NCBI GenBank assembly: GCA_039638495.1
Contig: JBDIWN010000001.1
Coordinates: 1,582 to 65,581 of the forward strand
Source of the DNA: Candidatus Profundicultor thermophilus
GTDB taxonomy: Bacteria > Atribacterota > Atribacteria > Atribacterales > Caldatribacteriaceae
DNA length: 64,000 nucleotides
Reading direction: 5' to 3'
Shown here: piece by piece, positions 1-64,000 of the stretch
Numbering within the stretch: position 1 is the stretch's first letter
How the letters are laid out: each line of letters starts with the position of its first letter
The notes under the pieces: model-generated
Databases searched by the model: none
The model's input: the letters and a program-made list of their open reading frames with translations, nothing else
Told to the model about the DNA's origin: nothing
Translations under genes and position numbers: made by a program

Positions 1-1362
1 GTCGCCGGTCCGCTTTTAGCGGTGGAGCAGGTTGAAGATGCCAAGTACATGGAAATTGTAGAAATTGCATTGCGGGATGGCAGTACCCGTCGGGGCCAGG
101 TGCTCATGACCAGTAAAGGCAAGGCCCTGGTGCAGGTTTTTGAGGGAACTGAGGGTATTGGAATTGGGCAGAGTACCGTTCGTTTTCTGGGACGGGTTAT
201 GGAACTTCCGGTTGCGCCGGATATTTTGGGGAGGATCTTTAATGGTTCAGGAATTTCCATTGACGGTGGACCAGAGATTGTTCCCGAAGTTCGTTTGGAC
301 ATTAATGGAAACCCTATCAACCCTGTAGCGCGTGACTACCCCACCGACTTTATCCAGACTGGGGTCTCGGCCATTGATGGTCTCAATACCTTGGTACGGG
401 GGCAGAAGCTCCCCATTTTTTCCGGTGCTGGTTTACCTCACGCTCGTCTTGCTGCTCAGATTGCTCGTCAGGCGAAAGTGCTCGGAGAAGAAGAAAAATT
501 CGCGGTGGTTTTTGGTGCGCTGGGGATTACTTTTGAAGAGGCCAATTACTTTATTTCCGAGTTGCGTAATACTGGTGCCATTGAACGTTCGGTTCTTTTT
601 GTGAATCTGGCTAATGACCCTGCGGTAGAACGGATCATTACCCCCCGTATGGCTCTTACAGCAGCAGAATTTCTGGCTTTTGAGATGGATATGCAGGTTC
701 TGGTGATTTTGACCGACATGACCAACTACTGTGAAGCGTTGCGTGAGATTTCAGCGGCTCGACGAGAAGTACCGGGACGGAGAGGATATCCTGGGTATCT
801 CTATACGGACCTTGCTACGATGTATGAACGGGCGGGAAGGATTCGAGGTAAAAAGGGGTCCATTACCCAAATTCCCATCCTCACCATGCCTGAAGATGAT
901 AAAACCCATCCTATCCCTGACCTTACCGGGTACATTACCGAAGGCCAGATTATTTTGAGCCGACAATTACATCGTAAAGGGGTGTATCCACCTATTGATG
1001 TTTTGCCTTCTCTTTCTCGTCTTCGAGACAAGGGGATTGGTAAAGGGAAGACGAGAGAGGATCATTCTGATGTGGCCAATCAGCTTTTTGCCGCCTATGC
1101 TCGAGGACGGGAAGCGTTCGAATTGGCAACCATTCTGGGAGAAGCATCATTGACTGAGCTTGACCGTCTGTACATGAAGTTTGCTGAGCGGTTTGAAGAT
1201 CGATTTGTGCGGCAGGGTGAATATGAGGACCGGAGTATCGATGAGACTCTGAACATTGGGTGGGATCTCCTGCGAATGTTGCCCAGAGAAGAACTGAAGC
1301 GTATTCGGGATGCATATCTGGCCCGATTCTATGATCAGAAAACGGGAAGGGGTTCGGAATGA
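1..1362 (+). CDS. atpB: V-type (A/V) ATP synthase subunit B, 5' end outside window
   Basis: Frame 1 is open from nt 1 ([10 protein letters not shown]...), so the listed GTG at 22 is internal. The translation has typical V/A-ATPase B regions ([10 protein letters not shown]; [35 protein letters not shown]; LPSLSRL). Confidence 0.9.
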
Positions 1363-1973
1363 GACTGAATGTGAATCCGAACCGCATGGAGTTGATGAAG
1401 CTCAAAAATCGCCTGAGCGTGGCACGTCGGGGGCATAAGCTTCTCAAGGATAAGCTGGATGCGCTGATTCAGGATTTTGTGCGAGTAGTCCGGGAGAACG
1501 CCAATCTGCGCCGCCAGATTGAAAGAGAAGTCGTTCGAGCTTTTGAGGCGCAGAATAAGGCTTCTTTGATGCTTTCTGAAGAAGATAAAGCACTGATTAC
1601 CGTTTTCTCCCGACAGCGGTTGGTGCTTGAAGTGAGTACCAGAAGAATTACTGGAGTGAGGGTTCCCCACTTCGAAGTCAAGGTGGAAGGAAGCGCCTAC
1701 AACTATGGACTGGTCAGCACTCCCGCAGAAATCGATGCTGCGTTTGGCTCCTTTTTCCAGGTTTTGACGCTTCTTGTGAAGCTTGCCGAGGTGGAAAAAA
1801 CCATTGAGTTACTGGCAGTGGAGATCGAGAAGACACGTCGCCGGGTCAATGCGCTCGAATATGTGCTGATACCAAGTTTGGAGGAAACCATACGATATAT
1901 CAATCTTAAGCTTGACGAGCTGGCTCGCTCGGCGGTAGTGAGCATCATGCGTATCAAGGGGTCGCTGAAATGA
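1359..1973 (+). CDS. atpD: V-type ATP synthase subunit D (central stalk)
   Basis: ATGA overlap with subunit B. 204-aa coiled-coil protein starting [19 protein letters not shown], with the [16 protein letters not shown] region typical of subunit D. Confidence 0.85.
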
Positions 1974-1974
1974 G

Positions 1975-2697
1975 TTGAGGATCGCCGTTCTTTCGGACAT
2001 TCATGGAAATTTTGATGCTTTGAGTGCTGTGGCTTCGTCCATTGCGGTAGAAGAAGTAGTGGTTTTGGGAGATGTGGTTGGATACGGAGCTCAACCGGAA
2101 GAATGTGTGCGATGGGTTATGGCCAAAAAGGCAAGAATGGTGATGGGAAATCACGAAGCTTGTCTTTTGGGTATTTTGCCGTTATCCTGGTTTAACCCTC
2201 AAGCCCAAGAAGCGGTGTTATGGACACGAGAGCAACTGAGCACTTTCAGTGTCCTTTTTCTTCAGTCCTTACCCCATGTGGATCGCCAGGACGACGTTTT
2301 CTGGGTGCATGGGAGTTTACGGGAACCGGTGGAAGAGTATCTAACCAGTGTCTCTTCGGCTCACACTCTTTTTGAACATTTCTCGTTTTGGGTCTGTTTT
2401 TTTGGTCATACCCATGTAGCTGAAGGGTATGTGTACCAGAATGGGAGGGTGGAACGGATTTCTTTTGTAGAGGGGGGAGAAATTATTCTCTCTCCAGAGA
2501 AGCGTTATCTCATTAACTGTGGAAGTGTTGGTCAACCCCGGGATGGGAATCCTGAAGCGAGTTTTGGTATTTATGATGTGGAAGAGCAAAGGGTGAGGAT
2601 AGAGCGGGTACAGTATGACATTGAAAAAGCGGCTCAAAAAATCCTCCAAGCTGGACTTCCTGAGGGTCTTGCATACCGACTGTGGGAGGGTAGGTGA
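1975..2697 (+). CDS. Metallophosphoesterase (calcineurin-like, YfcE/MJ0936-type)
   Basis: TTG start 1 nt after the atpD stop. Motifs DIHGN, GDVVGYG, GNHE and GHTH are present in the expected order. Confidence 0.8.
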   Translation: MRIAVLSDIHGNFDALSAVASSIAVEEVVVLGDVVGYGAQPEECVRWVMAKKARMVMGNHEACLLGILPLSWFNPQAQEAVLWTREQLSTFSVLFLQSLPHVDRQDDVFWVHGSLREPVEEYLTSVSSAHTLFEHFSFWVCFFGHTHVAEGYVYQNGRVERISFVEGGEIILSPEKRYLINCGSVGQPRDGNPEASFGIYDVEEQRVRIERVQYDIEKAAQKILQAGLPEGLAYRLWEGR

Positions 2698-2726
2698 TTG
2701 ACAACGGACAGGGGGCGTGTTACTTT
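2698..2726 (+). promoter_or_regulatory. Possible sigma70-type promoter for the liv operon
   Basis: TTGACA (2698-2703), a 17-nt spacer, then TACTTT (2721-2726) in the gap upstream of the binding-protein gene. The -10 is weak. Confidence 0.3.
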
Positions 2727-2760
2727 TACACCATAGAAAACGAGAAAGGGGGAGTTTGTT

Positions 2761-3882
2761 TTGCGAGGGTGGATGAAGTATTTTGGAGTGATGATTTTGG
2801 TTCTTTTTACAAGTTGTGTTTGGGCTCAGGATGTCATTCGGGTTGGGGCAAACTTGGAGATGACCGGAGCTGTGGCAGCGTATGGGCAGATGATTTGGGA
2901 GGGGATCAATTTAGTACGGGAACTTGTTGGTGATGAGGTGTGGGGAAGAAAAGTTGAATTGGTTCTGGTGGATAATAAGAGCGATAAGGTAGAATCGGCG
3001 AATGCTGCCACCCGTCTTATTGACAAGGAAAAGGTGGTGGCGATGATTGGTCCAGCCATAAGTGGGAGCATGCTGGCAGTGGGACCAATCTGTGAGGAAA
3101 AACAAATTCCGGTTATTTCGGCTACAGCCACCAATCCCCTGGTAACGCAGGGGAAGAAATTCGTTTTCCGAGCCTGTTTCCTTGATCCCTACCAGGCTGC
3201 AGCAGCTGCGGTCTTTGCCCGGAATGATCTTAAGGCCGAGACAGCAGCAATTCTTTCGGATATTGCTCAGGATTATTGCGTGGCTTTGGGGAACTTCTTT
3301 AAAGAGGAGTTTGAAAAACGAGGCGGAAAGATTGTGGTAGAACAGAACTGTAAGACTGGAGATCAGGATTTCTCAGCTCAGCTCACCACCATCATTAATG
3401 CGAACCCTGATATTCTCTACGTTCCAAATTATTACACTGAAATTGCACTCATCTCCCGTCAGGCAAGAGACCTGGGGTTTGAGGGAATCATCCTCTCGGC
3501 GGATGGTGCTGATGCTCCAGAGTTATTCGAAGTGGGAGGAGATGCGGTAGAGGGTCTCTATCATACTGCTATCTGGGATGCGACAAAGGGTCTGAATGAT
3601 GTGGGTCAGAGGTATATCGAACTTTATCAGAAAAAATATGGCAAAGATCCCAACATGTTTGGTGCCCTGGGTGCTGATGCGTATCTTATTCTCGTCGACG
3701 CCATCAAGAGAGCTGGCTCCTTAGATCCTGTAGCCATTCGGAATATGATAGAAGAGACGGCTGACCTTGAGGTGGTGACCGGTAAAGTCACCATTGAAAA
3801 CGGTGACGCGGTTAAACCAGTGGTGGTGCGAAAGGTAGAAGGTGGGAAATTCAATTTCGTCAAGACGGTCGTGGTAGAGTAG
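2761..3882 (+). CDS. livJ: Branched-chain amino acid ABC transporter substrate-binding protein (LivJ/LivK-like)
   Basis: N-terminal signal peptide (MKYFGVMILVLFTSCVWAQD) and type I periplasmic-binding-protein-like sequence. It heads a complete livHMGF set. The start is either TTG 2761 (GGGGGAG 6 nt upstream) or ATG 2773. Confidence 0.85.
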   Translation: MRGWMKYFGVMILVLFTSCVWAQDVIRVGANLEMTGAVAAYGQMIWEGINLVRELVGDEVWGRKVELVLVDNKSDKVESANAATRLIDKEKVVAMIGPAISGSMLAVGPICEEKQIPVISATATNPLVTQGKKFVFRACFLDPYQAAAAAVFARNDLKAETAAILSDIAQDYCVALGNFFKEEFEKRGGKIVVEQNCKTGDQDFSAQLTTIINANPDILYVPNYYTEIALISRQARDLGFEGIILSADGADAPELFEVGGDAVEGLYHTAIWDATKGLNDVGQRYIELYQKKYGKDPNMFGALGADAYLILVDAIKRAGSLDPVAIRNMIEETADLEVVTGKVTIENGDAVKPVVVRKVEGGKFNFVKTVVVE

Positions 3883-3890
3883 GATGTTCT

Positions 3891-3921
3891 GGCTACGGGG
3901 CGTACGCCCCGTAGCCTTTTT
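3891..3921 (+). terminator. Intercistronic GC-rich hairpin plus T-run between livJ and livH
   Basis: Perfect inverted repeat GGCTACGGGGCG/CGCCCCGTAGCC (3891-3902 and 3905-3916) followed by TTTTT. This is the usual arrangement for over-expressing the binding protein relative to the permease genes. Confidence 0.7.
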
Positions 3922-3935
3922 AGTGAGGAAGAGGA

Positions 3936-4829
3936 ATGAGCTGGACAACCTTTTTTCAGCAGTTAATGAATGGGATTTCGGTAGGGAGTCTCTATGCCTT
4001 ACTGGCGATTGGTTATACCCTGGTATATGGGATTCTGGGTCTCATTAATTTTGCGCATAGTGACGTTTTTATGTTGGGTACCTACTTTGCTTTTTTCATG
4101 ATTGGAGTTTTTCTCCTTCCCTGGTGGCTGTCAGTAGTCATTGGGGTAGGTTTGTGTGCCCTCGTGGGTATGACCATTGAGCGGGTTGCTTATCGTCCTC
4201 TGCGGAATGCCCCGCGTATTTCTGCGTTGATTACCGCTGTGGGAGTGTCTTTTTTCATCGAAAACCTGGGGCTGGTTACGGTGGGAGCCCGTCCCAAGGG
4301 TTTTCCTCGTCCTGAGCTCATGAAAAATGTTTACTTTATTGCTGGAGCACGTATTCAGGGAGTGACTTTCTGGGTACCCCTTTTCAGCATTGCCATTCTT
4401 CTGGTGCTGTTTTACCTGGTCTATCGAACCAAAATGGGTATGGCTATGCGGGCGGTATCAAGGGATATGGAAACCACAAGGCTCATGGGAGTCAATGTGG
4501 ACCGTATTATTCTTTATACCTTTGCTCTGGGGTCTGCATTGGCTGGTATTGGTGGTGTTTTGTGGGCGTGCAAGTATCCCCAAATTAATCCTCTCATGGG
4601 CACTTTTCCAGGGTGGAAAGCATTTACTGCGGCGGTGGTGGGAGGGATTGGAAATGTAGTTGGGGCGATGATTGGAGGATTTATCATCGGTTTGGCAGAG
4701 ATTTTGATTGTGGCTTTCTTTCCAAATCTTACTGGATATCGGGATGCCTTTGTGTTCGCTTTGCTGATTCTGTTTTTGCTGGTCAAACCAAGTGGAGTTA
4801 TGGGTGAAACATTGAAGGAGAAAGTGTAA
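3936..4829 (+). CDS. livH: Branched-chain amino acid ABC transporter permease LivH
   Basis: 297-aa polytopic membrane protein with a LivH-like N-terminus (FFQQLMNGISVGSLYALLAIGYTLVYG). Position in the liv operon fits. Confidence 0.9.
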   Translation: MSWTTFFQQLMNGISVGSLYALLAIGYTLVYGILGLINFAHSDVFMLGTYFAFFMIGVFLLPWWLSVVIGVGLCALVGMTIERVAYRPLRNAPRISALITAVGVSFFIENLGLVTVGARPKGFPRPELMKNVYFIAGARIQGVTFWVPLFSIAILLVLFYLVYRTKMGMAMRAVSRDMETTRLMGVNVDRIILYTFALGSALAGIGGVLWACKYPQINPLMGTFPGWKAFTAAVVGGIGNVVGAMIGGFIIGLAEILIVAFFPNLTGYRDAFVFALLILFLLVKPSGVMGETLKEKV

Positions 4830-4832
4830 TTC

Positions 4833-5900
4833 ATGTCCAAGGTCGAAAAAAGGAATTTCCTGCTGACTGGATTTTTCTTTGTCCTTTTGATGGTGGGAGT
4901 GTGGTGGGCGCAGAATCATTTAAATGCGTATTTAGTGAGAATTTTTAACACCGCCTGCATCTATGTCGTGGCAGCAACGGCATATAATTTGGTGAACGGC
5001 GTTACGGGACAGTTTTCTCTGGGTCCGAATGGATTTATGGCTATTGGTGGGTATACGGTGGCTTTACTCATGTTGCCTCTTTCGCAAAAACAGGAAGTGT
5101 ACTTCTTGCAACCGCTCATGTGGCCCTTTAGTGCCTTCAGCTTTCCTCCCTCCCTTTTCCTTTTAGCCCTTGTTTTGGGTGGACTTCTGGCATCTCTGGT
5201 GGCAATTTGCATTGGGGTGCCCACTTTGAGGCTTAGAGGTGATTATCTAGCAATAGCAACCTTTGGCTTTGGAGAGATTATCATTGTTCTGGCAAATAAT
5301 CTTATTCCCCTTACCAATGGGGCTCTGGGAATTAAGGGCATACCCGAATATACCAACCTCTGGTGGACGGTGAACTGGGCGTTCTGGACCGTTTTTGCGC
5401 TTAAAAATCTGGTCAATTCAAGTTTTGGAAGGGCACTCAAGGCCATTCGTGAAGATGAAGTCGCTGCTGAAGCTATGGGTATTAACCTCTTTCGCCATAA
5501 ACTTCTGGCTTTCGCTTTGAGTGGGTTCTTTGCCGGTGTGGCAGGGGGACTTTTTGTAACGTTAATCAGCACCGTTTCTCCTACGCTTTTCACTTTCACC
5601 ATGACTTTCAACCTGCTTATCATCATCGTTCTGGGTGGATTGGGGAGTCTTACTGGTTCTACGGTGACGGCGATTCTTTTTGCGTTCTTGCAGGAAGGCT
5701 TGCGAGAAGTAGAAGCACCTCACGTCATTGGTTCCTGGACTTTTCCGGGTATTCCAGGCATGAGAATGGTGGTGTTTTCGGCTATACTGGTTTTGCTGAT
5801 GATTTTTTATCGTCGAGGTCTTTTTGGTCGACGGGAGCTATCCTGGCAGGATTTTGTGAATGTATGGTCCAGGGGGAGAAACGTTCATGGAATATCGTGA
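4833..5900 (+). CDS. livM: Branched-chain amino acid ABC transporter permease LivM
   Basis: 355-aa polytopic membrane protein with LivM-like segments (YNLVNGVTGQFSLGPNGFMAIGGY; LRGDYLAIATFGFGEII). Confidence 0.9.
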   Translation: MSKVEKRNFLLTGFFFVLLMVGVWWAQNHLNAYLVRIFNTACIYVVAATAYNLVNGVTGQFSLGPNGFMAIGGYTVALLMLPLSQKQEVYFLQPLMWPFSAFSFPPSLFLLALVLGGLLASLVAICIGVPTLRLRGDYLAIATFGFGEIIIVLANNLIPLTNGALGIKGIPEYTNLWWTVNWAFWTVFALKNLVNSSFGRALKAIREDEVAAEAMGINLFRHKLLAFALSGFFAGVAGGLFVTLISTVSPTLFTFTMTFNLLIIIVLGGLGSLTGSTVTAILFAFLQEGLREVEAPHVIGSWTFPGIPGMRMVVFSAILVLLMIFYRRGLFGRRELSWQDFVNVWSRGRNVHGIS

Positions 5901-6666
5901 TTCCCGGATGCTCTATCTTGACAAACTGACCATTGCTTTTGGGGGATTGCTTGCAGTCAATGACTTCTCTCTGGAAATATTTCCAGGGGATCTCGTGGGC
6001 CTCATTGGCCCAAATGGGGCAGGGAAGACCACCGTATTTAATTTAATTAGTGGTCAGTACTTTCCCACCAGGGGTAAAGTATGGTTTAACGGTCGGGAAA
6101 TTACAGGTCTATCGCCGGATAAAATTACTGCTTTGGGGATTGCTCGAACCTTTCAAAATATTCGGTTGTTCGGTGACTTGAGCGTTTTGGAAAATGTGCT
6201 GGTATCCTTTCATGTGCGCACCAAAAGTTCTTTTTTGTCCTCTATGTTTTGCCTCCCTCGTTCTTTACAGGAAGAAAAAAAGGTTCGGGAAGCAGCCTAT
6301 GCGCTCCTCGAAGCGGTGGGATTGAAGGATATGGCTTTTGAAAGTGCTAGATCGCTTCCCTACGGGCAACAGAGGCGTCTAGAAATTGCTCGAGCCCTAG
6401 CCACTTATCCTAAGCTTCTCCTTCTCGATGAGCCAGCGGCGGGAATGAATCCCCAGGAAACACAGGAGCTCATGGAATTTATTCAGAAAATTCGGAGAGA
6501 GTTCAGCTTGACCATTTTTCTCATTGAGCATGATATGAAAGTGGTGATGGGAATCTGCGAACGTGTCGCAGTGATGGATTTTGGACTTAAAATTGCCGAA
6601 GGAACTCCAGAAGAAATTCGTAATGACCCTCGAGTTATTGAGGCGTATCTGGGAGTGGAAGGCTGA
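5887..6666 (+). CDS. livG: Branched-chain amino acid ABC transporter ATP-binding protein LivG
   Basis: Walker A GPNGAGKTT, ABC signature LPYGQQRRLE, Walker B LLLLDEPAAG. ATG 5887 preferred (GGGGGAG upstream), overlapping the livM end. Confidence 0.9.
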   Translation: MEYRDSRMLYLDKLTIAFGGLLAVNDFSLEIFPGDLVGLIGPNGAGKTTVFNLISGQYFPTRGKVWFNGREITGLSPDKITALGIARTFQNIRLFGDLSVLENVLVSFHVRTKSSFLSSMFCLPRSLQEEKKVREAAYALLEAVGLKDMAFESARSLPYGQQRRLEIARALATYPKLLLLDEPAAGMNPQETQELMEFIQKIRREFSLTIFLIEHDMKVVMGICERVAVMDFGLKIAEGTPEEIRNDPRVIEAYLGVEG

Positions 6667-6667
6667 A

Positions 6668-7390
6668 ATGGACCAGAGTACAGTTTTGAAGGTTGAGGAT
6701 TTACACGTTTTCTATGGTGGGATTCATGCTTTGAAAGGGATTTCCCTGGAGGTACAGAAGGGGAAAATCATCGCCCTCATTGGAGCGAATGGTGCCGGTA
6801 AAAGTACCACCTTGAGGACGATATCTGGTCTTGTAAAACCCCAGAGGGGGCAGATTCATTTTTGGGGTGAAGATGTGACGGAGAAAGCGTCGCACAAAAT
6901 TGTGGAGCTTGGTATTGTCATGGTTCCTGAGGGGAGGAGGATTTTTCCTAATCTTACGGTGATGGAAAATCTTCTTTTGGGGAGTTACATTCGCCAGAAC
7001 CGTCAGGAAGTAAAAAAAGATCTTGACTGGGTTTTTGCCCTCTTTCCTCGTCTTCGCGAGCGAACCTGGCAAAAAGGAGGGACATTGAGTGGTGGTGAAC
7101 AGCAGATGCTGGCTGTAGCCCGGGCCTTGATGTCTCGTCCAAGGCTTCTCATGATGGATGAACCTTCTTTGGGATTAGCACCACTTCTGGTCAGGGAAAT
7201 CTTTCAGATCATTACCACCCTGAATCGAGAAGGGGTAACGATTCTCCTTATTGAGCAAAACGCCAAAGCGGCATTAGAGATTGCTGATTATGCTTATGTT
7301 CTTGAGACTGGTCGCATTACCCTGCGGGGTGAGGGAAAACATCTTCTTCTTGATGAACGGGTAAGAAAAGCCTATCTTGGAGAGGGATAG
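6668..7390 (+). CDS. livF: Branched-chain amino acid ABC transporter ATP-binding protein LivF
   Basis: Walker A GANGAGKST, signature LSGGEQQMLA, Walker B LLMMDEPSLG. ATG 6668 lies 1 nt after the livG stop. Confidence 0.9.
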   Translation: MDQSTVLKVEDLHVFYGGIHALKGISLEVQKGKIIALIGANGAGKSTTLRTISGLVKPQRGQIHFWGEDVTEKASHKIVELGIVMVPEGRRIFPNLTVMENLLLGSYIRQNRQEVKKDLDWVFALFPRLRERTWQKGGTLSGGEQQMLAVARALMSRPRLLMMDEPSLGLAPLLVREIFQIITTLNREGVTILLIEQNAKAALEIADYAYVLETGRITLRGEGKHLLLDERVRKAYLGEG

Positions 7391-7400
7391 GGTTAACTCC

Positions 7401-7940
7401 CTATTCGCAAATGTTTTCTGTGCAAGAAGATTGGGTCTTTTTTTGGGAAGCCACTTTTTTCTCCATCAAGACTGACAGAGCTTGGGCAATTTTCTCATAA
7501 CTCACATTTTTGTCCCAGCGCTGGACCACTCTTCCGGTTGGTGAAAGGAGAAAGAGACTCGGTGTATTCCATATACCCAAAATCACCCGGTCTCGGGGAG
7601 CAAGGTAATAAATCTTCATCTCAAAGGGCAAACTTTCATGGATATTCTGCAACGCCCGCCAGTCGCATTCCGAACAGATTGGAAAAAAGAGGAGGGTATC
7701 GTTTCCCTTGAGTTTATTTTGGAACTGGAGTACCGTGTTGAGACAGGAGAAACAATCGGGAGAAAAAAAATAAAGCAAAGACCACGATGAAAGAGGAATA
7801 CGCTGCTCTTCACCTTGGAGGGTGTAAAGATTGAAGGTGGGCAATTTTCGTACTGATGCTCCAGCATAACCAATGGTTCCGATGGTTATGGCAACGACGA
7901 GAAACATGAGGGCAAACTTCAACCATTGTACCTTTTTCAT
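7401..7940 (-). CDS. Membrane-anchored thioredoxin-fold thiol-disulfide oxidoreductase (TlpA/ResA-like)
   Basis: N-terminal TM (WLKFALMFLVVAITIGTIGYA), CxxC motif in thioredoxin context (FFSPDCFSC), and a second CSEC pair. Strong AGGAGG RBS upstream. It follows the TolB-like gene by 15 nt. Confidence 0.65.
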   Translation of the reverse strand: MKKVQWLKFALMFLVVAITIGTIGYAGASVRKLPTFNLYTLQGEEQRIPLSSWSLLYFFSPDCFSCLNTVLQFQNKLKGNDTLLFFPICSECDWRALQNIHESLPFEMKIYYLAPRDRVILGIWNTPSLFLLSPTGRVVQRWDKNVSYEKIAQALSVLMEKKVASQKKTQSSCTENICE

Positions 7941-7955
7941 GAGTGTTACCTCCTT

Positions 7956-9170
7956 TTAATAAATCGGATAGGGTGTGAATACCGGATCTCCCTCTTGGGC
8001 CAAGGAAGAAGTGAGGCGGTAGATGAGGTTCCTTTTGTAGAGGTCCAACACAAAGATGTCCCAATTGTTACCTTCTTTCTGGCCTCTGAAAGTTATCCAT
8101 CGCCCGTCCGGGGAAGGAGCGGGATGAGCTTTGGGAAAGTTGTCCACCGTCAGTCGGGTGATGTTTCTTTCGAATACGCTGTAAAGGTAAAGGTCATACA
8201 TTCCATTGATCTCGCCAACAAAAACAATATTTTGTCCATTGAACATAAAGGTTGGTTGAAAAACATTACCAGGGAAATCAAGAGTTTCTTCGGTCTGGGA
8301 AAGAAGATTCTTTATCTTGAGTTGCCACTTCCCCCCGGTGAGTTCGCAGTAGATGAATCGCTGACCATCTCTGGAAAATGATGGGGCATCGACTGGATTT
8401 TCCTTTTCAAAGAGGAGACGTTGATTGGAGCCATCCAGATTCATGGTAAAGAACCCCCTTTTTGTGTTGCGCTCGGAGACGAAAACAATTTTCCGGTCTC
8501 TCTCGGAAAACGAGGGAGAAGCATCGCTCCATTCCCAGGGGCTGAGGCACTGAAATGCGCGCTCCTGCATCGCAAAGAGGTAGATGGCTTTTTTATGACC
8601 CTGGTTCGCTACAAAGGCGAGGAACTGACCATCGGGACTCATGGTGAGGCCCTCCGCTGGTCCAAAGAGGAAGGAAGTGAGCAGTACCTCTCTTTTTCCC
8701 TGCGGGTCAATAGCCAGAAGCAGGAACTGACCATTCGTTTCACGGGGAAAAATAATTTTGATCTCCGGTTCAAGAGCCAGAATTTTTCGCATCTTCTCTT
8801 TTAACGTTGCTTCCATTGTTTTTCCTTCTTCTTTCTTGCGTACCATAGATAAAATTTCTTGCCTAAAATGGAGATCAATTAGTTCTACAAAGAGCAAAGA
8901 ATCCTTTTCGTAAGCCACAAAAAAGAGATTGGCGAGTGAGGCTAATTTTTCTAAGGAGACGGGTTTCGTAATTTCTTCTTGGGGAGGGAGAGGTTCAGGG
9001 GGGACAACCACGATGAGGTTTGCTTCATGGGCGAAGAATTCTTTGAGGGAGAGGATGGATTCGTTCTGGGTATAATCCAAAAAAAGGAGCTTCTCTGAAG
9101 CGTTGGTTTGATGAGTGATGATGAGTATCCAGAGGAAGGCTACAAAAAAAATCTGGTGACTTTTTTTCAT
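7956..9170 (-). CDS. TolB-like periplasmic beta-propeller protein
   Basis: Start moved to ATG 9170, giving a signal peptide MKKSHQIFFVAFLWILIITHQTNA. The C-terminal two thirds carry repeated PD40/WD40-like units (SPDGQFLAFV, SFSERDRKIVFVS, SFSRDGQRFIY, SPDGRWITF). Confidence 0.7.
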   Translation of the reverse strand: MKKSHQIFFVAFLWILIITHQTNASEKLLFLDYTQNESILSLKEFFAHEANLIVVVPPEPLPPQEEITKPVSLEKLASLANLFFVAYEKDSLLFVELIDLHFRQEILSMVRKKEEGKTMEATLKEKMRKILALEPEIKIIFPRETNGQFLLLAIDPQGKREVLLTSFLFGPAEGLTMSPDGQFLAFVANQGHKKAIYLFAMQERAFQCLSPWEWSDASPSFSERDRKIVFVSERNTKRGFFTMNLDGSNQRLLFEKENPVDAPSFSRDGQRFIYCELTGGKWQLKIKNLLSQTEETLDFPGNVFQPTFMFNGQNIVFVGEINGMYDLYLYSVFERNITRLTVDNFPKAHPAPSPDGRWITFRGQKEGNNWDIFVLDLYKRNLIYRLTSSLAQEGDPVFTPYPIY

Positions 9171-9220
9171 TTTGTTGGGATACCCCCTTTGCGGTGAGCA
9201 ATTCTTCACGCTTTTTTAAT

Positions 9221-9228
9221 AGTATAAT
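9221..9228. promoter_or_regulatory. Overlapping divergent -10 elements in the TolB-like / cmk-like intergenic region
   Basis: TATAAT at 9223-9228 on + and TATACT (reverse complement of 9221-9226) on -. No convincing -35 on either strand. The + strand -10 supports the GTG 9248 start of the downstream gene. Confidence 0.3.
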
Positions 9229-9247
9229 AAAAGCTGGTGAAAATAAA

Positions 9248-10165
9248 GTGGGAAACTTTTCGATTGTCACGGTTTCACGAGAAGTAGAGAGCTTGGGGGA
9301 TGAAATTGCCCTGAAGCTTTCCAAAAAACTGGGTTTCGAGATGATTGACCGAGAAAAATGGGTTTCAGTTTTAGAAGATTGGAAGCCTGGCTTTCCGGCC
9401 GAACCACCTCTTGATGACCAGATGCAAAAGGAATGGATGACCACGGTGCGCTCATTTCTTCAGGAGCGAGCCGAAAAACGGGCTTTTGTGCTTTTGGGAA
9501 GAGGAGGACAGAGAGTTCTCGAAGGTCTTGATTCGGCCTTCCATCTTTTGATTGTGGCCCCAACGGAGATTCGTCTCCGAAGGATTATGGAAAAATACCA
9601 TCAGGACGAAGTCACTGCGGCGCGTATTCTTGCTGAACAGGATCTACAGAGAGAGAGGTTTTTGTTGCGCCATTTTGGGATTGATTGGAGGAATCCTCTT
9701 TATTACCACTTGGTGCTCAATACTGGTTCGTACCGGGTAGAAGAAGCCTGTAATCTGATAATGGAAGCGATGAAAAAAGTGGCTGATAGATTGTTCATCT
9801 CTGGAAAACAAAAGTCGCTCTTTGAAGAGAAAAATTTCATCAAAGAAACAGTGGTATTTTCCCATCCTTCGGAGGAAGAATTTGCCCGGCTTCTCAACTT
9901 TTATAACATCCGTTGGCTTTACGAACCGAGGACTTTTCCTTTAGCCTGGGACAGCGAAGGCAATGTGACCGAGGCGTTCGCTCCCGATTTTTACCTGCCT
10001 GATTTTGATCTTTTTATCGAATTGACGACTCAAAAACAAAAGTTAACCTGGAAGAAAAATAAAAAGGTGCGTCGGCTCAAGGAACTTTATCCCGAGGTGA
10101 AGATAAAACTCATCTATGCTCGAGACTACCAGCACATTGTGCGCAAATTTGGAGGGAGTAAATGA
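9248..10165 (+). CDS. Cytidylate-kinase-like (Cytidylate_kin2-type) protein fused to a C-terminal possible PD-(D/E)xK-like domain
   Basis: The N-terminal ~190 aa follow the cytidylate kinase-like family 2 pattern (IVTVSRE..., LLGRGGQ, LIVAP...R..RIM, YHLVLNT), but the usual GSGG is ESLG. The C-terminal ~110 aa read SEEEFARLL..IRWLYEP..FAPDFYLPDFDLFIELTTQK. Start GTG 9248 (GGTGA RBS) preferred over the ORF-track 9194. Confidence 0.55.
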   Translation: MGNFSIVTVSREVESLGDEIALKLSKKLGFEMIDREKWVSVLEDWKPGFPAEPPLDDQMQKEWMTTVRSFLQERAEKRAFVLLGRGGQRVLEGLDSAFHLLIVAPTEIRLRRIMEKYHQDEVTAARILAEQDLQRERFLLRHFGIDWRNPLYYHLVLNTGSYRVEEACNLIMEAMKKVADRLFISGKQKSLFEEKNFIKETVVFSHPSEEEFARLLNFYNIRWLYEPRTFPLAWDSEGNVTEAFAPDFYLPDFDLFIELTTQKQKLTWKKNKKVRRLKELYPEVKIKLIYARDYQHIVRKFGGSK

Positions 10166-10737
10166 CTGAACCAACTCGTTTGGGAAACCTCGTTTTTAGC
10201 CGAGAGGAAGTCACAAAACGGGTACAGGAGGTTGGTGTAGAAATCAGCCGCGATTATGAAGGCCGGAGACCCTTACTGATCGTGATATTACGGGGGGCAG
10301 TGTATTTTGCGGTGGATCTCAGCCGAACACTCTCAGTGCCATTTGACATCGATTTTATGGCCCTTTCTCCCTTTAAACCTGGTTTACAGCGGGTGGAAAT
10401 TGAAAAGGATGCGGATACACCCCTTTTGGGGAGAGATGTTTTGATTATTGAAGATATTGTGGATACGGGATTGACCTTGAATTTTCTGAAGCGCCAATTA
10501 GAGAAAAGGTTTCCTAGGAGTATCAAAGTATGTAGCTTTTTGAACTGTCCGAGTCGACGCATTGTCGAGGTGGAAATTCACTACTTTTGCTTTGAGATTC
10601 CGGACGTTTATGTGGTTGGATATGGTCTGGATTTTAAAGGTGATTTTCGCAATCTCCTTGGAGTATACACGTTATACGATCCGACTGGACGAGATACCCA
10701 GATACTGAAAAAGATGGGGAAAGGAGGAAAGCAGTGA
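10162..10737 (+). CDS. hpt: Hypoxanthine(-guanine) phosphoribosyltransferase
   Basis: ATGA overlap with the upstream gene. PRPP-binding loop VLIIEDIVDTGLTL, typical 6-oxopurine PRTase length, and the DYVVGYGLDF-type C-terminal motif (VYVVGYGLDF). Confidence 0.9.
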   Translation: MTEPTRLGNLVFSREEVTKRVQEVGVEISRDYEGRRPLLIVILRGAVYFAVDLSRTLSVPFDIDFMALSPFKPGLQRVEIEKDADTPLLGRDVLIIEDIVDTGLTLNFLKRQLEKRFPRSIKVCSFLNCPSRRIVEVEIHYFCFEIPDVYVVGYGLDFKGDFRNLLGVYTLYDPTGRDTQILKKMGKGGKQ

Positions 10738-11783
10738 ATTTTGTTCGTGAAGCCGTTCGGAAGATGGAAGGATATGTGCCGGGAGAACAACCCCAAGAGG
10801 AGGGATATATTAAACTCAACACCAATGAAAATCCGTACCCTCCCTCTCCCAAGATTGTGGAAAGGCTTATTGAGTTCCTCTCCCATGCTTCTCTTGCACT
10901 CTATCCGCAACCTCTCAGTGACCGGGTACGAGAGCAAATTGAGAAAATCTATGGGTTTCCCAGAGAATGGGTGATGGTGGGGAATGGTTCAGACGAGCTC
11001 CTGAACATAGTATTGCGAGTTTTTGCTGGAAAGGGAGATGTGGTAGCCTATCCTTTCCCTACGTATACGCTTTATAGAACTCTGGTGCTCCTTCAAGAAG
11101 CTGAGCCTCGAGAAATCCCATTTCCAGAGGATTTTTCTCTCCCTGGAGAGCTTATCACTGTAAAGGCGAATCTGAAGGTGCTCTGTAATCCAAATTCTCC
11201 CACCGGGACATACATTCCCAAAGAGGAGATCGAGGAGCTCCTGCGTATGTCTTCATGTCCGGTGCTGGTGGACGAAGCTTATGTGGATTTTGCTCCGGAG
11301 AGCGTTCTTTCTCTGCTTCCTCGGTTTTCGAATCTGCTTGTAGCGCGGACACTTTCTAAATCTTTTTCTCTGGCCGGTTTACGCATTGGTTTTCTTTTCG
11401 CACATCCCGAGACACTGCGGGAAATTTTGAAAGCTAAGGATTCCTACAACGTGAGCACTCTTTCTCAGGTCGGGGCCGAGGTTGCTCTGGAAGAGATTGC
11501 GTATGCCATGGAAAATGTGGAGCGAATCAGGCGTACTCGTTCCTGGTTTACCAGAAAGATGGAGGAGATGGGATTTTACGTGTACCCGTCTCAGGCGAAT
11601 TTCATCCTGATTCGAAGAGAGGGATACGACCTACGTTTTCTCTACGAAGCGCTCAAAAAAAGAAAGATTCTGGTGCGATATTTCGGAGAATGGCCCAGCT
11701 GTTTGCGAATCACCGTTGGTACCGATGAGCAGATGGAAGCCTTGCTCCATAATATGCGAGAAATCGTAAGGGAGTTATTTTGA
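10734..11783 (+). CDS. hisC: Histidinol-phosphate aminotransferase
   Basis: GTGA overlap with hpt and an AAGGAGG RBS. LNTNENPYPP motif and PLP-lysine region SKSFSLAGLRIG. Confidence 0.85.
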   Translation: MNFVREAVRKMEGYVPGEQPQEEGYIKLNTNENPYPPSPKIVERLIEFLSHASLALYPQPLSDRVREQIEKIYGFPREWVMVGNGSDELLNIVLRVFAGKGDVVAYPFPTYTLYRTLVLLQEAEPREIPFPEDFSLPGELITVKANLKVLCNPNSPTGTYIPKEEIEELLRMSSCPVLVDEAYVDFAPESVLSLLPRFSNLLVARTLSKSFSLAGLRIGFLFAHPETLREILKAKDSYNVSTLSQVGAEVALEEIAYAMENVERIRRTRSWFTRKMEEMGFYVYPSQANFILIRREGYDLRFLYEALKKRKILVRYFGEWPSCLRITVGTDEQMEALLHNMREIVRELF

Positions 11784-12430
11784 TGTTTAAACTTTTTATC
11801 TGGGATCTGGATAACACGTTGGTGGGTACTTCCCCGCTTCTGTGGGGAGCCTTTTCTTGGGTGGCGGAAAAATACACTGGTCGTGCAATGAGTCCGGCTG
11901 AAATCGTGAGCCTCTATGGACCTCCCGAAGACCAGGTGATTGCAAAAATAGTGGGGAATGAAAAGAAAGAAGAAGCGTTGCAGGAATTTTACGCCTTCTA
12001 TGAGAAAAAACATCAGGAACTGGTGGAAGTCTTTGCGCCGGTGGTGGAGGCCATTCTGTTTTTGCGAAAGAAGGGTGTGAAACAAGCCCTTTTTACCTCT
12101 AAAGGTCGGAAAAGTGCGATGATGACCCTGGAGAAACTCAATCTTGGAAGGCTCTTCGATTTTGTTCTCTGTGGAGACGAAGTTGAACATGCCAAACCTT
12201 CCCCGGAAGGGGTTTGGCAAATTCTCTCCTTTTTTGGTATGCAACCAGAGGAAGCAGTGTATGTGGGTGATTCACCTCTTGATGCACAGGCTGCAGCAGG
12301 TGCTCAAGTTCCCTTTGTGATGGTTTTATGGGATTCGTTTCATCGTGAGAGGGCCCCCGAGGTCAGAGCTTACCGGTTTTTTGCAAAGCCCGAAGAGTTC
12401 TTTGACTGGGTAAAGGAAGTGTACCGATGA
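11783..12430 (+). CDS. HAD-superfamily hydrolase, subfamily IA (phosphoglycolate phosphatase-like)
   Basis: Motif I WDLDNTLV, motif II FTSK, motif III/IV K...GDSPLD. The start overlaps the hisC stop (TTG 11780 or ATG 11783). Confidence 0.75.
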   Translation: MFKLFIWDLDNTLVGTSPLLWGAFSWVAEKYTGRAMSPAEIVSLYGPPEDQVIAKIVGNEKKEEALQEFYAFYEKKHQELVEVFAPVVEAILFLRKKGVKQALFTSKGRKSAMMTLEKLNLGRLFDFVLCGDEVEHAKPSPEGVWQILSFFGMQPEEAVYVGDSPLDAQAAAGAQVPFVMVLWDSFHRERAPEVRAYRFFAKPEEFFDWVKEVYR

Positions 12431-14460
12431 GATTTGAGAAAGTCCTGAAACGAGATGGAAAAGTAGAGGAGTTTTCTCCTTCTAAAATCACCAATGCTAT
12501 CTTCAAAGCGCTTTCTGCTTGTGGGAAAAAAGATCAAGCACTCGCCGAGCGGCTGACTGAAAAGGTCATTGATGTTCTGGCCCAGCGGGTAACCGGCATT
12601 TTGCCCAGTGTGGAAACGATTCAAGATGGAGTGGAAGACGTGCTCATGGCGGAAGGACTTTCAGATGTGGCGCGAGCGTATATCCTGTATCGGGAAAAAC
12701 GGAGAAATCTTCGCGAGGCCAAATGGCAACTTTTTGGTGTTCGGGACGATTTGAAGTTGTCCCTCAATGCAGTGCGAATTTTGCAGGAGCGTTATCTCCT
12801 CAAGAATGAAGAAGGAGAAGTGGTGGAAACACCAAAAGAAATGATGCAGCGTGTGGCGCAAGCCATTGCGGCAGTGGAAAAGAATTACGGTGGGGAAGAA
12901 GACCAGACCTTTGAAGAATTTTATACTCTGCTTTGCGGGCTGCTTTTTTTGCCAAATTCCCCCACACTCATGAATGCTGGAACTCCTCTTGGACAGCTTT
13001 CTGCTTGTTTTGTATTGCCCATTGAGGATTCCATTGACTCGATTTTTGATACTTTAAAGGAAATGGCTCTGATCCATAAATCAGGAGGTGGAACCGGGTT
13101 TAACTTTTCTCATTTACGTCCCAAGGGGGATCTAGTTCAAAGTACTGGCGGACGGGCTTCTGGACCGGTTTCGTTTATGAGGATTTTTGATACGGCAACT
13201 GAGGTGGTGAAGCAGGGAGGAAAAAGGCGCGGTGCCAATATGGGTATTTTGCGTTTGAATCACCCTGATATTGAAGAATTCATTCGAGCAAAGGAGCGAT
13301 CCGAATTTTTGGAGAACTTTAACCTTTCGGTGGCAGTGACACAGGAAGAAATGGAAAAAGTGAAAAAGGGCGATATGCTTGAACTGGTTAATCCCCGCAA
13401 TGGACAGGTAGTTAGGAAAATCAATGCTCGTGCCCTTTTTGAACGAATTGCGGAAAGTGCCTGGAGGAGTGGGGAACCAGGAATGATTTTCCTGGATCGG
13501 ATTAACTGTGATAATCCCACACCGTCTCTGGGAAGGATTGAAGCAACCAATCCCTGTGGGGAAGTACCGTTGCTACCGTATGAATCCTGTAACCTGGGTT
13601 CTCTCAATCTTTCCCGGATGGTGAAAGAGGGACGGATTGATTATGAACGATTGAAGGATACGGTATGGAAGGCTGTCCATTTTTTGGATAACGTGATTGA
13701 CGCAAACCATTATCCTTTGTCTCTGGTAGAGGAAATGGTTAAAGGGAATCGAAAGATTGGCCTTGGAGTTATGGGTTTTGCTGATATGCTCATCCAGCTG
13801 GGGATTCCCTATTACAGCGAGGGTGCTTTGAAGGTTGCTCAAGAGGTTATCCAGTTTATTGCTTTGCAGGCTCGGCTGGCTTCGATGAGACTGGCTGAAA
13901 AGCGGGGTACCTTCCCCAGGTATCCCGATAGTATTTGGGCGAAAAGGGGTCTTCGACTTCGTAATGCGACTCTGCTTTCCATTGCTCCAACCGGTTCTAT
14001 CAGTTTGATTGCTTCCTGCTCAAGTGGCATTGAACCGCTTTTTGCTCTGGCTTTTCGTCGTTACGTTCTGGAGCAAACGGAGATTGTGGAGGTGCACCCT
14101 CTTTTAGAGGAAATGTTTTCTCATTACGGAATTTCAGAAACTTTGCAGCGTCACATTCTTGAGAAAGGGAACATGGAAGGAATCGAGGGAATTCCACCGG
14201 AATTTCACGCCCGGTTTTTCACCGCTTTGGAAATTCCTCCCGAATTCCATGTTCGGATGCAGGCTGCTTTCCAAAAGTATGTTGATAACGCAGTTTCAAA
14301 AACGGTGAATCTCTCAGCAGAATCGACTCCCCAAGAAGTGCTCGCGGTGTACCTTTTGGCTTATGAATTGCAGTGCAAGGGTATTACCGTATACCGTTAC
14401 CAGAGTCGACCCGCACAGGTTCTATATCTTGGAGTGGAGGGAGAGTGCAAAGAATGCTGA
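12427..14460 (+). CDS. nrdJ: Class II (adenosylcobalamin-dependent) ribonucleotide reductase with N-terminal ATP-cone
   Basis: ATP-cone-like start (VLKRDGKVEEFSPSKITNAI), active-site segment TNPCGEVPL, and a C-terminal redox pair ECKEC. ATGA overlap with the HAD gene. Confidence 0.85.
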   Translation: MRFEKVLKRDGKVEEFSPSKITNAIFKALSACGKKDQALAERLTEKVIDVLAQRVTGILPSVETIQDGVEDVLMAEGLSDVARAYILYREKRRNLREAKWQLFGVRDDLKLSLNAVRILQERYLLKNEEGEVVETPKEMMQRVAQAIAAVEKNYGGEEDQTFEEFYTLLCGLLFLPNSPTLMNAGTPLGQLSACFVLPIEDSIDSIFDTLKEMALIHKSGGGTGFNFSHLRPKGDLVQSTGGRASGPVSFMRIFDTATEVVKQGGKRRGANMGILRLNHPDIEEFIRAKERSEFLENFNLSVAVTQEEMEKVKKGDMLELVNPRNGQVVRKINARALFERIAESAWRSGEPGMIFLDRINCDNPTPSLGRIEATNPCGEVPLLPYESCNLGSLNLSRMVKEGRIDYERLKDTVWKAVHFLDNVIDANHYPLSLVEEMVKGNRKIGLGVMGFADMLIQLGIPYYSEGALKVAQEVIQFIALQARLASMRLAEKRGTFPRYPDSIWAKRGLRLRNATLLSIAPTGSISLIASCSSGIEPLFALAFRRYVLEQTEIVEVHPLLEEMFSHYGISETLQRHILEKGNMEGIEGIPPEFHARFFTALEIPPEFHVRMQAAFQKYVDNAVSKTVNLSAESTPQEVLAVYLLAYELQCKGITVYRYQSRPAQVLYLGVEGECKEC

Positions 14461-15640
14461 GCAAGTCTTGGGCGATGTAAAGCGCTCCATTTCTTTGGTT
14501 CTGCCATATCCTTTTACTGAAGTCTTCGGCTTTTTTCTGCATTTGGGGTAGGTTGGTAATTGTTTCCTTCAAGATGGATGCGGTTTTCTCTGGGGTATTC
14601 TCTCCCTGAATCAATGCTTCGCGCAAGAGGAGTTTTTGCCGTTTCTCTAAAAAATACCGGTTGACCTGAATCGCCCGTGTGGCGTAGGGCTCAAGGCATG
14701 GTATTCCCAAGTGGGCTGCATGCTCTAATGCAGTTCCGGCAAATCCAACCACAAGAGCGGTGTCACCAAGGCGCGTGAAGTAATCTCCTTGACTCCAGGT
14801 AACCGAGAGACCTTCAAGGGAGAAAGAAGAGGTTGAAGGAATTGCTCCGATTTCTCGAACCAAACTTTCGATTTCTAGAGTTGATGGTTCGGGTGGAAAA
14901 ACAAAATGCGGGAGGTAGGGAGGGAAAAGACTGCGGGTATGGAGGATGGTGGTAACCAGGAACCGAAAATTTTCTTTCCAATCACCGCGATGTCCGGGAA
15001 GGAAAAGGATAGTCTGACTCTTGGGATTTTTCTTGGGGAGGAGTGGTCCTACGAATCCAAGGTAACAGGCGTTAATTCCCAGACTTTGAAGCCACAGCGC
15101 GGTGGGGTGGTCACGAGTATAGATTTTTTGAACCAGGTGATGGAGCAGATGGGCGTTGAATTTTCCGAGACGTTCATACGGTTTTCCTTTGGTATGGAGG
15201 AGTGCGGTATGGGCGCAGGCGAAAAGGTAGGCTTTCTTCCTTAAGGATATGAAACTCAGAAGGAGTAGAAAAACGTCTCCAATGACTACTACCATGTCCA
15301 CCGTTCTTCTGATCCGTGCCAGGTGGTATATTGATTGGAGCGTATTTTTCGCTCCACCGCTTAGAACATCGAAGATCAGTCGACCGAGTCGCTGAAAGAC
15401 GTTTCCGAGGTACACACCCCCATAGGGCAGGGGCAAAAAACTTTTGAGAAGGGAACATTGTTGGGGGTGTTGTCTGCAGAGGTCTTGCAGGAGTTTTCCT
15501 TCTCCCACAAGTGGCATAAAACTGAGACGGACCGGGATTTTCTGACGTTTTGCTTCCTCAATAAAAGCGGTGGCGATGAGTTGCAGGAAAGAATCTTCGC
15601 CATATCCATTACTCAAAAATAGTACATGCTTTTCCATCAT
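14384..15640 (-). CDS. GT-B fold glycosyltransferase related to lipid-A-disaccharide synthase (TIGR03492-like, from memory)
   Basis: The N-terminus VLFLSNGYGEDSF and the later GFAGTALEHAAHLGIPCL resemble the LpxB-related family. The last ~25 codons overlap the 3' end of nrdJ convergently. Confidence 0.5.
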   Translation of the reverse strand: MMEKHVLFLSNGYGEDSFLQLIATAFIEEAKRQKIPVRLSFMPLVGEGKLLQDLCRQHPQQCSLLKSFLPLPYGGVYLGNVFQRLGRLIFDVLSGGAKNTLQSIYHLARIRRTVDMVVVIGDVFLLLLSFISLRKKAYLFACAHTALLHTKGKPYERLGKFNAHLLHHLVQKIYTRDHPTALWLQSLGINACYLGFVGPLLPKKNPKSQTILFLPGHRGDWKENFRFLVTTILHTRSLFPPYLPHFVFPPEPSTLEIESLVREIGAIPSTSSFSLEGLSVTWSQGDYFTRLGDTALVVGFAGTALEHAAHLGIPCLEPYATRAIQVNRYFLEKRQKLLLREALIQGENTPEKTASILKETITNLPQMQKKAEDFSKRIWQNQRNGALYIAQDLLSILCTLPPLQDIEPVRVDSGNGIR

Positions 15641-15698
15641 TTCATTTTATGGTATGCTATGAAGAATTAAAAATCAAGAGAAAAGGGGGCCGTAAAGA

Positions 15699-16754
15699 TT
15701 GCGTTGGCCGGGGATTTTAGAGTACTTTGCTGAATATCTCCCTCTCACTGAAAAAACACCCCTCATTACCCTTCAGGAGGGGAACACCCCTCTGATTTCG
15801 TCTTCAAGCCTCTTTAAGAAGGTTGGAGTGGGAAGGTTGTTTTTTAAATTTGAGGGGATGAATCCTACCGGTTCATTTAAGGATCGGGGAATGGTGGTGG
15901 CGATCGCTAAGGCCAAGGAGGAAGGGAAAGAGGTGGTCATGTGTGCTTCAACCGGAAATACTTCCGCCTCGGCAGCCGCCTATGCTAAAAGAGCAGGATT
16001 ATCCTGTGTCGTACTCATCCCTCAGGGAAAAATTGCTCTGGGGAAGCTTTCTCAAGCCTTAATGCACGGGGCAAGGGTCCTGGCGGTGCAGGGAAACTTT
16101 GACCAGGCCCTTCAGGTGGTGCGTTTCATTACTTCCCACTATCCGGTGGCTCTGGTCAACTCGCTGAATCCGCACCGTATTGAGGGACAAAAAACCGCTT
16201 CGTTTGAGGTTGTGGAGTGGTTAGGGAAAGTACCCGATTTTCTGGCTCTTCCGGTGGGGAATGCGGGAAACATTACCGCGTACTGGAGAGGTTTTAGGGA
16301 ACTTTTTGAGCTGAAAAAAACTTCAGTGTTACCGAGAATGCTTGGCTTTCAAGCGGCTGGTGCTTGCCCTTTGGTTCTGGGTAAACCAGTAGAAAACCCC
16401 CATACAGTAGCCACGGCCATTCGTATCGGAAACCCTGCCAGCTGGAAAGGTGCCATAGCTGCCAAGGAGGAATCAGGTGGGCTCATCGATGCGGTTGCCG
16501 ATGAAGAGATTCTGGGAGCACAAGGGATGTTAGCGGAAGAGGAAGGAATTTTTGTCGAACCAGCCTCGGCGGCATCGGTTGCCGGAGTTTTGAAAAAAGC
16601 TCAGGAGGGATTCTTCCGGGGGAGCGAGACGGTGGTATGTGTCCTGACTGGTCATGGTCTCAAAGACCCGGATGTGGCTATAAAACAGTGTGAAGGACGG
16701 ATTGAGGAGGTTGGTGCTTCGGTGGAGGAAGTGGTACGGGTTCTGGGGTTTTAG
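15699..16754 (+). CDS. thrC: Threonine synthase
   Basis: TTG start after AAAGGGGG. PLP-lysine motif FEGMNPTGSFKDRGM, with the GNAGN and TGHGLKDP segments. Confidence 0.9.
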   Translation: MRWPGILEYFAEYLPLTEKTPLITLQEGNTPLISSSSLFKKVGVGRLFFKFEGMNPTGSFKDRGMVVAIAKAKEEGKEVVMCASTGNTSASAAAYAKRAGLSCVVLIPQGKIALGKLSQALMHGARVLAVQGNFDQALQVVRFITSHYPVALVNSLNPHRIEGQKTASFEVVEWLGKVPDFLALPVGNAGNITAYWRGFRELFELKKTSVLPRMLGFQAAGACPLVLGKPVENPHTVATAIRIGNPASWKGAIAAKEESGGLIDAVADEEILGAQGMLAEEEGIFVEPASAASVAGVLKKAQEGFFRGSETVVCVLTGHGLKDPDVAIKQCEGRIEEVGASVEEVVRVLGF

Positions 16755-16763
16755 GGGAAGAGT

Positions 16764-17675
16764 ATGATTTTCGAGGTGAATGTTCCAGCGACGACGGCCA
16801 ATATCGGTTGTGGGTTTGATGTTCTGGGGATGGCGCTTGATCTTTATTATCGGGTACAGGTGAACGTGAATGAAGACGGCTCTTTCGCCATACTTCATCG
16901 GGGAGAAGGGGCAGAAACGATTCCTTTTTCAGAAAACCATCTTCTGTATCGGACTGTGAGAACGGTGTGGGAGAAGTTGCACTTCCCACCGGTTGGGTTT
17001 CGGGTTGAAGCATTTAATGACATTCCGGTGGCTCGGGGCCTGGGAAGCAGTGCAGCCTGTATTGTAGCAGGAGTTACTGTAGCCAATTTTATTGCTGGGA
17101 GCGTTTTATCTTTAGAGGAAATGATTCGCATAGCCTGTGAAATCGAGGGACATCCTGACAATGTTCTTCCCGCTTTTCTGGGTGGTTTTACCGTGGCCAT
17201 GCCATACGAGGGGAAAATGTATTATCGTAAGTTTTCCTTTTTCCCCAATGCGGAAATCGTTTTGTGTGTTCCTCAGTATGGATTGAGCACTGCGGCCATG
17301 CGCAAACTGCTTCCTGAGACATATCCCCGCCAGCAGGTGGTGTTCAATCTTTCTCATCTGGCCTATCTTCTGGGGAGCCTTTTTGAGGGGGATTTTGACG
17401 GTTTTCTCCTGGCGCTTGAAGATTATCTTCATCAACCCTATCGAGGAAAAGCAATCAAAGGATTTTTTGAGGTAAAAGAGTACGTCCAGAGAATGGGCTT
17501 AGGAAATGCAGCGATCAGCGGTTCCGGACCAACCGTAGTCCTTTTTTTACGTCGGCCTCTGGCTGAGGAAGAGGTTGGAGAAATTCAGACTCTTTTCCAC
17601 GCTCAAGGTGGAGGGGAAGTGGTATTGAAAAGGGTTCAATGGGTTGAGAGGGGAGCGGTGGTGAAGCTGTTATGA
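16764..17675 (+). CDS. thrB: Homoserine kinase
   Basis: GHMP kinase motif PVARGLGSSAA, N-terminal VPATTANIGCGFD, and GSGPTV near the C-terminus. Confidence 0.9.
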   Translation: MIFEVNVPATTANIGCGFDVLGMALDLYYRVQVNVNEDGSFAILHRGEGAETIPFSENHLLYRTVRTVWEKLHFPPVGFRVEAFNDIPVARGLGSSAACIVAGVTVANFIAGSVLSLEEMIRIACEIEGHPDNVLPAFLGGFTVAMPYEGKMYYRKFSFFPNAEIVLCVPQYGLSTAAMRKLLPETYPRQQVVFNLSHLAYLLGSLFEGDFDGFLLALEDYLHQPYRGKAIKGFFEVKEYVQRMGLGNAAISGSGPTVVLFLRRPLAEEEVGEIQTLFHAQGGGEVVLKRVQWVERGAVVKLL

Positions 17676-18907
17676 GCGTCATTGTGCAGAAGTACGGTGG
17701 TTCTTCAGTGGCAGATCTGGATAAAATTCATTTTGTGGCGGAGAAGGTGAAAAAATACTGGCAGGCCGGCCATAAATTGGTGGTGGTGGTTTCAGCGATG
17801 GGGAAAACCACTGATACCTTGCTTTCTATGGCTCACTCTATTTGTTCTTCTCCACCGGAACGAGAACTGGATATGCTCCTTGCCACAGGCGAACAGGTCT
17901 CGGTGGCGCTACTCTGTATGGCACTTTTTGCAAGAGGGGTTCGCGCTATTTCTCTCACTGGTGGACAGGCAGGCATTATCACCACCGGAATGCACACCAA
18001 GGCGAAAATTGTCCACATTGAGGTGAGCCGGATCTTAAAGTATCTTGAGGAAGGTCAAGTCGTGGTTGTGGCGGGTTTTCAGGGAAAAACAGCCAATGAG
18101 GATATCACCACCTTGGGAAGAGGAGGAAGTGACACTACTGCCTGCGCTTTGGCGGCAGCTTTGGGGGCTGATTTTTGCGAGATTTACACTGACGTGAATG
18201 GAGTATATACGGCTGATCCTCGGGTTGTTCCTGAAGCTCGCAAAATCCCCTCCATTTCTTATGATGAGATGTCCGAGATGGCGAACCTGGGAGCCAAAGT
18301 TCTTCAACTTCGAGCCGTCGATTTTTCTCAGCGCTACGGTGTGCGCGTTCATGTTCGTTCCACGTTCTGTGAGGATGAAGGAACCTGGGTCGAGGAGGTC
18401 GAAGTGATGGAGGATGTGAAAGTAAAGGCGGTAACGCATACCAAAGAAGTGATGAAAGTGGTACTTCTGGGGGTTCCCAACCAACCTGGAGTGGCGGCTT
18501 CTATCTTTAAGGTGTTGGCTGATTTTTCAGTTTTTATCGATATGATCATCCAGAGTGAAGGTCGGGGAGTGGAAAAAGATGTGGCCTTTGTGGTTGCCAA
18601 AGAGGATGAGGGAAAGGCCCGAAGAGCGGTGGCGCATCTTGGGGAAATGATTTCTTTTCGGGAGGCCAAATTTGACGATTCCATGGGAAAAATATCCATT
18701 GTTGGTGCTGGCATTGCCAGTGATCCCAGAATTGCCTATCGGATGTTCAGTGCTCTAGCGCGAACTGGTGCGAATATTGATATGATCAGCACCTCAAATT
18801 TGCGGATTTCCTGTCTCATTCCTCGGGACCGGGTGGAAGAGGCGGTCAGGGTTCTGCATGAAGAATTCATTGGAGAAGGAGAGGTGATTTTAAATGGCGA
18901 ATCATAA
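17672..18907 (+). CDS. lysC: Aspartate kinase
   Basis: ATGA overlap with thrB. N-terminal VQKYGGSSV, kinase core, and two ACT-like repeats in the C-terminal third. Confidence 0.9.
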   Translation: MSVIVQKYGGSSVADLDKIHFVAEKVKKYWQAGHKLVVVVSAMGKTTDTLLSMAHSICSSPPERELDMLLATGEQVSVALLCMALFARGVRAISLTGGQAGIITTGMHTKAKIVHIEVSRILKYLEEGQVVVVAGFQGKTANEDITTLGRGGSDTTACALAAALGADFCEIYTDVNGVYTADPRVVPEARKIPSISYDEMSEMANLGAKVLQLRAVDFSQRYGVRVHVRSTFCEDEGTWVEEVEVMEDVKVKAVTHTKEVMKVVLLGVPNQPGVAASIFKVLADFSVFIDMIIQSEGRGVEKDVAFVVAKEDEGKARRAVAHLGEMISFREAKFDDSMGKISIVGAGIASDPRIAYRMFSALARTGANIDMISTSNLRISCLIPRDRVEEAVRVLHEEFIGEGEVILNGES

Positions 18908-19913
18908 CGTAGCCATTGTAGGAGTTACTGGAGCCGTTGGTCAGGAGATGCTCAGAATCCTTGAGGAACGGAATTTCCCGGTGAGAGAGCTCAGACCACT
19001 GGCTTCAGAGCGTTCTCGGGGAAAGAGGGTCGTTTTTAAGGGGGTTGAAATTCCGGTTGAGGTACTCTCTCGAGAAAGTTTTCGAGGCGTAGATTTGGCC
19101 CTTTTCAGTGCCGGAGCTTCCATCAGTCGAGAGTTTGCCCCTCTGGCAGTAGAGTCAGGATGTATTGTGGTGGATAATTCTTCGGCTTTTCGTTACGAAG
19201 AGGATGTACCGCTTGTGGTGCCCGAGGTTAATCATCACCGGGTTCGAGATTATAAGAAAAGGGGTATTATTGCGAATCCGAACTGCACCACAATTATCTC
19301 CATTGTTCCTTTAAAACCCTTGCACGACTACGGAAAAATCCAGAGGATGGTTGTTTCCAGTTACCAGGCGACCTCTGGAGCGGGAGCCCAGGCTATGCTT
19401 GAGCTTGAGGAGCAGGTGAAAAACTATGTTGAGGGGAAAAACCTCACAGCCAAAGCTTTTCCTTATCAGATTGCTTTTAACCTCATTCCCCACATTGATG
19501 TGTTTTTGGAAAATGGCTATACCAAGGAAGAGATGAAAATGGTCTGGGAAACTCGCAAAATCATGGAGGCTCCAGAAGTGAGGATTACGGCAACCTGCGT
19601 TCGGGTTCCAGTATTTCGAGCGCACTCGGTTTCCATAAACATTGAGACGGAGGAGAAAATTTCTCGCCAAAAGGCTGTTGAATTGCTCTCTCAGGCTCCT
19701 GGAGTGAAAGTGCTCGATGACCCAGCAAGCCGGAAATATCCCATGCCCCTTTATGTTGCTGGCCAGGATGAATGTTTTGTGGGTAGGATTCGGGAAGATA
19801 TTTCCTGTGAGAAAGGTCTCAATCTCTGGGTGGTGGGAGATCAGCTTCGCAAAGGTGCGGCACTCAACGCCATCCAGATTGCTGAACTGCTCCTTCAGGA
19901 AGGGTGTTTGTAG
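18894..19913 (+). CDS. asd: Aspartate-semialdehyde dehydrogenase
   Basis: NAD(P) loop VGVTGAVGQ, active-site NPNCTT, and the SGAG and RVPV...HS segments. Confidence 0.9.
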   Translation: MANHNVAIVGVTGAVGQEMLRILEERNFPVRELRPLASERSRGKRVVFKGVEIPVEVLSRESFRGVDLALFSAGASISREFAPLAVESGCIVVDNSSAFRYEEDVPLVVPEVNHHRVRDYKKRGIIANPNCTTIISIVPLKPLHDYGKIQRMVVSSYQATSGAGAQAMLELEEQVKNYVEGKNLTAKAFPYQIAFNLIPHIDVFLENGYTKEEMKMVWETRKIMEAPEVRITATCVRVPVFRAHSVSINIETEEKISRQKAVELLSQAPGVKVLDDPASRKYPMPLYVAGQDECFVGRIREDISCEKGLNLWVVGDQLRKGAALNAIQIAELLLQEGCL

Positions 19914-19917
19914 TTCA

Positions 19918-19946
19918 TTGCAAAGCGGTGTTTAAAACGGTACAAT
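19918..19946 (+). promoter_or_regulatory. Sigma70-type promoter for tRNA-Leu
   Basis: TTGCAA (19918-19923), a 17-nt spacer, then TACAAT (19941-19946), ending 10 nt before the mature tRNA 5' end. Confidence 0.65.
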
Positions 19947-19956
19947 GAAAAAGAGA

Positions 19957-20042
19957 GCGAGAGTGGCGGAATGGAAGACGCGCTGGACTTAGGATCCAGT
20001 GGGTTAAATCCCATGCGGGTTCAACTCCCGCCTCTCGCACCA
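19957..20042 (+). tRNA. tRNA-Leu, anticodon UAG, type II (long variable arm), CCA encoded
   Basis: Folded by hand. Acceptor GCGAGAG/CTCTCGC; anticodon stem CTGGA/TCCAG with loop CTTAGGA; variable arm GGG..CCC; T-arm GCGGG-TTCAACT-CCCGC; discriminator A, then CCA. Confidence 0.9.
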
Positions 20043-20090
20043 GATTATTCAGTGGGTTGATTTCAGAGTGTAATCAAGCCCTTCAAAAGT

Positions 20091-20119
20091 TTGACACAGG
20101 ACCTGAGAAAATATAAAAT
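20091..20119 (+). promoter_or_regulatory. Consensus sigma70-type promoter upstream of tig
   Basis: TTGACA (20091-20096), exactly 17 nt, then TAAAAT (20114-20119). Confidence 0.7.
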
Positions 20120-20185
20120 GGGCAGGAGTTGTAATCGATTTTCGCAGAGGTAGTTGGTGTCCAGTTTTGGATAGAGAACTTGTGC

Positions 20186-20218
20186 ATACCTCGATGGTGC
20201 CATCGAGGTATATTTTTG
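20186..20218 (+). terminator. Terminator-like hairpin plus T-run inside the tig 5' leader
   Basis: Perfect 12-nt inverted repeat ATACCTCGATGG / CCATCGAGGTAT (20186-20197 and 20200-20211) followed by ATTTTTG. It lies between the promoter and the tig RBS. Confidence 0.55.
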
Positions 20219-20241
20219 CTGTTCAGGAAGGTGGAGTGGAC

Positions 20242-21549
20242 ATGGTAGAGGTTAAGAGGGAAGAAAAGGAGAGGCATGTTTATCATCTTGAGATTACAGT
20301 GGAAGAAGAACGAGTGAAAGAAGCGTTGAAAGAGGTGTACCGGGATTTTGCCCACCGGGTGAATATCCCTGGGTTCAGAAAGGGTAAAGCGCCTCGCGGG
20401 ATTCTACAAGCGTATGTGGGGAAAGGAGCCATTCTTGAAGCTTTGGCTCGGGTGCTTATTCCCCAGGTGATGGAGGAGGTTTTGAGAAAGGAAAATATTG
20501 ATGTGATTGGAGAACCAGAGATAGAAGTTGTTCAGGTTGACGAGGAGAAACCGTTGGTTTTCCGTTTGCAGGTCATGGAAAGCCCAGCTGTGACCCTTCC
20601 AGATCCTAAAGAACTGGAAGTTCGTAAATACCGTCTGGAAGTCCGGGAATCAGATGTGGAACGAGAATTGGAACGATTGCGAAATTCTCGTGGTAGCTGG
20701 GAGGATAAGGAACCAGAGAGCGAGGCCGTAGTCGGGGATCTGGTAAAATTTACCGTGGAGAGTCGGGATTACACGGTTCTTGCCCATGATACCGAGGATG
20801 GAGACACGATTGGAAGAGAAGTTGTAGGGATGAAAGTGGGAGAAAAGAAGAAGGTTTCACTGAAAGATTCTGAAGGACATGATGTTGAAGTTGAATTGCA
20901 GGTCACCGGTCTCATGGAAAAGAAGATTCCTGAGCTTGGTGCAGAATTCTTGCAAAGCCTGGGAGAAGAGTTCGATTCGGTGGAAGCCCTGAAAGAAAAA
21001 ATCCGGGGGAGTCTGGAGCGAGTTGCCTTGGACCTTGCTGAAGAGCGTTTTCAACAGGAAGCACTGGTAGCACTATGCAAAAATTCCGAACTCCACATTC
21101 CTGAGCCTCTCGTTGATATTGAAACCAGACACCGAATTGATGCCTTCAAAGAACAGCTAGAAAAAGATGGTTTGACGCTGGAGCGATATCTGGAGTTGAC
21201 TGGTAACGATTTTGCCAAGGTGGAAAAGGAATTACAAAAACTGGCTCACTGGAATCTCAAGAAGTTTTTTGTCCTGAAAGAGTATGCCAAGAAATATGCA
21301 ATTGAAGTCACCGAAAAGGATTTAGCGGAAGAAATAGAGCGCCTTGCTCGAGTGTCAGGGAAAACTCCAGAGGCGGTACGGGAGATTCTGGAAAGAAATG
21401 ATAAAATAGAGGAAGTCAAGGAACGCTTGAGAACTCAGAAGCTCTTGAAAGACCTTGGCGCTCGGGTCAGAGTAAAGGAATTACCCGAAGCCGTGAATTT
21501 TGACCAATGGAGAGCGCTGGAGAATCCGGAAGAGGAGATGATCGCATGA
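20242..21549 (+). CDS. tig: Trigger factor
   Basis: Start at ATG 20242 (RBS GGAAGGTGGAG). Ribosome-binding signature GFRKGKAP. The overall N-domain / PPIase-like / C-domain length fits. Confidence 0.9.
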
Positions 21550-22169
21550 GTTATCTTGTTCCAATTGTGGTGGAACAAACTCCTCGTGGAGAGCGGGCAT
21601 ATGATATTTATTCCCGTCTTTTGCAGGATCGAATTGTGTTTTTGGGAACCGAAATTGATGATACGGTGGCGAATCTCATCATTGCCCAGCTCCTATTCCT
21701 TGAGGCGATGAACAAGGAGAAAGATATCAACCTCTATATCAACAGTCCCGGTGGTTCGGTTTCAGCGACCCTAGCCATCTATGACACCATTCAGTACATT
21801 AAGCCGGATGTAGCCACCATTTGCATTGGTCAGGCAGCCAGTGGCGCGGCGGTGATTCTTGCTGCTGGGACCAGAGGGAAAAGAATGGCTCTACCGAATT
21901 CCCGAATTATGATCCATCAGCCTCTGGGTGGGGCTCAGGGACAGGTTTCAGACATTGAAATCCATGCTCGGGAAATGGTGAAGATTCGAGAAAAGTTGAA
22001 TGTCATTCTCTCGTCCCATACTGGCCAGGCGATCGAAAAGATACGCCGGGATACGGAGAGAGATTTCTTTATGTCATCCGAGGAAGCAAGGGAATATGGT
22101 TTGATTGATCGGGTTCTGTACCCCAAAGAAGAAGGCAAAGGAGAATCAAAAGAGGATGCCGAAGTCTGA
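21546..22169 (+). CDS. clpP: ATP-dependent Clp protease proteolytic subunit
   Basis: ATGA overlap with tig. [26 protein letters not shown] start, catalytic Ser region GQAASGAAV, and IHQP His region. Confidence 0.95.
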
Positions 22170-23403
22170 GGAGGAAAAAGCGAGGTTGCGTTGTTCTTTT
22201 TGTGGGAAGAATCAGTCAGAGGTTAAAAAGCTGATCGCTGGTCCAGGTGTCTATATATGTAATGAATGTATTGAACTCTGTAACGAAATTCTGAAAGAAG
22301 ATGCTCGGAATAAGAAAAAGGATTTCGTTCTGGAAGAACTTCCTTCACCTAAAAAGATCAAAGCGTTTCTGGATCAATATGTGGTCGGTCAGGAAAAAGC
22401 CAAGGTTGTCCTCTCGGTGGCTGTTTATAATCACTATAAACGGATTGCTCAGTCCGCTGAAGGGGATGTGGAGATTGAAAAAAGCAACATCCTGCTTCTT
22501 GGCCCTACTGGTTCGGGGAAGACGCTTCTGGCTAAAACTCTAGCCAGATTTTTAAATGTTCCCTTTGCCATTGCTGATGCCACTACGTTGACCGAGGCTG
22601 GATATGTGGGAGAAGACGTCGAGAACATTCTTCTGCGACTGATTCAGAATGCCAATTTTGACGTGAAGAGGGCTGAGAAAGGAATTGTGTATATCGATGA
22701 AATCGACAAAATTGCTCGCAAAAGTGATAGCCCTTCTATTACCCGTGATGTTTCGGGAGAGGGGGTACAACAAGCACTTTTGAAGATTCTGGAAGGAACC
22801 ATTGCCAATGTACCGCCTCAGGGGGGTAGAAAACATCCCCACCAGGAGTTTATCCAGATCAATACGGAGAATATCCTTTTCATTTGTGGCGGGGCGTTTG
22901 TGGGTCTGGAGAAAATTATCGAGAACCGTTTAAAGGACCGCAAAATTGGCTTTGGGGCAGAGGAACAATTTGGCAAAAAGACATCGCTTGATAACCCTCT
23001 GCACGAGGTCCAGCCTGAAGATTTACTCAAGTTTGGAATGATACCAGAATTTGTGGGTCGTGTCCCCGTTGTCTGTGCTCTGGATCCGCTCACTGAAAGT
23101 GATCTAGTGAGTATTCTTACGAATACCCGAAATAGCCTTGTCAAACAGTACCAGAAGTTATTTGCTATGGAAGGAGTTGAACTCACATTCACTCCTGAGG
23201 CGTTGCGACTCATCGCTCGTAAGGCGATTGAAAAGGGTACTGGCGCCCGGGGGTTGCGGACCATCATGGAGCGGATGATGATCGAGTTGATGTTTGAAAT
23301 TCCTTCGCGCAGGAACATGTTGAAGAGCGTGGTAATCGATGAGCGGGTGGTGGAATGTGGGCGATATTTCCCTGTCCTGGAAGAGGAAGAAAAATTGGCA
23401 TAA
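22156..23403 (+). CDS. clpX: ATP-dependent Clp protease ATP-binding subunit ClpX
   Basis: Zinc-binding CSFCGK...CNECIELC, Walker A GPTGSGKT, Walker [10 protein letters not shown]. The start at ATG 22156 overlaps the clpP end. Confidence 0.95.
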
Positions 23404-23415
23404 AAGGAGCATTCC

Positions 23416-26055
23416 ATGAAAGAGAAATTGGTACTCTCTCAAGCCTTTGACCCGCGTTTGGTTGAAGAAAAGTGGTACAGCGTTTGGGAAAAGAAGGGGT
23501 ATTTCGCGCCGGCTCCTTCTGGTCAGCCTTTCTGTATTGTAATTCCTCCTCCGAACGTGACTGGCCATTTGCACATGGGTCATGCTTTGAATCTGACTCT
23601 GCAGGATATTGTGATCCGGTTTCGGCGTATGCAGGGATATCGAGCCCTGTGGATACCCGGAACCGATCACGCTGGCATTGCCACCCAAAATGTGGTGGAG
23701 AAAGAGCTGACCAAGGAGGGTGTGAGCCGGGAAGGACTGGGAAGAGCAAAATTCCTGGAGAGGGTCTGGGAATGGAAAGATCGGTATCACCGGAGAATCG
23801 TAGAGCAGTTAAAAAAGATGGGGGCTTCTTGTGATTGGGCAAGAGAGCGTTTCACCATGGATGAGGGGCTCTCCCAGGCGGTCAGAGAAGTATTTGTCCG
23901 CCTGTTTGAAGAGGGCTTAATCTATCAGGATGAGTATATTGTCAACTGGTGTCCTCGTTGTGCAACAGCATTGGCTGACATTGAAGTGGAATACGAAGAG
24001 CGTCCCTCGCATCTCTGGTATATTCGGTACCCCTTAAAGGGAGATTCCCATCGTTTCCTGGTTGTGGCAACCACAAGACCTGAGACCATGCTTGGAGATG
24101 TGGCTTTGGCGGTGAATCCAAACGATGAGCGTTATAAAAATTTCGTTGGCCAAATGGTCATCCTTCCTCTTATGAATCGAGAAATTCCGATTATTGCTGA
24201 CGAGTATGTGGATCCTGATTTTGGCACCGGGGTGCTCAAGGTTACTCCTGCTCATGATCCTCACGATTTTGAACTCGGGGAAAAGCATGGGTTGCCCCGG
24301 GTCCGGGTTCTTGACGCTCGGGGTGTTATGACTGAGGAAGCTGGACGATTTGCCGGACTTCCTCGAGAGGTAGCTCGCCAGAAGGTGGTGGAGGCACTCC
24401 AGGAGGAGGAGTTGCTCGAGAAAATCGAAGATTACACCCATTCGGTTGGTCACTGTTACCGGTGTGGGACCGTTATTGAACCCCTGATTTCGAAGCAATG
24501 GTTCGTAAAAATGAAAGGTCTTGCCGAAGGTGCAATCCGAGCGGTTCAGGATGGACGGATAGAATTTGTTCCAGAGCGCTGGTCGAAGGTGTACTTTGAG
24601 TGGATGGAGAACATTAAAGACTGGTGTATCTCCCGGCAAATTTGGTGGGGACATCGCATTCCGGTTTTCTATTGCCGAGATTGTGAATATGTTTTCGCTC
24701 ATCGCCATGATCCGGAAAGCTGCCCCCGCTGTGGAGGGCCAGTTGTCCAGGATGAAGATGTTCTTGATACCTGGTTTAGCTCTGCGTTGTGGCCTTTTTC
24801 TACTTTAGGTTGGCCTGAGGATACTGAAGATCTGCAGACTTTTTATCCCACCTCGCTTCTTGTAACTGGGTTTGATATCATCTTTTTCTGGGTGGCACGA
24901 ATGATCATGATGGGGCTCAAATTCATGAGTGACATTCCCTTTCGCAAAGTGTACATTACTCCTCTGGTGCGGGACGAAAAAGGAAAAAAGATGAGTAAAT
25001 CTTTGGGGAATACCATTGATCCCTTGGAGGTGGTTGAGCAATACGGTGCCGATGCCTTGCGTTTTGCATTGGCCTGGCTTACGGTTCAGGGGCGGGACAT
25101 TCATCTTTCTTTGCGTCGAGTGGAAGCAGCGCGCAATTTCATGAATAAATTATGGAATGCATCTCGTTTTGTGTTGATGAATTTGGACGATTTTGAGTTG
25201 TTACCCTGGTCTTCTTGGGATGCTTTGGACCTCAAGGACCGCTGGATTCTCTCCCGATTCCACCGAGTGATTAGGGAGACTACCCAGGAGCTTGAAAATC
25301 TGAATTTTGGGCAGTATGTTCAGCTCATTTATGATTTTGTATGGGGCGAGTACTGTGACTGGTACCTCGAATGGGCCAAAGAGGACCTCTACCGTGGTGA
25401 TGAGAAGACACGGCGTAAGACGCAAAATGTTCTGGTTTTTATTTTAAATGGTATTTTGAGAATCTTACACCCTGTGGCACCGTTCATTACCGAGGAAGTC
25501 TGGAGTAGTCTTCCAAGGAATGAGGAGGAAAACTTAATCGTCGTTTCCTGGCCTGTCGCGACGGGAGAAAGCGATGAAGAAGCTGAAAAGGCGGTAAAAG
25601 TAATCCAGGAAATCGTTCGGGAAATACGGTATCTTCGGGCTGAACTCCGTATTGCTCCGGCAGAGAAATGTCGGGTGCAGCTGAATTTCTCTGCCGGCAA
25701 TCTTTTGGAGCGCTTGCGTTATGGTGAACGGTATATCGAGCAACTGGCAAAGTGTACCGTCGAAGAAATGGATTTTGAGATTGCAAAACCCCGACATGTG
25801 GCTACAGGAAGAATTCCAGGGGTGGATGTCTATCTTTTGGTCGAAGGCTTAGTGGACGTAGAAAGGGAACTGGAAAGGTTAGAAAAGAAGATATTAGGTG
25901 TTGACGTGGAAATCGAACGCATAAAGAGTAAACTTGAAAACCAGGATTTCCTCAATCGGGCTCCTCAGGAAGTTGTGGAGAGGGAAAAGGAACGCTGGCA
26001 AACACTTCTTGAAGAGAAAAGGAGATTGGAGATTCTGAGGGCGGGGATGCGATGA
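23416..26055 (+). CDS. valS: Valine--tRNA ligase
   Basis: Class I signatures PNVTGHLHMGHAL and KMSKSLGN, an editing-domain-sized insertion, and a C-terminal coiled coil. Confidence 0.95.
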   Translation: MKEKLVLSQAFDPRLVEEKWYSVWEKKGYFAPAPSGQPFCIVIPPPNVTGHLHMGHALNLTLQDIVIRFRRMQGYRALWIPGTDHAGIATQNVVEKELTKEGVSREGLGRAKFLERVWEWKDRYHRRIVEQLKKMGASCDWARERFTMDEGLSQAVREVFVRLFEEGLIYQDEYIVNWCPRCATALADIEVEYEERPSHLWYIRYPLKGDSHRFLVVATTRPETMLGDVALAVNPNDERYKNFVGQMVILPLMNREIPIIADEYVDPDFGTGVLKVTPAHDPHDFELGEKHGLPRVRVLDARGVMTEEAGRFAGLPREVARQKVVEALQEEELLEKIEDYTHSVGHCYRCGTVIEPLISKQWFVKMKGLAEGAIRAVQDGRIEFVPERWSKVYFEWMENIKDWCISRQIWWGHRIPVFYCRDCEYVFAHRHDPESCPRCGGPVVQDEDVLDTWFSSALWPFSTLGWPEDTEDLQTFYPTSLLVTGFDIIFFWVARMIMMGLKFMSDIPFRKVYITPLVRDEKGKKMSKSLGNTIDPLEVVEQYGADALRFALAWLTVQGRDIHLSLRRVEAARNFMNKLWNASRFVLMNLDDFELLPWSSWDALDLKDRWILSRFHRVIRETTQELENLNFGQYVQLIYDFVWGEYCDWYLEWAKEDLYRGDEKTRRKTQNVLVFILNGILRILHPVAPFITEEVWSSLPRNEEENLIVVSWPVATGESDEEAEKAVKVIQEIVREIRYLRAELRIAPAEKCRVQLNFSAGNLLERLRYGERYIEQLAKCTVEEMDFEIAKPRHVATGRIPGVDVYLLVEGLVDVERELERLEKKILGVDVEIERIKSKLENQDFLNRAPQEVVEREKERWQTLLEEKRRLEILRAGMR

Positions 26056-26621
26056 AGCTTTTTTCCTTTTTATCGCGTCGGGATAAAGTGGAACTCCTGG
26101 CCATTTTTTTGGGAGGACTGGTGGTGGTGGTCTTTGCCTTTTTTATGGCTCGAGGAGATCTCGATGCGTACGTGGAGGTTCTCTTGAAAGAGAGCATACC
26201 AGAGGAAGGAGGAACTCCTTTTTCTCCTGAAGTGCTTAATGAAGAGGTGGTAGAGGACCAAGAAACTCTTGCGAGTTTTCTGACTTCTCCTTCACCTTTT
26301 ACCATTCCCCGGGAAGAGCCGCCAACGATACCATTAGCCACTGAGCAACCAACCACTGTCCCATCTCCTTCTTTCCTACCGCAGCCTTCTCCTCGTGCGA
26401 CTCCCAGAGGAACGTTTTATGTCCAGGTGGGGGCATTCTCCAAGGAGAGCAATGCTCAGGGTATGGTTGCAACACTCAAGGGTCTCGGCTATTCAGGAAC
26501 CATAGAAAAGGTTTCTTCGCTTTATCGGGTACGGATATATGGTTTTTCCTCTCTGGAGGAGGCGCAAAAAGCGGTGAATCGTTTGAGAGCTCGGGGTATT
26601 GAAGCTTTTGTCAGTAAATAA
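26052..26621 (+). CDS. SPOR-domain membrane protein
   Basis: ATGA overlap with valS. N-terminal TM (LLAIFLGGLVVVVFAFFMA), Pro-rich linker, and a C-terminal SPOR-like domain (FYVQVGAFSKESNAQGMVATLKGLGY...YRVRIYGFSSLEEAQKAVNRLRARG). Confidence 0.75.
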   Translation: MKLFSFLSRRDKVELLAIFLGGLVVVVFAFFMARGDLDAYVEVLLKESIPEEGGTPFSPEVLNEEVVEDQETLASFLTSPSPFTIPREEPPTIPLATEQPTTVPSPSFLPQPSPRATPRGTFYVQVGAFSKESNAQGMVATLKGLGYSGTIEKVSSLYRVRIYGFSSLEEAQKAVNRLRARGIEAFVSK

Positions 26622-26631
26622 GGAGAGGGCG

Positions 26632-26994
26632 ATGACTCTTAAAGAAGTCAAAGAGATTCTGGGGGCCGAAGTTCTGGTAGGGGAAGCATTTTTGCAACGC
26701 GAAATTTGGTATGCTTGTGGGAGTGATTTGCTGAGCGATGTTTTGGCATTTGCCAAGGAACACGCACTTTTGTTAACTGGTTTGACCAATTCTCAGGTCA
26801 TCCGCACTGCGGAAATGATTGACCTTTTGGGAATTGTCTTTGTCCGAGGAAAGAAGCCGGAACATTCGACCATTGAACTGGCCGCCCTGAAAGGGATACC
26901 TCTTCTCACCACTCGTCTTCCCATGTATGAATCTTGTGGGAGGCTGTATCTTAAGGGATTGAGGGGATGTAGCGAATTTGGCTCCAATGCTTGA
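26632..26994 (+). CDS. DRTGG-domain protein (copy 1)
   Basis: Start ATG 26632 after AAGGAGAGGG. Pattern LGAEVLVG...CGSDLLSDVLAF...LLLTGLTNSQVIRTAEM...IVFVRGKKP. It parallels the second copy at 28781. Confidence 0.6.
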   Translation: MTLKEVKEILGAEVLVGEAFLQREIWYACGSDLLSDVLAFAKEHALLLTGLTNSQVIRTAEMIDLLGIVFVRGKKPEHSTIELAALKGIPLLTTRLPMYESCGRLYLKGLRGCSEFGSNA

Positions 26995-27430
26995 GGAGCA
27001 TCCTCTAATCGAAATGGAAAGGGAGATTGTCGGTGGAGACTTTCAGCGGGCTGGTGATGTTTCCAGTGAGCTTAAAAATATCCTACAGCGAGCCGGATTT
27101 CCTCCAGCGTTTAATCGCCGGGTGGTCATTGCTTCTTATGAAGCGGAGATGAACGTGGTTATTCATGCGTATCGGGGTGTTTTCAAGGCCAGCGTGTATT
27201 CTGACCGGGTACATGTGGAAATTGACGATCAGGGTCCGGGTATTCCGGATCTGGAATTAGCTTTTCAGGAAGGGTATTCTACCGCTCCACCCCACATTCG
27301 AGAAATGGGTTTCGGAGCAGGATATGGGTTATCCAATATGAAAAAGTGTTCCGATGTGCTGACGATTGATACCCGGGTTCAGGAAGGAACAAAAGTGGTT
27401 ATGGATTTTTTCCTCTTTTCAAACTCATGA
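26978..27430 (+). CDS. GHKL-type ATPase, RsbW/SpoIIAB-like anti-sigma serine kinase fold
   Basis: N box EAEMNVVIHA, G1 box DDQGPGIPD, G2 box GFGAGYGLSN. Single-domain ~150-aa protein. It overlaps the upstream gene by 17 nt (TTG 26978) or 8 nt (ATG 26987). Confidence 0.7.
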   Translation: MAPMLEEHPLIEMEREIVGGDFQRAGDVSSELKNILQRAGFPPAFNRRVVIASYEAEMNVVIHAYRGVFKASVYSDRVHVEIDDQGPGIPDLELAFQEGYSTAPPHIREMGFGAGYGLSNMKKCSDVLTIDTRVQEGTKVVMDFFLFSNS

Positions 27431-27447
27431 TGAGCTGGTGAAAATCT

Positions 27448-28800
27448 TTGGCCATTCAGGAAATTTTTCATTCGGTTCGTTTAGATGAGAGTAAATGCAA
27501 AGGGTGCACGCACTGTATCAGAAGATGTCCAACCGAAGCCATACGGGTCAAGGGTGGTAAAGCCTGTATCGATGAAAGGCGGTGTATTGATTGTGGTGAA
27601 TGTATCCGCACCTGTCCCAATTATGCAAAGTATGCGCAAACAGACCCTCTGGAAATCATTAAAAAATTCAAGTATGCTGTGGCTCTGCCTGCCCCTGCTT
27701 TTTATGCCCAGTTTAAATTCACCGTTCCTCTGGGAAAAATTCTGGGAGGGTTATTAAAAGTCGGTTTTCACGATGTCTTCGAAGTCGCCAGGGGTGCGGA
27801 AATTTTGGCAGAGGAAATCAAAACGTACCTTGAGGGGCGGGATGTTCCCAAACCAGTGATTTCCTCAGCCTGTCCGGCAGTGGTGCGACTTGTGGAGGTC
27901 AAATTTCCAGCTTTGATCGAGAACCTTCTTCCTCTTGATTCTCCCTTGGGGGTTGCAGCAAAAATTGCCCGTCTTCAAGCGATGAAGAAGGGGTATAGCG
28001 CGGATGAAGTTGGAGTGTTTTTTGTGACGCCTTGTCCGGCAAAGGTCACTGAGGTGAGACAGAGTGGCGATGAATTGGCTCGGATTGATGGAGCCATATC
28101 GATGAGCGGGATTTACTCCCGCTTGGTGAACGAACTGGGAGAAGTGGAAGAGGTTCCCCAGGTCCAGATGGCTAGTTTTAAGGGCATTGGTTGGGCGCGA
28201 TCTGGAGGTGAACAGGAGTCCCTGGGAGAGGGAGAGTACATGGCTGTGGATGGAATCCACTATGTGATTTCGGTCCTGGAGAAAATTGAAGTTGGAGAAT
28301 TGAAAGAAGTGGTATATTGCGAGGCGCAGGCCTGTGTGGGAGGATGCATTGGGGGAGTTCTTTCCGTGCAAAATCCCTTTGTGGCCAAGGTCAATGTGAA
28401 TCACCTGTTGAAGAAGTATGGTCGTTTTACGCCGATATCTGAGGAAGAGCTCAAGGTGTGGCGCAGGGCTTCGATTTTTGCTCGAACCAGAGCGTATGAA
28501 GCCAAGGAAGTCATGCGTCTTGACCAGGATTTGCACCGTGCTTTGGAAAAGTATCAGGCTATCGAAAAACTGCTGGAAAAATTACCGGGTTTGGACTGTG
28601 GTGCTTGTGGTTCGCCAACCTGCCGAGCCCTGGCGGAGGACATTGTTCAGGGAAAGGCAGTCGAGGTGGATTGTCCCTTTCTCCTCCGTAGCCATATGCT
28701 GGATCTGGCTATGGAAATTTATAGTCTGGCCAGCCGTGTTCCCCAAACCATGGTAAAAAAAGAAGAGGGGGCAAAAAAAGTTGAAAGTCAGGATTCGTGA
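27448..28800 (+). CDS. [FeFe]-hydrogenase-like protein, putative sensory type (2x[4Fe-4S] + H-domain + C-terminal Cx2Cx4Cx16C)
   Basis: CKGCTHCIRRCP and CIDCGECIRTCP ferredoxin motifs. H-domain motifs are SSACPAV, TPCPAKVTE and EAQACVGGCIGG. The C-terminus reads CGACGSPTCRALAEDIVQGKAVEVDCP. Confidence 0.75.
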   Translation: MAIQEIFHSVRLDESKCKGCTHCIRRCPTEAIRVKGGKACIDERRCIDCGECIRTCPNYAKYAQTDPLEIIKKFKYAVALPAPAFYAQFKFTVPLGKILGGLLKVGFHDVFEVARGAEILAEEIKTYLEGRDVPKPVISSACPAVVRLVEVKFPALIENLLPLDSPLGVAAKIARLQAMKKGYSADEVGVFFVTPCPAKVTEVRQSGDELARIDGAISMSGIYSRLVNELGEVEEVPQVQMASFKGIGWARSGGEQESLGEGEYMAVDGIHYVISVLEKIEVGELKEVVYCEAQACVGGCIGGVLSVQNPFVAKVNVNHLLKKYGRFTPISEEELKVWRRASIFARTRAYEAKEVMRLDQDLHRALEKYQAIEKLLEKLPGLDCGACGSPTCRALAEDIVQGKAVEVDCPFLLRSHMLDLAMEIYSLASRVPQTMVKKEEGAKKVESQDS

Positions 28801-29140
28801 CATTGTAAAGAATCTTGGAGCCGAGGTACTTGTTGAAGGTGGTATGGAGCATGGAGCGGTGCGTGGGGGGTACTGTGGAGATCTTCTCAGTGATTGTATT
28901 GCCAACGCCGAAGAAGGAAGTGTGTGGGTTACCATCCAATCGCATCCTAATGTGGTGGCGGTAGCATCTTTAGTCGGTATTCCCTGCATTGTGGTTACGA
29001 ATAACCAGGAAGTTCAGGAACAGACTCTGGAGAAAGCCCGGGAACAGGGGATTACCATTTTGAAAACGCCTCTCTCTTCGTTTGAGGCTGTGAGTGTGCT
29101 TTCCCAGCTGGGTGTTTCCGGGAAAAGACGACATGCCTGA
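28781..29140 (+). CDS. DRTGG-domain protein (copy 2)
   Basis: LGAEVLVEG...YCGDLLSDCIANAEEGSVWVTIQSHPNVVAVASLVGIPCIVVTNN, colinear with copy 1. TTG start overlapping the hydrogenase-like gene by 20 nt. Confidence 0.6.
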   Translation: MKVRIRDIVKNLGAEVLVEGGMEHGAVRGGYCGDLLSDCIANAEEGSVWVTIQSHPNVVAVASLVGIPCIVVTNNQEVQEQTLEKAREQGITILKTPLSSFEAVSVLSQLGVSGKRRHA

Positions 29141-29885
29141 AGGTGATTTACAAGTTTTTGTGGCGGATCTCCATATTCACAGTGTCCTGTCACCATGTGC
29201 CCAGCGAGAAATGCTTCCTCAGTGTATCATCCTTGAAGCTCTGGAGAAAAAAATTGACATGATTGCTCTCTGTGACCATAATGCGTGTGACAATGTGGAG
29301 GTAACTGTTGCTCTGGGTAACCGTTTTGGAATATGGGTGATTCCGAGTATCGAAGTGGAAACTCGGGAAGAAGTACACCTCCTCTGCTATTTTCCTACTG
29401 TTTTGCAGCTCCAAAACTTCAATCATCTCGTTTCTGCATCGCTTCTTCCCATGCCGTTGCGCGAAGATATATGGGGTGAAGAATGGGTGATTGGTGAAGA
29501 CGGGCAAGTCTCTGAAAAGAAAGCGCATCTTCTGACCTACCCGACTACTCTTTCGGTGGAGGAGGTCGTTACTTTGGTGCGCACCTTTGGCGGTGTGGTA
29601 GTTCCGGCGCATGTGGATCGTAAGCATTACAGCATTGTATCTCAATTGGGTTTTATTCCTCCGGACTTAATGATACCTGCAGTGGAAATTTCGCAAAGAG
29701 CGCCGTGGAAGGAGGTAGCCGAACAGCTTGGGCTTCAGCGCTTCCAGGTTTTGTGTTCTTCCGATGCCCACCAGCTTAGCGAAATTGGGCTGGGGAAAAC
29801 CTATTTTTTGATGTATGCCCTTAACTGGTCGGAATTTATGCTGGCTATGCATGGTGAGGCAGGAAGAAGTATTTTTTTACCCTAA
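29133..29885 (+). CDS. PHP-domain metal-dependent phosphoesterase
   Basis: Start ATG 29133 (8-nt overlap). PHP histidine motifs ADLHIHSVLSPC, ALCDHN, PAHVDR and SSDAH. Confidence 0.7.
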   Translation: MPEGDLQVFVADLHIHSVLSPCAQREMLPQCIILEALEKKIDMIALCDHNACDNVEVTVALGNRFGIWVIPSIEVETREEVHLLCYFPTVLQLQNFNHLVSASLLPMPLREDIWGEEWVIGEDGQVSEKKAHLLTYPTTLSVEEVVTLVRTFGGVVVPAHVDRKHYSIVSQLGFIPPDLMIPAVEISQRAPWKEVAEQLGLQRFQVLCSSDAHQLSEIGLGKTYFLMYALNWSEFMLAMHGEAGRSIFLP

Positions 29886-29965
29886 TTCTTGATTGTTTCT
29901 TCAAAGGCCCCTTTGGAATAAAACATACATTCTATTTTTTTCTCTTCATCCCTATTTTAAGATTT

Positions 29966-30005
29966 ATAGTGGTTGGTTGTGGCATAAAGTGGTTTAAAGG
30001 GGAAG
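29966..30005 (+). promoter_or_regulatory. Putative MraZ operator: direct repeats with 10-bp periodicity
   Basis: ATAGTGG, GTTGTGG, AAAGTGG, AAAGGGG. The GTGG/GGGG cores start at 29969, 29979, 29989 and 29999, immediately upstream of mraZ. A TATAGT -10-like hexamer (29965-29970) overlaps the first repeat. Confidence 0.5.
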
Positions 30006-30012
30006 GGATACG

Positions 30013-30456
30013 ATGTTTCTTAGCCATTACCGTCACACTGTGGATAAAAAAGGTCGGATTGTCATTCCCAGTGAGTTCCGTGACGCGCTTCGGGAAAGAA
30101 TCTACCTCACTCCTGGCATTGAATCCTGTGTTTTCATCTATCCTCAAGAGGAGTGGGAAAAACTCTACCGGAAAGTGACTTCTCTTCCTCTTACCCAGAA
30201 GGATGCACGTGATTTCATGCGTCTCTTCCTTTCCAGTGCTGCCGCGGTAGAAATTGATCCTCAGGGTCGGGTGATGTTGCCTTTACACCTCCGGAGGTAT
30301 GCTCAGATCGAAAGCCGAGTGATCCTTTTAGGTGTTGGGAATCGAGTTGAAATATGGGCTGAGGAGAATTGGGATGCCTATTTCCAGAAAATCCAGAGTA
30401 GTTTCGAAGCAATTACTCAAAGTATTGTTATGGAAGAGCATCCATATGGTCGTTAG
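30013..30456 (+). CDS. mraZ: Transcriptional regulator MraZ
   Basis: MFLSHYRHTVDKKGRIVIPSEFR and a second half-domain EIDPQGRVMLP (duplicated DxxGR motif). First gene of the dcw cluster. Confidence 0.95.
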   Translation: MFLSHYRHTVDKKGRIVIPSEFRDALRERIYLTPGIESCVFIYPQEEWEKLYRKVTSLPLTQKDARDFMRLFLSSAAAVEIDPQGRVMLPLHLRRYAQIESRVILLGVGNRVEIWAEENWDAYFQKIQSSFEAITQSIVMEEHPYGR

Positions 30457-31342
30457 TGTGGTTCACCATCCAGTTATGGTGCAGGAGGTTTGTCGCTGGC
30501 TGGTTACGAATCCTTCCGGTATCTATGTTGATGCTACTCTGGGGGGAGGTGGCCATGCTTTGGCGCTTTTATGCCGATTGGAATCGGGAGGGAAATTGAT
30601 TGGTATAGACCGGGATGACGAAGCCCTCCAGAGAGCGAGAAAAAACTTGAAGGGTTTTTTGGACCGGGTAATGCTGGTGCATAGTCCCTTTTCGAAAATT
30701 GGCGAAGTCCTTACCTCACTTCAATTGGAAAAGGTTTCCGGGGTATTGTTCGATCTGGGGATCTCTTCTTTTCATCTCGAGCAGGGGGAGCGAGGATTCA
30801 GCTTTGAAAAAGATGGTCCACTGGACATGCGCATGGATACATCACAGAGCTTGGATGCTTCCTGGGTGGTGAATCATTTTTCTGAAAGAGAGCTTGCGGA
30901 TCTCATCCATCGATATGGGGAAGAGCGCTATGCACGCCGAATTGCTCGATTCATTGTGCAGACAAGAAGAAAACAGCGCATTGAATCCACGCTCCAGTTA
31001 GCAAAGATTGTGGAAACGGTGGTGCCCCGTCGAGAGAAGATTCATCCGGCGACCCGGACCTTTTTGGCTCTTCGTATCTTCGTGAATCGGGAACTCGAAG
31101 AGCTTTCTCTTGCTCTTTCTCAGATACCTCAGATTCTTGAAGAAAGAGGGCGCGTGGTCGTGTTGAGTTACCACTCTTTGGAGGATCGAATTGTGAAGCA
31201 GTTTCTTCGGGATTGTCCTGCGCTTTTGGTCTGTACCAAAAGACCTCTGCGGCCATCACAGGAAGAGATAGCGAGAAACCCTCGAGCGCGGAGCGCTCGT
31301 CTGAGGATAGCTGAGAAAATCCAAATGGGGGAGTATCGATGA
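30446..31342 (+). CDS. rsmH: 16S rRNA (cytosine1402-N4)-methyltransferase
   Basis: HHPVMVQEV and SAM motif VDATLGGGGHA. Start ATG 30446 or GTG 30458, overlapping or abutting the mraZ end. Confidence 0.9.
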   Translation: MVVSVVHHPVMVQEVCRWLVTNPSGIYVDATLGGGGHALALLCRLESGGKLIGIDRDDEALQRARKNLKGFLDRVMLVHSPFSKIGEVLTSLQLEKVSGVLFDLGISSFHLEQGERGFSFEKDGPLDMRMDTSQSLDASWVVNHFSERELADLIHRYGEERYARRIARFIVQTRRKQRIESTLQLAKIVETVVPRREKIHPATRTFLALRIFVNRELEELSLALSQIPQILEERGRVVVLSYHSLEDRIVKQFLRDCPALLVCTKRPLRPSQEEIARNPRARSARLRIAEKIQMGEYR

Positions 31343-31674
31343 ACAGAGTAAGGAATTGGTGTATTGCTGGGTTGTTACTTTGTTTTTTTGGGGCTCTCTT
31401 TCATTTAAGTTTGCAGGCTATACTTTTGGAAAAAGGGTTTCTTGCTGAATCAAAACGAGACGTTCTGGAGAGCTTAGTAGCAGAAAAAACAAAACTCGAG
31501 ACCGAAATTGCCCAATTATCATCTTTGGAACGGATTAAGGCTCTTGCGGAGAATCGCCTGGGTATGGTTCCGCCCACACAGATTGTTTACATGGTTGCGG
31601 GGGGTAAGCTCAGCGAAGGCGAAACACAGCTGGCCTTAAATGAGGAAAAGCGGGGTAAGGGGAAGGCTCAATGA
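31339..31674 (+). CDS. ftsL: Cell division protein FtsL-like
   Basis: 111 aa with a single TM (WCIAGLLLCFFGALF) followed by a coiled coil. Canonical position between rsmH and ftsI, with ATGA overlaps on both sides. Confidence 0.7.
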   Translation: MNRVRNWCIAGLLLCFFGALFHLSLQAILLEKGFLAESKRDVLESLVAEKTKLETEIAQLSSLERIKALAENRLGMVPPTQIVYMVAGGKLSEGETQLALNEEKRGKGKAQ

Positions 31675-33362
31675 TTTCCAGAAAATTTGTCCAGCGGACA
31701 AATTTTCTGACTGGTTTTCTTTTGTTACTCCTTCTTGTTGTAGTTTGGAGATTGGTGTCGATTCAGATATTTCAGGCAAAGCGATACCAGGAGTTGTTGG
31801 TACCGCGTTTTGCTTTGAACGAAGTACCTCCTCCACGGGGTTCGATTCTGGATCGCAATGGCGAAGTTTTGGCAAAAGACGTGGAAGCCATATCGATTTT
31901 TGCCTGCCCAGTGCGCGTGAAAAACCCCCAAGAAATTGCTCAAGAGTTTTCACAGATGCTTTCTTTAAACGAAGAGGAGTTGAGGAAGGCCCTGTCTTCT
32001 AACATGACCTGGTTCGAAATCAAACGAAAGGTTCCTCTCTATTTAGGAGAATTTTTGTTTCGGCAGAAATGGGAGGGAATTTACTGGGAAAACGATACCA
32101 TGCGTTTTTATCCTAAGGCGCCCTTACTCAGTAACCTCCTGGGTTTTGTGGGTTCCGAGGGACGAGGTTTAGAGGGGATTGAGTTCGTATTTGACTCGTA
32201 TCTTCGGGGAGATAAGGGGTACAGTGCATTCGAGAAGGATGCTCTGGGTGGAGAAATTCCTTTGAGTGTGAAGTATAGTCCACCTCGTCCCGGTTATGAC
32301 CTTGTTTTAACCATTGATGCCAATATCCAGTTTTTCGTGGAAAAGGCTCTGGATGGAGTGATGGAGAGAACCAAAGCCCAAAGAGGGGTAATCATCGTCA
32401 ACGATCCCCGTAGTGGTGACATTCTGGCCATGGCTTCTCGCCCTTCCTACGATAACCGTTATTTTTGGCAGCACGAATCTTCCTGTTTTCGAAATCTGGC
32501 TTTCCAGATGGTTTTTGAACCTGGTTCGACCATAAAACCTCTAGTGATGGCTGGAGCCCTGGAGGAAAAGGTGGTCAGTCTGCGTGACCGGTTTTTCTGC
32601 CCTGGTTGGATTCAGGTCCATACACACCGGGTTCGGGATATCAAGGCTCACGGAGAGGAATCCCTTGAGGATGTGATCATCAATTCCTGCAATGTGGGCA
32701 TCATCGAAGTTGCCAGAAAGCTTACCGCAGAAAAACTCTATGTGTATCTCAGAAATTTCGGTTTGGGAGGGGAAAGTGGGATTGAAATGCCTGGAGAGGA
32801 GATGGGTCTTTTGAGATCGCCAAAGGAATGGTCTCTCCTCTCTATCGGTGCGATTCCCATTGGACAGGAGATGATGATTACTCCTCTCCAGTTATTGAAG
32901 GCGCTATCAGCGCTAGCAAACAAAGGGGTGGTAATGAAACCGAGACTGGTGTCGAAAATTGTTGGTGCTGGGGATAAGGTGGTGAAGGAATTTCCTGTAG
33001 CATCACTGAAACGAGTTGTTTCGGAAAAAACTGCGTCGGTGGTGCTGGAAATGATGGAAAAAACGGTAGAACGGGGAACTGGTAAAAAGGCATTTATAGA
33101 GGGCTACAGGATTGCTGGAAAAACTGGTACCGGGCAAAAGGTTGATGCCAGTGGTCGTTATGCACTGGGAAAATTTTACTCGTCTTTTGTAGGGTTTTTA
33201 CCGCTTCCAGAACCGCGCTTTGGAATTCTCATTATGTTAGATGAACCTCAAGGAGAGTACTATGGTGGTGATATTGCCGCGCCTGTATTCAGAGAAATTG
33301 CTCTCAACATTATCGATTATGCTGGTATAATATCGAAGAATGCTGAGGTGAAAGTATTTTGA
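31671..33362 (+). CDS. ftsI: Class B penicillin-binding protein (FtsI/PBP2B-type transpeptidase)
   Basis: N-terminal TM, PBP dimerisation region, and transpeptidase motifs GSTIKP (SxxK), SCN and KTGTG. Confidence 0.9.
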   Translation: MISRKFVQRTNFLTGFLLLLLLVVVWRLVSIQIFQAKRYQELLVPRFALNEVPPPRGSILDRNGEVLAKDVEAISIFACPVRVKNPQEIAQEFSQMLSLNEEELRKALSSNMTWFEIKRKVPLYLGEFLFRQKWEGIYWENDTMRFYPKAPLLSNLLGFVGSEGRGLEGIEFVFDSYLRGDKGYSAFEKDALGGEIPLSVKYSPPRPGYDLVLTIDANIQFFVEKALDGVMERTKAQRGVIIVNDPRSGDILAMASRPSYDNRYFWQHESSCFRNLAFQMVFEPGSTIKPLVMAGALEEKVVSLRDRFFCPGWIQVHTHRVRDIKAHGEESLEDVIINSCNVGIIEVARKLTAEKLYVYLRNFGLGGESGIEMPGEEMGLLRSPKEWSLLSIGAIPIGQEMMITPLQLLKALSALANKGVVMKPRLVSKIVGAGDKVVKEFPVASLKRVVSEKTASVVLEMMEKTVERGTGKKAFIEGYRIAGKTGTGQKVDASGRYALGKFYSSFVGFLPLPEPRFGILIMLDEPQGEYYGGDIAAPVFREIALNIIDYAGIISKNAEVKVF

Positions 33363-34861
33363 AAATAAAAGATGTTGCGTCGGTTCTTCCATATATTGAG
33401 GCGCATATTGATGATGAAGCACTTGAGATTAATGGTATTGCTTTTAATTCAAAGCAGGTACTCCCAGGATATGTATTTTTTGCTCTTTGTGGATCGAATA
33501 CCGACGGTCACCTGTACATTGAGGAAGTGCTCAAAAATGGAGCGGTGCTGGTGGTTGGAGAGCAGAGAGAGCCCCTTCAGAAACTTTCCGGGCGCGTTTC
33601 CTGGATCCTGGTGAAAGATGGAAGAAGGGCTTTGGCCTTGGTTTCCAATCTTTTCTATCAAGATCCATCACGATATCTTCGGATCATGGGTATTACCGGG
33701 ACGAATGGAAAAACCACGACCTGTTTCTTGACCAGGAGTATCTGGGAAAAAAGTGGCCGCCCCTGTGGTCTTTTAACCACGGTTTGGAATCTGGTAGGAC
33801 CCTGGGAATTTGAGTCCATCAATACCACTGAGGAGTCTCTGCGAATTTTCCGTTATCTTCATATGATGTGCCGTGCTGGCATTCAGGATGTGGTGATGGA
33901 GGTCTCTTCGCATGGGCTTTCGATTGGCCGGGTTGAGGGAATACGGTTTGATGCTGCCCTGGTGACAAATCTTATCCCTGAACATCTGGAATTTCATCAG
34001 ACTTTTGAGCATTATTTTGCAAGCAAGCGGAAGCTTTTTGAAAAGGTTGCGGAAAATCTCACCAAGGAATATCCGCGAGTGGCGATTGCCAATGGGGATG
34101 ATAAGGAATGTGTGAGAATGGTTCGGAATATGGGGATTCCTTATCTTACGTATGGGTTGGAGAAGACTGCTGATATCTGGGCGAGCAAGGTCGATTTTTC
34201 TTTAAGACGTTCTCGGTTCCATGTATATACTCCCTGGGGATCCGTGGTTGCAGAAATAAATTTCGCTGGTCAACACAACGTGTACAACGCTCTGGGGGCG
34301 ATTGCCCTAGCGCTTTCCCAGGGTATTGATCGGGAATCCATTCAGGAGGGGCTACGAGCCTGCAGGCGGGTCCCGGGAAGGTGGGAATTCGTTGATGCGG
34401 GGCAAGATTTTGCGGTAATTGTTGATTTTGCTCATAACTGGCATGGTCTTGCTCATGCGCTTTCTACAATTCGGGAGTTTACTTGGGGGAAGATTATTAC
34501 CGTTTTTGGGTGTGGAGGAGAAAGGGACCGAAAGAAACGGCCGCTCATGGGGGAAACCGTAGCGCGATACAGTGATTGGTGCCTGATTACCACCGACAAC
34601 CCGCGCGGAGAGGATCCGGGTCAGACTGCTTACGATGCTCTGGAGGGTGTGAAACGGGTGGTACAGGAGAAGGAGGTTCGGTATGAAGTGATTCTGGATC
34701 GGGTGGAAGCAATTCGAAAAGCCATTGCCATAGCAAAAAAAGGAGACGTCGTTTTTCTGGCTGGTAAGGGTCCAGAACGCTTTCAGGTTTATAACGGAAT
34801 GATTGTTCCTCACAGCGATTACTGGGTTGCCAAACGTTTGCTTGAGGAAAGGTCGCGATGA
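33359..34861 (+). CDS. murE: UDP-N-acetylmuramoyl-L-alanyl-D-glutamate--2,6-diaminopimelate ligase
   Basis: Mur ligase P-loop GITGTNGKTTT. The DNPR motif (TTDNPRGEDP) is generally associated with meso-DAP specificity. Confidence 0.9.
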   Translation: MKIKDVASVLPYIEAHIDDEALEINGIAFNSKQVLPGYVFFALCGSNTDGHLYIEEVLKNGAVLVVGEQREPLQKLSGRVSWILVKDGRRALALVSNLFYQDPSRYLRIMGITGTNGKTTTCFLTRSIWEKSGRPCGLLTTVWNLVGPWEFESINTTEESLRIFRYLHMMCRAGIQDVVMEVSSHGLSIGRVEGIRFDAALVTNLIPEHLEFHQTFEHYFASKRKLFEKVAENLTKEYPRVAIANGDDKECVRMVRNMGIPYLTYGLEKTADIWASKVDFSLRRSRFHVYTPWGSVVAEINFAGQHNVYNALGAIALALSQGIDRESIQEGLRACRRVPGRWEFVDAGQDFAVIVDFAHNWHGLAHALSTIREFTWGKIITVFGCGGERDRKKRPLMGETVARYSDWCLITTDNPRGEDPGQTAYDALEGVKRVVQEKEVRYEVILDRVEAIRKAIAIAKKGDVVFLAGKGPERFQVYNGMIVPHSDYWVAKRLLEERSR

Positions 34862-36264
34862 AATTCACTCGAGAAGAGATTCAGAGGATTACTGGTGCTC
34901 GCCTTATCCAGGAGGGTCGATACCCGGTTTTTGACGGTCTTGCCATCGATAGTCGTTCCTGTAAAAAAGGGGATCTTTTCGTCGCTTTAAAGGGTGAAAG
35001 AACGGATGGGCATTTTTTTGTCTCCAGTGCCTTTGATAAGGGAGTTTCTGGAGCATTAGTGCGCGAGATTCCGACTTCTGTACTGGGAAGAGACAGGGCT
35101 CTTTTTCAGGTTGATGACACCCTGAAGGCCTTAAGATGTATCGGTCGGGAAGCTTCAGAGCGATTTAGAGGAGCCAAGATTGCTATCACTGGTACCGCTG
35201 GAAAAACCACTTGCAAACACATGCTCCAGGATTTACTTCGAAAACGTTTTTCGGTCGAGATCACACCGCAGAGCTTCAATACGGTGATTGGGGTATCCTG
35301 TGCTTTAGCCAATTTCCAGCAGGAAAGCCAGATTGGTGTGATCGAAGCGGGGATTAACAAAGTTGGGGAAATGGAGGAACTTGCCACCATCATTGCTCCG
35401 GACATTGTTATTTTCACTGCCTTTGGTGAGGGACACCTGGAGGGCCTGGAAAGTGTGGAAAAAGTAGTAAAAGAAAAAAGCAAACTCATTGTTTCTCGAA
35501 CCTATCAGGTTTATCTCAACGGTGATTCTCCTTTTGCCCCTACCCTCATTGAGGGCTTGAGGAAAATGGGGAAAAAGGTGATTTCATTTGGGGTTCGCAG
35601 GGAGAATCAACTATTTTTTTCCCATTTCATGTTTCAATGGCCTCGTCTCCGGGTTGCTTTCTCAGTACAGTACGGGAATCAGGTGTTCGACTTCCAGGCT
35701 CCGATTCTTTTTGAAGAAGTGCTGGTTTCGCTTTTGCCTGCGTTCCATATGGCTCTTGAATGGGGAATACCACCGGAAGAAATTGCCGAGGTATTGTGGG
35801 ACTGGAAACCGCTTCCAGGAAGGGGGAATCACTTTCATTGTGGTGGTGGGGTAGTGATTGATGACACCTATAATGCCAATCCGCTTTCGTATCGGAAGGC
35901 TTTGAGATTGTTGAAGCGTTTATCCCAACAGGGTTTAGAAACCTGGCTTGTGGCTGGAGACATGCTGGAACTGGGTTCCTTTTCTTCTGAAGCTCATCGG
36001 ACCATCCTGGAAGAGGCCTTGGCACCGCCTCCTCTTTCTGGAATCATTCTTTTTGGTTCCCATTTCCAGGAAATTGCAGAACAAAAATTTCAAAAGGCAT
36101 TGCAGGACGGTATCATCCAACTCTTCCCTGCGCATCAGGAGATTCAGGATTTCCTTGAGAAGCATTTTCGTTTCCGTGATAATTGGGTAGTCCTTTTTAA
36201 GGGATCAAGAGGTATGACCATGGAAAAATCCATACCCGAGGAGTGGCAAACACATCATGGTTGA
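34858..36264 (+). CDS. murF: UDP-N-acetylmuramoyl-tripeptide--D-alanyl-D-alanine ligase
   Basis: ATGA overlap with murE. P-loop GTAGKTTCK, and the DDTYNANP motif typical of MurF. Confidence 0.9.
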   Translation: MKFTREEIQRITGARLIQEGRYPVFDGLAIDSRSCKKGDLFVALKGERTDGHFFVSSAFDKGVSGALVREIPTSVLGRDRALFQVDDTLKALRCIGREASERFRGAKIAITGTAGKTTCKHMLQDLLRKRFSVEITPQSFNTVIGVSCALANFQQESQIGVIEAGINKVGEMEELATIIAPDIVIFTAFGEGHLEGLESVEKVVKEKSKLIVSRTYQVYLNGDSPFAPTLIEGLRKMGKKVISFGVRRENQLFFSHFMFQWPRLRVAFSVQYGNQVFDFQAPILFEEVLVSLLPAFHMALEWGIPPEEIAEVLWDWKPLPGRGNHFHCGGGVVIDDTYNANPLSYRKALRLLKRLSQQGLETWLVAGDMLELGSFSSEAHRTILEEALAPPPLSGIILFGSHFQEIAEQKFQKALQDGIIQLFPAHQEIQDFLEKHFRFRDNWVVLFKGSRGMTMEKSIPEEWQTHHG

Positions 36265-37219
36265 GTGGGTTTATCTGACATGGCCAGTGCTCGCCTCTTT
36301 CTTAATGGGAGTTTTCCTTTTTCCCCTCTTCATTCGGTGGCAAAGATTGTGGGGATTGGGGCAAAAGATCAAAAAAGAAGGACCAAACCTTCATCTCCAT
36401 AAAGAAGATACCCCGACCATGGGTGGGGTGGTGATTGTTATTGCCATGTTGATCGGACTTTTGGTGGGTGGCCGTTTTGGTGAAAGAGCGCGAATTCTTT
36501 TTCTGCTTCTTCTTCCTTTCTTTTTCGTCGGTTTTTGGGATGATCTCTTTAAAAGTTTTTTAAAAAAACCCTGGGGAATCAAGGCTCGGCAGAAATTCCT
36601 TTTTCAGCTTTTGGGAGGGATGGTGATTCTTTTCTGGGGTGCACGGTTGTTCCCTCATCAGATAGTGTTTCCCTTTTCCCACAGGGTGGTGGAGCTTGGA
36701 CCAGTACCATTTTTTCTGTATGGCCTTTTGGTGATTGTTGCTTCCACCAATGCCTTCAACATTGTTGATGGGCTTGATGGCTTAGCTGGGGGCTGTGGGG
36801 TTTTGAGTTTTGTTTTTTTTGTATTTTTGTTGCTTCAAAGTGGTCAGGTGGAGCTTGCGGTTTTTCCTGGGGCTACAGTCGGGGCTTTGCTCTCTTTTCT
36901 ATGGTTTAATTTTTGGCCCGCTCGCATCTTTATGGGTGATTCTGGTTCCCTGCCACTTGGGGCCTTGATGGGGATTGTGTCTCTTATATCTGGACATTCA
37001 CTCTTTCTTTTGTTTGCGGGGGTTGTCTTTGTCATCGACACACTGTCGGTGGTTTTGCAGGTTGCCTCCTTTAGGTTTTTTAAAAGGCGTATTTTCCTTA
37101 TGAGTCCTCTGCATCATCACTTTGAGCTCAAGGGAATGAAAGAGAGTCAGATTACGGTTCGCTTCTGGATTGTGCAATTTTTAGGAGTCCTCTTGGCTTT
37201 TTGGGGAATGGGTGGATGA
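36257..37219 (+). CDS. mraY: Phospho-N-acetylmuramoyl-pentapeptide transferase
   Basis: Polytopic membrane protein with NAFNIVDGLDGLA, MGDSGSLPLGA and HHHFE motifs. Confidence 0.95.
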   Translation: MVEWVYLTWPVLASFLMGVFLFPLFIRWQRLWGLGQKIKKEGPNLHLHKEDTPTMGGVVIVIAMLIGLLVGGRFGERARILFLLLLPFFFVGFWDDLFKSFLKKPWGIKARQKFLFQLLGGMVILFWGARLFPHQIVFPFSHRVVELGPVPFFLYGLLVIVASTNAFNIVDGLDGLAGGCGVLSFVFFVFLLLQSGQVELAVFPGATVGALLSFLWFNFWPARIFMGDSGSLPLGALMGIVSLISGHSLFLLFAGVVFVIDTLSVVLQVASFRFFKRRIFLMSPLHHHFELKGMKESQITVRFWIVQFLGVLLAFWGMGG

Positions 37220-37223
37220 AGGG

Positions 37224-38564
37224 ATGTCTTTTCTGGTTTTAGGTTTGGGCAAAACTGGGTATGCTGTTGCTCGTTATCTCTTAAATCGTGGAGAGCGGGT
37301 CATTGCCACTGATGATCAGGTGTCCTGGGAATCGATTCCGGATGAGTTGAAAAATCATGCTCGCTTTCAATTTGTTCCATCATCGAAATTGGCCGGTTTT
37401 GAACTCTCTGCGGTAGAGGAGTGCATCGCCAGTCCTGGTTTTCCTCCTTGCCATCCTCTTTTTACGTTTCTTGTGGCTAAAGGGATACCGGTGGTAAGTG
37501 AGATTGAGTTTGCAGCTCGTTTCATTTCTTTTCCCCTTGTCGGTGTTACGGGATCCTGTGGGAAGAGCACCACCGTGGCGTTGATTGGACATATTCTTCG
37601 AGAAGCTCATTTTTCGGTTTTTGTCGGTGGAAACTTTGGAACTGCCCTTGTTGAGAGTCTGGAAGCAGAGGAGCGGTGGGACTGGGGAGTCGTGGAGTTG
37701 AGTAGCTTCCAGTTGGGGCGTACCACGAGGGCTCGTTTCCATGTTGCAGCGTTCCTAAACCTTTTCTCAAATCACTTAGATTATCACCAGACTCATGAAG
37801 AGTACTTTCGGGCGAAGCAAAAAATTTTTGAGAACCAGAGACGGGATGATGTGGCTGTGGTGAATTTCACTTCTCCATGGTGGTCAACCCGTCTGGTAAA
37901 AAACCTGAGAGCTCAGATTATTCCCGTAACTGTGTCTGGAAAGTTAAAAGAGGGGTTTTATGTGTGGGAGGATGCCATAAGAGAGGCTGGAGTGAATGAC
38001 CGGGAGATTCTCTGTTTGAGGCAACTTTCACTGCCAGGTCGACACAATTGGGAAAATCTCCTTGTGGCTGTGGCTGTATCGAAGGCGGTCGGGGTGCGTG
38101 AAGAGCTGATTGCTCGAGCGGTAGAGAGTTTTCGTGGTTTACCACACCGTTTGGAATGGATTGGTTGCGTGGACGGGGTTCATTATTTCAATGATTCAAA
38201 ATCCACCACTCCTGCGGCGACAAAGGTTGCTGTCGAAGCCGTGCGGGGTCCCGTGGTTCTCATTCTTGGTGGTAAAGCCAAGGTTGAAGATTTCTCAGAA
38301 CTCACTGGAGTTTTTACTTCTGGTAAAGTGAAAGAGGTCATCGTATATGGTGCATCGCGTTTTGTGGTGTCACGTTTTCTCCCGAAAAACCTTTTGCCGC
38401 ATCTTGTTTGCTCTCTTTCTGAGGCGGTGGAAGTGGCCAAAAAATTAGCACAAGAAGGAGATACCGTCCTTCTCTCTCCAGCCTGTACCAGCTGGGATCA
38501 ATATAAAAGTTTTGAAGAAAGAGGGGAGCATTTTCGAAGGCTTGTATATCAGGTGATTCCATGA
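37224..38564 (+). CDS. murD: UDP-N-acetylmuramoylalanine--D-glutamate ligase
   Basis: Rossmann-like GLGKTGYAVARYL and P-loop GVTGSCGKSTT. ATG 37224 preferred over GTG 37212. Confidence 0.9.
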   Translation: MSFLVLGLGKTGYAVARYLLNRGERVIATDDQVSWESIPDELKNHARFQFVPSSKLAGFELSAVEECIASPGFPPCHPLFTFLVAKGIPVVSEIEFAARFISFPLVGVTGSCGKSTTVALIGHILREAHFSVFVGGNFGTALVESLEAEERWDWGVVELSSFQLGRTTRARFHVAAFLNLFSNHLDYHQTHEEYFRAKQKIFENQRRDDVAVVNFTSPWWSTRLVKNLRAQIIPVTVSGKLKEGFYVWEDAIREAGVNDREILCLRQLSLPGRHNWENLLVAVAVSKAVGVREELIARAVESFRGLPHRLEWIGCVDGVHYFNDSKSTTPAATKVAVEAVRGPVVLILGGKAKVEDFSELTGVFTSGKVKEVIVYGASRFVVSRFLPKNLLPHLVCSLSEAVEVAKKLAQEGDTVLLSPACTSWDQYKSFEERGEHFRRLVYQVIP

Positions 38565-39727
38565 TTTGGCTTAAAGACGTTTCGGTTACCATGGCTCGAG
38601 CGGAAGGAAGGGCAAAATGGTGGTGGGAAATCGACTCGTGGCTTTTCTGGTCGGTGATGAGTTTACTTTTATTTGGGATTGTGATGGTCTTTAGTGCCAG
38701 TATGACCACGGGACTGTACGCGTATGGGGATGCTTTCTATTTCTTTCGGAAGCATCTTTTGGGAGTTGCTCTGGGGCTTATTACCGGTGTGATTACCAGT
38801 TTTTTCCCGCTTTCTTGGCTACGGGAACGGAGCAGGTTCCTGTTACTTGCTATACTTGTATTGCTGGTGCTGGTTTTCGTTCCTGGTGTAGGCCGGCAGG
38901 GAGCGGGGGTGAACCGGTGGATCAATCTGGGAGTTTTTAGTTTGCAACCTTCCGAGTTTGCCAAGTTGGTTATTGTGCTCTATATGGCGGATGCTTTGGC
39001 CACTCATCAGGATCGGGTTGAGGATTTTTGGCGAGGTGTCGTGCCGTTTTTCATTCTGGTGGGGATTGCCTGTCTTTTAGTTTTGATTGAACCAAACCTT
39101 GGTACGGCGCTGTTTCTTCTGTTGTTGACTTTTGTGATGCTCTTTCTGGGGGGAGGAAAGGTCCTGCATCTTTTTCTGGTTTGGATTATTCTCATGCCTA
39201 CGGGTCTTTTCCTGATTCTGGCGAGAGGAAAAGAGTACTGGAAAGATCGTTTTGTTGCTTTTCTGGATCCCTGGAAAGATCCTTTGGGGAAGGGCTTTCA
39301 TATTCTTCAATCGCTTATTGCTCTCGGTTCTGGGGGGCTCTGGGGACGAGGACTTGGCGAGAGTCGGCAGAAATTCTTCTTTTTGCCTGATCGACATACC
39401 GATTTTATCTATGCTATTGTAGGGGAAGAGTTTGGTCTTTTGGGCACTTTATCCCTGGTGGCTCTTTTGATCATAATTCTCTGGAGGGGCTGGAGAATTG
39501 CTCTGAGAGCAGAGGATGAATTTCGCTGTCTTGTCGCTATGGGGATTGTAGCCATGATTGTCCTGCAGGCCTTTGTCAACATGGGTGCGGTTTTACGCCT
39601 TTTCCCCATTACTGGCATTACCTTTCCCCTGGTGAGCTATGGGAATTCTTCGTTAATTGTTCTTCTAGCCAGTATTGGGATTTTATTTAATATTGCCCGA
39701 GGTCGGAGGGAGATAGAAAATCGATGA
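38561..39727 (+). CDS. ftsW: SEDS-family peptidoglycan glycosyltransferase FtsW
   Basis: ATGA overlap. About 10-TM protein with SEDS segments (QPSEFAKL, PDRHTDFIYA, TGITFPLVSYGNSS). Confidence 0.9.
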   Translation: MIWLKDVSVTMARAEGRAKWWWEIDSWLFWSVMSLLLFGIVMVFSASMTTGLYAYGDAFYFFRKHLLGVALGLITGVITSFFPLSWLRERSRFLLLAILVLLVLVFVPGVGRQGAGVNRWINLGVFSLQPSEFAKLVIVLYMADALATHQDRVEDFWRGVVPFFILVGIACLLVLIEPNLGTALFLLLLTFVMLFLGGGKVLHLFLVWIILMPTGLFLILARGKEYWKDRFVAFLDPWKDPLGKGFHILQSLIALGSGGLWGRGLGESRQKFFFLPDRHTDFIYAIVGEEFGLLGTLSLVALLIIILWRGWRIALRAEDEFRCLVAMGIVAMIVLQAFVNMGAVLRLFPITGITFPLVSYGNSSLIVLLASIGILFNIARGRREIENR

Positions 39728-40845
39728 AGCCATGTGTTTTCATAGCTGGAGGTGGCACCGGAGGTCATGTAATTCCTTCCTTGTGCATTGCTCTTGAGAT
39801 TCGTAAGCGAGTGGATTGGGATATCATCTTTCTGGGAACCAAAAGAGGCATGGAGAGAGAGCTTGTGCGCAGTAGTGATTTTCGAATGGTGTATCTTGTA
39901 GCTCGGGGTTGGAATCGACATTTTGATTGGAGATTTCTTCGCCTTTTGGTTGAAAATCTGGTAGGATTTTTACTGGGAGGATGGTATTTTTTGCGCTACC
40001 GACCCCGTGCTTTTTTGGCTATGGGAAGTTATCTCTCTCTGCTTGGGGGGATATGGGCGCGTTGGTTTCGCATTCCCATTTACGTTCACGAGCAAAATAT
40101 ATACCCCGGCCTTGCCAATCGGATTGTAGCCCGATGGGCGAAAATGGTTTTTGTTGCTGCGCAGGACGCGATTCCGTATTTTGAAGGATGCAAAACCGTA
40201 AAGGTGGTGGGGAACCCCTTACGGGAGGAAGTGATGGAGTGGAGGGGTAAAAAAGAGGAGGCGCGCAAAAGATTGATGTTAGAGCCAGGACGTCGTACGA
40301 TTCTGGTTATGGGTGGAAGTCGAGGTTCAGAAGTCATCAATGAGAATTTTTTGCAAGCTCTGGATTTTCTGGATGAAAGCGCGATTCAGGTGGTTCATAT
40401 AACTGGGAAAGAGGATTTCTTCCGGGTAGAAGAAAGAGCCAGGCGTTTTTCTTTCCCTTATCGGGTTTATCCCTTTCTTTCCTGTCCGGGGATGGTATAT
40501 GCGGTTTCAGATTTAGCCATCTGTAGAGCGGGAGCAAACACCGTTTTTGAACTTTTTTTCTTTGGTGTACCCAGCATTCTGGTACCGTATGCCGAGGCTA
40601 CAGAATCTCATCAAGTTTATAATGCCTTGTGGTTACAGAGGCACCAACCGGTGGAAATTATTGAAGAGCATGTGTTATGTCCAGATCTTCTGGGTGAAAA
40701 AATTCGCACCATGTTTCTTACTGCGCATCGCTATTCTGAGGACACTCAATATTTGAAACGTGCAGCATCGATCATTGCTGAGGAGATCGTGGGAGACGCT
40801 CAGCGAGAGAGGAGAAAGAAGATTGGTCGAACAGGTACGTGTTGA
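39724..40845 (+). CDS. murG: UDP-N-acetylglucosamine--N-acetylmuramyl-(pentapeptide) pyrophosphoryl-undecaprenol N-acetylglucosamine transferase
   Basis: ATGA overlap. G-loop AGGGTGGHVIPSL and a GT28 C-terminal region (GGSRGSEVIN, CRAGANT). Confidence 0.9.
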   Translation: MKPCVFIAGGGTGGHVIPSLCIALEIRKRVDWDIIFLGTKRGMERELVRSSDFRMVYLVARGWNRHFDWRFLRLLVENLVGFLLGGWYFLRYRPRAFLAMGSYLSLLGGIWARWFRIPIYVHEQNIYPGLANRIVARWAKMVFVAAQDAIPYFEGCKTVKVVGNPLREEVMEWRGKKEEARKRLMLEPGRRTILVMGGSRGSEVINENFLQALDFLDESAIQVVHITGKEDFFRVEERARRFSFPYRVYPFLSCPGMVYAVSDLAICRAGANTVFELFFFGVPSILVPYAEATESHQVYNALWLQRHQPVEIIEEHVLCPDLLGEKIRTMFLTAHRYSEDTQYLKRAASIIAEEIVGDAQRERRKKIGRTGTC

Positions 40846-40846
40846 T

Positions 40847-42226
40847 TTGGAACGATTACCACTTCGTCTTCATTTTATCGGTATCGGTGGTACCGGAATG
40901 AGTGGTCTGGCTTTATTGGCGCAAGAAGCCGGGTACTGGGTGAGTGGTTCGGATCTTGTGGAAAACGAAGCCATTGCCCGTTTGCGAGCAAAAGGAGTGA
41001 CGGTTTTCGTGGGGCACAGCCGCGATCGGGTGCGACAAGCAGAAGCTGTGGTTGTTTCTTCTGCAATTCCGGAGAACAACGAAGAGTTGGAGGAAGCAAG
41101 AAAATTAAATCTTTTAGTGATTCCGCGAGGTGAGATGTTAGCCTTCCTTCTTAACCGCAAAAAAGGAATTGCTGTGGCTGGCACCCATGGTAAAACGACC
41201 ACGACTTCTATGATTTCCTTGCTCCTGGAAACCGCCGGTTTAGAACCAACGGTTTTAATCGGGGGAGAACTGGAAGATATTGGTGGTAATGCCAAAGGAG
41301 GGAAAGGGGAACTCTTTGTGGCTGAGGCTGACGAAAGTGATGGCTCTTTCTTGAGGCTTTCCCCTTTCTGTGCCGTGGTTACGAACATTGAGGATGATCA
41401 TATAGAGTTTTACGGAGATATCGAAAAGGAAAAAAAAGCCTTCGTTATGTTTTTGGAAGGAATTAAAACTGGTGGTTTTGGGGTGGTCTGTGGTGATCAT
41501 CCAAATGTGGTGGATATTCTGAGTAAAAAGCGCCTTTCAAATATTTTGACCTATGGTATAGAGAATCAACGGGTCGATTTTCGCGGAAGGGTTGTAGTTG
41601 AAAAAAGAGATGGGTTTGTCTTTGAGGCTTTTCGGAAGGACACCAAAATCGGTGATTTCCACTTAAATCTTCCTGGTATCCATAATGTGGAAAATGCGCT
41701 GGCCTGTATCGCGGTTGGGGTCGAGCTGGGCGTTCAGACTTGTCACATTCAAGAGGCTTTAGTTTCGTTTCGAGGAGTAAAAAGGCGGTTTGAAAAGATT
41801 GGCACTTTCCGGGGGGCTTTGGTGGTTGATGATTATGCGCACCATCCCACAGAGATGAAGGTAGTTTTGAACGCGGCGTTGAATTTTACCACAGGAAGGG
41901 TTGTTGTGGTTTTTCAGCCTCATCGGTATACAAGGACAAAAAGGCTTTATCGGGAGATGGCCGAGGCACTCAAAAAGGCGCACCAGGTTATTCTTCTCCC
42001 CATTTATTCTGCCAATGAAGAACCCCTTGCCGGGATTTCGGCGGAACTGGTATATAGAGAGATGGTCGCGCAGGGATTTCGTGGAATCAGATTGGTGGAA
42101 AATTTTGAGGAAGCGGCGATGGAATGCCGGAACGCTTCGCGGGCAGGAGATATCATCATTACCATGGGTGCAGGTGATGTATGGAAAGTTGGAGCAATGC
42201 TCTGTGGGAAAAATGGGAAAGAGTAG
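40847..42226 (+). CDS. murC: UDP-N-acetylmuramate--L-alanine ligase
   Basis: HFIGIGGTGMSGLA and P-loop GTHGKTTTTSM. The start is uncertain: TTG 40847 directly after the murG stop is chosen, but the ORF is open back to 40760. Confidence 0.85.
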   Translation: MERLPLRLHFIGIGGTGMSGLALLAQEAGYWVSGSDLVENEAIARLRAKGVTVFVGHSRDRVRQAEAVVVSSAIPENNEELEEARKLNLLVIPRGEMLAFLLNRKKGIAVAGTHGKTTTTSMISLLLETAGLEPTVLIGGELEDIGGNAKGGKGELFVAEADESDGSFLRLSPFCAVVTNIEDDHIEFYGDIEKEKKAFVMFLEGIKTGGFGVVCGDHPNVVDILSKKRLSNILTYGIENQRVDFRGRVVVEKRDGFVFEAFRKDTKIGDFHLNLPGIHNVENALACIAVGVELGVQTCHIQEALVSFRGVKRRFEKIGTFRGALVVDDYAHHPTEMKVVLNAALNFTTGRVVVVFQPHRYTRTKRLYREMAEALKKAHQVILLPIYSANEEPLAGISAELVYREMVAQGFRGIRLVENFEEAAMECRNASRAGDIIITMGAGDVWKVGAMLCGKNGKE

Positions 42227-43116
42227 AGGAAAAATTTCGCCGGGTACGAGGTTTGAGCATCAGATTGTGTCCAGAAATGAAGTGTTTTACGACCTTCAGA
42301 ATTGGGGGGCAGGCTTTAGCCCTCCTCGATGTACAAAACGATGAACACCTCGAGGCAGTCATTGCTCTGTGTGAAGAGAATCAAATCCCCTGGCGTATTC
42401 TGGGCCGGGGTTCGAATATTTTGGTGAGTGATTTGGGTTTTGGGGGAGTGGTTCTGCGTTTGCGAGGAGATTTCACCGATTTAAGACAACTTGATGAATC
42501 GAGGGTGGAGATTGGAGCTGGTGTGCTATTAAAAAGGATGGTTGAGTTCTGTATTCAGCATGAGTTGGGAGGATGTGAGTTTTTATTTGGAGTACCTGGA
42601 ACGGTGGGAGGAGCAGTGCTCCTCAACGCTGGATGTTTTGGAGGAGAGATCGGGAATCTGGTGGAGAAAATTTTGTGGAGAAACGAAAAAGGTCAGAGAG
42701 AATGGAAAAGCCGGAACGAACTTTCTTTTTCCTATCGGTATTCCAATCTGAAGCAAAAGAATACGGTAATTCTCAGAGTGATTCTGAAACTTTTTCCTCA
42801 GACCAAAGATCGATCCTGGAAAATGATTGGAACATTTTCGTCACTGCGGAAAAATGCCCAACCCCTGGAATGGCCATCAGCTGGGAGCGTTTTTCGTAAC
42901 CCCCCAGGGGATTATGCGGCTCGCCTCATAGAGGAAATGGGTTTTAAGGGTTTGCGGTTAGGTCAAGCCCAGGTTTCTCCCAAGCATGCCAATTTTATTG
43001 TGAATTTAGGAGGAGCGACGGCGTTGCAGGTTGAAAGTCTTATGGAGTGGATTCGGAGAGAAGTGTATCGAGGAAAGGGTATTGTGCTCGAGAACGAAGT
43101 GGAAGTGTGGAGATGA
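42181..43116 (+). CDS. murB: UDP-N-acetylenolpyruvoylglucosamine reductase
   Basis: FAD-binding PCMH-type region (TFRIGGQA, LGRGSNILVSD, GVPGTVGGAV) and catalytic-region SAGSVFRNP. The start is uncertain (ATG 42181 overlaps murC by 46 nt). Confidence 0.85.
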   Translation: MESWSNALWEKWERVEEKFRRVRGLSIRLCPEMKCFTTFRIGGQALALLDVQNDEHLEAVIALCEENQIPWRILGRGSNILVSDLGFGGVVLRLRGDFTDLRQLDESRVEIGAGVLLKRMVEFCIQHELGGCEFLFGVPGTVGGAVLLNAGCFGGEIGNLVEKILWRNEKGQREWKSRNELSFSYRYSNLKQKNTVILRVILKLFPQTKDRSWKMIGTFSSLRKNAQPLEWPSAGSVFRNPPGDYAARLIEEMGFKGLRLGQAQVSPKHANFIVNLGGATALQVESLMEWIRREVYRGKGIVLENEVEVWR

Positions 43117-43117
43117 T

Positions 43118-43834
43118 TTGGAAGAAAACGAAGCTTTTCCAGGAAATCTTTTTTTTTACCTTTTTCTGGGTTTTGTTTCCTTTGGAATTTTTGCCATGGT
43201 TTTCCGAAGTGCCATGTTTGAAGTAACCACTCTGGAAATCGATGCAAACCGTGATCTTTTAGGGCAACGTTTGATGGACCGCCTCGAAGAACTCAAAGGC
43301 AAAAACATTTTTGGGATTCGTTCCTGGGAACTTGAAAAGGTGCTGCAGAGACTTCCCGGAATAAAACGGGCCCGAGTAGAAAAGGTTTTCCCCCGTACTC
43401 TACGAATTACCATTGAAGAGCGAAAGCCTGAGGTTGCCCTGGAGGGAAAGACAGGATTGGTTTGTTTTGACGGAGAGGGGGTAGAAGTGCCATGTAGGAT
43501 TGATTCATCGTCACCGCTGGTCATGATTAAAAAGTTGGAACGGTACACCTCAGAATATGAGGGTTTGCTTAGAGAAGTTCTCGTTTTGGTGACCACCTGG
43601 AAGAATAGTTTTGATTATCCTCTGGAAGCAATTGAGGTTGTTGGAGAACGATTGTTTATTCTTCGGCTTCGAAATGGTATAGTTATAAAATGTGAAGGAG
43701 CGTCGAATGTAAAAAGCAAAGCGAGGTTGTTGAGACCGTATTTACGAGAAGTGAGTATTCGTTCTATCAGGGTTTTCGGATTTGATCTGCGAGCTGGCGA
43801 GGGTATTGTCATTATGACCGAAGAAAGCCAATAG
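43118..43834 (+). CDS. ftsQ: Cell division protein FtsQ/DivIB-like (start ambiguous, see findings)
   Basis: Single TM (LFFYLFLGFVSFGIFAMVF) followed by a POTRA-like region (FEVTTLEIDANRDL...), between murB and ftsA. TTG 43118 is the first start in frame after the murB stop. Confidence 0.7.
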   Translation: MEENEAFPGNLFFYLFLGFVSFGIFAMVFRSAMFEVTTLEIDANRDLLGQRLMDRLEELKGKNIFGIRSWELEKVLQRLPGIKRARVEKVFPRTLRITIEERKPEVALEGKTGLVCFDGEGVEVPCRIDSSSPLVMIKKLERYTSEYEGLLREVLVLVTTWKNSFDYPLEAIEVVGERLFILRLRNGIVIKCEGASNVKSKARLLRPYLREVSIRSIRVFGFDLRAGEGIVIMTEESQ

Positions 43835-43848
43835 AGAGTGTGGCGTTT

Positions 43849-45099
43849 ATGAGAGGTACGGGGTCGTTGCTGGTTGGAGCAATTGATGTCGGAACAAGTA
43901 AGGTATGTACTTTGATAGGCCGCAAGAAGGGTTCGACGATCGAAATTCTGGGGTTGGGTTTAAGCAGTTCCCGGGGCATCAAAAAGGGAAAAATTGTCGA
44001 TATCAGCCGGGTTTCTGAAGCAGTACGTGAGTCCTTTGCTCTGGCAGTAGACATCGCCAAGGTGGTTCCTGAAAATATCTATGTGGGTATTTCTGGAGAT
44101 TATATCACCTCGGTAAACCTGGAACACGAAATTTTTCTTGGGAAGAGTGGAAGAGAAATTACCAGCAAAGACGTGGCCAGGGCGGTGGAGGGTTCGCGTT
44201 CCAAGATTGATTTAACTGCCCGGAAGGTGATTCATATTTTCCCTCAAGAGTACCTCTTGGATGATGGAACGAACGTCGTGGACCCAGTAGGTATGGTGGC
44301 GTCAAAACTTAAAGTTTCGGTGCATCTGGTACTTGCTCAAGAGAACCAATTTCAAAGTTTTGTTAAAGTTTTTCGTCAGGCAGGTTTGGAAATTACTCAA
44401 ACGATTTTTCAACCCCTTGCTTCATCGCTGGCGGTGCTCACTCCCATGGAAAAGGAAATAGGTACGGCCTTGGTCGACATTGGTGGTGGCACCACCGATC
44501 TCACCCTCTTCTACGGAGGGAGTGTTCGGTATTCCAGAGTTATTCCTGTAGGTGGGGAACACTTAACGTCTGATTTAAGTATCGGTATGCGAACGTATCG
44601 TGACGAAGCTGAGAGGGTAAAGCTCAGTTACGGAAGTGCGTTTAGTGGTCATATTCAGGATGACGAGTTGATCGAAGTGCGGGATCTGGGTTCTTCTTCG
44701 CTCAAGACCATTGAAAGGAAGTATGTTTGCAAAATTATCGAGGCCAGAGTTCGGGAAATCTTTTTCCTTTTAGGAAAAGAAATGAAGTCTTCGGGGTTTT
44801 TCTCCTTTCTGCGAGGAGGTATGGTGATCACGGGTGGCTCGGCACTTTTAGAAAACATTGCCGATTTTGCTTCTTCCTTCCTCAAACTTCCAGCGAGAAT
44901 TGGTTACCCGGATAGCAAGAACTATGTGGGTATGGTACAGAGTATAGCGAACCCTATTTTTTCTACTGCTTGTGGTCTTTTGCAGTTTGCTTTTAATGAA
45001 AAATCGGAGCGGAACGATATGGTAACTCTTTTCCTTAACTTAGAGGAAAAAGGGTCCAGGGTTATCAGTTGGTTAAAGGATTTTTTCATGATGGGTTGA
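43849..45099 (+). CDS. ftsA: Cell division protein FtsA
   Basis: Actin-like ATPase motifs GAIDVGTSKV and DIGGGTTD, with a C-terminal amphipathic tail. The start is ATG 43849 or GTG 43840. Confidence 0.9.
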   Translation: MRGTGSLLVGAIDVGTSKVCTLIGRKKGSTIEILGLGLSSSRGIKKGKIVDISRVSEAVRESFALAVDIAKVVPENIYVGISGDYITSVNLEHEIFLGKSGREITSKDVARAVEGSRSKIDLTARKVIHIFPQEYLLDDGTNVVDPVGMVASKLKVSVHLVLAQENQFQSFVKVFRQAGLEITQTIFQPLASSLAVLTPMEKEIGTALVDIGGGTTDLTLFYGGSVRYSRVIPVGGEHLTSDLSIGMRTYRDEAERVKLSYGSAFSGHIQDDELIEVRDLGSSSLKTIERKYVCKIIEARVREIFFLLGKEMKSSGFFSFLRGGMVITGGSALLENIADFASSFLKLPARIGYPDSKNYVGMVQSIANPIFSTACGLLQFAFNEKSERNDMVTLFLNLEEKGSRVISWLKDFFMMG

Positions 45100-45117
45100 A
45101 CACTGGAGGTATGGAAA

Positions 45118-46164
45118 ATGTCGTTTCAGAGTAAAGGTGTCAATAATGGTGTGGTCAATATCAAAGTGATTGGGGTTGGTGGTGGAGGGGGAAACGCCGT
45201 CAATCGAATGATTAAAGCGGGACTGAAAGGGGTGACTTTTGTAGCAATCAACACCGATACCCAGGTGTTGAAGAAGTCTCTAGCTGAGGTGAAACTTCAG
45301 ATTGGAACGAAATTAACTCGAGGTTTGGGTGCGGGAGCGAACCCTGAGATTGGTCGAAGGGCTGCAGAGGAAGACAAGGATAAACTTTTTAAGCTGCTCG
45401 AAGGTGTGGATATGACGTTTATTACTGCTGGTATGGGTGGCGGTACGGGTACCGGTGGTGCACCCGTGGTGGCTTCGGTGGCAAAAGAATTAGGAGTACT
45501 GACCATTGGAGTCGTGACCAAACCCTTCTCTTTTGAGGGTAAAAAAAGAATGCGTCAGGCTGAAGAGGGTATTGTGCTCCTACAAAAAAGTGTTGATGCG
45601 TTAATCGTCATTCCCAATGACCGCTTGCTCAAGATTATTGATGCTTCCACTTCTGTGGTTGAAGCCTTTCAGATGGTTGACGATGTTCTTTTACAAGGTA
45701 TACGAAGTATTTCCGATTTGATTAACGTTCCAGGGATCATTAACCTGGACTTTGCCGATGTCAAAGCGATTATGGAAAATGCTGGTACTTCCCTTATGGG
45801 TATTGGGAGAGCGAGTGGAGAGGGAAGAGCGAAGGAAGCTGCGCAAATGGCTGTTCGTAGTCCGCTCCTTGAGACTCCTTTTGAAGGAGCGAAGGGGATT
45901 CTTTTTAATATCACTGGAGGACCGAATCTCGGACTCTGGGAAGTGAACCGGGTTGCAGAGATCATCAGTCAAACCGCTTCTCAGGAGGCCAACATCATCT
46001 TTGGAGCTGTGATTGATGAAAAAATGAAAGAGGAGATTGAAGTAACGGTCATCGCTACCGGGTTTAATGAGGAAAAACCTGTGGATGATGGACTCAAAAC
46101 AGAGCAATTTTCTGACTCTTTTTCCCCTGGCGATCTGGATTTCCCGACCTTTCTGCGGAAATGA
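45118..46164 (+). CDS. ftsZ: Cell division protein FtsZ
   Basis: Tubulin signature [15 protein letters not shown], and the C-terminal conserved peptide [10 protein letters not shown]. Confidence 0.95.
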
Positions 46165-46179
46165 ATGTTTTTTTTCTGA

Positions 46180-47736
46180 ATGGAACGTTTGGTGCGTTCT
46201 CTCCTGAGTGAGGAAAAAGGGCTTCCCGTTCTGAGCAAGGTAGGGAGATTCAGGATTGCACTCTGTTTCCCTGGGGAATATGCCTGGGGAATGTCAAATT
46301 TGGGGTACCAATCTTTGTTGCGTCTGGTTTTTGAAACTCCTTCTTGGCGAGGGGAAAGGGTTTTCTCCTCTTTTGGTCCTTTTTCGATGGAAACTCGTGC
46401 CCCGCTTGGTGCATTTGATCTTCTGGCTTTCAGTTTGTCCTTTGAGTTTGATGTTTTGAATCTGGTTTCGCTTCTCCAAAAAGGGATGATTCCGATTTTT
46501 ACGCAACAACGAGATGAGCGTGACCCTTGGGTGATTGCGGGTGGGCCTCTGGTAACCTTGAATCCTGAAATTGTTGCCCCTTTTGTTGATTTGGCGTTTA
46601 TCGGAGAGGTAGAAGAGGTATTTGCTCAGATTCTGGCCCTTTGGGAAAAAGGAAAAGAGGCAAGGTACTCTCGAGCTGAGCTTAAAAGGATGCTTGCTTC
46701 TCTGCCCGGAGTTTATGTGCCGGAGGGGATTGTTCCAGTTTATAGGAATGGCGATTTGATCAAGTTTGAGGTACAGGAGGGATTTCAGTTTCCAGTCTCT
46801 CGACAAACCGTGCATCTTGATCGTTTTGAAACCAGGACTTTTCTCTATACCCCTTCTTCATACTTTAAACAAACGGCGCTCATCGAGGTTAATCGGGGGT
46901 GCGCTTACCGGTGTCGGTTCTGTGCGGGGAGTTTTATTTATGCTCCTTTGCGCCAGCGTTCTTTTCCACTTGTTCTCCGTATGCTCGATTACGTCTTTTC
47001 CTGGACAACCAAGGTCGGTTTAGTTGGTTCAGATGTGCTCAGTCATCCTCACTTGAAGGAGCTTTTGGACTATCTGGCAAGACACGAAAAGGAGCTAACC
47101 TGTTCCTCACTTTCAGGCCGTAGACTCCTGCAGGATGAGTCGCTCTTTGCTCTGTTGCGAAAGGGTGGATTGCGGACGCTTACCATTGCTCCGGAAAGTG
47201 GAAACTGTGCGTTAAGGACCTTTTTGGGTAAGGGTTTAAAGAACGAGGAGTGGAAGGCACTCGTTAACCAAGCTATTCGAGTGGGCTTTGATAAGGTGAA
47301 GCTGTATTTTATGTTGGGTAAACCAGGTGGTGGAATTGAGGAAGATGTCGAGTTTTTGAGGGAAATTACGGAAATGATTTCTCCCTCGAAGGTAACGGTT
47401 TCGTACAGTTTTCTGGTGCCAAAACCCCACACTCTTTTACAGGATTTTGTACCGCCACCGTTTCAGGTTTGGAAAAGAGAGAAAGAGGTATTTGAAGGGT
47501 ATGTGCGAAAGTTGAAAATCGAAATTTTTGGAGAGAGCCCCCGTTTTGCTTTTTTGGAATTATTGCTTTCCCGGGGAGATCGATTGCTGGCTGAGAAAAT
47601 ACCTGAAGTTTTAGCCGGGGGAGGAAGCCTCACTGTATGGCGGAAGGTACTTCGGGATTTAAAACGAGACCCTGAAGAATGGCCTCGCCATCCTTGGGAG
47701 AATGACATAAGACCCTGGACTATGGTGGAGAACTGA
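46180..47736 (+). CDS. Radical SAM protein, TIGR03960-like (uncharacterised family, from memory)
   Basis: CxxxCxxC at C241/C245/C248 (NRGCAYRCRFCAG, nt 46900-46923). The N-terminal RIALCFPGEYAWGMSNLGYQSL resembles the FPD.YEVGMS..G motif of that family. Confidence 0.6.
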   Translation: MERLVRSLLSEEKGLPVLSKVGRFRIALCFPGEYAWGMSNLGYQSLLRLVFETPSWRGERVFSSFGPFSMETRAPLGAFDLLAFSLSFEFDVLNLVSLLQKGMIPIFTQQRDERDPWVIAGGPLVTLNPEIVAPFVDLAFIGEVEEVFAQILALWEKGKEARYSRAELKRMLASLPGVYVPEGIVPVYRNGDLIKFEVQEGFQFPVSRQTVHLDRFETRTFLYTPSSYFKQTALIEVNRGCAYRCRFCAGSFIYAPLRQRSFPLVLRMLDYVFSWTTKVGLVGSDVLSHPHLKELLDYLARHEKELTCSSLSGRRLLQDESLFALLRKGGLRTLTIAPESGNCALRTFLGKGLKNEEWKALVNQAIRVGFDKVKLYFMLGKPGGGIEEDVEFLREITEMISPSKVTVSYSFLVPKPHTLLQDFVPPPFQVWKREKEVFEGYVRKLKIEIFGESPRFAFLELLLSRGDRLLAEKIPEVLAGGGSLTVWRKVLRDLKRDPEEWPRHPWENDIRPWTMVEN

Positions 47737-47754
47737 AGGGGGAAAAGCAATGGG

Positions 47755-48435
47755 GTGAGAGAAAATCTGGAACGGGTTCGAGAAAAAATTGACTTCTTTG
47801 CTCAGAAAGCAGGTCGAAAGGCGGAAGAAATTCAAATGGTGGCGGTCACCAAAGGTGTGGGGGTGGAGAAAATTGAGGAAGCCGTTGCCAGTGGGGTTCG
47901 CTTTCTGGGCGAAAATCGCCTTCAAGAGGCACTGCCCAAAGTGCTTCAAATTTCGCATGAGGGAGTTGAGTGGCATTTTGTAGGGCGTTTGCAGGCCAAT
48001 AAGGTGAAGAAGGTTGTGCAGTATTTCCATGTCATTCACTCGGTGGATCGACTGGAAGTTATTACCAGAATAGAAAGAGAACTTGAAAATTTACGCTTGA
48101 GGGATTATCCTATTTTTGTTCAGGTGAACCTTACTGGTAAGGAAACTCAGGGTGGAATCTCCGAAAGAGATGTTTTCCCCTTTTTGGAGCGTATTGCTCT
48201 GTGGCTTCGCATTCGAGTGGTTGGTTTGATGACGATTGGTCCTCAAGCTGGTGAGAGCGAAGTCAGAAGGGTTTTTGGTCGACTGCGAGAACTTCGAGAC
48301 GAGGTGAACCGGAGAGGCATTTTTAAAGAAGAAGTTCGGGAGCTCTCAATGGGAATGAGTGATGATTTTCACTGGGCCATTCTGGAGGGATCCACGATGT
48401 TGAGGCTGGGAAGGGCACTCTTTGGAGAGAGGTGA
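47755..48435 (+). CDS. yggS: PLP homeostasis protein YggS/YlmE family
   Basis: GTG start. PLP-lysine context VAVTKGV, the HFVGRLQANKVK motif, and C-terminal ELSMGMSDDF. Confidence 0.9.
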   Translation: MRENLERVREKIDFFAQKAGRKAEEIQMVAVTKGVGVEKIEEAVASGVRFLGENRLQEALPKVLQISHEGVEWHFVGRLQANKVKKVVQYFHVIHSVDRLEVITRIERELENLRLRDYPIFVQVNLTGKETQGGISERDVFPFLERIALWLRIRVVGLMTIGPQAGESEVRRVFGRLRELRDEVNRRGIFKEEVRELSMGMSDDFHWAILEGSTMLRLGRALFGER

Positions 48436-49244
48436 AATTGGTGACAGATTCGATTCTCTTTTTAGGATGTGGCAACATGGGTAGTGCTCTGGTGAAAGGG
48501 CTTTGGCGCGACAACTGGCATAAGAAGTTTCACTTTTTTCTCTATGACGTTTTACCGGAGCGCTCTCAAGAATTGGCCAATGTTCTTGGTCTGCAAAATA
48601 TTGAGGCGTTTGATGGGCTTTCTCCGCGCTTTGTTTTTGTGGCGGTGAAACCGGGAAACGTTGAGGAAGCCTGTAAAGTATTGAAACTCTTTCAGCATAC
48701 CACTTTTATTTCGGTCGTTGCCGGGTTTTCCCTCGGAAGATGGCAGGAACTCCTGGGGAAAGAGACCAAACTCGTTCGTCTGATGCCCAATCTCTGTGTG
48801 GAGGTTGGTGAGGGTGTGGTACCCATCTGTTTTTCAGAATCGGTGCCTCAGGAAGAAAGAGAAGAACTGTTGTTTCTCCTCTCTTCTCTGGGGTGGATTT
48901 TTGAAACCCAGGAGGAAAACCTGGGGTATTTTACTGCATTGAGTGGAAGCGGTCCGGGAATGATCGCAATGTTCATCGAAGGGATGATGGATGAAGGGGT
49001 AGCCATGGGTTTGCCCTGGGAAACAAGCCTCAAAATTGCGTTGCAAACGGTCTTGGGTACAGCTACCCTATTGAAGACCAAGAAATTACATCCAGCACAT
49101 TTCAAGAATCTGGTTGCTTCCCCGGGTGGAACCACGATTGCGGGAATTAAAGCCTTGGAAAAAAGAGGTTTTAAAGGAATCGTTATGGAGGGATTTGAAG
49201 AGGCGTATGAACGCCTTGTGGCGTTGTTTGCCGAGATGGGGTGA
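48432..49244 (+). CDS. proC: Pyrroline-5-carboxylate reductase
   Basis: GTGA overlap with yggS. Rossmann FLGCGNMGSAL and a C-terminal dimerisation region SPGGTTIAGIKALE. Confidence 0.85.
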   Translation: MKLVTDSILFLGCGNMGSALVKGLWRDNWHKKFHFFLYDVLPERSQELANVLGLQNIEAFDGLSPRFVFVAVKPGNVEEACKVLKLFQHTTFISVVAGFSLGRWQELLGKETKLVRLMPNLCVEVGEGVVPICFSESVPQEEREELLFLLSSLGWIFETQEENLGYFTALSGSGPGMIAMFIEGMMDEGVAMGLPWETSLKIALQTVLGTATLLKTKKLHPAHFKNLVASPGGTTIAGIKALEKRGFKGIVMEGFEEAYERLVALFAEMG

Positions 49245-49251
49245 CAAGAAC

Positions 49252-49821
49252 ATGGATTGGAAACCGGAGGACATCGTAGAGGTTGATTTTAGCCGTTCTT
49301 TTCGAGGATACAATGAAGCTGAGGTTCGGGAGTTTTTAGAAGAATTGGCTGCTCACTGGGAAGCACTTTTAACGGAGAGAGAAAAGGTTATCCAGGAAAA
49401 TCGGGAACTCAAGAAGAAATTAACTGAGAAAGAGGAATATTTGAAAAGAATTGATGCTCAGATGGAGGAATGGAGGAAACAACTGGAAATTGAAAAAGGG
49501 TTAGCCAAAAAGGAAGCAGCGATGATTGTGGAAGAGGCAGAGATGAAAGCCCGCAAAATTGTTGACGATGCACTGGAAAAGAAGAAAACAATTGAAATGG
49601 GGTATAACGAGCTTCTGGAAAAGTACCGTCTTTTCCAGATTCGCTTCCGATCTCTCCTGCAGACGTTCATGGAAAGTATTGAATGGAAAGGGAAGGGATG
49701 GGACATTGTTGAAGAAAACAGAAAAGAAGGAACAAAAAATGAGGAAGAAGAGACCGGAGGAGAAATTGCTCGTTTTTCTCTCAAAGACTTTAAAGATGAA
49801 GGCAGGATAAAGCGGTCTTGA
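49252..49821 (+). CDS. divIVA: DivIVA-family protein
   Basis: Start ATG 49252. N-terminal lipid-binding-domain motif DIVEVDFSRSFRGYNEAEVREFLEEL, followed by a long coiled coil. Confidence 0.85.
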   Translation: MDWKPEDIVEVDFSRSFRGYNEAEVREFLEELAAHWEALLTEREKVIQENRELKKKLTEKEEYLKRIDAQMEEWRKQLEIEKGLAKKEAAMIVEEAEMKARKIVDDALEKKKTIEMGYNELLEKYRLFQIRFRSLLQTFMESIEWKGKGWDIVEENRKEGTKNEEEETGGEIARFSLKDFKDEGRIKRS

Positions 49822-50270
49822 TTAAACAGAAGTGGATGTACTTTCTGGGTGTTTTTGGTTTGGGTTTTTTGGCAGACCAAGTAACCAAATATTGGGCTCT
49901 ACAAACCCTTCGGGGACGTTCCCTAACTCTGTGGAAGGGCATTTTGGAGTTGCGTCTGCGTGAGAATGTGGGGAGTGCTTTTGGTTTGATGCTCCTCAGT
50001 CGATTTGGAATACTGGTTATTACTGTGGGGTTAACCATTGCTTTTCTTTTATGGATGGGAAAGAGGAACGAGGTGTCACTCCTTTTCCTTTTGGGAGGCT
50101 CTCTTTTTCTGGCTGGTGCCTGGGGAAACCTTCTGGACCGCTTGCGGTGGGGGTACGTGGTTGATTTTATCGAACCATCGTTCTGGGCTACCTTTAATTT
50201 GGGAGATGTGCTGATTTTAGGGGGTGTGTTCCTTTTCGGATATCGACTTCTCCTGCACGGGAAATGGTGA
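49818..50270 (+). CDS. lspA: Lipoprotein signal peptidase (signal peptidase II)
   Basis: TTGA overlap. ADQVTKYWA, NVGSAFG, NLLDRL and VVDFI motifs in a four-TM protein. Confidence 0.9.
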   Translation: MIKQKWMYFLGVFGLGFLADQVTKYWALQTLRGRSLTLWKGILELRLRENVGSAFGLMLLSRFGILVITVGLTIAFLLWMGKRNEVSLLFLLGGSLFLAGAWGNLLDRLRWGYVVDFIEPSFWATFNLGDVLILGGVFLFGYRLLLHGKW

Positions 50271-51187
50271 AAACTCGAAAACTCTATGTCTACGATTTTT
50301 CTCCTCGCATGGATGTGTGGTTGAAAGGGAATTTCCCGGACATTTCTCGCTCCCTTCTTGCTCGGCTCATCAAAGAAGGACGGGTGAAGGTGAACCGGGT
50401 TGTGGAAAAGAAACCGAGTAAAAAACTGCAACCAGGCGACCTTTTGGAAATTTGCTGGCCAGAAGAGAACTTTCTTTCTCCTACCCCACGATTTTTGCCG
50501 CTCGACGTGCTATATGAAGACGCTGAGATTGTGGTTCTTTCCAAACGGAGTGGGGTTTCGGTTCATCCAGTATCGCCCTTTGAAACCAATACCCTGGTGA
50601 ATGCCCTTCTTTATCATGGTTTTTCGCTTTCTCGCTATGGCTTGCCCCTTCGTCCCGGAGTGGTGCATCGCCTGGATAAAGACACTTCCGGTGTTATGGT
50701 GGTTGCAAAATCGGATCAGGCGTATTTGCATCTTGTGCAGGAATTCAAAGCTCGTCGCGTGGAGAAGTCCTACCTGGTGGTTGTGGAGGGGAAATGGAAA
50801 GAGGGTCGAATCATCGATGTACCTCTTGGCAGGAGTCGCAAAAATCCTCTGCGCATGGAGGTGAAAAATTGGAGAGGGAAACCCTGTTATACCGAGATTC
50901 GGGTGCTTGGGGTTCGTGAGGATTTTTCTCTTCTTCTGGTGAAACCCAGGACGGGAAGGACACACCAGATTCGAGCGCATTTAAGCTTTGCAGGGTATCC
51001 AATCGCAGGGGATTTACTCTATGGAAGTACAAAAGGAAGTGCCTATTTTTCCCGTCAGGCCTTGCATGCGTTTACCCTGGTTTTTTCTCATCCGACTTTA
51101 AAGAAACGAATGATTTTTGCAGCTTCTTTACCCTCAGATATGCGGGAATTTGTGCGGCAGTATTTTGCTTCATCCCTTCATGGTTAG
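50264..51187 (+). CDS. rluD: 23S rRNA pseudouridine synthase, RluA/RluD family
   Basis: S4-like N-terminus, catalytic HRLDKDTSG, and the KSYLVVVEG and RTHQIRAHL motifs. Confidence 0.9.
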   Translation: MVKTRKLYVYDFSPRMDVWLKGNFPDISRSLLARLIKEGRVKVNRVVEKKPSKKLQPGDLLEICWPEENFLSPTPRFLPLDVLYEDAEIVVLSKRSGVSVHPVSPFETNTLVNALLYHGFSLSRYGLPLRPGVVHRLDKDTSGVMVVAKSDQAYLHLVQEFKARRVEKSYLVVVEGKWKEGRIIDVPLGRSRKNPLRMEVKNWRGKPCYTEIRVLGVREDFSLLLVKPRTGRTHQIRAHLSFAGYPIAGDLLYGSTKGSAYFSRQALHAFTLVFSHPTLKKRMIFAASLPSDMREFVRQYFASSLHG

Positions 51188-52854
51188 TCTTCTTGAACGA
51201 TGATGTTTTTTGGCCAGGTCGGCTGGACAAGGATGGTTTTTTCGTTGCGAAAGGACACTTTTCCCATGACTCCCGGAATGGAGTGAAGATACTTCACCTG
51301 GGTGACGATGACTTCTACCTTGGAATCGTTTTTCCCTGCAGAAAAGTAACCAGCTAACTGGGCTGCTTGCTGTATTTCCTCCTCTTTATTTTTATTTCCT
51401 TTGGGGGAAAGCTTGAGAATGACATGGGCGCCAGGAAGGTCCCGGACGTGGAGCCAGTAGTCGTCTCGAGAAGCGCTCCGGAGTAATTTCTGATTGCTCT
51501 TCTGACTTTTCCCGATCCAGATTTCGCTTCCCTGGGCGGTTTTCAGTTTCCGGAACGGAGAAGAGGAGGAACCGGATATGCTGGACCAAACTTCTTCCCA
51601 AACTTCATTGTTCTGAAGGATTTTTCTCCTCTTGTGTTCGAGTTCAACCAGTTTTTCCTGTAACTTTTGGTTGCGATTCAGCATTTTACGGTAGAGACGG
51701 AAGTAGTGTTGCATATTCTGGTTTTTGGTGAGCAGGGGATTGAGTGCTATGGTGGTTTCGTTCCCGGTAAAAGGATTTTTGACCCGTATCATGGTTTCTG
51801 TTTCTTCCAGTACTTCTAAGGCAGGTAAAATCTTCAGCAGTTCACCTTTGCTCCGGGTTTCCTCTATGGTTTCCTCTTCTTGGAGGAGATTTTTCACTTC
51901 CTGAATTTCGTTATCGAGAAAATCCAGCTCTTTTTGGATTCTTTTTTGCTTGGCTTTTTCTTGAATTTCTCTTTCTTTATATTCCCACCATTTTTGGTAA
52001 AAGTGCTTTAGGGCTTCATTCCAGGATGAATGATGATGGCAGTACGCTTCGAAAGAGTAGAGCGGATTTTGCCAGAAGACTCCCTGGGGTGGTTCGTATG
52101 GAGAAGGCGAAAACGTAAAAAGAGGTGGTGGGGTTTGGCAAAGCGGTGCGATGAGTTGCGAGAGTGCGGTGGCAAGATTGACTTTCCAGAAGGAGATTCC
52201 CATGGCAATTGCGTTTCCCAGAAATGGCCCGACGCCGTTAACGTGGTCGATAATCCATTGTTCCACCTTTTCGGTATCTGGGGGAAGATCGAGTTCTCTC
52301 TTTCCTTCCATGAGGGCAAAGGGGTCCTCTTTATCTTTCTGAGGGGGGAGCATATATGGGTGACCAGGAAGAATCACTCGAAAACGACTCTTTTCGGGAG
52401 TTATTTTCCGGTATGTTCCCAGGATGGTCAGGGAGGTATCGTTTTGGGTCAGAATGCAGTTGGCGTTCCTCCCGGTAAGCTCGATAAACAGGAGAAACTC
52501 GTTAGTTTCCTCCCACAGGGAGGTATTTTTGACCTTAAGGCGAAGGATACGATCCCATCCCTCCTGCTCGACGGAGAGAATTTCCCCCCCAACCAGGTAT
52601 TTGTTGAGGAGTTGGACCCACTGTGTGTTTTGTGCTCCGGAATATTGGGTATCTTTCAAAGTGCTGAGAAAAAGGAGGCTTATGTCAGGATGACAGGATA
52701 AAACCAGAAATCGCCGCCCCTGGGGTGTATACAGTTCAAATCTTGTCTCGTGCCTTGATGGATACAGGAAAACTTTCTGAATTCGGCTTTCCCTGATCTG
52801 GGGTTCGAGTTCCTGCTTGAGAAATCGAAGTGGAATCCCTTCGAGCACCTTCAT
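51184..52854 (-). CDS. rqcH: NFACT-family ribosome quality control protein (RqcH / fibronectin-binding protein A-like)
   Basis: Start moved to ATG 52854 (MKVLEGIPLRFLKQEL...), where NFACT-N similarity begins. Central coiled coil. NFACT-R/DUF814 region SEIWIGKSQKSNQKLL...DYWLHVRDLPGAHVIL. The stop overlaps the rluD stop tail to tail. Confidence 0.85.
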   Translation of the reverse strand: MKVLEGIPLRFLKQELEPQIRESRIQKVFLYPSRHETRFELYTPQGRRFLVLSCHPDISLLFLSTLKDTQYSGAQNTQWVQLLNKYLVGGEILSVEQEGWDRILRLKVKNTSLWEETNEFLLFIELTGRNANCILTQNDTSLTILGTYRKITPEKSRFRVILPGHPYMLPPQKDKEDPFALMEGKRELDLPPDTEKVEQWIIDHVNGVGPFLGNAIAMGISFWKVNLATALSQLIAPLCQTPPPLFTFSPSPYEPPQGVFWQNPLYSFEAYCHHHSSWNEALKHFYQKWWEYKEREIQEKAKQKRIQKELDFLDNEIQEVKNLLQEEETIEETRSKGELLKILPALEVLEETETMIRVKNPFTGNETTIALNPLLTKNQNMQHYFRLYRKMLNRNQKLQEKLVELEHKRRKILQNNEVWEEVWSSISGSSSSPFRKLKTAQGSEIWIGKSQKSNQKLLRSASRDDYWLHVRDLPGAHVILKLSPKGNKNKEEEIQQAAQLAGYFSAGKNDSKVEVIVTQVKYLHSIPGVMGKVSFRNEKTILVQPTWPKNIIVQED

Positions 52855-52864
52855 TGTTCTTCGA

Positions 52865-52893
52865 TTGACAGAAAATGTGATATTCAATAATAT
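52865..52893 (+). promoter_or_regulatory. Consensus sigma70-type promoter for yicC
   Basis: TTGACA (52865-52870), 17 nt, then TAATAT (52888-52893), 36 nt upstream of the yicC ATG. Confidence 0.65.
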
Positions 52894-52917
52894 AGTGGCA
52901 AACGCACCACTTGTAAA
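52889..52917 (-). promoter_or_regulatory. Divergent promoter for rqcH sharing the -10 region with the yicC promoter
   Basis: On the minus strand: TTTACA (complement of 52912-52917), 17 nt, then TATATT (complement of 52889-52894). Its -10 overlaps the + strand -10 by 5 of 6 nt. Confidence 0.5.
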
Positions 52918-52929
52918 GGGAGAAAACCA

Positions 52930-53802
52930 ATGAAGAGCATGACCGGGTTTGGATATGCCGAAGGGATGGGAGAACTTGGTTTCTATCAAGTGTACCTGAA
53001 AAGTGTCAATCACCGCTTTCTGGAAATCAACCTGCGTTTGCCTCGGGAACTTCTGGGATGGGAGGAGCGGATTAACGCTGCACTGAGAAAAGTTGCTTCT
53101 CGAGGGAAACTGGAACTCAGGGTCGATTTTGAGCCTAGGGAAGAGGCCTTTGCCATTGAAGTGAATACAGTACTGGCTCAAGCGTATCTTGAGGCTTTGA
53201 AAAGACTGAGCGCAGAACTTTCTTTGCCATTTGAGCCTCGTTTGGAGTTGTTATTTCAGATTGGTGAGTTTATTCATCTGAAAAAGGGGGAGAGTGTGTG
53301 GGGTAGGGAGTGGGATTCTTTCTTGCCCATTTTTGAAGCGGCGATGACTGGTTTTCTTACCTATCGGGAGGTGGAAGGGGAAAAACTCCGGGAAGATCTT
53401 TTGACTCAGCTTGAAGAGCTGGAGCGGTTGATCCAGGAGATAGAAAAAGAAGCTGGAATGATTAGGGAATACTATCGGGAGAAACTTTCTCAGCGACTTC
53501 AGGAAGCGATGCCCCAGTCCAAAATCGATGAGGTGGTGTTGGCACAGGAAGTCGTTTTTTACGTGGATCGGAGTGATATCAATGAAGAGGTGGTAAGGCT
53601 GAAAGCGCATATAAGCCGGGCACGGAAAGTGCTTCTTGCAAAAGACCTCGTAGGGAGGGAACTGGAATTTATCCTCCAGGAAATGCATCGGGAAATCAAT
53701 ACCATCGGTTCCAAGTCGAGTGGCGTATTGCTCTCGTCCTTGGTGTTGGACATGAAGACCACGTTGGAAAAAATGTGGGAACAGGCGCACAACGTAGAGT
53801 AA
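52930..53802 (+). CDS. yicC: YicC-family stress-induced protein
   Basis: MKSMTGFGYAEG...KSVNHRFLEINLRLP N-terminus and EEVVRLKAH...GRELEFILQEMHREINTIGSKS C-terminus (DUF1732-like). Confidence 0.9.
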   Translation: MKSMTGFGYAEGMGELGFYQVYLKSVNHRFLEINLRLPRELLGWEERINAALRKVASRGKLELRVDFEPREEAFAIEVNTVLAQAYLEALKRLSAELSLPFEPRLELLFQIGEFIHLKKGESVWGREWDSFLPIFEAAMTGFLTYREVEGEKLREDLLTQLEELERLIQEIEKEAGMIREYYREKLSQRLQEAMPQSKIDEVVLAQEVVFYVDRSDINEEVVRLKAHISRARKVLLAKDLVGRELEFILQEMHREINTIGSKSSGVLLSSLVLDMKTTLEKMWEQAHNVE

Positions 53803-53803
53803 A

Positions 53804-54373
53804 ATGTCGGGGCTTCTTTTTGTCCTTTCTGGACCTTCGGGAGTAGGAAAAAGCACCATCAGAAGGGAGGTCATGAAGCTGTGTCCGGGGTTACGATACT
53901 CGATTTCCTGTACGACACGCTCACCGCGAGTCAACGAGGTGGAAGGTGCTGACTACCATTTCGTGGATCTTCCTACCTTTGAGAAAATGAGGGATCAAGG
54001 GGAGTTTATTGAGTGGGCGAAGGTACACGGGAACTATTACGGCACTCCTCGCGGTCCTCTGGAATCCTGGTGGCAGGAAGGTTTTGATGTCATCTTGGAG
54101 ATCGATGTCCAGGGGGCGAAGCAGGTTAAAGCAGTTTTTCCACGGGGAATTTTTGTTTTCATTGCTCCTCCGTCTTTGCGTATTCTGGAAGAGCGATTGC
54201 GGGGAAGACGCTCCGATGTAGAAGATGATATCTTGCTGCGCATGACCAACGCCCATCTTGAAATGCGGTCCATTCGGGACTACAATTACTTAATTATTAA
54301 CGATGTTTTGGAAAAAGCGGTGGATCAATTTCGGGCCATTATTATTGCAGAGCGATGTCGGATCAGAGAATAG
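53804..54373 (+). CDS. gmk: Guanylate kinase
   Basis: P-loop GPSGVGKST, TTRSPR and EVEGADYHFV motifs. Confidence 0.95.
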   Translation: MSGLLFVLSGPSGVGKSTIRREVMKLCPGLRYSISCTTRSPRVNEVEGADYHFVDLPTFEKMRDQGEFIEWAKVHGNYYGTPRGPLESWWQEGFDVILEIDVQGAKQVKAVFPRGIFVFIAPPSLRILEERLRGRRSDVEDDILLRMTNAHLEMRSIRDYNYLIINDVLEKAVDQFRAIIIAERCRIRE

Positions 54374-54395
54374 AGGGAAAAAAGGGGGAAAGCAT

Positions 54396-54590
54396 ATGTT
54401 CTCTATTGATGATTTGGTGCGCAAGGTTGGTAATTCTTACGTCGCAGCTCTTGTGATTGCCAAAAGAGCAAGACAGCTTAATGAAGGAGCGATACCTCTT
54501 ATTGAACTTAAGGAACCTCATAAGCCACTGTTTATTGCGCTGGCGGAACTGATGGCCGATAGATTCTCCTTTGATTTTGTCGAAGAATGA
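54396..54590 (+). CDS. rpoZ: DNA-directed RNA polymerase subunit omega
   Basis: Start ATG 54396 after GGGGGA. 64 aa with NSYVAALVIAKRARQL. Position gmk-rpoZ-coaBC. Confidence 0.85.
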   Translation: MFSIDDLVRKVGNSYVAALVIAKRARQLNEGAIPLIELKEPHKPLFIALAELMADRFSFDFVEE

Positions 54591-55798
54591 TTGTGTACCA
54601 TCCTCCGTACTTCTTTAAAGGGAAAAAAATCGCTCTGGGCGTAACGGGGAGTATTGCGGCGTTTAAGGCGGTTGGTTTGGCCAGTTATTTAACGAAAGCT
54701 CAAGCTCAGGTAACGGTGTGTATGACTGAACATGCTCGGCAGCTTGTTGGAGAAAGCACCTTTGAAGCCATTACCGGGAATCATGTCTATAGTGACCTCT
54801 TTGCTCGGGGAGGAAGTATCGTCCATATCGCCTTGGCTCGGGAGAGCGATGTCATCCTCATCGTTCCTGCCACCGCCAATATCATTGGTAAAATTGCCGC
54901 AGGAATTGCTGATGACCTTCTCAGCACCCTTACCTTAGTTGAGCCTCAGAAAGTCATCGTTGCTCCAGCGATGAATGTGAGTATGTGGAAAAACCCTCTG
55001 GTCCAGGAAAACCTGGATACGCTCCGTAGACGAGGAATCCGGGTTATCTTCCCGGTTTCTGGACTTTTAGCCTGCGGAGAAGAAGGAGAAGGGAGATTGC
55101 CCGAGCTTGAGGAGCTGGTGGAAGAAATTTTTTATTATCTCCATGTGCCCCGAAAACTCGAAGGAAAGAAGGTTCTGGTTACGGGTGGCGCAACTCGAGA
55201 GTGGATTGATCCGGTGCGGTTCATTTCCAATCCCAGCAGTGGTTTCATGGGGTGTGCTCTGGCGGCAGTGGCAAAAGCCTGGGGGGCAGAGGTCAGAATG
55301 ATTCTAGGTGTTTCTTCGGTCCGTGTGCCTTCTTCGGTGGCGGTGGAAAGGGTGGAAACTGTTTTAGAGATGAAAGAGGCGCTGGAACGGAATTTCCCTC
55401 TTTGTGATATCCTTTTCATGAGTGCAGCGGTATCGGATTTCTGTCCTTCTTCCTGGAGTGCAGCCAAGATAAAAAAAGAGCACAAGACGAATCTTACTCT
55501 TTCGCTTCTGCCTGCTCCGGACCTTCTTGAAGGCCTCGCTCAAAAGAAGAAAAACCAAATTGTGGTTGGATTCTGCGCAGAAACCGAAAATCTTCTTTCA
55601 GAGGCAAAAAGGAAACTCGGGAAAAAGAATCTGGATATGATGGTGGCGAATCTGGTTGAAAAGGGGAAGAGTGGTTTTGAAGTACCCACCAACAAGGCCT
55701 GGATTGTAGAGCGGAATGGTCAGGAAATCGAGTTGCCTCTTCTGGATAAAAGAGAACTTGCCGAAGCGATTGTCACCCGTCTTGTTTCTCTTTTGTGA
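54587..55798 (+). CDS. coaBC: Bifunctional phosphopantothenoylcysteine decarboxylase / phosphopantothenate--cysteine ligase
   Basis: ATGA overlap. Flavoprotein half (GVTGSIAAFKA, PATANIIGKIA, PAMN) and CoaB half (VTGGATREWIDPVRFISNPSSGFMG). Confidence 0.9.
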   Translation: MIVYHPPYFFKGKKIALGVTGSIAAFKAVGLASYLTKAQAQVTVCMTEHARQLVGESTFEAITGNHVYSDLFARGGSIVHIALARESDVILIVPATANIIGKIAAGIADDLLSTLTLVEPQKVIVAPAMNVSMWKNPLVQENLDTLRRRGIRVIFPVSGLLACGEEGEGRLPELEELVEEIFYYLHVPRKLEGKKVLVTGGATREWIDPVRFISNPSSGFMGCALAAVAKAWGAEVRMILGVSSVRVPSSVAVERVETVLEMKEALERNFPLCDILFMSAAVSDFCPSSWSAAKIKKEHKTNLTLSLLPAPDLLEGLAQKKKNQIVVGFCAETENLLSEAKRKLGKKNLDMMVANLVEKGKSGFEVPTNKAWIVERNGQEIELPLLDKRELAEAIVTRLVSLL

Positions 55799-55807
55799 AT
55801 CGCAAGT

Positions 55808-57820
55808 ATGAAGGTTGTATCCCTCGCTTTACCGCTTCCCCTGTTTCGGGAGTTTTCCTATCTGGTTCCCCCTTCCTGGATTGATAGAGTGAAAGTCGGA
55901 AGTCTTGTGGAAGTTGAGTTCCACAAACGCCGTTTGATTGGTTTGGTGCATGCCTTCGAAGAGAAAGATACACATGAACTCAAACCGATTATCCGGGTTG
56001 TTCCCGTGTCACCTTGGATGGAGAAACGGATCGCCCTCGTTGAAAAGCTTGCTCAGATGTACTTTGCTCCTTTTGGGGAGGTGGCCAGTCTATTTTTTCC
56101 TCCTTTGTTGCGTTCTCTATGGCCACTTCTTGAAAGGCGGGCTTTTCTTGTCCGGGACCTGCCGGGATGGAATGGTTTCCCTCCCGGGGGCATGAACCTC
56201 TTTCTATTTCGTGAAACGTTCGGGTTGAGTGCATCCAGCTTACGGAAATTGTTCCGGGATGGTATTTTCCGGACCGAAGAAGAGGACTGGCAGCCCCGGG
56301 AGGTGATTTTTGGAGAGAGGGTTTTCCGCTTCTGGCGTATTGCTCTGAGAGAAGAGCGAATGGAATGGTTCAAGGGCTTAATTGCGAATGCATCAGGTGA
56401 GCGCAAGAAAGCACTCCTCATTTTTCCCGATTTTCAGAGTCTGGATACCTTTGAGGTGTTCCTGCGTAGCGAATTTCCAGAAAAACAGATTGTGAAATAC
56501 GATAGTCGTTTGAGTGCCACCCGCAGGATGGTGGTGTACCGGCTGGTTGAGGAGAGTCAGTATGAAATTATTCTGGGAACAAGATTGGCGCTTTTTTTGC
56601 CCATTCCCGATGTATACCTTTATGTCCTTTTTGATCCAGAAGCCCAAGGGCATTATTCAGAAAAGACTCCTCACTATCATGCGCTCCAGATTCTTTATGA
56701 GAACGTGCAGCAGAGAGGGGGAACATTGCATGTTGTGGGAGTGGTCCCCTCTCTGTGGATTTATCACCGGTTGTGTAGGGGTGAGTTTCAGGAAGGCGAT
56801 TTTGGGCATTCCCGTTTGGTGAGGACGAAAAAGGTCAAGACGATAGCGCTGGAAAAAAAGAGGCAACAACCCGCGATTGCTCCTTCGGTTCGGGAAAGCA
56901 TTGCTCGGGCTTTGGCACGGGGGGAAAAAGTCCTGGTTTGGGTGCAGAAAACAGGGTATGCTGCGGCTTTGGGCTGTCGGGATTGCGGATTTTATTATCT
57001 CTGTTCGGATTGCGAAGTGGCCCTGAGGTATCATCTGGATTTCAAGATTTTGTTTTGCCCTCTCTGTGGGAAAAAAGTGAAGCCGGACGATGTCTGTCCC
57101 AGGTGTAGGGGAACGTTCTGGGAAGGATGGGGAGAAGGTATAGAAAAGATATATGAGGAATTGCAGAAGTATTTTCCCAAAAATCGTTTGTTGCGAGTTG
57201 ACTCTGAGAGTCCTTGGAAGGAATCTCCCAAGGAGATACTGGAGTTTCCCGGTATTGTGGTTGGAACTTCGGGGATGCTGAAAGAAGACCTGTTGAGGGG
57301 AAGCGCTTTACTTGTCGTTCTTTCCTTTGAGGACTGGCTCTATCTCTCTGATTTCAATGCTCGAGATGAATTTTACGGTGAGCTGCATCGGGCTTTGTGG
57401 TTGATGGGAACCGATGCACAGAGTACTCCTCAGGTGCTCATTCAGGGTTCTTCAGAAGCTATTGCCAGAGTCGCGCGTTTTTTAAAACCTTGGAGGACTT
57501 TTTACGGGGAGAGTCTGCAAAAGAGAAAAGCACTGTGTTATCCTCCATTTTTTTGCCTGGTTCGGGTCATGGGTGAAAGCAGGAATAAGAATCGATGTAT
57601 TTTGGTTTTGAATTCGTTACGAAGTATAATGGAAGAGAATGGAGTAGGCGTGACTGGACCTTTTCCAGGGGCCGGTTTGCGGAGAAGGGGAAAGTGGACC
57701 GAGGAGTTGGATTTCAATTTTGAAGAGGAACGTTTGAAAGAGGTGTTTGAGCTTTTTTCGTGCTGGATGGTTTCTGTGGAAAGGGAAAGAATCCAATGGC
57801 GCTTTGAGGTGTACAGGTAG
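55808..57820 (+). CDS. priA: PriA-like primosomal protein with degenerate helicase motifs
   Basis: Colinear with PriA: N-terminal 3'-DNA-binding region (VEVEFHKRRLIGLV), YDSRLSATRR and ILGTRLALFLP segments, and a four-CxxC Cys-rich region (CRDC, CSDC, CPLC, CPRC). No GxGKT, DExH or QxxGRxGR motif is present. Confidence 0.75.
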   Translation: MKVVSLALPLPLFREFSYLVPPSWIDRVKVGSLVEVEFHKRRLIGLVHAFEEKDTHELKPIIRVVPVSPWMEKRIALVEKLAQMYFAPFGEVASLFFPPLLRSLWPLLERRAFLVRDLPGWNGFPPGGMNLFLFRETFGLSASSLRKLFRDGIFRTEEEDWQPREVIFGERVFRFWRIALREERMEWFKGLIANASGERKKALLIFPDFQSLDTFEVFLRSEFPEKQIVKYDSRLSATRRMVVYRLVEESQYEIILGTRLALFLPIPDVYLYVLFDPEAQGHYSEKTPHYHALQILYENVQQRGGTLHVVGVVPSLWIYHRLCRGEFQEGDFGHSRLVRTKKVKTIALEKKRQQPAIAPSVRESIARALARGEKVLVWVQKTGYAAALGCRDCGFYYLCSDCEVALRYHLDFKILFCPLCGKKVKPDDVCPRCRGTFWEGWGEGIEKIYEELQKYFPKNRLLRVDSESPWKESPKEILEFPGIVVGTSGMLKEDLLRGSALLVVLSFEDWLYLSDFNARDEFYGELHRALWLMGTDAQSTPQVLIQGSSEAIARVARFLKPWRTFYGESLQKRKALCYPPFFCLVRVMGESRNKNRCILVLNSLRSIMEENGVGVTGPFPGAGLRRRGKWTEELDFNFEEERLKEVFELFSCWMVSVERERIQWRFEVYR

Positions 57821-57837
57821 GGGGAGGCTTTTGGAAA

Positions 57838-58341
57838 ATGATCCGAACAATTGAACGATACGGGAGTGAAATCCTGAGGCAGAAGGCGCAACGAGTGGAT
57901 CATGTGGATGGAGCGATTCGTGCCATTCTTCAGGATATGAAGGAAACAATGCATGCCTTTTCTGGAGTGGGGCTGGCCGGGAATCAGGTTAGAGTTCCGC
58001 TTCGCCTTATTACCTTCATTCATCCCGATACCAAAGAAGACCTAGTGCTGGTTAATCCAGAACTTCTATGGCAAAGCGAAGAGAGGGAGGTGGGTGAAGA
58101 AGGGTGCTTGAGTGTCCCTGAGATTTATGCCAAGGTAGAACGGAGCCGAAAAATAACGGTTCGAGGTCTCGATGAGCAAGGTAAAGAAATGGTTTTTGAA
58201 GCCGAGGGATTTTTGGCTCGTGTTCTGCAGCATGAAATCGACCATCTGGACGGGGTTCTTTTCGTGGACCACTTGAGTCCTTCACGGAGATTACTTTTGG
58301 GGAATAAGCTCAAAAAAATTGCCCGGGGTAATGGTGAATGA
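57838..58341 (+). CDS. def: Peptide deformylase
   Basis: Motifs GVGLAGNQV, EGCLSVP and QHEIDHLDG. Confidence 0.95.
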   Translation: MIRTIERYGSEILRQKAQRVDHVDGAIRAILQDMKETMHAFSGVGLAGNQVRVPLRLITFIHPDTKEDLVLVNPELLWQSEEREVGEEGCLSVPEIYAKVERSRKITVRGLDEQGKEMVFEAEGFLARVLQHEIDHLDGVLFVDHLSPSRRLLLGNKLKKIARGNGE

Positions 58342-58344
58342 TAT

Positions 58345-59280
58345 ATGAAGGTTGTTTTTATGGGTACCTCGCCCTTTGCAGTTTTGGTTCTTGAGGAGAT
58401 GCTCAAAAGTAATGACTTTACCATCCAGACAGTTGTTACGAAACCAGCCTGCCGGGCTGGAAGAGGGCAAAAAATTGTGCCTTCACCGGTCTGTGTCAAG
58501 GCGCAAGAACGAGGAATCCCGGTTATGGAACCCCCTCGAGTCAACGATCCGAACTCGCTTGAGGCTTTTCGAGTTCTTCTTCCGGATATTGTGGTGGTGG
58601 CAGCCTACGGGCAGATTTTAAAACGGGCAATTCTTTCTCTTCCCCATCTTGGCTGTGTGAATGTGCATGCATCACTTTTACCCCGTTATCGAGGTGCTGA
58701 CCCTATTCGATGGACTTTACTCAATGGAGATAAGGAGAGCGGGGTGAGCTTGATGCTTATGGATGAGGGGATTGATACTGGGCCTTTACTGGCTCAAAGA
58801 AGAGTCCAGATTGAAGAAGGTGACACGTATTCCTCTTTACTCCATAAACTGGGTATTTTGGGGGGGAAGATGGTTTGCGAAGTTCTTCCTCTTTGGGCGA
58901 AAGGGGCTATTACTCCCTTTTCACAGGAAGGCGAGGTTTCGTATGCCCCGATGATAACGAAAGAGATGGCCAAGATTTCGTGGGAAAAAGAAGCGCGGAT
59001 CATCGTGAACCAGATACGGGCATTTTCCCTCTCTCCGGGGGCTTATACCTTCTTTCAAGAAAGGCGAGTTAAAATTCTGGAGGGGTTCCTTGCCGGTCAG
59101 GAAGGGAACTCTTTGTCGCCTGGCACGATATTGGACATTGAGAAGAAAAAGGGGATTGTAGTTCAGGCAGGAAGGGGTACGGTCGGCATCCGTACCGTCC
59201 AGGTGGAGGGCCGAAAACCCATGTCTTTCTGGGATTTTTATTGTGGATATCGACTGAAAGTTGGAGATCAGTTTCAATGA
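58345..59280 (+). CDS. fmt: Methionyl-tRNA formyltransferase
   Basis: MKVVFMGTSPFAV, the HASLLPRYRGADPI motif, and a C-terminal beta-barrel domain. Confidence 0.95.
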   Translation: MKVVFMGTSPFAVLVLEEMLKSNDFTIQTVVTKPACRAGRGQKIVPSPVCVKAQERGIPVMEPPRVNDPNSLEAFRVLLPDIVVVAAYGQILKRAILSLPHLGCVNVHASLLPRYRGADPIRWTLLNGDKESGVSLMLMDEGIDTGPLLAQRRVQIEEGDTYSSLLHKLGILGGKMVCEVLPLWAKGAITPFSQEGEVSYAPMITKEMAKISWEKEARIIVNQIRAFSLSPGAYTFFQERRVKILEGFLAGQEGNSLSPGTILDIEKKKGIVVQAGRGTVGIRTVQVEGRKPMSFWDFYCGYRLKVGDQFQ

Positions 59281-59294
59281 GGAGGTGAGACGGG

Positions 59295-59978
59295 GTGTTT
59301 TTCCTTCCCTTTGATTATACGTTTTTGTTGCTGATTCCAGCTCTGGTGCTCGCCTTTTATGCTCAGGGTAGGGTGACGAACACCTATGCGTTCCTTTCTC
59401 GGAAGCGCGCCCAGGCTGGTCTTTCCGGATGGCAGGTGGCTCAGGAGTTGTTGAATACTTTAGGTCTACACCTTAAGGTGGAAGAAATTCCCGGTTCGCT
59501 CACCGACCACTATGACCCCAGTAAAGGTGTGCTTCGTCTGTCTTCTTCGGTGGCGCGGGGTACATCGATTGCTGACTACGGGATTGTGGCACATGAAATC
59601 GGACATGTGATGCAAAAGAAGGAAGGGTATGCGCTTTTTGCCTTTCGTTCTGCTCTGGTTCCAGTGGCTGGTTTTGGCTCCCAGCTCGCGTTACCACTCT
59701 TTTTTATCGGGTTGATCTTTGTCATTCGCCCGCTTATGGACCTGGGGATTCTCTTTTTCAGTTTCGCCGTACTGTTTCAGCTGGCTACACTCCCGGTAGA
59801 GTACGATGCAAGCCGAAGAGCGATGGTTCTTTTGGAGAGAACAGGTCTTTTGGGTTTCGAAGAAAAACCGCTGGCACAGAAAATGCTCAGCGCTGCAGCA
59901 TTGACCTATGTGGCGGCCGCAGCCGTGGCCGCTTTGCAGTTACTCCGACTCTTTTTACTCCGGGAGAGTCGTGATTGA
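59295..59978 (+). CDS. Membrane zinc metallopeptidase (Zn_peptidase_2 / YugP-like family)
   Basis: GTG start. LTDHYDP...LRLS and HEIGH zinc motif, followed by hydrophobic C-terminal segments. Confidence 0.75.
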   Translation: MFFLPFDYTFLLLIPALVLAFYAQGRVTNTYAFLSRKRAQAGLSGWQVAQELLNTLGLHLKVEEIPGSLTDHYDPSKGVLRLSSSVARGTSIADYGIVAHEIGHVMQKKEGYALFAFRSALVPVAGFGSQLALPLFFIGLIFVIRPLMDLGILFFSFAVLFQLATLPVEYDASRRAMVLLERTGLLGFEEKPLAQKMLSAAALTYVAAAAVAALQLLRLFLLRESRD

Positions 59979-61309
59979 GCGAACGATATCGCCTCGACGC
60001 GGTCTCGATTCTCAACCGGTTTTATCAGAGGAAGATTTGTTTCTTGGAAGAGGGATACAATGGGTTTTTTGCCAGACGTTTGTATTCCCCTCGAGAGCGG
60101 AGTCTTCTGGTAAGTGTGGTGCGGGGAACGGTGAAAACCAAGGCACACCTTGAAGGGATCCTTCGTGGCCATTTACCGAAATGGGAACGGCTGCCTCTGG
60201 CGATTCAGAATCTTCTTCGGTTGGCTCTGTTTCAGATGATTTTTCATTCGGGAATTCCGGTTTTCGCCACGGTTCATGAATGGGTGGAAGTAACCAAAAG
60301 TTTGCCAAATAGGGAATTTGTTCCTCTGGTGAACGCCGTTCTGAGGAAAGTTGGAGAAGAGATTCCCAACTATCGGGAAAAAGCGCTGGAGTGGGGCATG
60401 ATACTGCCAGACTGGATAGAGGAGGAATGGAAAGCGCTTTTTCCAGAAGACCAAGCGGAAATCAAACGTTCTTTGATGCTCCCCCCTGAAACCCATGTTC
60501 GGGTGAATACCCTCCGTATCGGAAAAGATGCACTTCGAAAGCGGCTTGAGCACTATGGCATGCTGGTGGAAGAGATTCCCGGTCTCCCTTTCACCCTTCG
60601 AGTAGAGGGGGAATCGTCAGTCTTGTTTACCATTCCGGAGTGGCAAGAAGGACTTTTCTATCTCCAGGATGTGGGTTCGCAGGTGGTGACGATGCTCTGT
60701 AATCCCTCTGCTGGGGAGAGAATTGTGGATCTTTGTTGTGGGGTAGGAGGGAAATCGACGGCTTTTGCCCAACTGATGGGGGATCGGGGTGAAATTTTTG
60801 CCTGGGACTGGGACTCCAAAAAAATTGAGGTATTACGACATTTCATCTCCCGTATGGGAATAAAGAGTATTGTTCCAGCGGTCGTGGATGGATTCAAACC
60901 ACCTGAGGAGTTTTTGGAGAGTGCTGACCGGGTTTTTCTCGATGCTCCCTGTTCCGGTTTGGGAACGTTACGCCGACATCCTGAGGTTTTAGAAAGAACG
61001 GACCAAAATACGGTCAGGGCATTGGCTGAAAAGCAACTGAATTTGTTGTTGTCGGCTTCTCGTTTAGTAAAAAGAGGAGGTATAATACTATATTGTGTTT
61101 GTGCTCTGAGCATGGAAGAGACCGAGGGTGTGGTGAGGAAGTTTGAGGAACAAATGAGAGGCGAATTTGAAAGAATTTCGGAACGAGTGATGGATGGCGA
61201 AGGAACAGCTTTTTCCCATTTCAGTCTGGTGAGCGATGGAGGTATCTTTATCCTCCCTCACCGGATGAGGAATGACGGATTTTTCGTAGCGATATGGAAG
61301 AAAAAGTGA
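59975..61309 (+). CDS. rsmB: 16S rRNA (cytosine967-C5)-methyltransferase
   Basis: TTGA overlap. NusB-like N-domain, SAM motif DLCCGVGGKS, catalytic LDAPCSGLGTLRRHPE, and second Cys YCVCAL. Confidence 0.9.
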   Translation: MSERYRLDAVSILNRFYQRKICFLEEGYNGFFARRLYSPRERSLLVSVVRGTVKTKAHLEGILRGHLPKWERLPLAIQNLLRLALFQMIFHSGIPVFATVHEWVEVTKSLPNREFVPLVNAVLRKVGEEIPNYREKALEWGMILPDWIEEEWKALFPEDQAEIKRSLMLPPETHVRVNTLRIGKDALRKRLEHYGMLVEEIPGLPFTLRVEGESSVLFTIPEWQEGLFYLQDVGSQVVTMLCNPSAGERIVDLCCGVGGKSTAFAQLMGDRGEIFAWDWDSKKIEVLRHFISRMGIKSIVPAVVDGFKPPEEFLESADRVFLDAPCSGLGTLRRHPEVLERTDQNTVRALAEKQLNLLLSASRLVKRGGIILYCVCALSMEETEGVVRKFEEQMRGEFERISERVMDGEGTAFSHFSLVSDGGIFILPHRMRNDGFFVAIWKKK

Positions 61310-62346
61310 GAGACCGGAGAAAAGAGGATACTTTGTCTTTGTTTGCCCGGGGTGTGGCGTATATTTTCCTTTTTGTCCTGGGGTTGGCCTTGAGTGCATA
61401 TTTGAGTTTGGTGCTTTTCCAGTGGTACCTGGAAGGGGGTACGGTGGTGCTCCCAGACTTTCGAAGTCAGGACCTGATCGAAGTTATTAATAACGCGGCT
61501 CGGCTGGGTTTACAGGTGGAAGTAAAAAAACTGGAGTACGATCCCCAAACACCGTTGAATTTGGTGTTAAGTCAGGATCCTCAGCCAGGAAGCACGGTGA
61601 AAAGAGGGAGCCGAATTTGGGTGGTGGTGAATGGTGGGGGTACGATAGTTGGGCATGGTGGGGGTTCTTCAGGTGGTATGGCAATTGTTCCGGATCTACG
61701 AGAAAAGAATCTAGAGGAAGTCGAAATGATACTGCGTGAGCATGGATTACAATTAGGAAGGGTGGTTGAGGCAACCCATGACCGTGTTCCTCGTGGATAT
61801 GTGATTTCTCAGAATCCACCTCCCCAAAGCAAGATTTTCCAGGGAGAAAAGGTGAATCTTCTCGTTAGCAAAGGAAGTGAAGCTGCACGGGATAACGCTG
61901 TGGTAAAAGTTCCTGACCTGGTCGGTCTGAAGCTTGAAGAGGCCAAAGTTCTTTTGGCTCAGGAAGGGCTTCGTGTTGGTACCGTGGAAGAAATACCAGC
62001 CGGAGAACGGCGGGCAGGGATTGTTGTTGACCAGAATCCTTCGTCTGGAGAGGAAGTGGAGGTAGGGCAAAGTATCAATGTATGGGTTAGCAAGGGTCCC
62101 TCAGAATCAGCTGGTTCTCAGGTGATGTCTGGGGCGAAGGAGTTGAGTTTGCGCTTTGTGTTGCCTGATTCTCGAGTTCCTATTGAGGTGAAGGTTGTGG
62201 TCAGTGATGAACTGGGGGAAAGGGTACTCTACGAGAAAACCCATCAGGGAGGGGAGCTGGTCGAGTTTTCTGCTCCCACGAAAGGCAAGGGAAAGGTGGT
62301 TATTTTCCTCAACGGCTACTATTATTGGGAAAAGGCTTTGGAGTAA
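61294..62346 (+). CDS. Membrane-anchored PASTA-domain protein without kinase domain
   Basis: Short basic N-terminus, one TM (VAYIFLFVLGLALSAYLSLVLF), then three PASTA-like repeats (VLPDFRSQDL..., IVPDLREKNL..., KVPDLVGLKL...) and a ~80-aa beta-rich C-terminal domain. Confidence 0.75.
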   Translation: MEEKVRDRRKEDTLSLFARGVAYIFLFVLGLALSAYLSLVLFQWYLEGGTVVLPDFRSQDLIEVINNAARLGLQVEVKKLEYDPQTPLNLVLSQDPQPGSTVKRGSRIWVVVNGGGTIVGHGGGSSGGMAIVPDLREKNLEEVEMILREHGLQLGRVVEATHDRVPRGYVISQNPPPQSKIFQGEKVNLLVSKGSEAARDNAVVKVPDLVGLKLEEAKVLLAQEGLRVGTVEEIPAGERRAGIVVDQNPSSGEEVEVGQSINVWVSKGPSESAGSQVMSGAKELSLRFVLPDSRVPIEVKVVVSDELGERVLYEKTHQGGELVEFSAPTKGKGKVVIFLNGYYYWEKALE

Positions 62347-62364
62347 ATACGAAGGAGGAAAGGG

Positions 62365-63030
62365 ATGGCAAAACTGGCACCTTCGATTCTATCCTGTGAT
62401 TTTTCTCGTCTCCGCGAAGAGCTCCTTTTGGCAAAAGAGGGAGGAGCAGAGGTGATTCACATCGATGTGATGGATGGGCATTTCGTTCCCAATCTGACCT
62501 TTGGACCCTTGATGGTTGAAGCTGTGCGCAAAATTCTTCCTGAAGCCATCCTCGATGTGCACCTCATGATTTCCAATCCTCGTTCGTATATCAGAGATTT
62601 TGCTCAGGCTGGAGCCGACATGCTCAGTTTCCATGTGGAAGCGGTGGAGGATTTTGACGCTGTCATTCACGAAGTCGAAAAACAGGCATTGAAACCTGGT
62701 GTAGCGCTTTGTCCAGGAACACCCCTCAGTACGATTGACCATGTTCTGGAAAGACTGGCTTTTGTGCTCCTACTTACGGTGAACCCAGGATTTGGAGGAC
62801 AGAAGTTCCTCGCTGGGATGGAGGAAAAGATTGTGGTTCTGAGAAGGAAGATTCGAGAGAAAGGGCTCTCCACCGACGTTGAAATTGATGGAGGCGTTAA
62901 CGAACAAAACATCACCTTTTTAGCTTCTCGAGGGGCTTCTATCATCGTTGCAGGGTCTCTCATTTTTGCTCGTAAGGCAGAGATTCGAGAACGAGTGCGG
63001 CGGCTTTCAGAAATGATCCAGGCTTTTTAA
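62365..63030 (+). CDS. rpe: Ribulose-phosphate 3-epimerase
   Basis: APSILSCDF, HIDVMDGHFVPN, VNPGFGGQKF and EIDGGVN motifs. Confidence 0.95.
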   Translation: MAKLAPSILSCDFSRLREELLLAKEGGAEVIHIDVMDGHFVPNLTFGPLMVEAVRKILPEAILDVHLMISNPRSYIRDFAQAGADMLSFHVEAVEDFDAVIHEVEKQALKPGVALCPGTPLSTIDHVLERLAFVLLLTVNPGFGGQKFLAGMEEKIVVLRRKIREKGLSTDVEIDGGVNEQNITFLASRGASIIVAGSLIFARKAEIRERVRRLSEMIQAF

Positions 63031-63033
63031 AAG

Positions 63034-63063
63034 GAGCGTCCCGCTGGTTTTGGCGGGACGCTC
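63034..63063. terminator. Hairpin between convergent rpe and rpmB (bidirectional terminator candidate)
   Basis: GAGCGTCCCGC (63034-63044), an 8-nt loop, then GCGGGACGCTC (63053-63063). On the minus strand it is followed by CTTTTAAAAAG. The right arm touches the rpmB stop codon. Confidence 0.6.
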
Positions 63064-63248
63064 TATGCCTTTTTCACTTTTCCTGCCTTGAGACAGGACG
63101 TACACACCGAAACCCTCTCTACCCTTCCGTTAATAAGGGTTCTTACTTTTTGAATATTGGGACGCCAAATTCGCCGGCTGACTTTGTGGGAGTGACTAAT
63201 TTGGTGTCCAAAGACCGCCGTTTTTCCACAGATTTCGCATTTGGCCAT
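63063..63248 (-). CDS. rpmB: 50S ribosomal protein L28
   Basis: Start ATG 63248 after AAGGTGAG. MAKCEICGKTAVFGHQISHSHKVSRRIWRPNIQ is the conserved L28 N-terminus, Zn-ribbon (C+) type with CxxC...CxxC. Confidence 0.95.
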   Translation of the reverse strand: MAKCEICGKTAVFGHQISHSHKVSRRIWRPNIQKVRTLINGRVERVSVCTSCLKAGKVKKA

Positions 63249-63397
63249 TTTTCTCACCTTCTTGCGTATTTTGCGATAGCGATGAAAATATACCAGTTTT
63301 TCGGGTGAACTGCAAGCTTTTTATTTTTAATCTGTTGCAACACATTTTCTTGTCTGTCCTTCTGGTTATGGCTAAAATAGGGAGGGCTGGTAGAACT

Positions 63398-64000
63398 ATG
63401 GAAGTGGACCAGAATAATCTCGTTTTGAAAATTCTCAATCGGGAAAAGCAGAAATGTGATGATACCTCCGTCATCGGCGGTTTTTCCTCTTTCCTGAAAA
63501 ACTGGTTTACGCAGCAGGGGAGCGAAGAAGCCTTACAGTTTGTTCCGCTTCTTGAAGCATATCCTGCGCTGGGGATAGGCAAAAAAAGAGAACTTCTGGC
63601 CAAGATCGAGGATTTTCTGAATGGGAAAGTTATGGTGCCATCTCCGACCAAACTGGCTACCAAGAATTCGTTGCTTGACCTCCATCAGCCGGTGCGCTAC
63701 CTCAAAGGAGTCGGTCCAGCTTTAGAGAAAAAGTTCCACCGTCTCGGGATTCGGACTGTAGAGGACCTCCTTTGTTTTTTCCCTCGAGCTTACCGGGACC
63801 GAGGTGAAATGAAGCCCATTGCAAAATTGACCGGGAAGTCCATAGAGACTATTCAGGGAGTGGTGGTTGACCATAAGCGACAGCATACCCGGAGGGGAAT
63901 GCTTTTGAAGATTGTGGTACGGGACGACACCGGAGTGGTGACTCTGGTGTGTTTTAATCGGGATTACCTTGCTCAGGTTTTGCGTAAGGGGATACCAGTG
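63398..64000 (+). CDS. recG: ATP-dependent DNA helicase RecG, 3' end outside window
   Basis: Not in the ORF track because there is no stop in the window. My translation from ATG 63398 gives MEVDQNNLVLKIL...PVRYLKGVGPALEKKFHRLGIRTVEDLLCFFPRAYRDRG...VVRDDTGVVTLVCFN, the RecG N-terminal/wedge pattern. An in-frame ATG at 63368 is also possible. Confidence 0.8.
   Translation, partial: MEVDQNNLVLKILNREKQKCDDTSVIGGFSSFLKNWFTQQGSEEALQFVPLLEAYPALGIGKKRELLAKIEDFLNGKVMVPSPTKLATKNSLLDLHQPVRYLKGVGPALEKKFHRLGIRTVEDLLCFFPRAYRDRGEMKPIAKLTGKSIETIQGVVVDHKRQHTRRGMLLKIVVRDDTGVVTLVCFNRDYLAQVLRKGIPV

Follow-up and report, generated by a model that had tools for sequence, protein, structure and literature searches.

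Five genes in the window (the whole 64,000-nucleotide stretch of Candidatus Profundicultor thermophilus DNA analysed here) form a cassette that is an ordinary member of an already known system, built on the group D [FeFe]-hydrogenase HydS. On balance, we favour the view that this cassette is a self-contained hydrogen-sensing device, a standard group D HydS module split from its usual hydrogenase operon. All five open reading frames were present on the + strand at 26632-29885, where the first-pass annotation had placed them, and their coordinates confirmed the packing it described, with successive junctions consisting of a 17-nt overlap, a 17-nt gap, a 20-nt overlap, and an 8-nt overlap. The 127-nt gap between the last gene and mraZ was also as described, while the gap to the upstream SPOR gene measured 10 nt rather than 11 nt. 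The features of the region are:

26052-26621, + strand: SPOR-domain protein (Pfam SPOR, 73.4 bits), overlapping valS by 4 nt
26632-26994, + strand: DRTGG-1 (D1, g1), 120 aa from an ATG, a single-domain DRTGG protein, paralogue of D2, kinase-associated
26978-27430, + strand: KIN (g2), 150 aa, a small GHKL ATPase of the SpoIIAB/RsbW-like superfamily type
27448-28800, + strand: HydS (g3), 450 aa, a group D (M2e) [FeFe]-hydrogenase by Pfam and motifs
28781-29140, + strand: DRTGG-2 (D2, g4), 119 aa, a sensor-associated DRTGG protein by Pfam
29133-29885, + strand: PHP (g5), about 245-250 aa from an ATG, a PHP-family metal-dependent phosphoesterase by orthologue profile
29969-29992, + strand: putative MraZ operator, three GTGG boxes spaced at exactly 10 nt and lying 21-44 nt 5' of the mraZ ATG
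30013-30456, + strand: mraZ (Pfam MraZ, 124.8 bits), the first dcw gene

A longer version of D1 from a TTG at 26599 found no support among homologues, and the ATG was kept. For PHP, an alternative GTG start lies at 29094.

By its motifs, its colinearity with TamHydS of Thermoanaerobacter mathranii (at least 44% identity), and the definition of Land 2020, g3 is clearly assigned to group D (M2e) as a HydS. Pfam matches to two Fer4 domains, Fe_hyd_lg_C (110.5 bits), and FeS PF04060 (50.7 bits) outline a protein that starts with a 2x[4Fe-4S] domain, continues with an H-domain, and has a further [4Fe-4S] domain at its C-terminus, the same order as in TamHydS and likewise with no PAS domain. Invariant in our HydS alignment (A1) were SSAC142P, where C299 is replaced by Ala (A141); T194-P-C196-x-x-K199, where M353 is replaced by Thr; C296xxxC300; and the C-terminal Cx2Cx4Cx16C (C384x2C387x4C392x16C409), which TamHydS also carries. 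The C299 to Ala and M353 to Ser/Thr substitutions are common to both proteins, whereas they differ at M497, with Gln in the present protein and Leu in TamHydS. Residues D383/C384, E397/D398, and D408/C409 were conserved and match those highlighted for group D. None of the 70 group D enzymes in the published list is an Atribacterota sequence.

Relatives occurred in at least 571 species-level genomes. A gene-neighbourhood census covering 80 species-level loci recovered the order D1-KIN-HydS-D2-PHP in 64 of them, spread over several phyla, an arrangement far beyond chance that marks the five genes as a conserved unit. Directly after the cassette came hydCBA (hydC-GHKL-Fd-hydB-hydA) in 39 of the 48 informative non-Atribacterota loci, bearing out the earlier remark on similar gene sets beside bifurcating hydABC operons. 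One published example is Halsa_1862-1871 of Halanaerobium hydrogeniformans, whose flanking genes are of the same cassette-hydCBA type and are listed as an anti-sigma-type Ser/Thr kinase, an Fe-S hydrogenase, a PHP protein, NuoE, a histidine kinase, a ferredoxin, NuoF, and HydA. The Atribacterota cassette instead lies between valS-SPOR and mraZ, in a co-directional array with tig-clpP-clpX-valS-SPOR, and mraZ takes the place of hydCBA in all eight informative Atribacterota loci. Both cassette and position are kept across HydS identities ranging from 95% to 67%. The module had been called an orphan, and this holds insofar as no hydrogenase operon is present at the locus (HMMs for HydA, HydB, and the NuoE-like HydC found nothing else in the window), but its position is conserved across Atribacterota and nine other lineages also have the cassette detached from hydCBA. 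The reported absence of HydEFG, sigma factors, and STAS proteins also stood in Pfam scans of the main remaining window ORFs.

Natural fusions among relatives join D1 to KIN (L029, L061, L063, L070), the HydS C-terminus to D2 (P0117, P0118, P0138, P0153, P0157, P0212, L051), and D2 to the N-terminus of PHP (P0235), and we also found KIN::DRTGG and FeS-domain::DRTGG fusions. Together, the D1::KIN, KIN::DRTGG, HydS::D2, and D2::PHP fusions link all five cassette parts.

The two DRTGG proteins were detected by Pfam at 26.0 bits for D1 (cut-off 25.2) and 38.4 bits for D2, which additionally matched Hpr_kinase_N (30 bits), and their reported colinearity reflects paralogy (hhalign probability 99.9% between the two families). 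Each family has an invariant serine, in D32-L33-x-S35 of D1 (numbered from the ATG; Ser in 59/59 orthologues) and D34-L-L-S37 of D2 (64/64), that is kept in every fusion protein and is a candidate phospho-acceptor judging from this conservation. An AF2 model of D2 (pLDDT 85, pTM 0.80) places the serine in the first turn of a helix that follows a strand. The best Foldseek match of D2 was the DRTGG protein AF1212 (TM 0.83), with the CBS-pyrophosphatase regulatory domain, HPr kinase N-domain, and Mur ligase N-domains as further structural neighbours, and we rejected a STAS-like assignment because these neighbours show DRTGG to be a distinct fold. DRTGG is not known to be a phospho-acceptor fold, which counts against a phosphorylation mechanism.

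KIN matched HATPase_c_2 (44.1 bits) and HATPase_c (38.4 bits) in Pfam, and its N box (E55/N59/H63), G1 box (D84xG86xG88), lid (EGYSTA), and G2 box (G111-F-G-A-G115-x-G117) were fully or almost fully conserved across 77 orthologues. The earlier description of an anti-sigma-type kinase fits these intact boxes and the nearest solved relative, the SpoIIAB-type anti-sigma F factor 1TIL (E = 1.7e-6), but not the family scores, which fall far below the RsbW and SpoIIAB cut-offs (best NCBIfam match SpoIIAB, 49 bits against a cut-off of 135). The proposed partner-switching circuit agrees with the fusions, the intact kinase ATP site, and the invariant serines, but since DRTGG is a fold of its own and KIN scores so low, "partner switching" is an analogy rather than family membership, and as an analogy it is plausible for the cassette. 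Like the SpoIIAB-SpoIIAA-SpoIIE and RsbW-RsbV-RsbU/P modules, the cassette combines a GHKL protein of about 150 aa that has intact N, G1, and G2 boxes with small single-domain partners whose invariant serine sits at the N-terminus of a helix, and its operon also encodes a metal-dependent phosphoesterase; unlike them, its partners are DRTGG rather than STAS proteins, its phosphoesterase is PHP rather than PP2C, and it has no sigma factor.

Pfam profiles thus recovered the predicted DRTGG, GHKL, and hydrogenase domains, while the PHP match of g5 (19.3 bits) fell below its cut-off of 26.4 and was recovered by a profile of 23 orthologues. This profile aligned over its full length with the PHP domain of Endonuclease Q (E = 9e-16), followed by TrpH-like 3E0F, the 5'-3' exoribonuclease 7UG9, and Cv1693-type 2YB1, and the protein is accordingly closest by profile to Endonuclease Q and then to TrpH/RNase AM-type nucleic-acid and nucleotide phosphoesterases. 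The suggested likeness to the CpsB/YwqE protein phosphatases failed, with no such match at E <= 1. Its metal ligands are all invariant among orthologues, the invariant residues being D12, H14, H16, S20, C22, D48-H49-N50, E74, H82, H160, E185, and S210-D211-A212-H213 (numbered from the ATG), and the His/Asp/Glu ligands are shared with the Endonuclease Q catalytic domain. Beyond that domain the 400-aa Endonuclease Q chain continues into parts that include a zinc finger and a C-terminal DNA-binding domain, all of which the cassette protein lacks, as it consists of the PHP domain only. It also differs in an S-P-C motif that follows the first HxH and is invariant.

We propose that HydS, with a complete H-cluster site and no proton-relay cysteine, would react slowly with H2 and act as the sensor, a behaviour carried over from TamHydS, for which a sensory role was proposed (Land 2020), on the strength of shared motifs. 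Its maturation would fall to HydEFG encoded elsewhere. D2 would read the H2-dependent state of HydS through the C-terminal [4Fe-4S] domain, as the fusions suggest, since D2 stands at the place of the PAS, MCP-signalling, or sigma-54 activator modules of sister sensors; the redox state of the corresponding TamHydS cluster is unchanged under H2, which counts against this route. D1 and D2 would couple HydS to KIN, which we tentatively suggest may phosphorylate the DL(L/M)S serine of one or both, using ATP, in a partner-switch-like toggle. PHP would end or reverse the signal by removing the serine phosphate or by hydrolysing another phosphoester, and its service as the protein phosphatase of the cassette is possible but somewhat doubtful. 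Variant loci without D2-PHP contained no PP2C or other protein phosphatase in its place, and had CheW and CN-hydrolase genes instead. As the first-pass annotation had indicated, we found no established mechanism for such gene sets in the literature searched, and a 2026 paper still calls for HydS interaction partners to be identified.

Comparable wiring is found in other sensors. The sister lineage group C (M2f), including the HydS proteins of Thermotoga maritima and Ruminococcus albus and HfsB of Thermoanaerobacterium hfsABCD, has the same N-terminal clusters, degenerate proton pathway, and C-terminal [4Fe-4S] domain; its H2 signal is proposed to reach an adjacent Ser/Thr kinase/phosphatase pair, and deletions of hfsA and hfsB shift fermentation balance. 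Group C proteins differ in their fused PAS domain, whereas the present HydS has none and is followed by a separate (sometimes fused) DRTGG protein, with a phosphoesterase of PHP type. The regulatory [NiFe]-hydrogenase system HoxBC/HoxJ/HoxA of Cupriavidus necator also uses a low-activity hydrogenase as a kinase-controlling H2 sensor, though its metal centre and proteins are unrelated and it ends in a response regulator, while no cassette gene encodes a DNA-binding domain.

An unlikely alternative is that the cassette turns H2 status into a nucleotide signal, with DRTGG binding a (di)nucleotide, PHP hydrolysing a small-molecule or RNA phosphoester, and the GHKL protein serving as a regulated ATPase or nucleotidyl-transferring enzyme. 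The Endonuclease Q-like profile of PHP agrees with this, as do NCBIfam matches to the N-terminal PHP domains of TrlF and Ppl, to nucleoside bisphosphate phosphatase, and to RNase RNM, and among DRTGG neighbours the CBS-pyrophosphatase is under adenine-nucleotide regulation and Mur N-domains bind UDP. The CBS-pyrophosphatase nucleotides bind the CBS domains, not DRTGG, however, and the cassette includes no messenger cyclase or synthetase. The nearest solved relative of KIN is a protein serine kinase, and the invariant serine with the D1::KIN and D2::PHP fusions is more simply explained by enzyme-substrate pairs.

It is quite unlikely that KIN instead sequesters a sigma or transcription factor encoded elsewhere, with D1 and D2 as H2-controlled antagonists and a transcriptional output. 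Beyond the anti-sigma F and anti-sigma B kinases that are its best family and structure matches, a transcriptional regulator adjoins the TamHydS gene (Land 2020), Rex genes flank 16 of 71 non-Atribacterota loci, and a HydS-like::sigma-54 activator fusion indicates that H2 sensing can feed transcription. Yet no sigma gene appeared in the window, in Pfam-annotated related loci, or in the scanned neighbours of variant loci, KIN lies far below the equivalog cut-offs, and Rex, a separate and well-understood NADH sensor, was not detected by HMM in any of nine Atribacterota loci.

That HydS is simply a slow catalytic hydrogenase, its four small companions being accessories for [FeFe]-hydrogenase assembly, protection, or activity control, seems improbable. 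TamHydS shows slow H2 turnover (Land 2020), and the usual association with hydCBA, whose operons include a second GHKL protein and a thioredoxin-like ferredoxin, would suit such a role. The cassette, however, is intact with all catalytic residues conserved where no hydCBA adjoins it, in all Atribacterota and the nine further lineages, CheW neighbours occur in variant loci, and fusion of the HydS scaffold to MCPsignal, sigma-54 activator, and (in group C) PAS modules shows its use as an input domain.

Finally, Atribacterota may have rewired the cassette to cell division, by co-transcription with or action on SPOR and dcw, such that H2 build-up slows division. The place between valS-SPOR and mraZ is constant in all eight informative Atribacterota loci, the SPOR gene lies directly 5' of D1 in all Atribacterota loci (and abuts it in several phyla, within 72 nt in eight non-Atribacterota loci), the gap before mraZ has no terminator-like site, as first reported, and H2 inhibits growth of A. 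laminatus, though the two Caldatribacterium isolates are reportedly rather insensitive. The dcw cluster, which extends to ftsZ at 46164 with FtsA, FtsZ, and FtsQ-type matches, is preceded by GTGG boxes that, going by published knowledge of MraZ boxes, are a putative MraZ operator of its promoter region; boxes of this kind (three or four, at 10-nt spacing) recur 5' of mraZ in most related loci (7 of the 10 other Atribacterota loci examined), which suggests that a promoter region under MraZ control belongs to dcw itself. Because Bacillota share the valS-SPOR-cassette adjacency with hydCBA next, not dcw, the neighbourhood looks like inherited synteny, so the position beside mraZ is probably synteny rather than regulation and the rewiring is very improbable.

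As a hydrogen-sensing device, the cassette would have a post-translational output, acting in trans on H2 or redox metabolism. Atribacteria are H2 producers with group A3 [FeFe]-hydrogenases reported elsewhere in their genomes, and about 80% of other lineages have hydCBA attached to the cassette; its most plausible target would be a bifurcating hydrogenase of the HydABC type.

The five-gene cassette consists of five + strand open reading frames, as the first-pass annotation stated, and its successive junctions measure -17, +17, -20 and -8 nt.

Genes of the cassette in the window
26632-26994, + strand: g1 (D1), open reading frame; Pfam DRTGG
26978-27430, + strand: g2 (KIN, a small GHKL ATPase), open reading frame; Pfam HATPase_c_2 and HATPase_c
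27448-28800, + strand: g3 (HydS), open reading frame; Pfam two Fer4 motifs, Fe_hyd_lg_C and FeS (PF04060)
28781-29140, + strand: g4 (D2), open reading frame; Pfam DRTGG
29133-29885, + strand: g5 (PHP), open reading frame; PHP match below the Pfam cut-off

The domains proposed for g1-g4 were recovered by Pfam, with DRTGG scoring 26.0 bits in g1, just over the cut-off of 25.2, and 38.4 bits in g4, and that of g5 was recovered through a profile of 23 orthologues. The colinearity claimed for D1 and D2 was borne out by hhalign (99.9%), which identifies g1 and g4 as paralogues. The gap between g5 and mraZ is 127 nt as first given; that between the SPOR gene and g1 is 10 nt rather than 11.

The features of HydS match the definition by which M2e/group D enzymes are classed as putatively sensory, namely the absence of Cys299, the replacement of Met353 by Ser or Thr, and related features (Land et al. 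2020), and because of this match we assign g3, by sequence, to group D. Residues 10-60 match Fer4 families and carry the motifs for two N-terminal [4Fe-4S] clusters (C17, C20, C23, C27 and C46, C49, C52, C56), invariant in the HydS alignment, as are the H-cluster ligands C142, C196, C296 and C300 and K199 of motif L2. In the H-domain (Fe_hyd_lg_C, 110.5 bits), SSA141-C142-P has Ala in place of the proton-relay Cys299, and T194-P-C196 has Thr in place of Met353. The C-terminus carries C384-x2-C387-x4-C392-x16-C409 (FeS PF04060, 50.7 bits). HydS is colinear over residues 7-440 with TamHydS, the characterised member from Thermoanaerobacter mathranii, at 44-50% identity (tblastn against the published coding sequence), figures lowered by OCR frameshifts in the published sequence text. 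The group D-conserved D378/C379, E392/D393 and D403/C404 of TamHydS are matched in the window protein by D383/C384, E397/D398 and D408/C409. No group D structure is present in the PDB, where the best sequence match, a Desulfovibrio enzyme, covers the N-terminal half only. Group C sensors differ in having a PAS domain at the C-terminal output position, and a Pfam scan found none in HydS; we rejected hfsABCD as the same system, HfsB being a group C protein with a PAS domain.

In one scan of species-representative genomes, no fewer than 571 loci encoded a relative, of which the best 80 were annotated with purpose-built HMMs (phmmer/hmmsearch iteration). The cassette was counted by gene order rather than by strict distance, which gave too low a count where longest open reading frames overlapped. 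The order D1-KIN-HydS-D2-PHP was found in 64 of these 80 loci, so that the conservation expected of a real module is present; of the remaining 16, contig ends truncate five and the other 11 are variants.

Genes downstream of the cassette in the 64 complete loci
Non-Atribacterota: hydC, a 185-aa GHKL protein, a thioredoxin-like ferredoxin, hydB and hydA, 39 of 64
Non-Atribacterota with at least 6.5 kb of flank: hydCBA and mraZ both absent, 9 of 64
Non-Atribacterota with a flank too short to tell, 8 of 64
Atribacterota: mraZ, 8 of 64

The first-pass statement that similar gene sets lie beside hydABC operons proved correct, bifurcating-type hydCBA operons lying downstream in the 39 loci, with cKcBA (27 loci) and KccBA (8 loci) as the main orders. 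These operons also hold a second GHKL protein of about 185 aa (HATPase_c/HATPase_c_3; L007:13000-13943, with equivalents in 47 loci) beside a thioredoxin-like [2Fe-2S] ferredoxin of about 125 aa, in two main layouts, hydC-GHKL-Fd-hydB-hydA and GHKL-Fd-hydC-hydB-hydA. A 2014 description of the Halanaerobium operon Halsa_1862-1871 already set it out in this way but gave no mechanism. The module is not a novel orphan; it is the Atribacterota member of a known system with relatives in at least 571 species-level genomes. Beside the detached cassettes of Bacillota we found no consistent output partner: the neighbours vary, among them a PRK/uridine-kinase-domain protein upstream, GGDEF-EAL, GNAT, YjbR, a nitroreductase and others.

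The best matches of the cassette HydS are from Atribacterota, and the closest genome among the matches listed is that of Ca. Profundicultor aquiphilus (Caldatribacteriaceae), at 95% identity. Atribacterota contigs at 81, 73 and 67% HydS identity share the order tig-clpP-clpX-valS-SPOR-[five genes]-mraZ-rsmH-ftsL-PBP-mur, and valS-SPOR-cassette-mraZ-rsmH was found in all eight Atribacterota loci that extend past the cassette. This shared context, together with a cassette GC content matching that of its flanks, marks the location as ancient and passed on vertically in the phylum. As a representative of the known system, the cassette in the window is ordinary and of vertical descent. A SPOR gene lies directly upstream of D1 in all Atribacterota (26052-26621 in the window). 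A valS and/or SPOR gene also precedes the cassette in 18 non-Atribacterota loci; in eight of them (L023, L036, L042, L058, L067, L069, L077, L090) SPOR is within 72 nt of D1, and in four of these eight valS lies about 2-3 kb further upstream. This neighbourhood therefore predates Atribacterota, and since it is shared, the peculiarity of the phylum is the lack of hydCBA at the locus rather than what lies upstream.

HMM scans of the window and Pfam scans of its main remaining open reading frames detected neither HydABC nor HydEFG, and no sigma factor or STAS protein either, in agreement with the first-pass annotation. Elsewhere the window encodes housekeeping functions: V-ATPase subunits, a Liv-type transporter, ribonucleotide reductase, threonine-pathway genes, tig-clpPX-valS, the cell-division (dcw) cluster through ftsZ, DivIVA, lspA, priA, def-fmt-rsmB and rpe. 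PknB-type kinases are usually located between rsmB and rpe; here a 350-aa protein with three PASTA repeats (61294-62346, + strand) occupies that position, with no match to a protein-kinase domain. Nearly all genes lie on the + strand, all 2-kb bins over 1-64000 have a positive GC skew, with a monotonic rise of the cumulative curve, and the window lies wholly on the leading strand of one replichore. The rare minus-strand open reading frames are at 14384-15640, 7401-7940 and 7956-9209; those of 418 and 179 aa have no Pfam match, and that of 417 aa matches PD40 beta-propeller repeats only.

Promoter and terminator scans over 19.9-31.5 kb yielded sites no more numerous than in shuffled sequence, and operon boundaries are therefore ones that we infer. 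The best sigma-70-like site (20091-20119, TTGACA-17-TAAAAT, 11/12), just upstream of tig (20167), was the only strong candidate promoter before the tig-clpP-clpX-valS-SPOR-cassette array, total matches being not above chance. The region between the cassette and the division genes contains the following.

29886-30012: PHP-mraZ gap, 127 nt
29969, 29979 and 29989 (29969-29992): three GTGG boxes spaced by exactly 10 nt, 21-44 nt ahead of the mraZ start

Boxes of this kind, as many as four and spaced by about 10 nt, also precede mraZ in seven of ten other Atribacterota loci examined (L019, L001, L014, L004, L017, L012 and, with a single box, L008). We take them to be MraZ operator-like, from what has been published on that operator. 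The dcw cluster thus probably has its own regulated promoter region, and such boxes speak against a role of the cassette as a dcw leader.

Turning to the signalling proteins, the N, G1 and G2 boxes previously claimed for KIN are present (N, E55/N59/H63; G1, D84xG86xG88; G2, G111xGxG115xG117) and, like the lid element, are invariant or nearly so across 77 orthologues. The classification of KIN as an anti-sigma serine kinase held in part: the ATP boxes and its nearest solved relative, SpoIIAB, favour it, but the scores fall far under curated thresholds (49.4 bits against TIGR01925, cut-off 135; 19-22 bits against RsbW models, cut-offs 145-155). We found no cognate sigma factor or STAS antagonist for KIN in the window or in the annotated related loci. 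In RsbW/SpoIIAB systems the antagonist has a STAS fold, whereas the partner in this cassette has a DRTGG fold; Foldseek ruled out a STAS-like fold for DRTGG. The AF2 model of D2 (pLDDT 85, pTM 0.80) is closest to AF1212 (TM 0.83) and the DRTGG regulatory region of CBS-pyrophosphatase (TM 0.71-0.75), followed by the HPr kinase N-domain and then Mur ligase N-domains. D1 and D2 form distinct paralogous families, each scoring about 100 bits higher with its own HMM than the members of the other. Both carry a DL(L/M)S motif whose Ser is kept by all 59 D1 proteins, all 64 D2 proteins and all fusions; in the D2 model this residue, Ser37, falls within the opening turn of helix 36-42, which follows strand 29-32. 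The conservation of this Ser and the existence of D1::KIN fusions lend indirect support to its being a phosphorylation target of KIN. The D2 representative search also returned a 363-aa protein in which a D2-like DRTGG domain is joined to an ABC-transporter ATPase domain (P0209) and a 278-aa protein in which such a domain follows an unannotated N-terminal region of about 160 aa (P0245).

Natural fusions connect the products of the cassette. We detected HydS::D2 fusions of 515-570 aa in several lineages, a 214-aa fusion of the FeS domain to DRTGG, D1::KIN fusions of 269-270 aa in relatives of Thermoanaerobacterium and Tepidanaerobacter, a KIN::DRTGG fusion (P0165) and a D2::PHP fusion (P0235). 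Other HydS-like proteins end in recognised outputs. One carries an MCP signalling domain (L030:11410-13323), is preceded by a histidine kinase, a response regulator, KIN and HydS, and lies in a locus that has no D2-PHP; two of 751-759 aa join Fer4, Fe_hyd_lg_C and FeS to a sigma-54 activator AAA+ domain and HTH_8 (L026:11080-13359, L064:13026-15281), apparently one-component H2-sensing enhancer-binding proteins. Thermanaeromonas and Moorellaceae loci have the genes for the latter downstream of hydA. Because MCP, the sigma-54 activator and the PAS domain of group C sensors share the same C-terminal position, D2 is predicted to occupy the output-module position of HydS. Further variants without D2-PHP have the order CheW-(D1)-KIN-HydS-CN_hydrolase (L043, where a PAS-GGDEF protein follows, and L049) or D1-KIN-HydS-CN_hydrolase (L031). 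In these D2-PHP-less variants no protein phosphatase replaces PHP, the changes being CheW upstream, a CN-hydrolase downstream or HydS::MCP instead; they therefore give no support to reading PHP as a phosphatase.

The g5 protein belongs to the PHP phosphoesterase superfamily (PF02811). Its single sequence scored 19.3 bits, under the Pfam cut-off of 26.4, and the ligands H14, H16, D48, H49, E74, H82, H160, D211 and H213 are invariant among orthologues, which also keep an S-P-C motif. Against the PDB, the orthologue profile matched Endonuclease Q best (E = 9e-16, full length); the other closest solved relatives are TrpH-like phosphoesterases, a 5'-3' exoribonuclease and PolC PHP domains. These affinities speak for a less probable alternative, in which the cassette would handle a nucleotide or RNA-phosphoester signal; protein phosphorylation with PHP-mediated reset fits the natural fusions and the invariant Ser. 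The CpsB/YwqE protein phosphatases had been named as PHP-family members, but no such chain matched at E <= 1 in this sequence-level comparison. Histidinol-phosphate phosphatase was rejected, as HisPPase structures matched marginally (E = 0.047-0.18 over about 40 residues) and the gene is fixed in the HydS cassette (64/80 loci).

The best-supported reading is that the cassette is an autonomous H2-sensing unit. H2 would be sensed by HydS, whose state D2 would read; D1 and KIN would provide an ATP-dependent step, PHP would terminate the signal, and the target would be encoded in trans, with HydABC or redox metabolism as the most plausible choice. Within this unit, Ser phosphorylation of the DRTGG proteins with PHP-mediated reset is a tentative proposal, possible rather than probable. 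Slightly more doubtful is that the chemistry, taken alone, represents a new kind of partner switch in which DRTGG is the phospho-Ser acceptor and PHP the Ser phosphatase. The full reading, in which a DRTGG/KIN/PHP switch is the output of group D and Atribacterota couple H2 to growth and division and not only to hydrogenase, draws on the loss of the hydrogenase operon from the Atribacterota locus and on the flanking SPOR and dcw genes; we regard it as very improbable. The first-pass annotation was thus accurate as observation and supported in part as interpretation, phosphorylation and PHP reset being what we still infer.

We found no publication joining DRTGG, hydrogenase and PHP, and no mechanistic paper on kinase or phosphatase signalling by HydS. 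For TamHydS alone, low turnover, high H2 affinity and an H2-induced structural change are known; its C-terminal cluster stays unreduced under H2, a 2026 study having ruled out redox change and judged it critical to find the interaction partners next. Genomes of the class Atribacteria near-universally encode group A3 [FeFe]-hydrogenases, plus ones labelled 'C'. A. laminatus, which has trimeric and tetrameric [FeFe]-hydrogenases, is inhibited in growth by H2, and Caldatribacterium isolates are relatively insensitive to it.

H2 is the key currency of anaerobic syntrophy, and group D [FeFe]-hydrogenases, proposed sensors of H2, are widespread, a single scan having turned up no fewer than 571 species-level genomes. 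The Atribacterota cassette is a new member of this known, widespread system, and its five genes are maintained as an autonomous unit with no hydrogenase operon beside them. The fusion network nominates partners (HydS with DRTGG-2, DRTGG-1 with the kinase, and DRTGG-2 with PHP), and the invariant Ser offers a single testable residue. The value of the case lies in comparative evidence that makes the question of group D signalling directly testable.

Follow-up and report, generated by a model that had tools for sequence, protein, structure and literature searches.

A group D (M2e) putative sensory [FeFe] hydrogenase in a five-gene cassette lying apart from the hydrogenase operon in Atribacterota

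The 64,000-nucleotide stretch of Candidatus Profundicultor thermophilus DNA analysed here (the window) contains a cassette of five genes on the same strand, in the order DRTGG, ATPase, HydS, DRTGG and PHP, which either overlap or are 17 nt apart. The ATPase gene overlaps the gene of DRTGG protein 1 by 17 nt, and the gene of DRTGG protein 2 overlaps the HydS stop by 20 nt. The cassette is preceded by tig, clpP, clpX, valS and a SPOR-domain gene, and is followed by mraZ, rsmH and ftsL. A promoter/terminator scan revealed no terminator-like site between any two genes of the cassette or ahead of mraZ, and promoter-like sites were no commoner than in shuffled sequence (7 versus 6.0). The HydS ORF starts with TTG and has a GGTGA Shine-Dalgarno-like sequence 7 nt 5' of the start. 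The features, in window positions, are as follows:

26599–26994, + strand: DRTGG-domain protein 1, 131 aa, first gene of the cassette (Pfam PF07085, 25.7 bits)
26978–27430, + strand: SpoIIAB/RsbW-like GHKL ATPase, 150 aa, candidate serine kinase (Pfam HATPase_c_2, HATPase_c)
27448–28800, + strand: HydS, group D (M2e) putative sensory [FeFe] hydrogenase, 450 aa (translation)
27496–27618, + strand: two CxxCxxCxxxCP motifs (C17-P28, C46-P57), predicted accessory [4Fe-4S] clusters (translation, Pfam Fer4)
27862–27882, + strand: H-domain motif 1, SSACPAV, S139-V145, with A141 at the CpI C299 position and C142 as cluster ligand
28027–28053, + strand: H-domain motif 2, TPCPAKVTE, T194-E202, with T194 at the CpI M353 position, ligand C196 and K199
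28201–28323, + strand: predicted group-D-specific alternative proton path, S252, E255, D268 and E292 (alignment to TamHydS)
28321–28356, + strand: H-domain motif 3, EAQACVGGCIGG, E292-G303, with Q294 at the CpI M497 position and ligands C296 and C300
28597–28674, + strand: C-terminal Cx2Cx4Cx16C (C384, C387, C392, C409), predicted extra [4Fe-4S] cluster (PF04060, 50.7 bits)
28781–29140, + strand: DRTGG-domain protein 2, 119 aa (Pfam PF07085, 38.4 bits)
29094–29885, + strand: PHP-family phosphoesterase, 263 aa from GTG, although the true start may be M14 (Pfam PHP weak, 19 bits, below cut-off)

In Pfam searches HydS matches a Fer4 dicluster (residues 10–58), Fe_hyd_lg_C (residues 76–303, 110 bits against a cut-off of 22) and PF04060 ‘FeS’ (residues 379–411), with PAS, kinase and phosphatase domains all absent and no further domain matches. 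The N-terminal cluster cysteines are C17/C20/C23/C27-P28 and C46/C49/C52/C56-P57, and all eight are invariant in an alignment of 75 homologues, as are the four H-cluster ligand cysteines, K199 and the four C-terminal cysteines. An earlier, sequence-only reading of this DNA had placed the three H-domain motifs and the N- and C-terminal cluster motifs at the positions listed above, and all of them lie there. It also held that the protein ends soon after the C-terminal motif, which is correct, although the C-terminus extends 41 aa beyond C409 and not about 50 aa. The further statement that no output domain is fused stands for HydS itself, but not for its family, in which HydS::DRTGG2 fusions exist.

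In sequence and profile searches of the solved structures, TPCPAK pairs with MPCIAK and EAQACVGGC with EYMACPGGC of the Desulfovibrio enzyme, and SSACPAV falls on its TSCCPGW, in the same register as the C178A variant of that enzyme (TSACPGW). C142, C196, C296 and C300 occupy the H-cluster ligand positions of solved enzymes (C300, C355, C499 and C503 of CpI), and A141 sits at the position of the proton-relay cysteine. The retention of all four H-cluster cysteines, the change of the relay cysteine to Ala and the changes of the pocket methionines to Thr and Gln, all noted earlier from the letters, are thus confirmed by alignment to solved enzymes. The AlphaFold2 model of HydS (pLDDT 92.4, pTM 0.88) has as its best Foldseek matches the [FeFe] hydrogenases CbA5H, DdHydAB, HydA of HydABC and CpI, with query TM-scores of 0.58–0.66; sequence, profile and Foldseek searches of the PDB found no group C or D structure among the solved structures.

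Group D [FeFe] hydrogenases have been known as a class since 2010–2020 and have been characterised biochemically through TamHydS, which is, to our knowledge, the only characterised member. TamHydS from Thermoanaerobacter mathranii (Land et al. 2019, 2020; PMC6984386, PMC8163306) has the same four-part architecture as HydS and, like it, an adjacent GHKL ATPase gene. The TamHydS sequence was taken from the supplement of PMC6984386 in a machine-read copy comprising 434 of the stated 435 residues, and its residue numbers were therefore matched through the alignment and not by counting. The two proteins are 49% identical over their full length and collinear end to end (444 aligned columns, E 2e-139). 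In the pairwise alignment A141 pairs with A137 of TamHydS, and S252, E255, D268 and E292 of HydS pair with S249, E252, D265 and E289 of TamHydS, the residues of a proposed, mutated group-D-specific proton path (PMC10407848). Among 75 homologues, E255 and E292 never vary, and the conservation of D268 is at least 90%. The proton pathway had previously been described as disrupted; this is right in that the group A relay is lost, but the pathway is replaced by the group D path, all four residues of which are present.

Published traits of M2e (group D) enzymes are two N-terminal clusters, a C-terminal Cx2Cx4Cx16C motif and no PAS domain, together with loss of C299, replacement of M353 by Ser or Thr and a variable M497; their genes have a histidine-kinase-like ATPase neighbour and lie upstream of a trimeric bifurcating hydrogenase (PMC8163306). 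HydS shows every published M2e protein trait, including the hydroxyl residue at M353, and shares with TamHydS the Ala at C299, the S/E/D/E path, the Cx2Cx4Cx16C motif and the lack of a PAS domain. In a maximum-likelihood tree with a small reference set (a single literature sequence each for groups D and A, together with paralogues from the same genome and from related loci), HydS, TamHydS and 14 homologues form one clade of 16 with an SH-aLRT of 100, which a long branch parts from PAS-bearing proteins and group A enzymes. NCBIfam contains no group C or D models, and its best model on HydS is FeFe_hydrog_B1, at 139 bits against a cut-off of 450, with the group A model at 91.6 bits against 406.

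A database search returned more than 8000 homologues that share the length and domain make-up of HydS, the nearest being from Candidatus Caldatribacterium and related Atribacterota (67–95% identity), followed by Bacillota and other anaerobes (46–52%). The family consensus, in alignments of 15 and 75 members, reads ISSACPAV, TPCPAK, EAQACxGGCIGG and LPGLDCGxCGSPxC; the odd H-domain residues of HydS therefore appear as a family signature and not as peculiarities of this protein. In the 15-member alignment P195, C196, A198 and K199 are invariant, and E202 is retained only in Atribacterota sequences.

HydS shares the H-domain fold, the four H-cluster cysteines, the motif 2 lysine and a ferredoxin-like N-terminal domain with group A enzymes (CpI, DdHydAB and HydA of HydABC), but differs from them in having C299, M353 and M497 replaced, no group A proton pathway and an extra C-terminal cluster domain. 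Assignment to group A was rejected on its motifs (SSACPAV, TPCPAK and EAQAC), which lack the relay cysteine and the methionines of MPCxxK and ExMAC. Group C (M2f) enzymes, such as TmHydS, Ruminococcus albus HydS and Thermoanaerobacterium HfsB, resemble HydS in their N-terminal clusters, the missing proton-relay cysteine and the Cx2Cx4Cx16C motif, which has been described for both M2e and M2f enzymes (PMC8163306), and a regulatory role for group C is suggested by hfsB genetics (PMC5707799). Unlike HydS, they carry a fused PAS domain and are paired with PP2C/SpoIIE phosphatases; group C was rejected because HydS lacks a PAS domain and lies on a separate, long branch of the tree. The proposed group C/D (M2e) sensory-type assignment can accordingly be narrowed to group D, given the 49% identity to TamHydS, the shared clade and the M2e architecture. 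Judged by these comparisons, HydS is almost certainly a group D (M2e, TamHydS-family) [FeFe] hydrogenase, and it is an orthodox, typical and intact member of an already described class.

The 2.08-Mb genome contains four Fe_hyd_lg_C genes including HydS, which is 24–28% identical to the other three and 24–26% identical to the genome’s group A enzymes. On contig C32 a 589-aa protein (28% identical to HydS) combines a HydS-like front end with a PAS domain (PAS_9) and the motifs SSSCP and GPCIAK; it is followed by a SpoIIE-type phosphatase and then by NuoE-NuoF-HydA (676 aa), and is a group-C-type sensor ahead of a HydABC operon. A second HydABC-type cluster, with a 588-aa HydA, is located on contig C8. 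Profile searches of the genome identified all three H-cluster maturases above curated cut-offs (HydG 493 bits, HydE 360 bits, HydF 381 bits), with HydE and HydG complete and HydF split only because contigs C76 and C26 end within it.

The four partner proteins of the cassette look functional. In the ATPase the N-box (E55/N59/H63), G1 (D84xG86xG88) and G2 (G111xG113xG115) residues are each at least 85% conserved among 78 homologues, and the best NCBIfam indication, anti-sigma F factor, scores 49 bits, below cut-off. The metal-site residues of the PHP protein (H27xH29, D61-H62, E87, H95, H173 and D224xH226) are likewise each at least 85% conserved, among 73 homologues; none of its NCBIfam matches, which fall on the PHP portions of TrlF, CehA and pAp phosphatase, reaches the cut-off. 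DRTGG protein 1 has a conserved D43-L44-x-S46-D47 and DRTGG protein 2 a conserved D34-L35-L36-S37, a D-L-L-S-D motif being common to both. We know of no established signalling role for DRTGG domains, and a search of the available literature for DRTGG with hydrogenase found nothing relevant.

The cassette was compared across 80 loci from named genomes of several phyla, using ORF calling and phmmer. The five genes occur together in nearly all of these loci, with DRTGG protein 1 in the same place in most, which lends comparative support, together with gene fusions, to the earlier suggestion that the output goes through separately encoded neighbours. Fusions of DRTGG protein 1 to the ATPase were found at four loci, in Thermoanaerobacterium- and Tepidanaerobacter-like genomes, and HydS::DRTGG2 fusions, in which the DRTGG domain is joined to the hydrogenase C-terminus, occur at one locus and in two database proteins (P0117 and P0118, 562–563 aa). 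These fusions are the best available evidence for contacts between HydS and DRTGG protein 2 and between the ATPase and DRTGG protein 1.

Outside Atribacterota, the genes immediately after the cassette are usually those of NuoE, a mini-GHKL ATPase, a 2Fe-2S ferredoxin, NuoF and HydA; in most of the other phyla sampled the cassette lies immediately 5' of a HydABC-type operon. All nine Atribacterota loci have the order valS, SPOR, cassette, mraZ and rsmH, with no hydrogenase downstream. Contig C8 carries NuoE, mini-GHKL, ferredoxin, a 1028-aa NuoF fusion, NuoE, NuoF and HydA, and is the missing half of the usual ten-gene locus; the other half, the cassette, has valS-SPOR on one side and mraZ on the other, and the locus has therefore been split in the Atribacterota lineage. 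Of 86 genomes surveyed across the phylum, 32 belong to the same order; 31 of these have a single copy and one (contamination 8) has two, whereas the other 54 have none. The sole unusual point is that in this order the sensor and its four partners lie apart from the hydrogenase genes that they normally precede; this detachment, and the proximity to the dcw cluster, are of mild interest and leave the classification unchanged. Gene context is for group D a tendency and no defining trait. Several Bacillota loci also have valS and SPOR upstream of the cassette, which indicates that the valS-SPOR synteny is older.

In TamHydS the H-cluster forms and turnover is slow, with a Km(H2) of ~0.1 mM (PMC8163306, PMC10407848, PMC13104023), and electron transfer takes place through the N-terminal clusters (PMC8163306, PMC13104023). 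HydS would similarly hold two N-terminal [4Fe-4S] clusters, a complete H-cluster supplied by HydEFG and a further C-terminal [4Fe-4S] cluster, with the group A proton relay (Cys299 onward) absent and its place probably taken by the S252/E255/D268/E292 path. Because the group D Ser/Glu/Asp/Glu path is fully present and the group A relay is absent, slow turnover is expected; HydS would react with H2 reversibly, slowly and with high affinity, which would suit reporting the level of H2 over metabolic flux.

How such a signal leaves a group D enzyme matters, as there is no PAS domain and recent work on TamHydS questions a role for the C-terminal cluster. In that 2026 study the C-terminal cluster stayed oxidised under 1 atm H2 and had next to no influence on catalysis, a result that the authors regard as challenging earlier ideas on signal transduction (PMC13104023). 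The comparative data presented here name candidate partners and contacts, HydS-DRTGG2 and DRTGG1-ATPase. The H2 or redox state would most likely be relayed to the presumably co-transcribed partners by protein contacts, through conformational coupling, with DRTGG protein 2 docking on HydS and DRTGG protein 1 docking on the SpoIIAB-like ATPase/kinase. Coupling of HydS to DRTGG protein 2 may in turn modulate the DRTGG1-ATPase pair, with the PHP phosphoesterase as the opposing hydrolase, and the whole would constitute a switch of the kinase/phosphatase type. Its presumed target in most lineages is the adjacent HydABC-type bifurcating hydrogenase operon or enzyme. In the Atribacterota order, since the cassette is separated from the hydrogenase operon, control, if any, would be exerted in trans, and the contig C8 cluster is the obvious candidate target.

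An orthodox group D enzyme with an H2-sensing switch operating through its cassette partners is, in our view, the best explanation of the locus, with a probability of roughly 0.75. That the physiological role of HydS in particular is H2 sensing via its cassette neighbours is put at only a little better than even; the sensory function of group D enzymes is still termed putative in the literature, and we know of no demonstration of in vivo signalling by a group D enzyme. The main competitor is a slow but truly metabolic hydrogenase, serving high-affinity H2 uptake or ferredoxin-fed H2 evolution, whose neighbours would regulate or mature it. TamHydS is catalytically competent, interconverting H+ and H2 near the thermodynamic potential with the N-terminal clusters as its catalytic electron path (PMC8163306, PMC13104023), which speaks to some extent for a slow metabolic role, and the alternative proton path is conserved in HydS, which implies selection for turnover. 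We nevertheless consider such a role unlikely, given activities that are orders of magnitude below those of group A enzymes (PMC8163306, PMC10407848), the two HydABC-type enzymes that the genome already possesses, and the close, conserved association with a phosphoesterase and a kinase-like ATPase, which, like the DRTGG fusions, fits signalling better. The substitution of the proton-relay cysteine and of both pocket methionines could instead suggest a Nar1/IOP-like Fe-S protein, with a hydrogenase fold and no [2Fe] subcluster. This reading was rejected on the presence of HydE, HydF and HydG, which had been proposed as a check on it, in the same genome, and is further opposed by the invariance of all cluster ligands and of the CN-binding lysine and by the ability of the 49%-identical TamHydS to assemble an H-cluster and turn over H2 (PMC8163306, PMC6984386); we regard it as highly improbable.

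Two other readings concern the cassette as a whole, and both seem improbable. The Fe-S clusters might sense redox (the poise of ferredoxin or NAD(H)) and not H2, with the cassette controlling NuoF-type flavin modules in general and HydS as one interchangeable input, as the module of NuoE, mini-GHKL, 2Fe-2S ferredoxin and NuoF that the cassette normally precedes could suggest. However, conservation across the family of the ligands, K199 and the proton-path residues, together with the presence of HydEFG, argues for selection on a functional H2-reactive site. With comparably low probability, the five genes could form an unrecognised partner-switching or phospho-relay module, gated by H2 via HydS, that ties growth and division or global expression to H2 in a syntroph. 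The SpoIIAB-like protein would then be the kinase, the DRTGG folds acceptors or adaptors and the PHP protein the phosphatase, in a module uncoupled from the hydrogenase operon and lying directly 5' of mraZ and the division/cell-wall cluster. By analogy, the cassette resembles the SpoIIAB-SpoIIAA-SpoIIE and RsbW-RsbV systems in that a small, serine-kinase-like GHKL ATPase is encoded alongside short single-domain proteins and a phosphoesterase, but it has DRTGG in place of STAS and PHP in place of PP2C, and encodes no sigma factor.

HydS can be securely annotated as a group D putative H2 sensor, and neither as a catalytic HydA nor as a Nar1-like protein. The cassette is kept in every genome of the Atribacterota order despite its detachment from the hydrogenase operon, and this retention argues that it works in trans. 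HydS, from Atribacterota, differs from TamHydS, from Bacillota, in that its cassette has no HydABC operon after it and in a few residues of the H-domain; the Atribacterota sequences add thermophile-derived variants on which structure–function studies could draw, with Thr (Ser in TamHydS) at the M353 position, Gln (Leu in TamHydS) at the M497 position and a retained Glu at the position of CpI E361.

Another contig of the genome that carries the group D (M2e) putative sensory hydrogenase holds a HydABC-type cluster:

C8:8108-16580 (own genome, outside the window): HydABC-type cluster

Its genes are, in order, NuoE, a mini-GHKL ATPase, a 2Fe-2S ferredoxin, a 1028-aa fusion protein (NuoF plus a GltD-like NAD(P)H oxidoreductase portion), then NuoE, NuoF and HydA (588 aa). 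Since the initial stretch of this cluster matches the genes found 3′ of the cassette in Bacillota loci, the usual cassette-plus-hydrogenase locus appears to be split in the window's lineage.

The same genome encodes a further putative sensor:

C32:8327-15682 (own genome, outside the window): group-C-type putative sensor and downstream genes

This sensor is 589 aa long, carries SSSCP and GPCIAK motifs, a Cx2Cx4Cx16C motif and PAS_9, and is followed by a SpoIIE/PP2C phosphatase and then by NuoE, NuoF and HydA (676 aa); together with the group D gene of the window, both sensor types are thus present in one organism. The maturase gene hydF is in two pieces at contig ends (C76:9338-10189 and C26:22850-23284), and as far as can be judged this reflects an assembly break and not a pseudogene.

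In several Bacillota and Selenomonadales genomes valS also lies a few kb 5′ of the cassette, in some with a SPOR gene (loci with valS upstream: L031, L044, L046, L047, L067, L076, L078, L086, L087, L093 and L098), and the valS-cassette linkage is therefore either older than the gene order of the Atribacterota or was passed on together with it. On the mraZ side, a near-consensus promoter-like site (11/12) is located within the PHP gene, ~730 nt upstream of mraZ:

window 29254-29282, + strand: sigma-70-like promoter, TTGACA-17-CATAAT

No terminator-like site was seen between the PHP gene and mraZ in the window.

The motif 2 Glu of the window protein, E202 (window 28051-28053), occupies the position of E361 in the group A enzyme CpI and is retained in the Atribacterota sequences of the family alignment (A1); the non-Atribacterota members have Ser, Ala, Thr or Tyr.

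Natural fusions join DRTGG to the SpoIIAB-like ATPase (269-270 aa; L039, L069, L072 and L081, about 5170-5980) and the group D hydrogenase to DRTGG (570 aa; L060:242-1954). In one Clostridia MAG, a very divergent 637-aa hydrogenase-like ORF (L038:7410-9323), with a long branch in the tree, lies directly 3′ of the group D gene and takes the place of DRTGG and PHP.

Follow-up and report, generated by a model that had tools for sequence, protein, structure and literature searches.

A PriA orthologue of the Atribacterota that lacks the ATP-motor motifs of a helicase

Introduction

The PriA protein of Deinococcus radiodurans is without ATPase and helicase activity in vitro, and binds forks, single-stranded DNA and DnaB (Lopper, Boone & Morrow 2015; PMC4504706), and Deinococcus-Thermus is the lineage for which an ATPase-dead natural PriA has been published (PMC4504706). 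In Escherichia coli, ATPase-dead PriA (K230R/A) supports PriA-PriB restart and loads DnaB together with PriB and DnaT (PMC5778457, PMC10175261). Here we describe the PriA of Candidatus Profundicultor thermophilus (Atribacterota; Caldatribacteriaceae), encoded within a stretch of 64,000 nucleotides of contig JBDIWN010000001.1 (hereafter the window, in which all positions are counted; every feature given with coordinates lies on the forward strand). A preliminary description, made from the letters of the window, had noted a PriA homologue with degenerate motifs and called such a state unusual for replication restart; in view of the ATPase-dead forms already published (PMC4504706, PMC5778457, PMC10175261), it is less unusual than was claimed.

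Results

The only PriA of the genome lies in a conserved gene block

The priA gene (55808..57820) reads from an ATG start through 670 codons and a stop. It is preceded by coaBC (54587..55798) at a spacing of 10 nt, and followed after 17 nt by def (57838..58341) and then fmt (58345..59280), which together span 57838..59280. This coaBC-priA-def-fmt order, recognized from the outset as the gene's place, is borne out by the positions of the open reading frames and by synteny in seven of the seven Atribacterota families, including families in which PriA scores above the TIGR00595 cut-off. The search for a second, motif-intact priA that the preliminary description had proposed returned none in profile searches of the 97.7%-complete genome, and the PF17764 domain occurs once, in the window PriA. 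Additional TIGR00595 matches, considered as second copies, were rejected as Mfd, RecG and UvrB, all of which keep intact GxGKT and DExx boxes. The window gene is the organism's only PriA, single-copy and in the ancestral neighbourhood, as an orthologue should be.

Among Pfam domains, PriA_3primeBD (PF17764) is the sole one above threshold (60.2 bits against a cut-off of 22.7; residues 7–98); DEAD, ResIII and Helicase_C were not found by this search, and PriA_C gives a weak match of 14.7 bits. The TIGR00595 equivalog cut-off of 230.35 is not reached by the window PriA, at 180.4 bits, and all 30 PriAs of its order score between 143 and 187 bits. Searched with phmmer against the PDB, the protein matches Klebsiella and E. 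coli PriA (4nl4, 6dgd and 8fak; E = 1e-37 to 1e-33) in colinear fashion, as originally proposed. The AlphaFold model (pLDDT 91.8, pTM 0.91) finds PriA in all its best Foldseek matches to the PDB, with TM 0.82/0.85 for E. coli PriA on a fork (8fak_H) and 0.65–0.73 for 6dgd, 6dcr and 4nl4, and with the next family, Mfd, at 0.40 or less. The model is closer to 8FAK than to the apo structures, and it comprises the two RecA-like lobes, the Cys-rich insert in lobe 2 and the C-terminal domain of the PriA architecture.

The 3′ DNA-binding domain (residues 1–100; 55808..56107) keeps Phe16, Tyr18 and Lys59, which align with Phe16, Tyr18 and Lys61 of E. coli PriA, and 21 of its 100 residues are invariant within the window's order. 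It is followed by a shortened winged-helix region and linker (residues 101–168; 56108..56311), which carries a large deletion relative to canonical PriAs and is the least conserved part of the protein (entropy 1.59 bits). RecA-like lobe 1 (residues 169–345; 56312..56842), delimited by alignment with E. coli PriA and by the strands and helices of the model, is without ATP motifs and retains the segments YDSRL and GTRLALFLP (motif Ib region). The Cys-rich region (residues 386–438; 56963..57121) is the most conserved part (entropy 0.98 bits; 21 of 53 residues invariant), and its eight invariant cysteines, at positions 390, 393, 399, 402, 417, 420, 430 and 433, make up four CxxC motifs. The alignments then place the second part of lobe 2 (residues 439–560; 57122..57487) and the C-terminal domain (residues 561–670; 57488..57817), the latter defined by the weak PriA_C match, the full-length fold match and invariant residues, among them YPPF and the conserved Arg625. 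The N-terminal DNA-binding region, the YDSRL and GTRLALFLP segments and an intact four-CxxC region at residues ~390–433 had all been named in the preliminary description, and each is found in place.

The ATP-motor motifs are replaced

The motifs were compared one by one with those of E. coli PriA. The Walker A equivalent is the segment WRIALREER (residues 176–184; 56333..56359), where Arg184 stands opposite E. coli Lys230; some 14 residues are missing immediately before this segment. In the model, a strand (residues 171–177) is joined to a helix (residues 181–196) by a link of only three residues, compared with the eight needed for a P-loop. The motif had been reported missing, correctly, yet at residues 191–208 (LIANASGERKKALLIFPD), some 12 residues too far downstream; this stretch corresponds to E. 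coli residues 237–254, which take in the helix behind the P-loop, the strand that comes next and the beginning of motif Ia.

The replacements in motifs II, V and VI lie where they had first been read. In motif II, E. coli IVIDEEHD aligns with YVLFDPEA, so that DEEH becomes FDPEA within the Walker B remnant VLFDPEAQ (residues 273–280; 56624..56647), of which Asp276 and Pro277 are invariant in the window's order. In lobe 2, GTQMLAKG of motif V aligns with GTSGMLKE (residues 486–493), and QVAGRAGR of motif VI with RALWLMGT, part of HRALWLMGT (residues 527–535), which is without the arginine finger. For motif III, the E. coli sequence GSATP aligns with VGVVP, and no GK[ST] occurs anywhere in the 670 residues. 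The profile and structure alignments to PriA, suggested earlier as a check, thus fill the motif positions with non-catalytic residues: judged by these alignments, the protein has none of the elements of an active SF2 helicase, namely the P-loop (Walker A, GxxGxGK[ST]), the DExH catalytic box and the arginine finger of motif VI. Given this sequence and the predicted structure, the window PriA should be unable to bind or hydrolyse ATP, and hence neither translocate nor unwind.

A very improbable alternative is that the protein has remained an ATPase or helicase with a non-canonical nucleotide site, in which, for example, Arg184 would substitute for the P-loop lysine, and Asp276 and Glu278 for the Walker B acids. 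In favour of this, the fold keeps both lobes intact, a basic residue (Arg or Lys) is conserved opposite Lys230 in most members, and acidic residues persist in the FDPE of the Walker B remnant. However, there is no glycine-rich loop around the three-residue link of the model; the arginines of motif VI, motif III, and the Gln and Lys-Gly of motif V are all lost; and the replacement residues differ among the classes of the phylum, unlike those of an active site. In E. coli PriA, K230R alone abolishes the ATPase (PMC4504706, PMC5778457).

The motif loss extends across the phylum and the gene is under selection

The survey of relatives that had been called for found the same degeneration across the Atribacterota. 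One PriA is present in 79 of 86 species genomes, none of them with stops, and the same motifs are lost in all 18 PriAs sampled across seven families, in the PriAs of the JS1-like classes (30 of 30) and in the closed genomes of cultured Caldatribacterium isolates. By sequence, the motif-less state is common to the whole phylum. The erosion is graded, in that the JS1-like classes keep the length of the loop and the window's order, with its P-loop deletion of ~14 residues, stands at the furthest stage.

The gene evolves under purifying selection, like the neighbouring housekeeping genes: dN/dS is 0.13 overall and 0.10–0.21 per region (0.13 in lobe 1 and 0.10 in the second part of lobe 2), compared with 0.105 for fmt and 0.144 for rsmB. 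The dead lobes are conserved to the same degree as the 3′ DNA-binding and C-terminal domains. That the gene is a relic in decay, or that the motif loss is an artefact of sequencing or assembly, might be suspected from the score under the TIGR00595 cut-off and from the label 'hypothetical protein' that NCBI gives to close relatives. We regard this as scarcely credible in the face of the low dN/dS, a confident structure model, more than 100 residues invariant across the order, and a 670-codon frame that stays open in dozens of independent genomes, closed ones of isolates included. The pseudogene reading is effectively refuted by the shared state, the open frames, dN/dS and the invariant residues, and an assembly error removing the motif-containing segment, which the preliminary description had allowed for, is excluded by the same state in independent assemblies and in closed genomes of isolates.

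The PriA has diverged faster than its neighbours, with 22–24% identity to the JS1-like classes versus 36–50% for CoaBC, Def and Fmt, and in the tree a very long stem, of 1.65 substitutions per site, leads to its clade. Other degenerate PriAs (P0060/P0065 and P0075) are placed apart from the Atribacterota group; multiple losses therefore do occur. Of the best 149 representatives in a profile search, about half are also motif-dead, some of them bearing Elusimicrobia or Acidobacteriota MAG labels, and many other uncultured lineages have a similar-looking PriA.

Candidate partner proteins and a Trp-rich motif of lobe 2

DnaB is present in the genome, and DciA is found here and throughout the good genomes of the phylum (43 of 43). 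Profile searches of the genome found neither a DnaC/DnaI loader nor a DnaD/DnaB_2 domain; the PF01695 matches, considered as DnaC/DnaI, are DnaA and a PhoH-like protein. With E. coli SSB as query, phmmer recovered the SSBs, one of which has an acidic tip (...IPPF), while a tail-less SSB paralogue is encoded between rpsF and rpsR. Against the PriB profile (TIGR04418), two SSBs score only 17–26 bits, far under the cut-off of 72, and no bona fide PriB was found. An argument from an SSB-tail pocket residue, Arg697, was set aside, as this residue did not map in E. coli numbering.

A clade-specific motif of lobe 2, Trp441-Gly442-x-Gly444, adjoins the site that matches PriB docking in E. coli. This WG.G motif and the short SSB paralogue co-occur in families f1–f5, and both are absent in the JS1-like classes. 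The co-occurrence, which amounts to one or two phylogenetic events, and the 8FAK-like predicted model point weakly to a convergent, helicase-independent restart of the PriA-PriB type in the window's order and f5. The tail-less SSB would act as a PriB analogue, docking at Trp441-Gly442-x-Gly444 on the Trp-rich surface beside the Cys-rich region, and the motor-less PriA would be held in a pore-forming, fork-bound-like conformation; the complex would pass DnaB to single-stranded DNA, with DciA taking the place of DnaT and DnaC. We put this forward as a speculation that is rather unlikely to hold.

Discussion

The window PriA is likely to be a pseudohelicase that serves as an ATP-independent, fork-recognition scaffold and recruits DnaB with DciA. 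Both fork binding and DnaB binding are presumably retained, as the sequence and the model suggest. To recognize abandoned forks and D-loops, the protein would use its 3′ DNA-binding and C-terminal domains, its Cys-rich region and those faces of the dead lobes that contact DNA. PriA would then be the ATP-independent platform that returns DnaB to the single-stranded DNA of the lagging strand, with help from DciA, and possibly from SSB or the tail-less SSB paralogue, and any remodelling of duplexes would fall to other enzymes, for example the intact RecG. By analogy, this is the mode of E. coli PriA K230R/A in the PriA-PriB route and the mode proposed for D. radiodurans PriA; the competence of the dead E. 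coli protein in primosome assembly makes it feasible.

The fast divergence of PriA and the long stem of its clade, together with the reduced winged-helix region and the replacement of catalytic residues by clade-specific invariant ones, could also be read as a change of role, in which the PriA fold and DNA binding are kept and replication restart is lost, the protein being, e.g., a structure-specific DNA-binding or nucleoid factor and restart being handled otherwise. We consider this improbable: every fork-recognition module is retained and the gene still occupies its ancestral position, neither a second PriA nor a DnaD-type protein was found in the genome as an alternative restart protein, and in E. 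coli, and probably Deinococcus too, restart can proceed with a helicase-dead PriA.

As a PriA orthologue whose Walker A and B depart from the consensus, a state conserved across its lineage, the window PriA is a further natural pseudohelicase PriA, of the kind so far published only for Deinococcus-Thermus. A second whole phylum, the Atribacterota, appears to make do with a PriA that has no motor and no second copy behind it. This suggests that the ancestral task for which PriA is indispensable is to recognize forks and recruit the helicase, that unwinding can be dispensed with, and that the pseudohelicase state may be common in DciA-type bacteria. Cultured Atribacterota exist (Atribacter laminatus, Caldatribacterium saccharofermentans and C. 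inferamans; PMC7736352, PMC13408713), so the prediction of a motor-less PriA is directly testable, and they offer a natural system for PriA-DnaB-DciA reloading with no confounding second helicase. We note that the labels 'hypothetical protein' and 'helicase', which annotation pipelines give to Atribacterota PriAs, are both misleading.

Compared with canonical PriA (E. coli and K. pneumoniae; 4NL4, 6DGD, 6DCR and 8FAK; TIGR00595), the domain order and fold are the same, and the two share the eight-Cys zinc region inside lobe 2, the equivalents of Phe16, Tyr18 and Lys61 in the 3′ DNA-binding domain, the motif Ib region GTR.ALF.P, the YPPF of the C-terminal domain, and the place of the gene beside def-fmt, as in many bacteria. 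Unlike canonical PriA, the window PriA is without motifs I, II, III, V and VI and has a shortened winged helix; it is only 20–25% identical and falls below the TIGR00595 cut-off, and the PriB-docking residues of E. coli, Ser481, Thr482 and His483, give way to the clade-specific, Trp-rich WG.G motif.

The likeness to E. coli priA300 (K230R) and K230A is that of a catalytically dead primosome platform (PMC5778457, PMC10175261), which the window PriA would be by analogy. Those proteins are laboratory point mutants that need PriB, DnaT and DnaC, whereas the Atribacterota state arose in nature long ago and is found alongside DciA, with no recognizable PriB, DnaT or DnaC. The rpsF-rpsR position of the tail-less SSB paralogue is that of priB in E. 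coli and in beta- and gamma-proteobacteria.

The PriA of D. radiodurans and of Deinococcus-Thermus at large is likewise a single orthologue that retains the PriA domain set, with Walker A and B not conserved phylum-wide, in a host with DciA instead of DnaC (a control search for DciA was positive in Deinococcus and Thermus); as proposed for D. radiodurans, the window PriA would by analogy be an ATP-independent fork binder that recruits DnaB. The two differ in that Deinococcus-Thermus PriA keeps a P-loop-like motif with Lys changed to Arg (PMC4504706), whereas in the window's order the loop itself is deleted and motifs III, V and VI are absent as well. PF17764 is clear in the window PriA and gives no match in D. 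radiodurans in a control search. The D. radiodurans protein has been assayed in vitro, and the Atribacterota PriA is known here from sequence and predicted structure. As the phyla differ and so do the residue patterns, the two losses were probably independent.

An orthologue of PriA without helicase motifs

The priA gene (55808..57820, + strand) encodes 670 amino acids and lies 10 nt downstream of coaBC, with def and fmt on its downstream side; yicC, gmk and rpoZ lie upstream of this block and rsmB downstream of it. Among PDB sequences, phmmer matches the protein to PriA of K. pneumoniae and of E. coli over two colinear segments (E = 1e-37 to 1e-33), in line with the open reading frame, the colinearity and the coaBC-priA-def-fmt setting of the preliminary description. 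The sole above-threshold Pfam domain is the PriA 3′-DNA-binding domain (3′BD, 60.2 bits); the PriA zinc ribbon and C-terminal domain appear only as sub-threshold hints, and DEAD, ResIII and Helicase_C have no match in the protein. Its score against TIGR00595, the NCBIfam PriA equivalog, is 180.4 bits, below the cut-off of 230.35. Architecture, fold and synteny are those of PriA, whereas the TIGR00595 score and the helicase motifs are not; we class the protein as a pseudohelicase-type orthologue of PriA rather than as a helicase.

We aligned the window PriA and its relatives with E. coli K-12 PriA. Motif I (Walker A), GVTGSGKT in E. coli (224–231), is replaced by RIALREER, inside WRIALREER (aa 176–184), where Arg184 faces E. 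coli Lys230 and a deletion of ~14 residues comes just before. Motif II (Walker B), E. coli DEEH (320–323), becomes FDPE, inside VLFDPEAQ (aa 273–280). Motifs III, V and VI, which in E. coli read GSATP, GTQMLAKG and QVAGRAGR, are VGVVP, GTSGMLKE and RALWLMGT, respectively. GK[ST] is absent from the entire protein, and all eight cysteines (390 to 433) are kept. The preliminary description was right that the P-loop is lost but placed the site at aa 191–208, which is the post-P-loop helix, strand and motif Ia (E. coli 237–254); its other readings (DEEH to VLFDPEAQ, the GTQM motif to GTSGMLKE, a degenerate arginine-finger motif, no GK[TS], an intact four-CxxC region) hold in the alignment.

Fold, copy number and selection

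An AlphaFold2 model (55808–57817; 85-sequence alignment; pLDDT 91.8, pTM 0.91) has only PriA structures as its closest PDB folds, with TM 0.82/0.85 for 8fak_H (E. coli PriA on a replication fork), 0.65–0.73 for 6dgd, 6dcr and 4nl4 (apo, ADP-bound and dsDNA-bound PriA), and at most 0.40 for other SF2 proteins. We note that the model fits 8FAK (Cys-rich region pivoted, ssDNA pore) better than 6DCR, a winged-helix-deleted apo form of similar length (0.70/0.73). Only three residues connect the strand at 171–177 to the helix at 181–196, which leaves no space for an eight-residue phosphate-binding loop. Inside the order, conservation of the dead RecA-like lobes is close to that of the 3′BD and the C-terminal domain, the Cys-rich region being highest. 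ATP hydrolysis by these lobes through a non-canonical site is very unlikely.

The genome, a 2.08-Mb MAG that is 97.7% complete, carries one priA. The proposed search for a second, motif-intact copy yielded none in this genome, the weak TIGR00595 matches being Mfd (contig C6), RecG and UvrB (C35). All three have intact GxGKT and DExx boxes, so the motif loss is PriA-specific. RecG (G000:C1:64781-66502) begins at ~63305 in the window (63305–64000, +), runs off its end, and has GDVGSGKT and DEQH intact.

Compared with Ca. Profundicultor aquiphilus of the same genus (79% identity, 469 codons), dN/dS of priA aa 202–670 is 0.13, made up of 0.13 in lobe 1 (aa 202–345), 0.21 in lobe 2a plus the Cys-rich region, 0.10 in lobe 2b and 0.11 in the C-terminal domain; def, fmt and rsmB give 0.067, 0.105 and 0.144. 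The window PriA is a folded, selected, single-copy orthologue. The motif loss might otherwise be an artefact, or the mark of a decaying priA, a reading to which we give next to no weight.

Motor loss within and beyond Atribacterota

The nearest proteins (P0001–P0019 of the homologue search) form a tight set from Atribacterota / Ca. Caldatribacteriaceae (39–100% identity, 662–675 aa), none of which has a DEAD or Helicase_C Pfam domain, and the next matches are ordinary PriAs of at most 25% identity. Relatives include Ca. Caldatribacterium saccharofermentans, C. californiense and strain SIUC1 (closed genome, 1,967,957 bp); SIUC1 and GBS are cultured isolates (PMC13408713). Proteins of this clade currently bear the names 'hypothetical protein' or 'primosomal protein N' family DNA-binding protein'.

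A TIGR00595 search of 86 Atribacterota species genomes found a single PriA in 79. In the window's order (families f1–f4), all 30 PriAs, from 32 genomes, score 143–187 bits; those of a further family, f5, score 254–277, and those of the two JS1-like families, f6 and f7 (loci L007–L036), 329–481, above the cut-off. At the P-loop site, 34 f6/f7 sequences (30/30 in one set) read NFDERIEVY, NDFSSRMKIY, NHNLRDRFY and the like, with DEEH changed to DQEH, EREH, EQEN or EEEN and GRAGR to SSF[KR]E or LNL.. in the same sequences; f5 has LSFLEKVNFY at the P-loop site and DEEG or DEEE at Walker B. Erosion is strongest in the window's order, which has lost the loop by deletion and has FDPE in place of DEEH and GTS in place of GTQ. 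Judged by these motifs, the JS1-like PriAs have neither a P-loop GK[ST] nor an arginine finger, and a TIGR00595 score above the cut-off is not the sign of an intact motor; annotation pipelines will consequently label dead proteins 'replication restart helicase'. From the scores and motifs of f1–f7, the motor loss is phylum-wide and graded: the degeneration for which a survey of relatives had been suggested occurs throughout the Atribacterota families surveyed. The coaBC-priA-def-fmt synteny is kept in all seven. In a FastTree of 102 PriAs, the window's order forms one clade (support 100, stem 1.65 substitutions), f5 and the JS1-like classes branch adjacent to it, and other degenerate PriAs (P0060 with P0065, and P0075) are placed elsewhere, a pattern that fits one loss in the ancestor of Atribacterota, with other lineages having lost the motor separately.

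When the clade profile was searched against 1.84 billion representatives, the clade itself appeared as ~11 clusters (411–1161 bits), below which scores drop to 325 bits. Of the 149 top-scoring representatives, 73 lack one or more of motifs I, II and VI (10 from the clade, 63 from other lineages), a proportion that is not a frequency estimate because the clade profile favours motif-less proteins. The few of the 63 that carry names come from MAGs of Elusimicrobia (among them CG1_02_37_114) and Acidobacteriota (search set P0169–P0303). On sequence grounds, PriA without a motor seems to recur among uncultured phyla.

Proposed replication restart without a PriA motor

The window PriA keeps the parts that recognize DNA, i.e., Phe16, Tyr18 and Lys59 of the 3′BD, the motif Ib region (GTRLALFLP), the Cys-rich region and the C-terminal domain. 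The motifs that contact nucleotide are lost. A role changed to one outside replication restart is an unlikely reading of this pattern. The genome encodes DnaB, DciA (G000:C16:19239-19589) and an SSB that ends in the usual acidic tip (...IPPF); neither DnaC/DnaI nor a DnaD-type protein was found in it. DciA is present in 43/43 good Atribacterota genomes. It scores 22–44 bits in families f1–f5 versus 55–85 bits in the JS1-like classes. In f1–f5, the lineages with the most eroded PriA, the proteins of helicase loading thus seem to have evolved rapidly as a set. We infer that the window PriA probably acts as an ATP-independent sensor: it would recognize forks and D-loops without ATP, sequester the ssDNA of the lagging strand and recruit DnaB together with DciA, and duplex remodelling would be left to other enzymes.

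A second SSB-family protein of the same genome (G000:C8:37243-37629, outside the window; 128 aa, PF00436 90 bits) has no acidic tip, and its gene is flanked by rpsF and rpsR, with rplI and dnaB downstream. Such a tail-less SSB (~105–128 aa) occupies the rpsF-rpsR slot in every f1–f5 genome examined (30 loci; L084–L113, L118), the tail-bearing SSB being encoded elsewhere (C31:17136-17657 in the window's own genome), whereas the JS1-like classes have one, tail-bearing SSB and rpsF directly adjoins rpsR. The f1–f5 layout matches rpsF-priB-rpsR-rplI of Proteobacteria, where PriB, itself a duplicated SSB without the tail, is the partner that renders the PriA motor dispensable. The f1–f5 PriAs share a Trp-rich WG.G motif opposite the E. 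coli PriA residues that flank the PriB-docking site (PMC10175261 for the site), and the model is nearer the fork-bound, PriB-receptive conformation of 8FAK than the apo forms, a hint that the dead PriA may rest in a partner-receptive conformation. A convergent, PriB-like partnership of the tail-less SSB with PriA is a tentative and rather doubtful proposal, built on correlations that span one or two events in evolution and on a predicted structure; more simply, the protein would be a second SSB of the SsbB type.

Comparison with known pseudohelicases

In the literature searched, we found no publication on motor loss in Atribacterota PriA; papers on the isolates do not mention PriA, and PriA and Atribacter co-occur only in a methane-ecology study, so the case is unpublished as far as searched. 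PriA of the pseudohelicase kind is already known, and the Atribacterota case adds to it. The E. coli variants K230R/A have no ATPase, helicase or translocase activity, yet retain primosome assembly and function in the PriA-PriB pathway, both in vivo and in vitro (PMC5778457, PMC10175261). D. radiodurans PriA is inactive as an ATPase and helicase and binds ssDNA, forks and DnaB (PMC4504706). By analogy, the mode of action of the window PriA may resemble that of the D. radiodurans pseudohelicase and of E. coli priA300, the engineered K230R protein.
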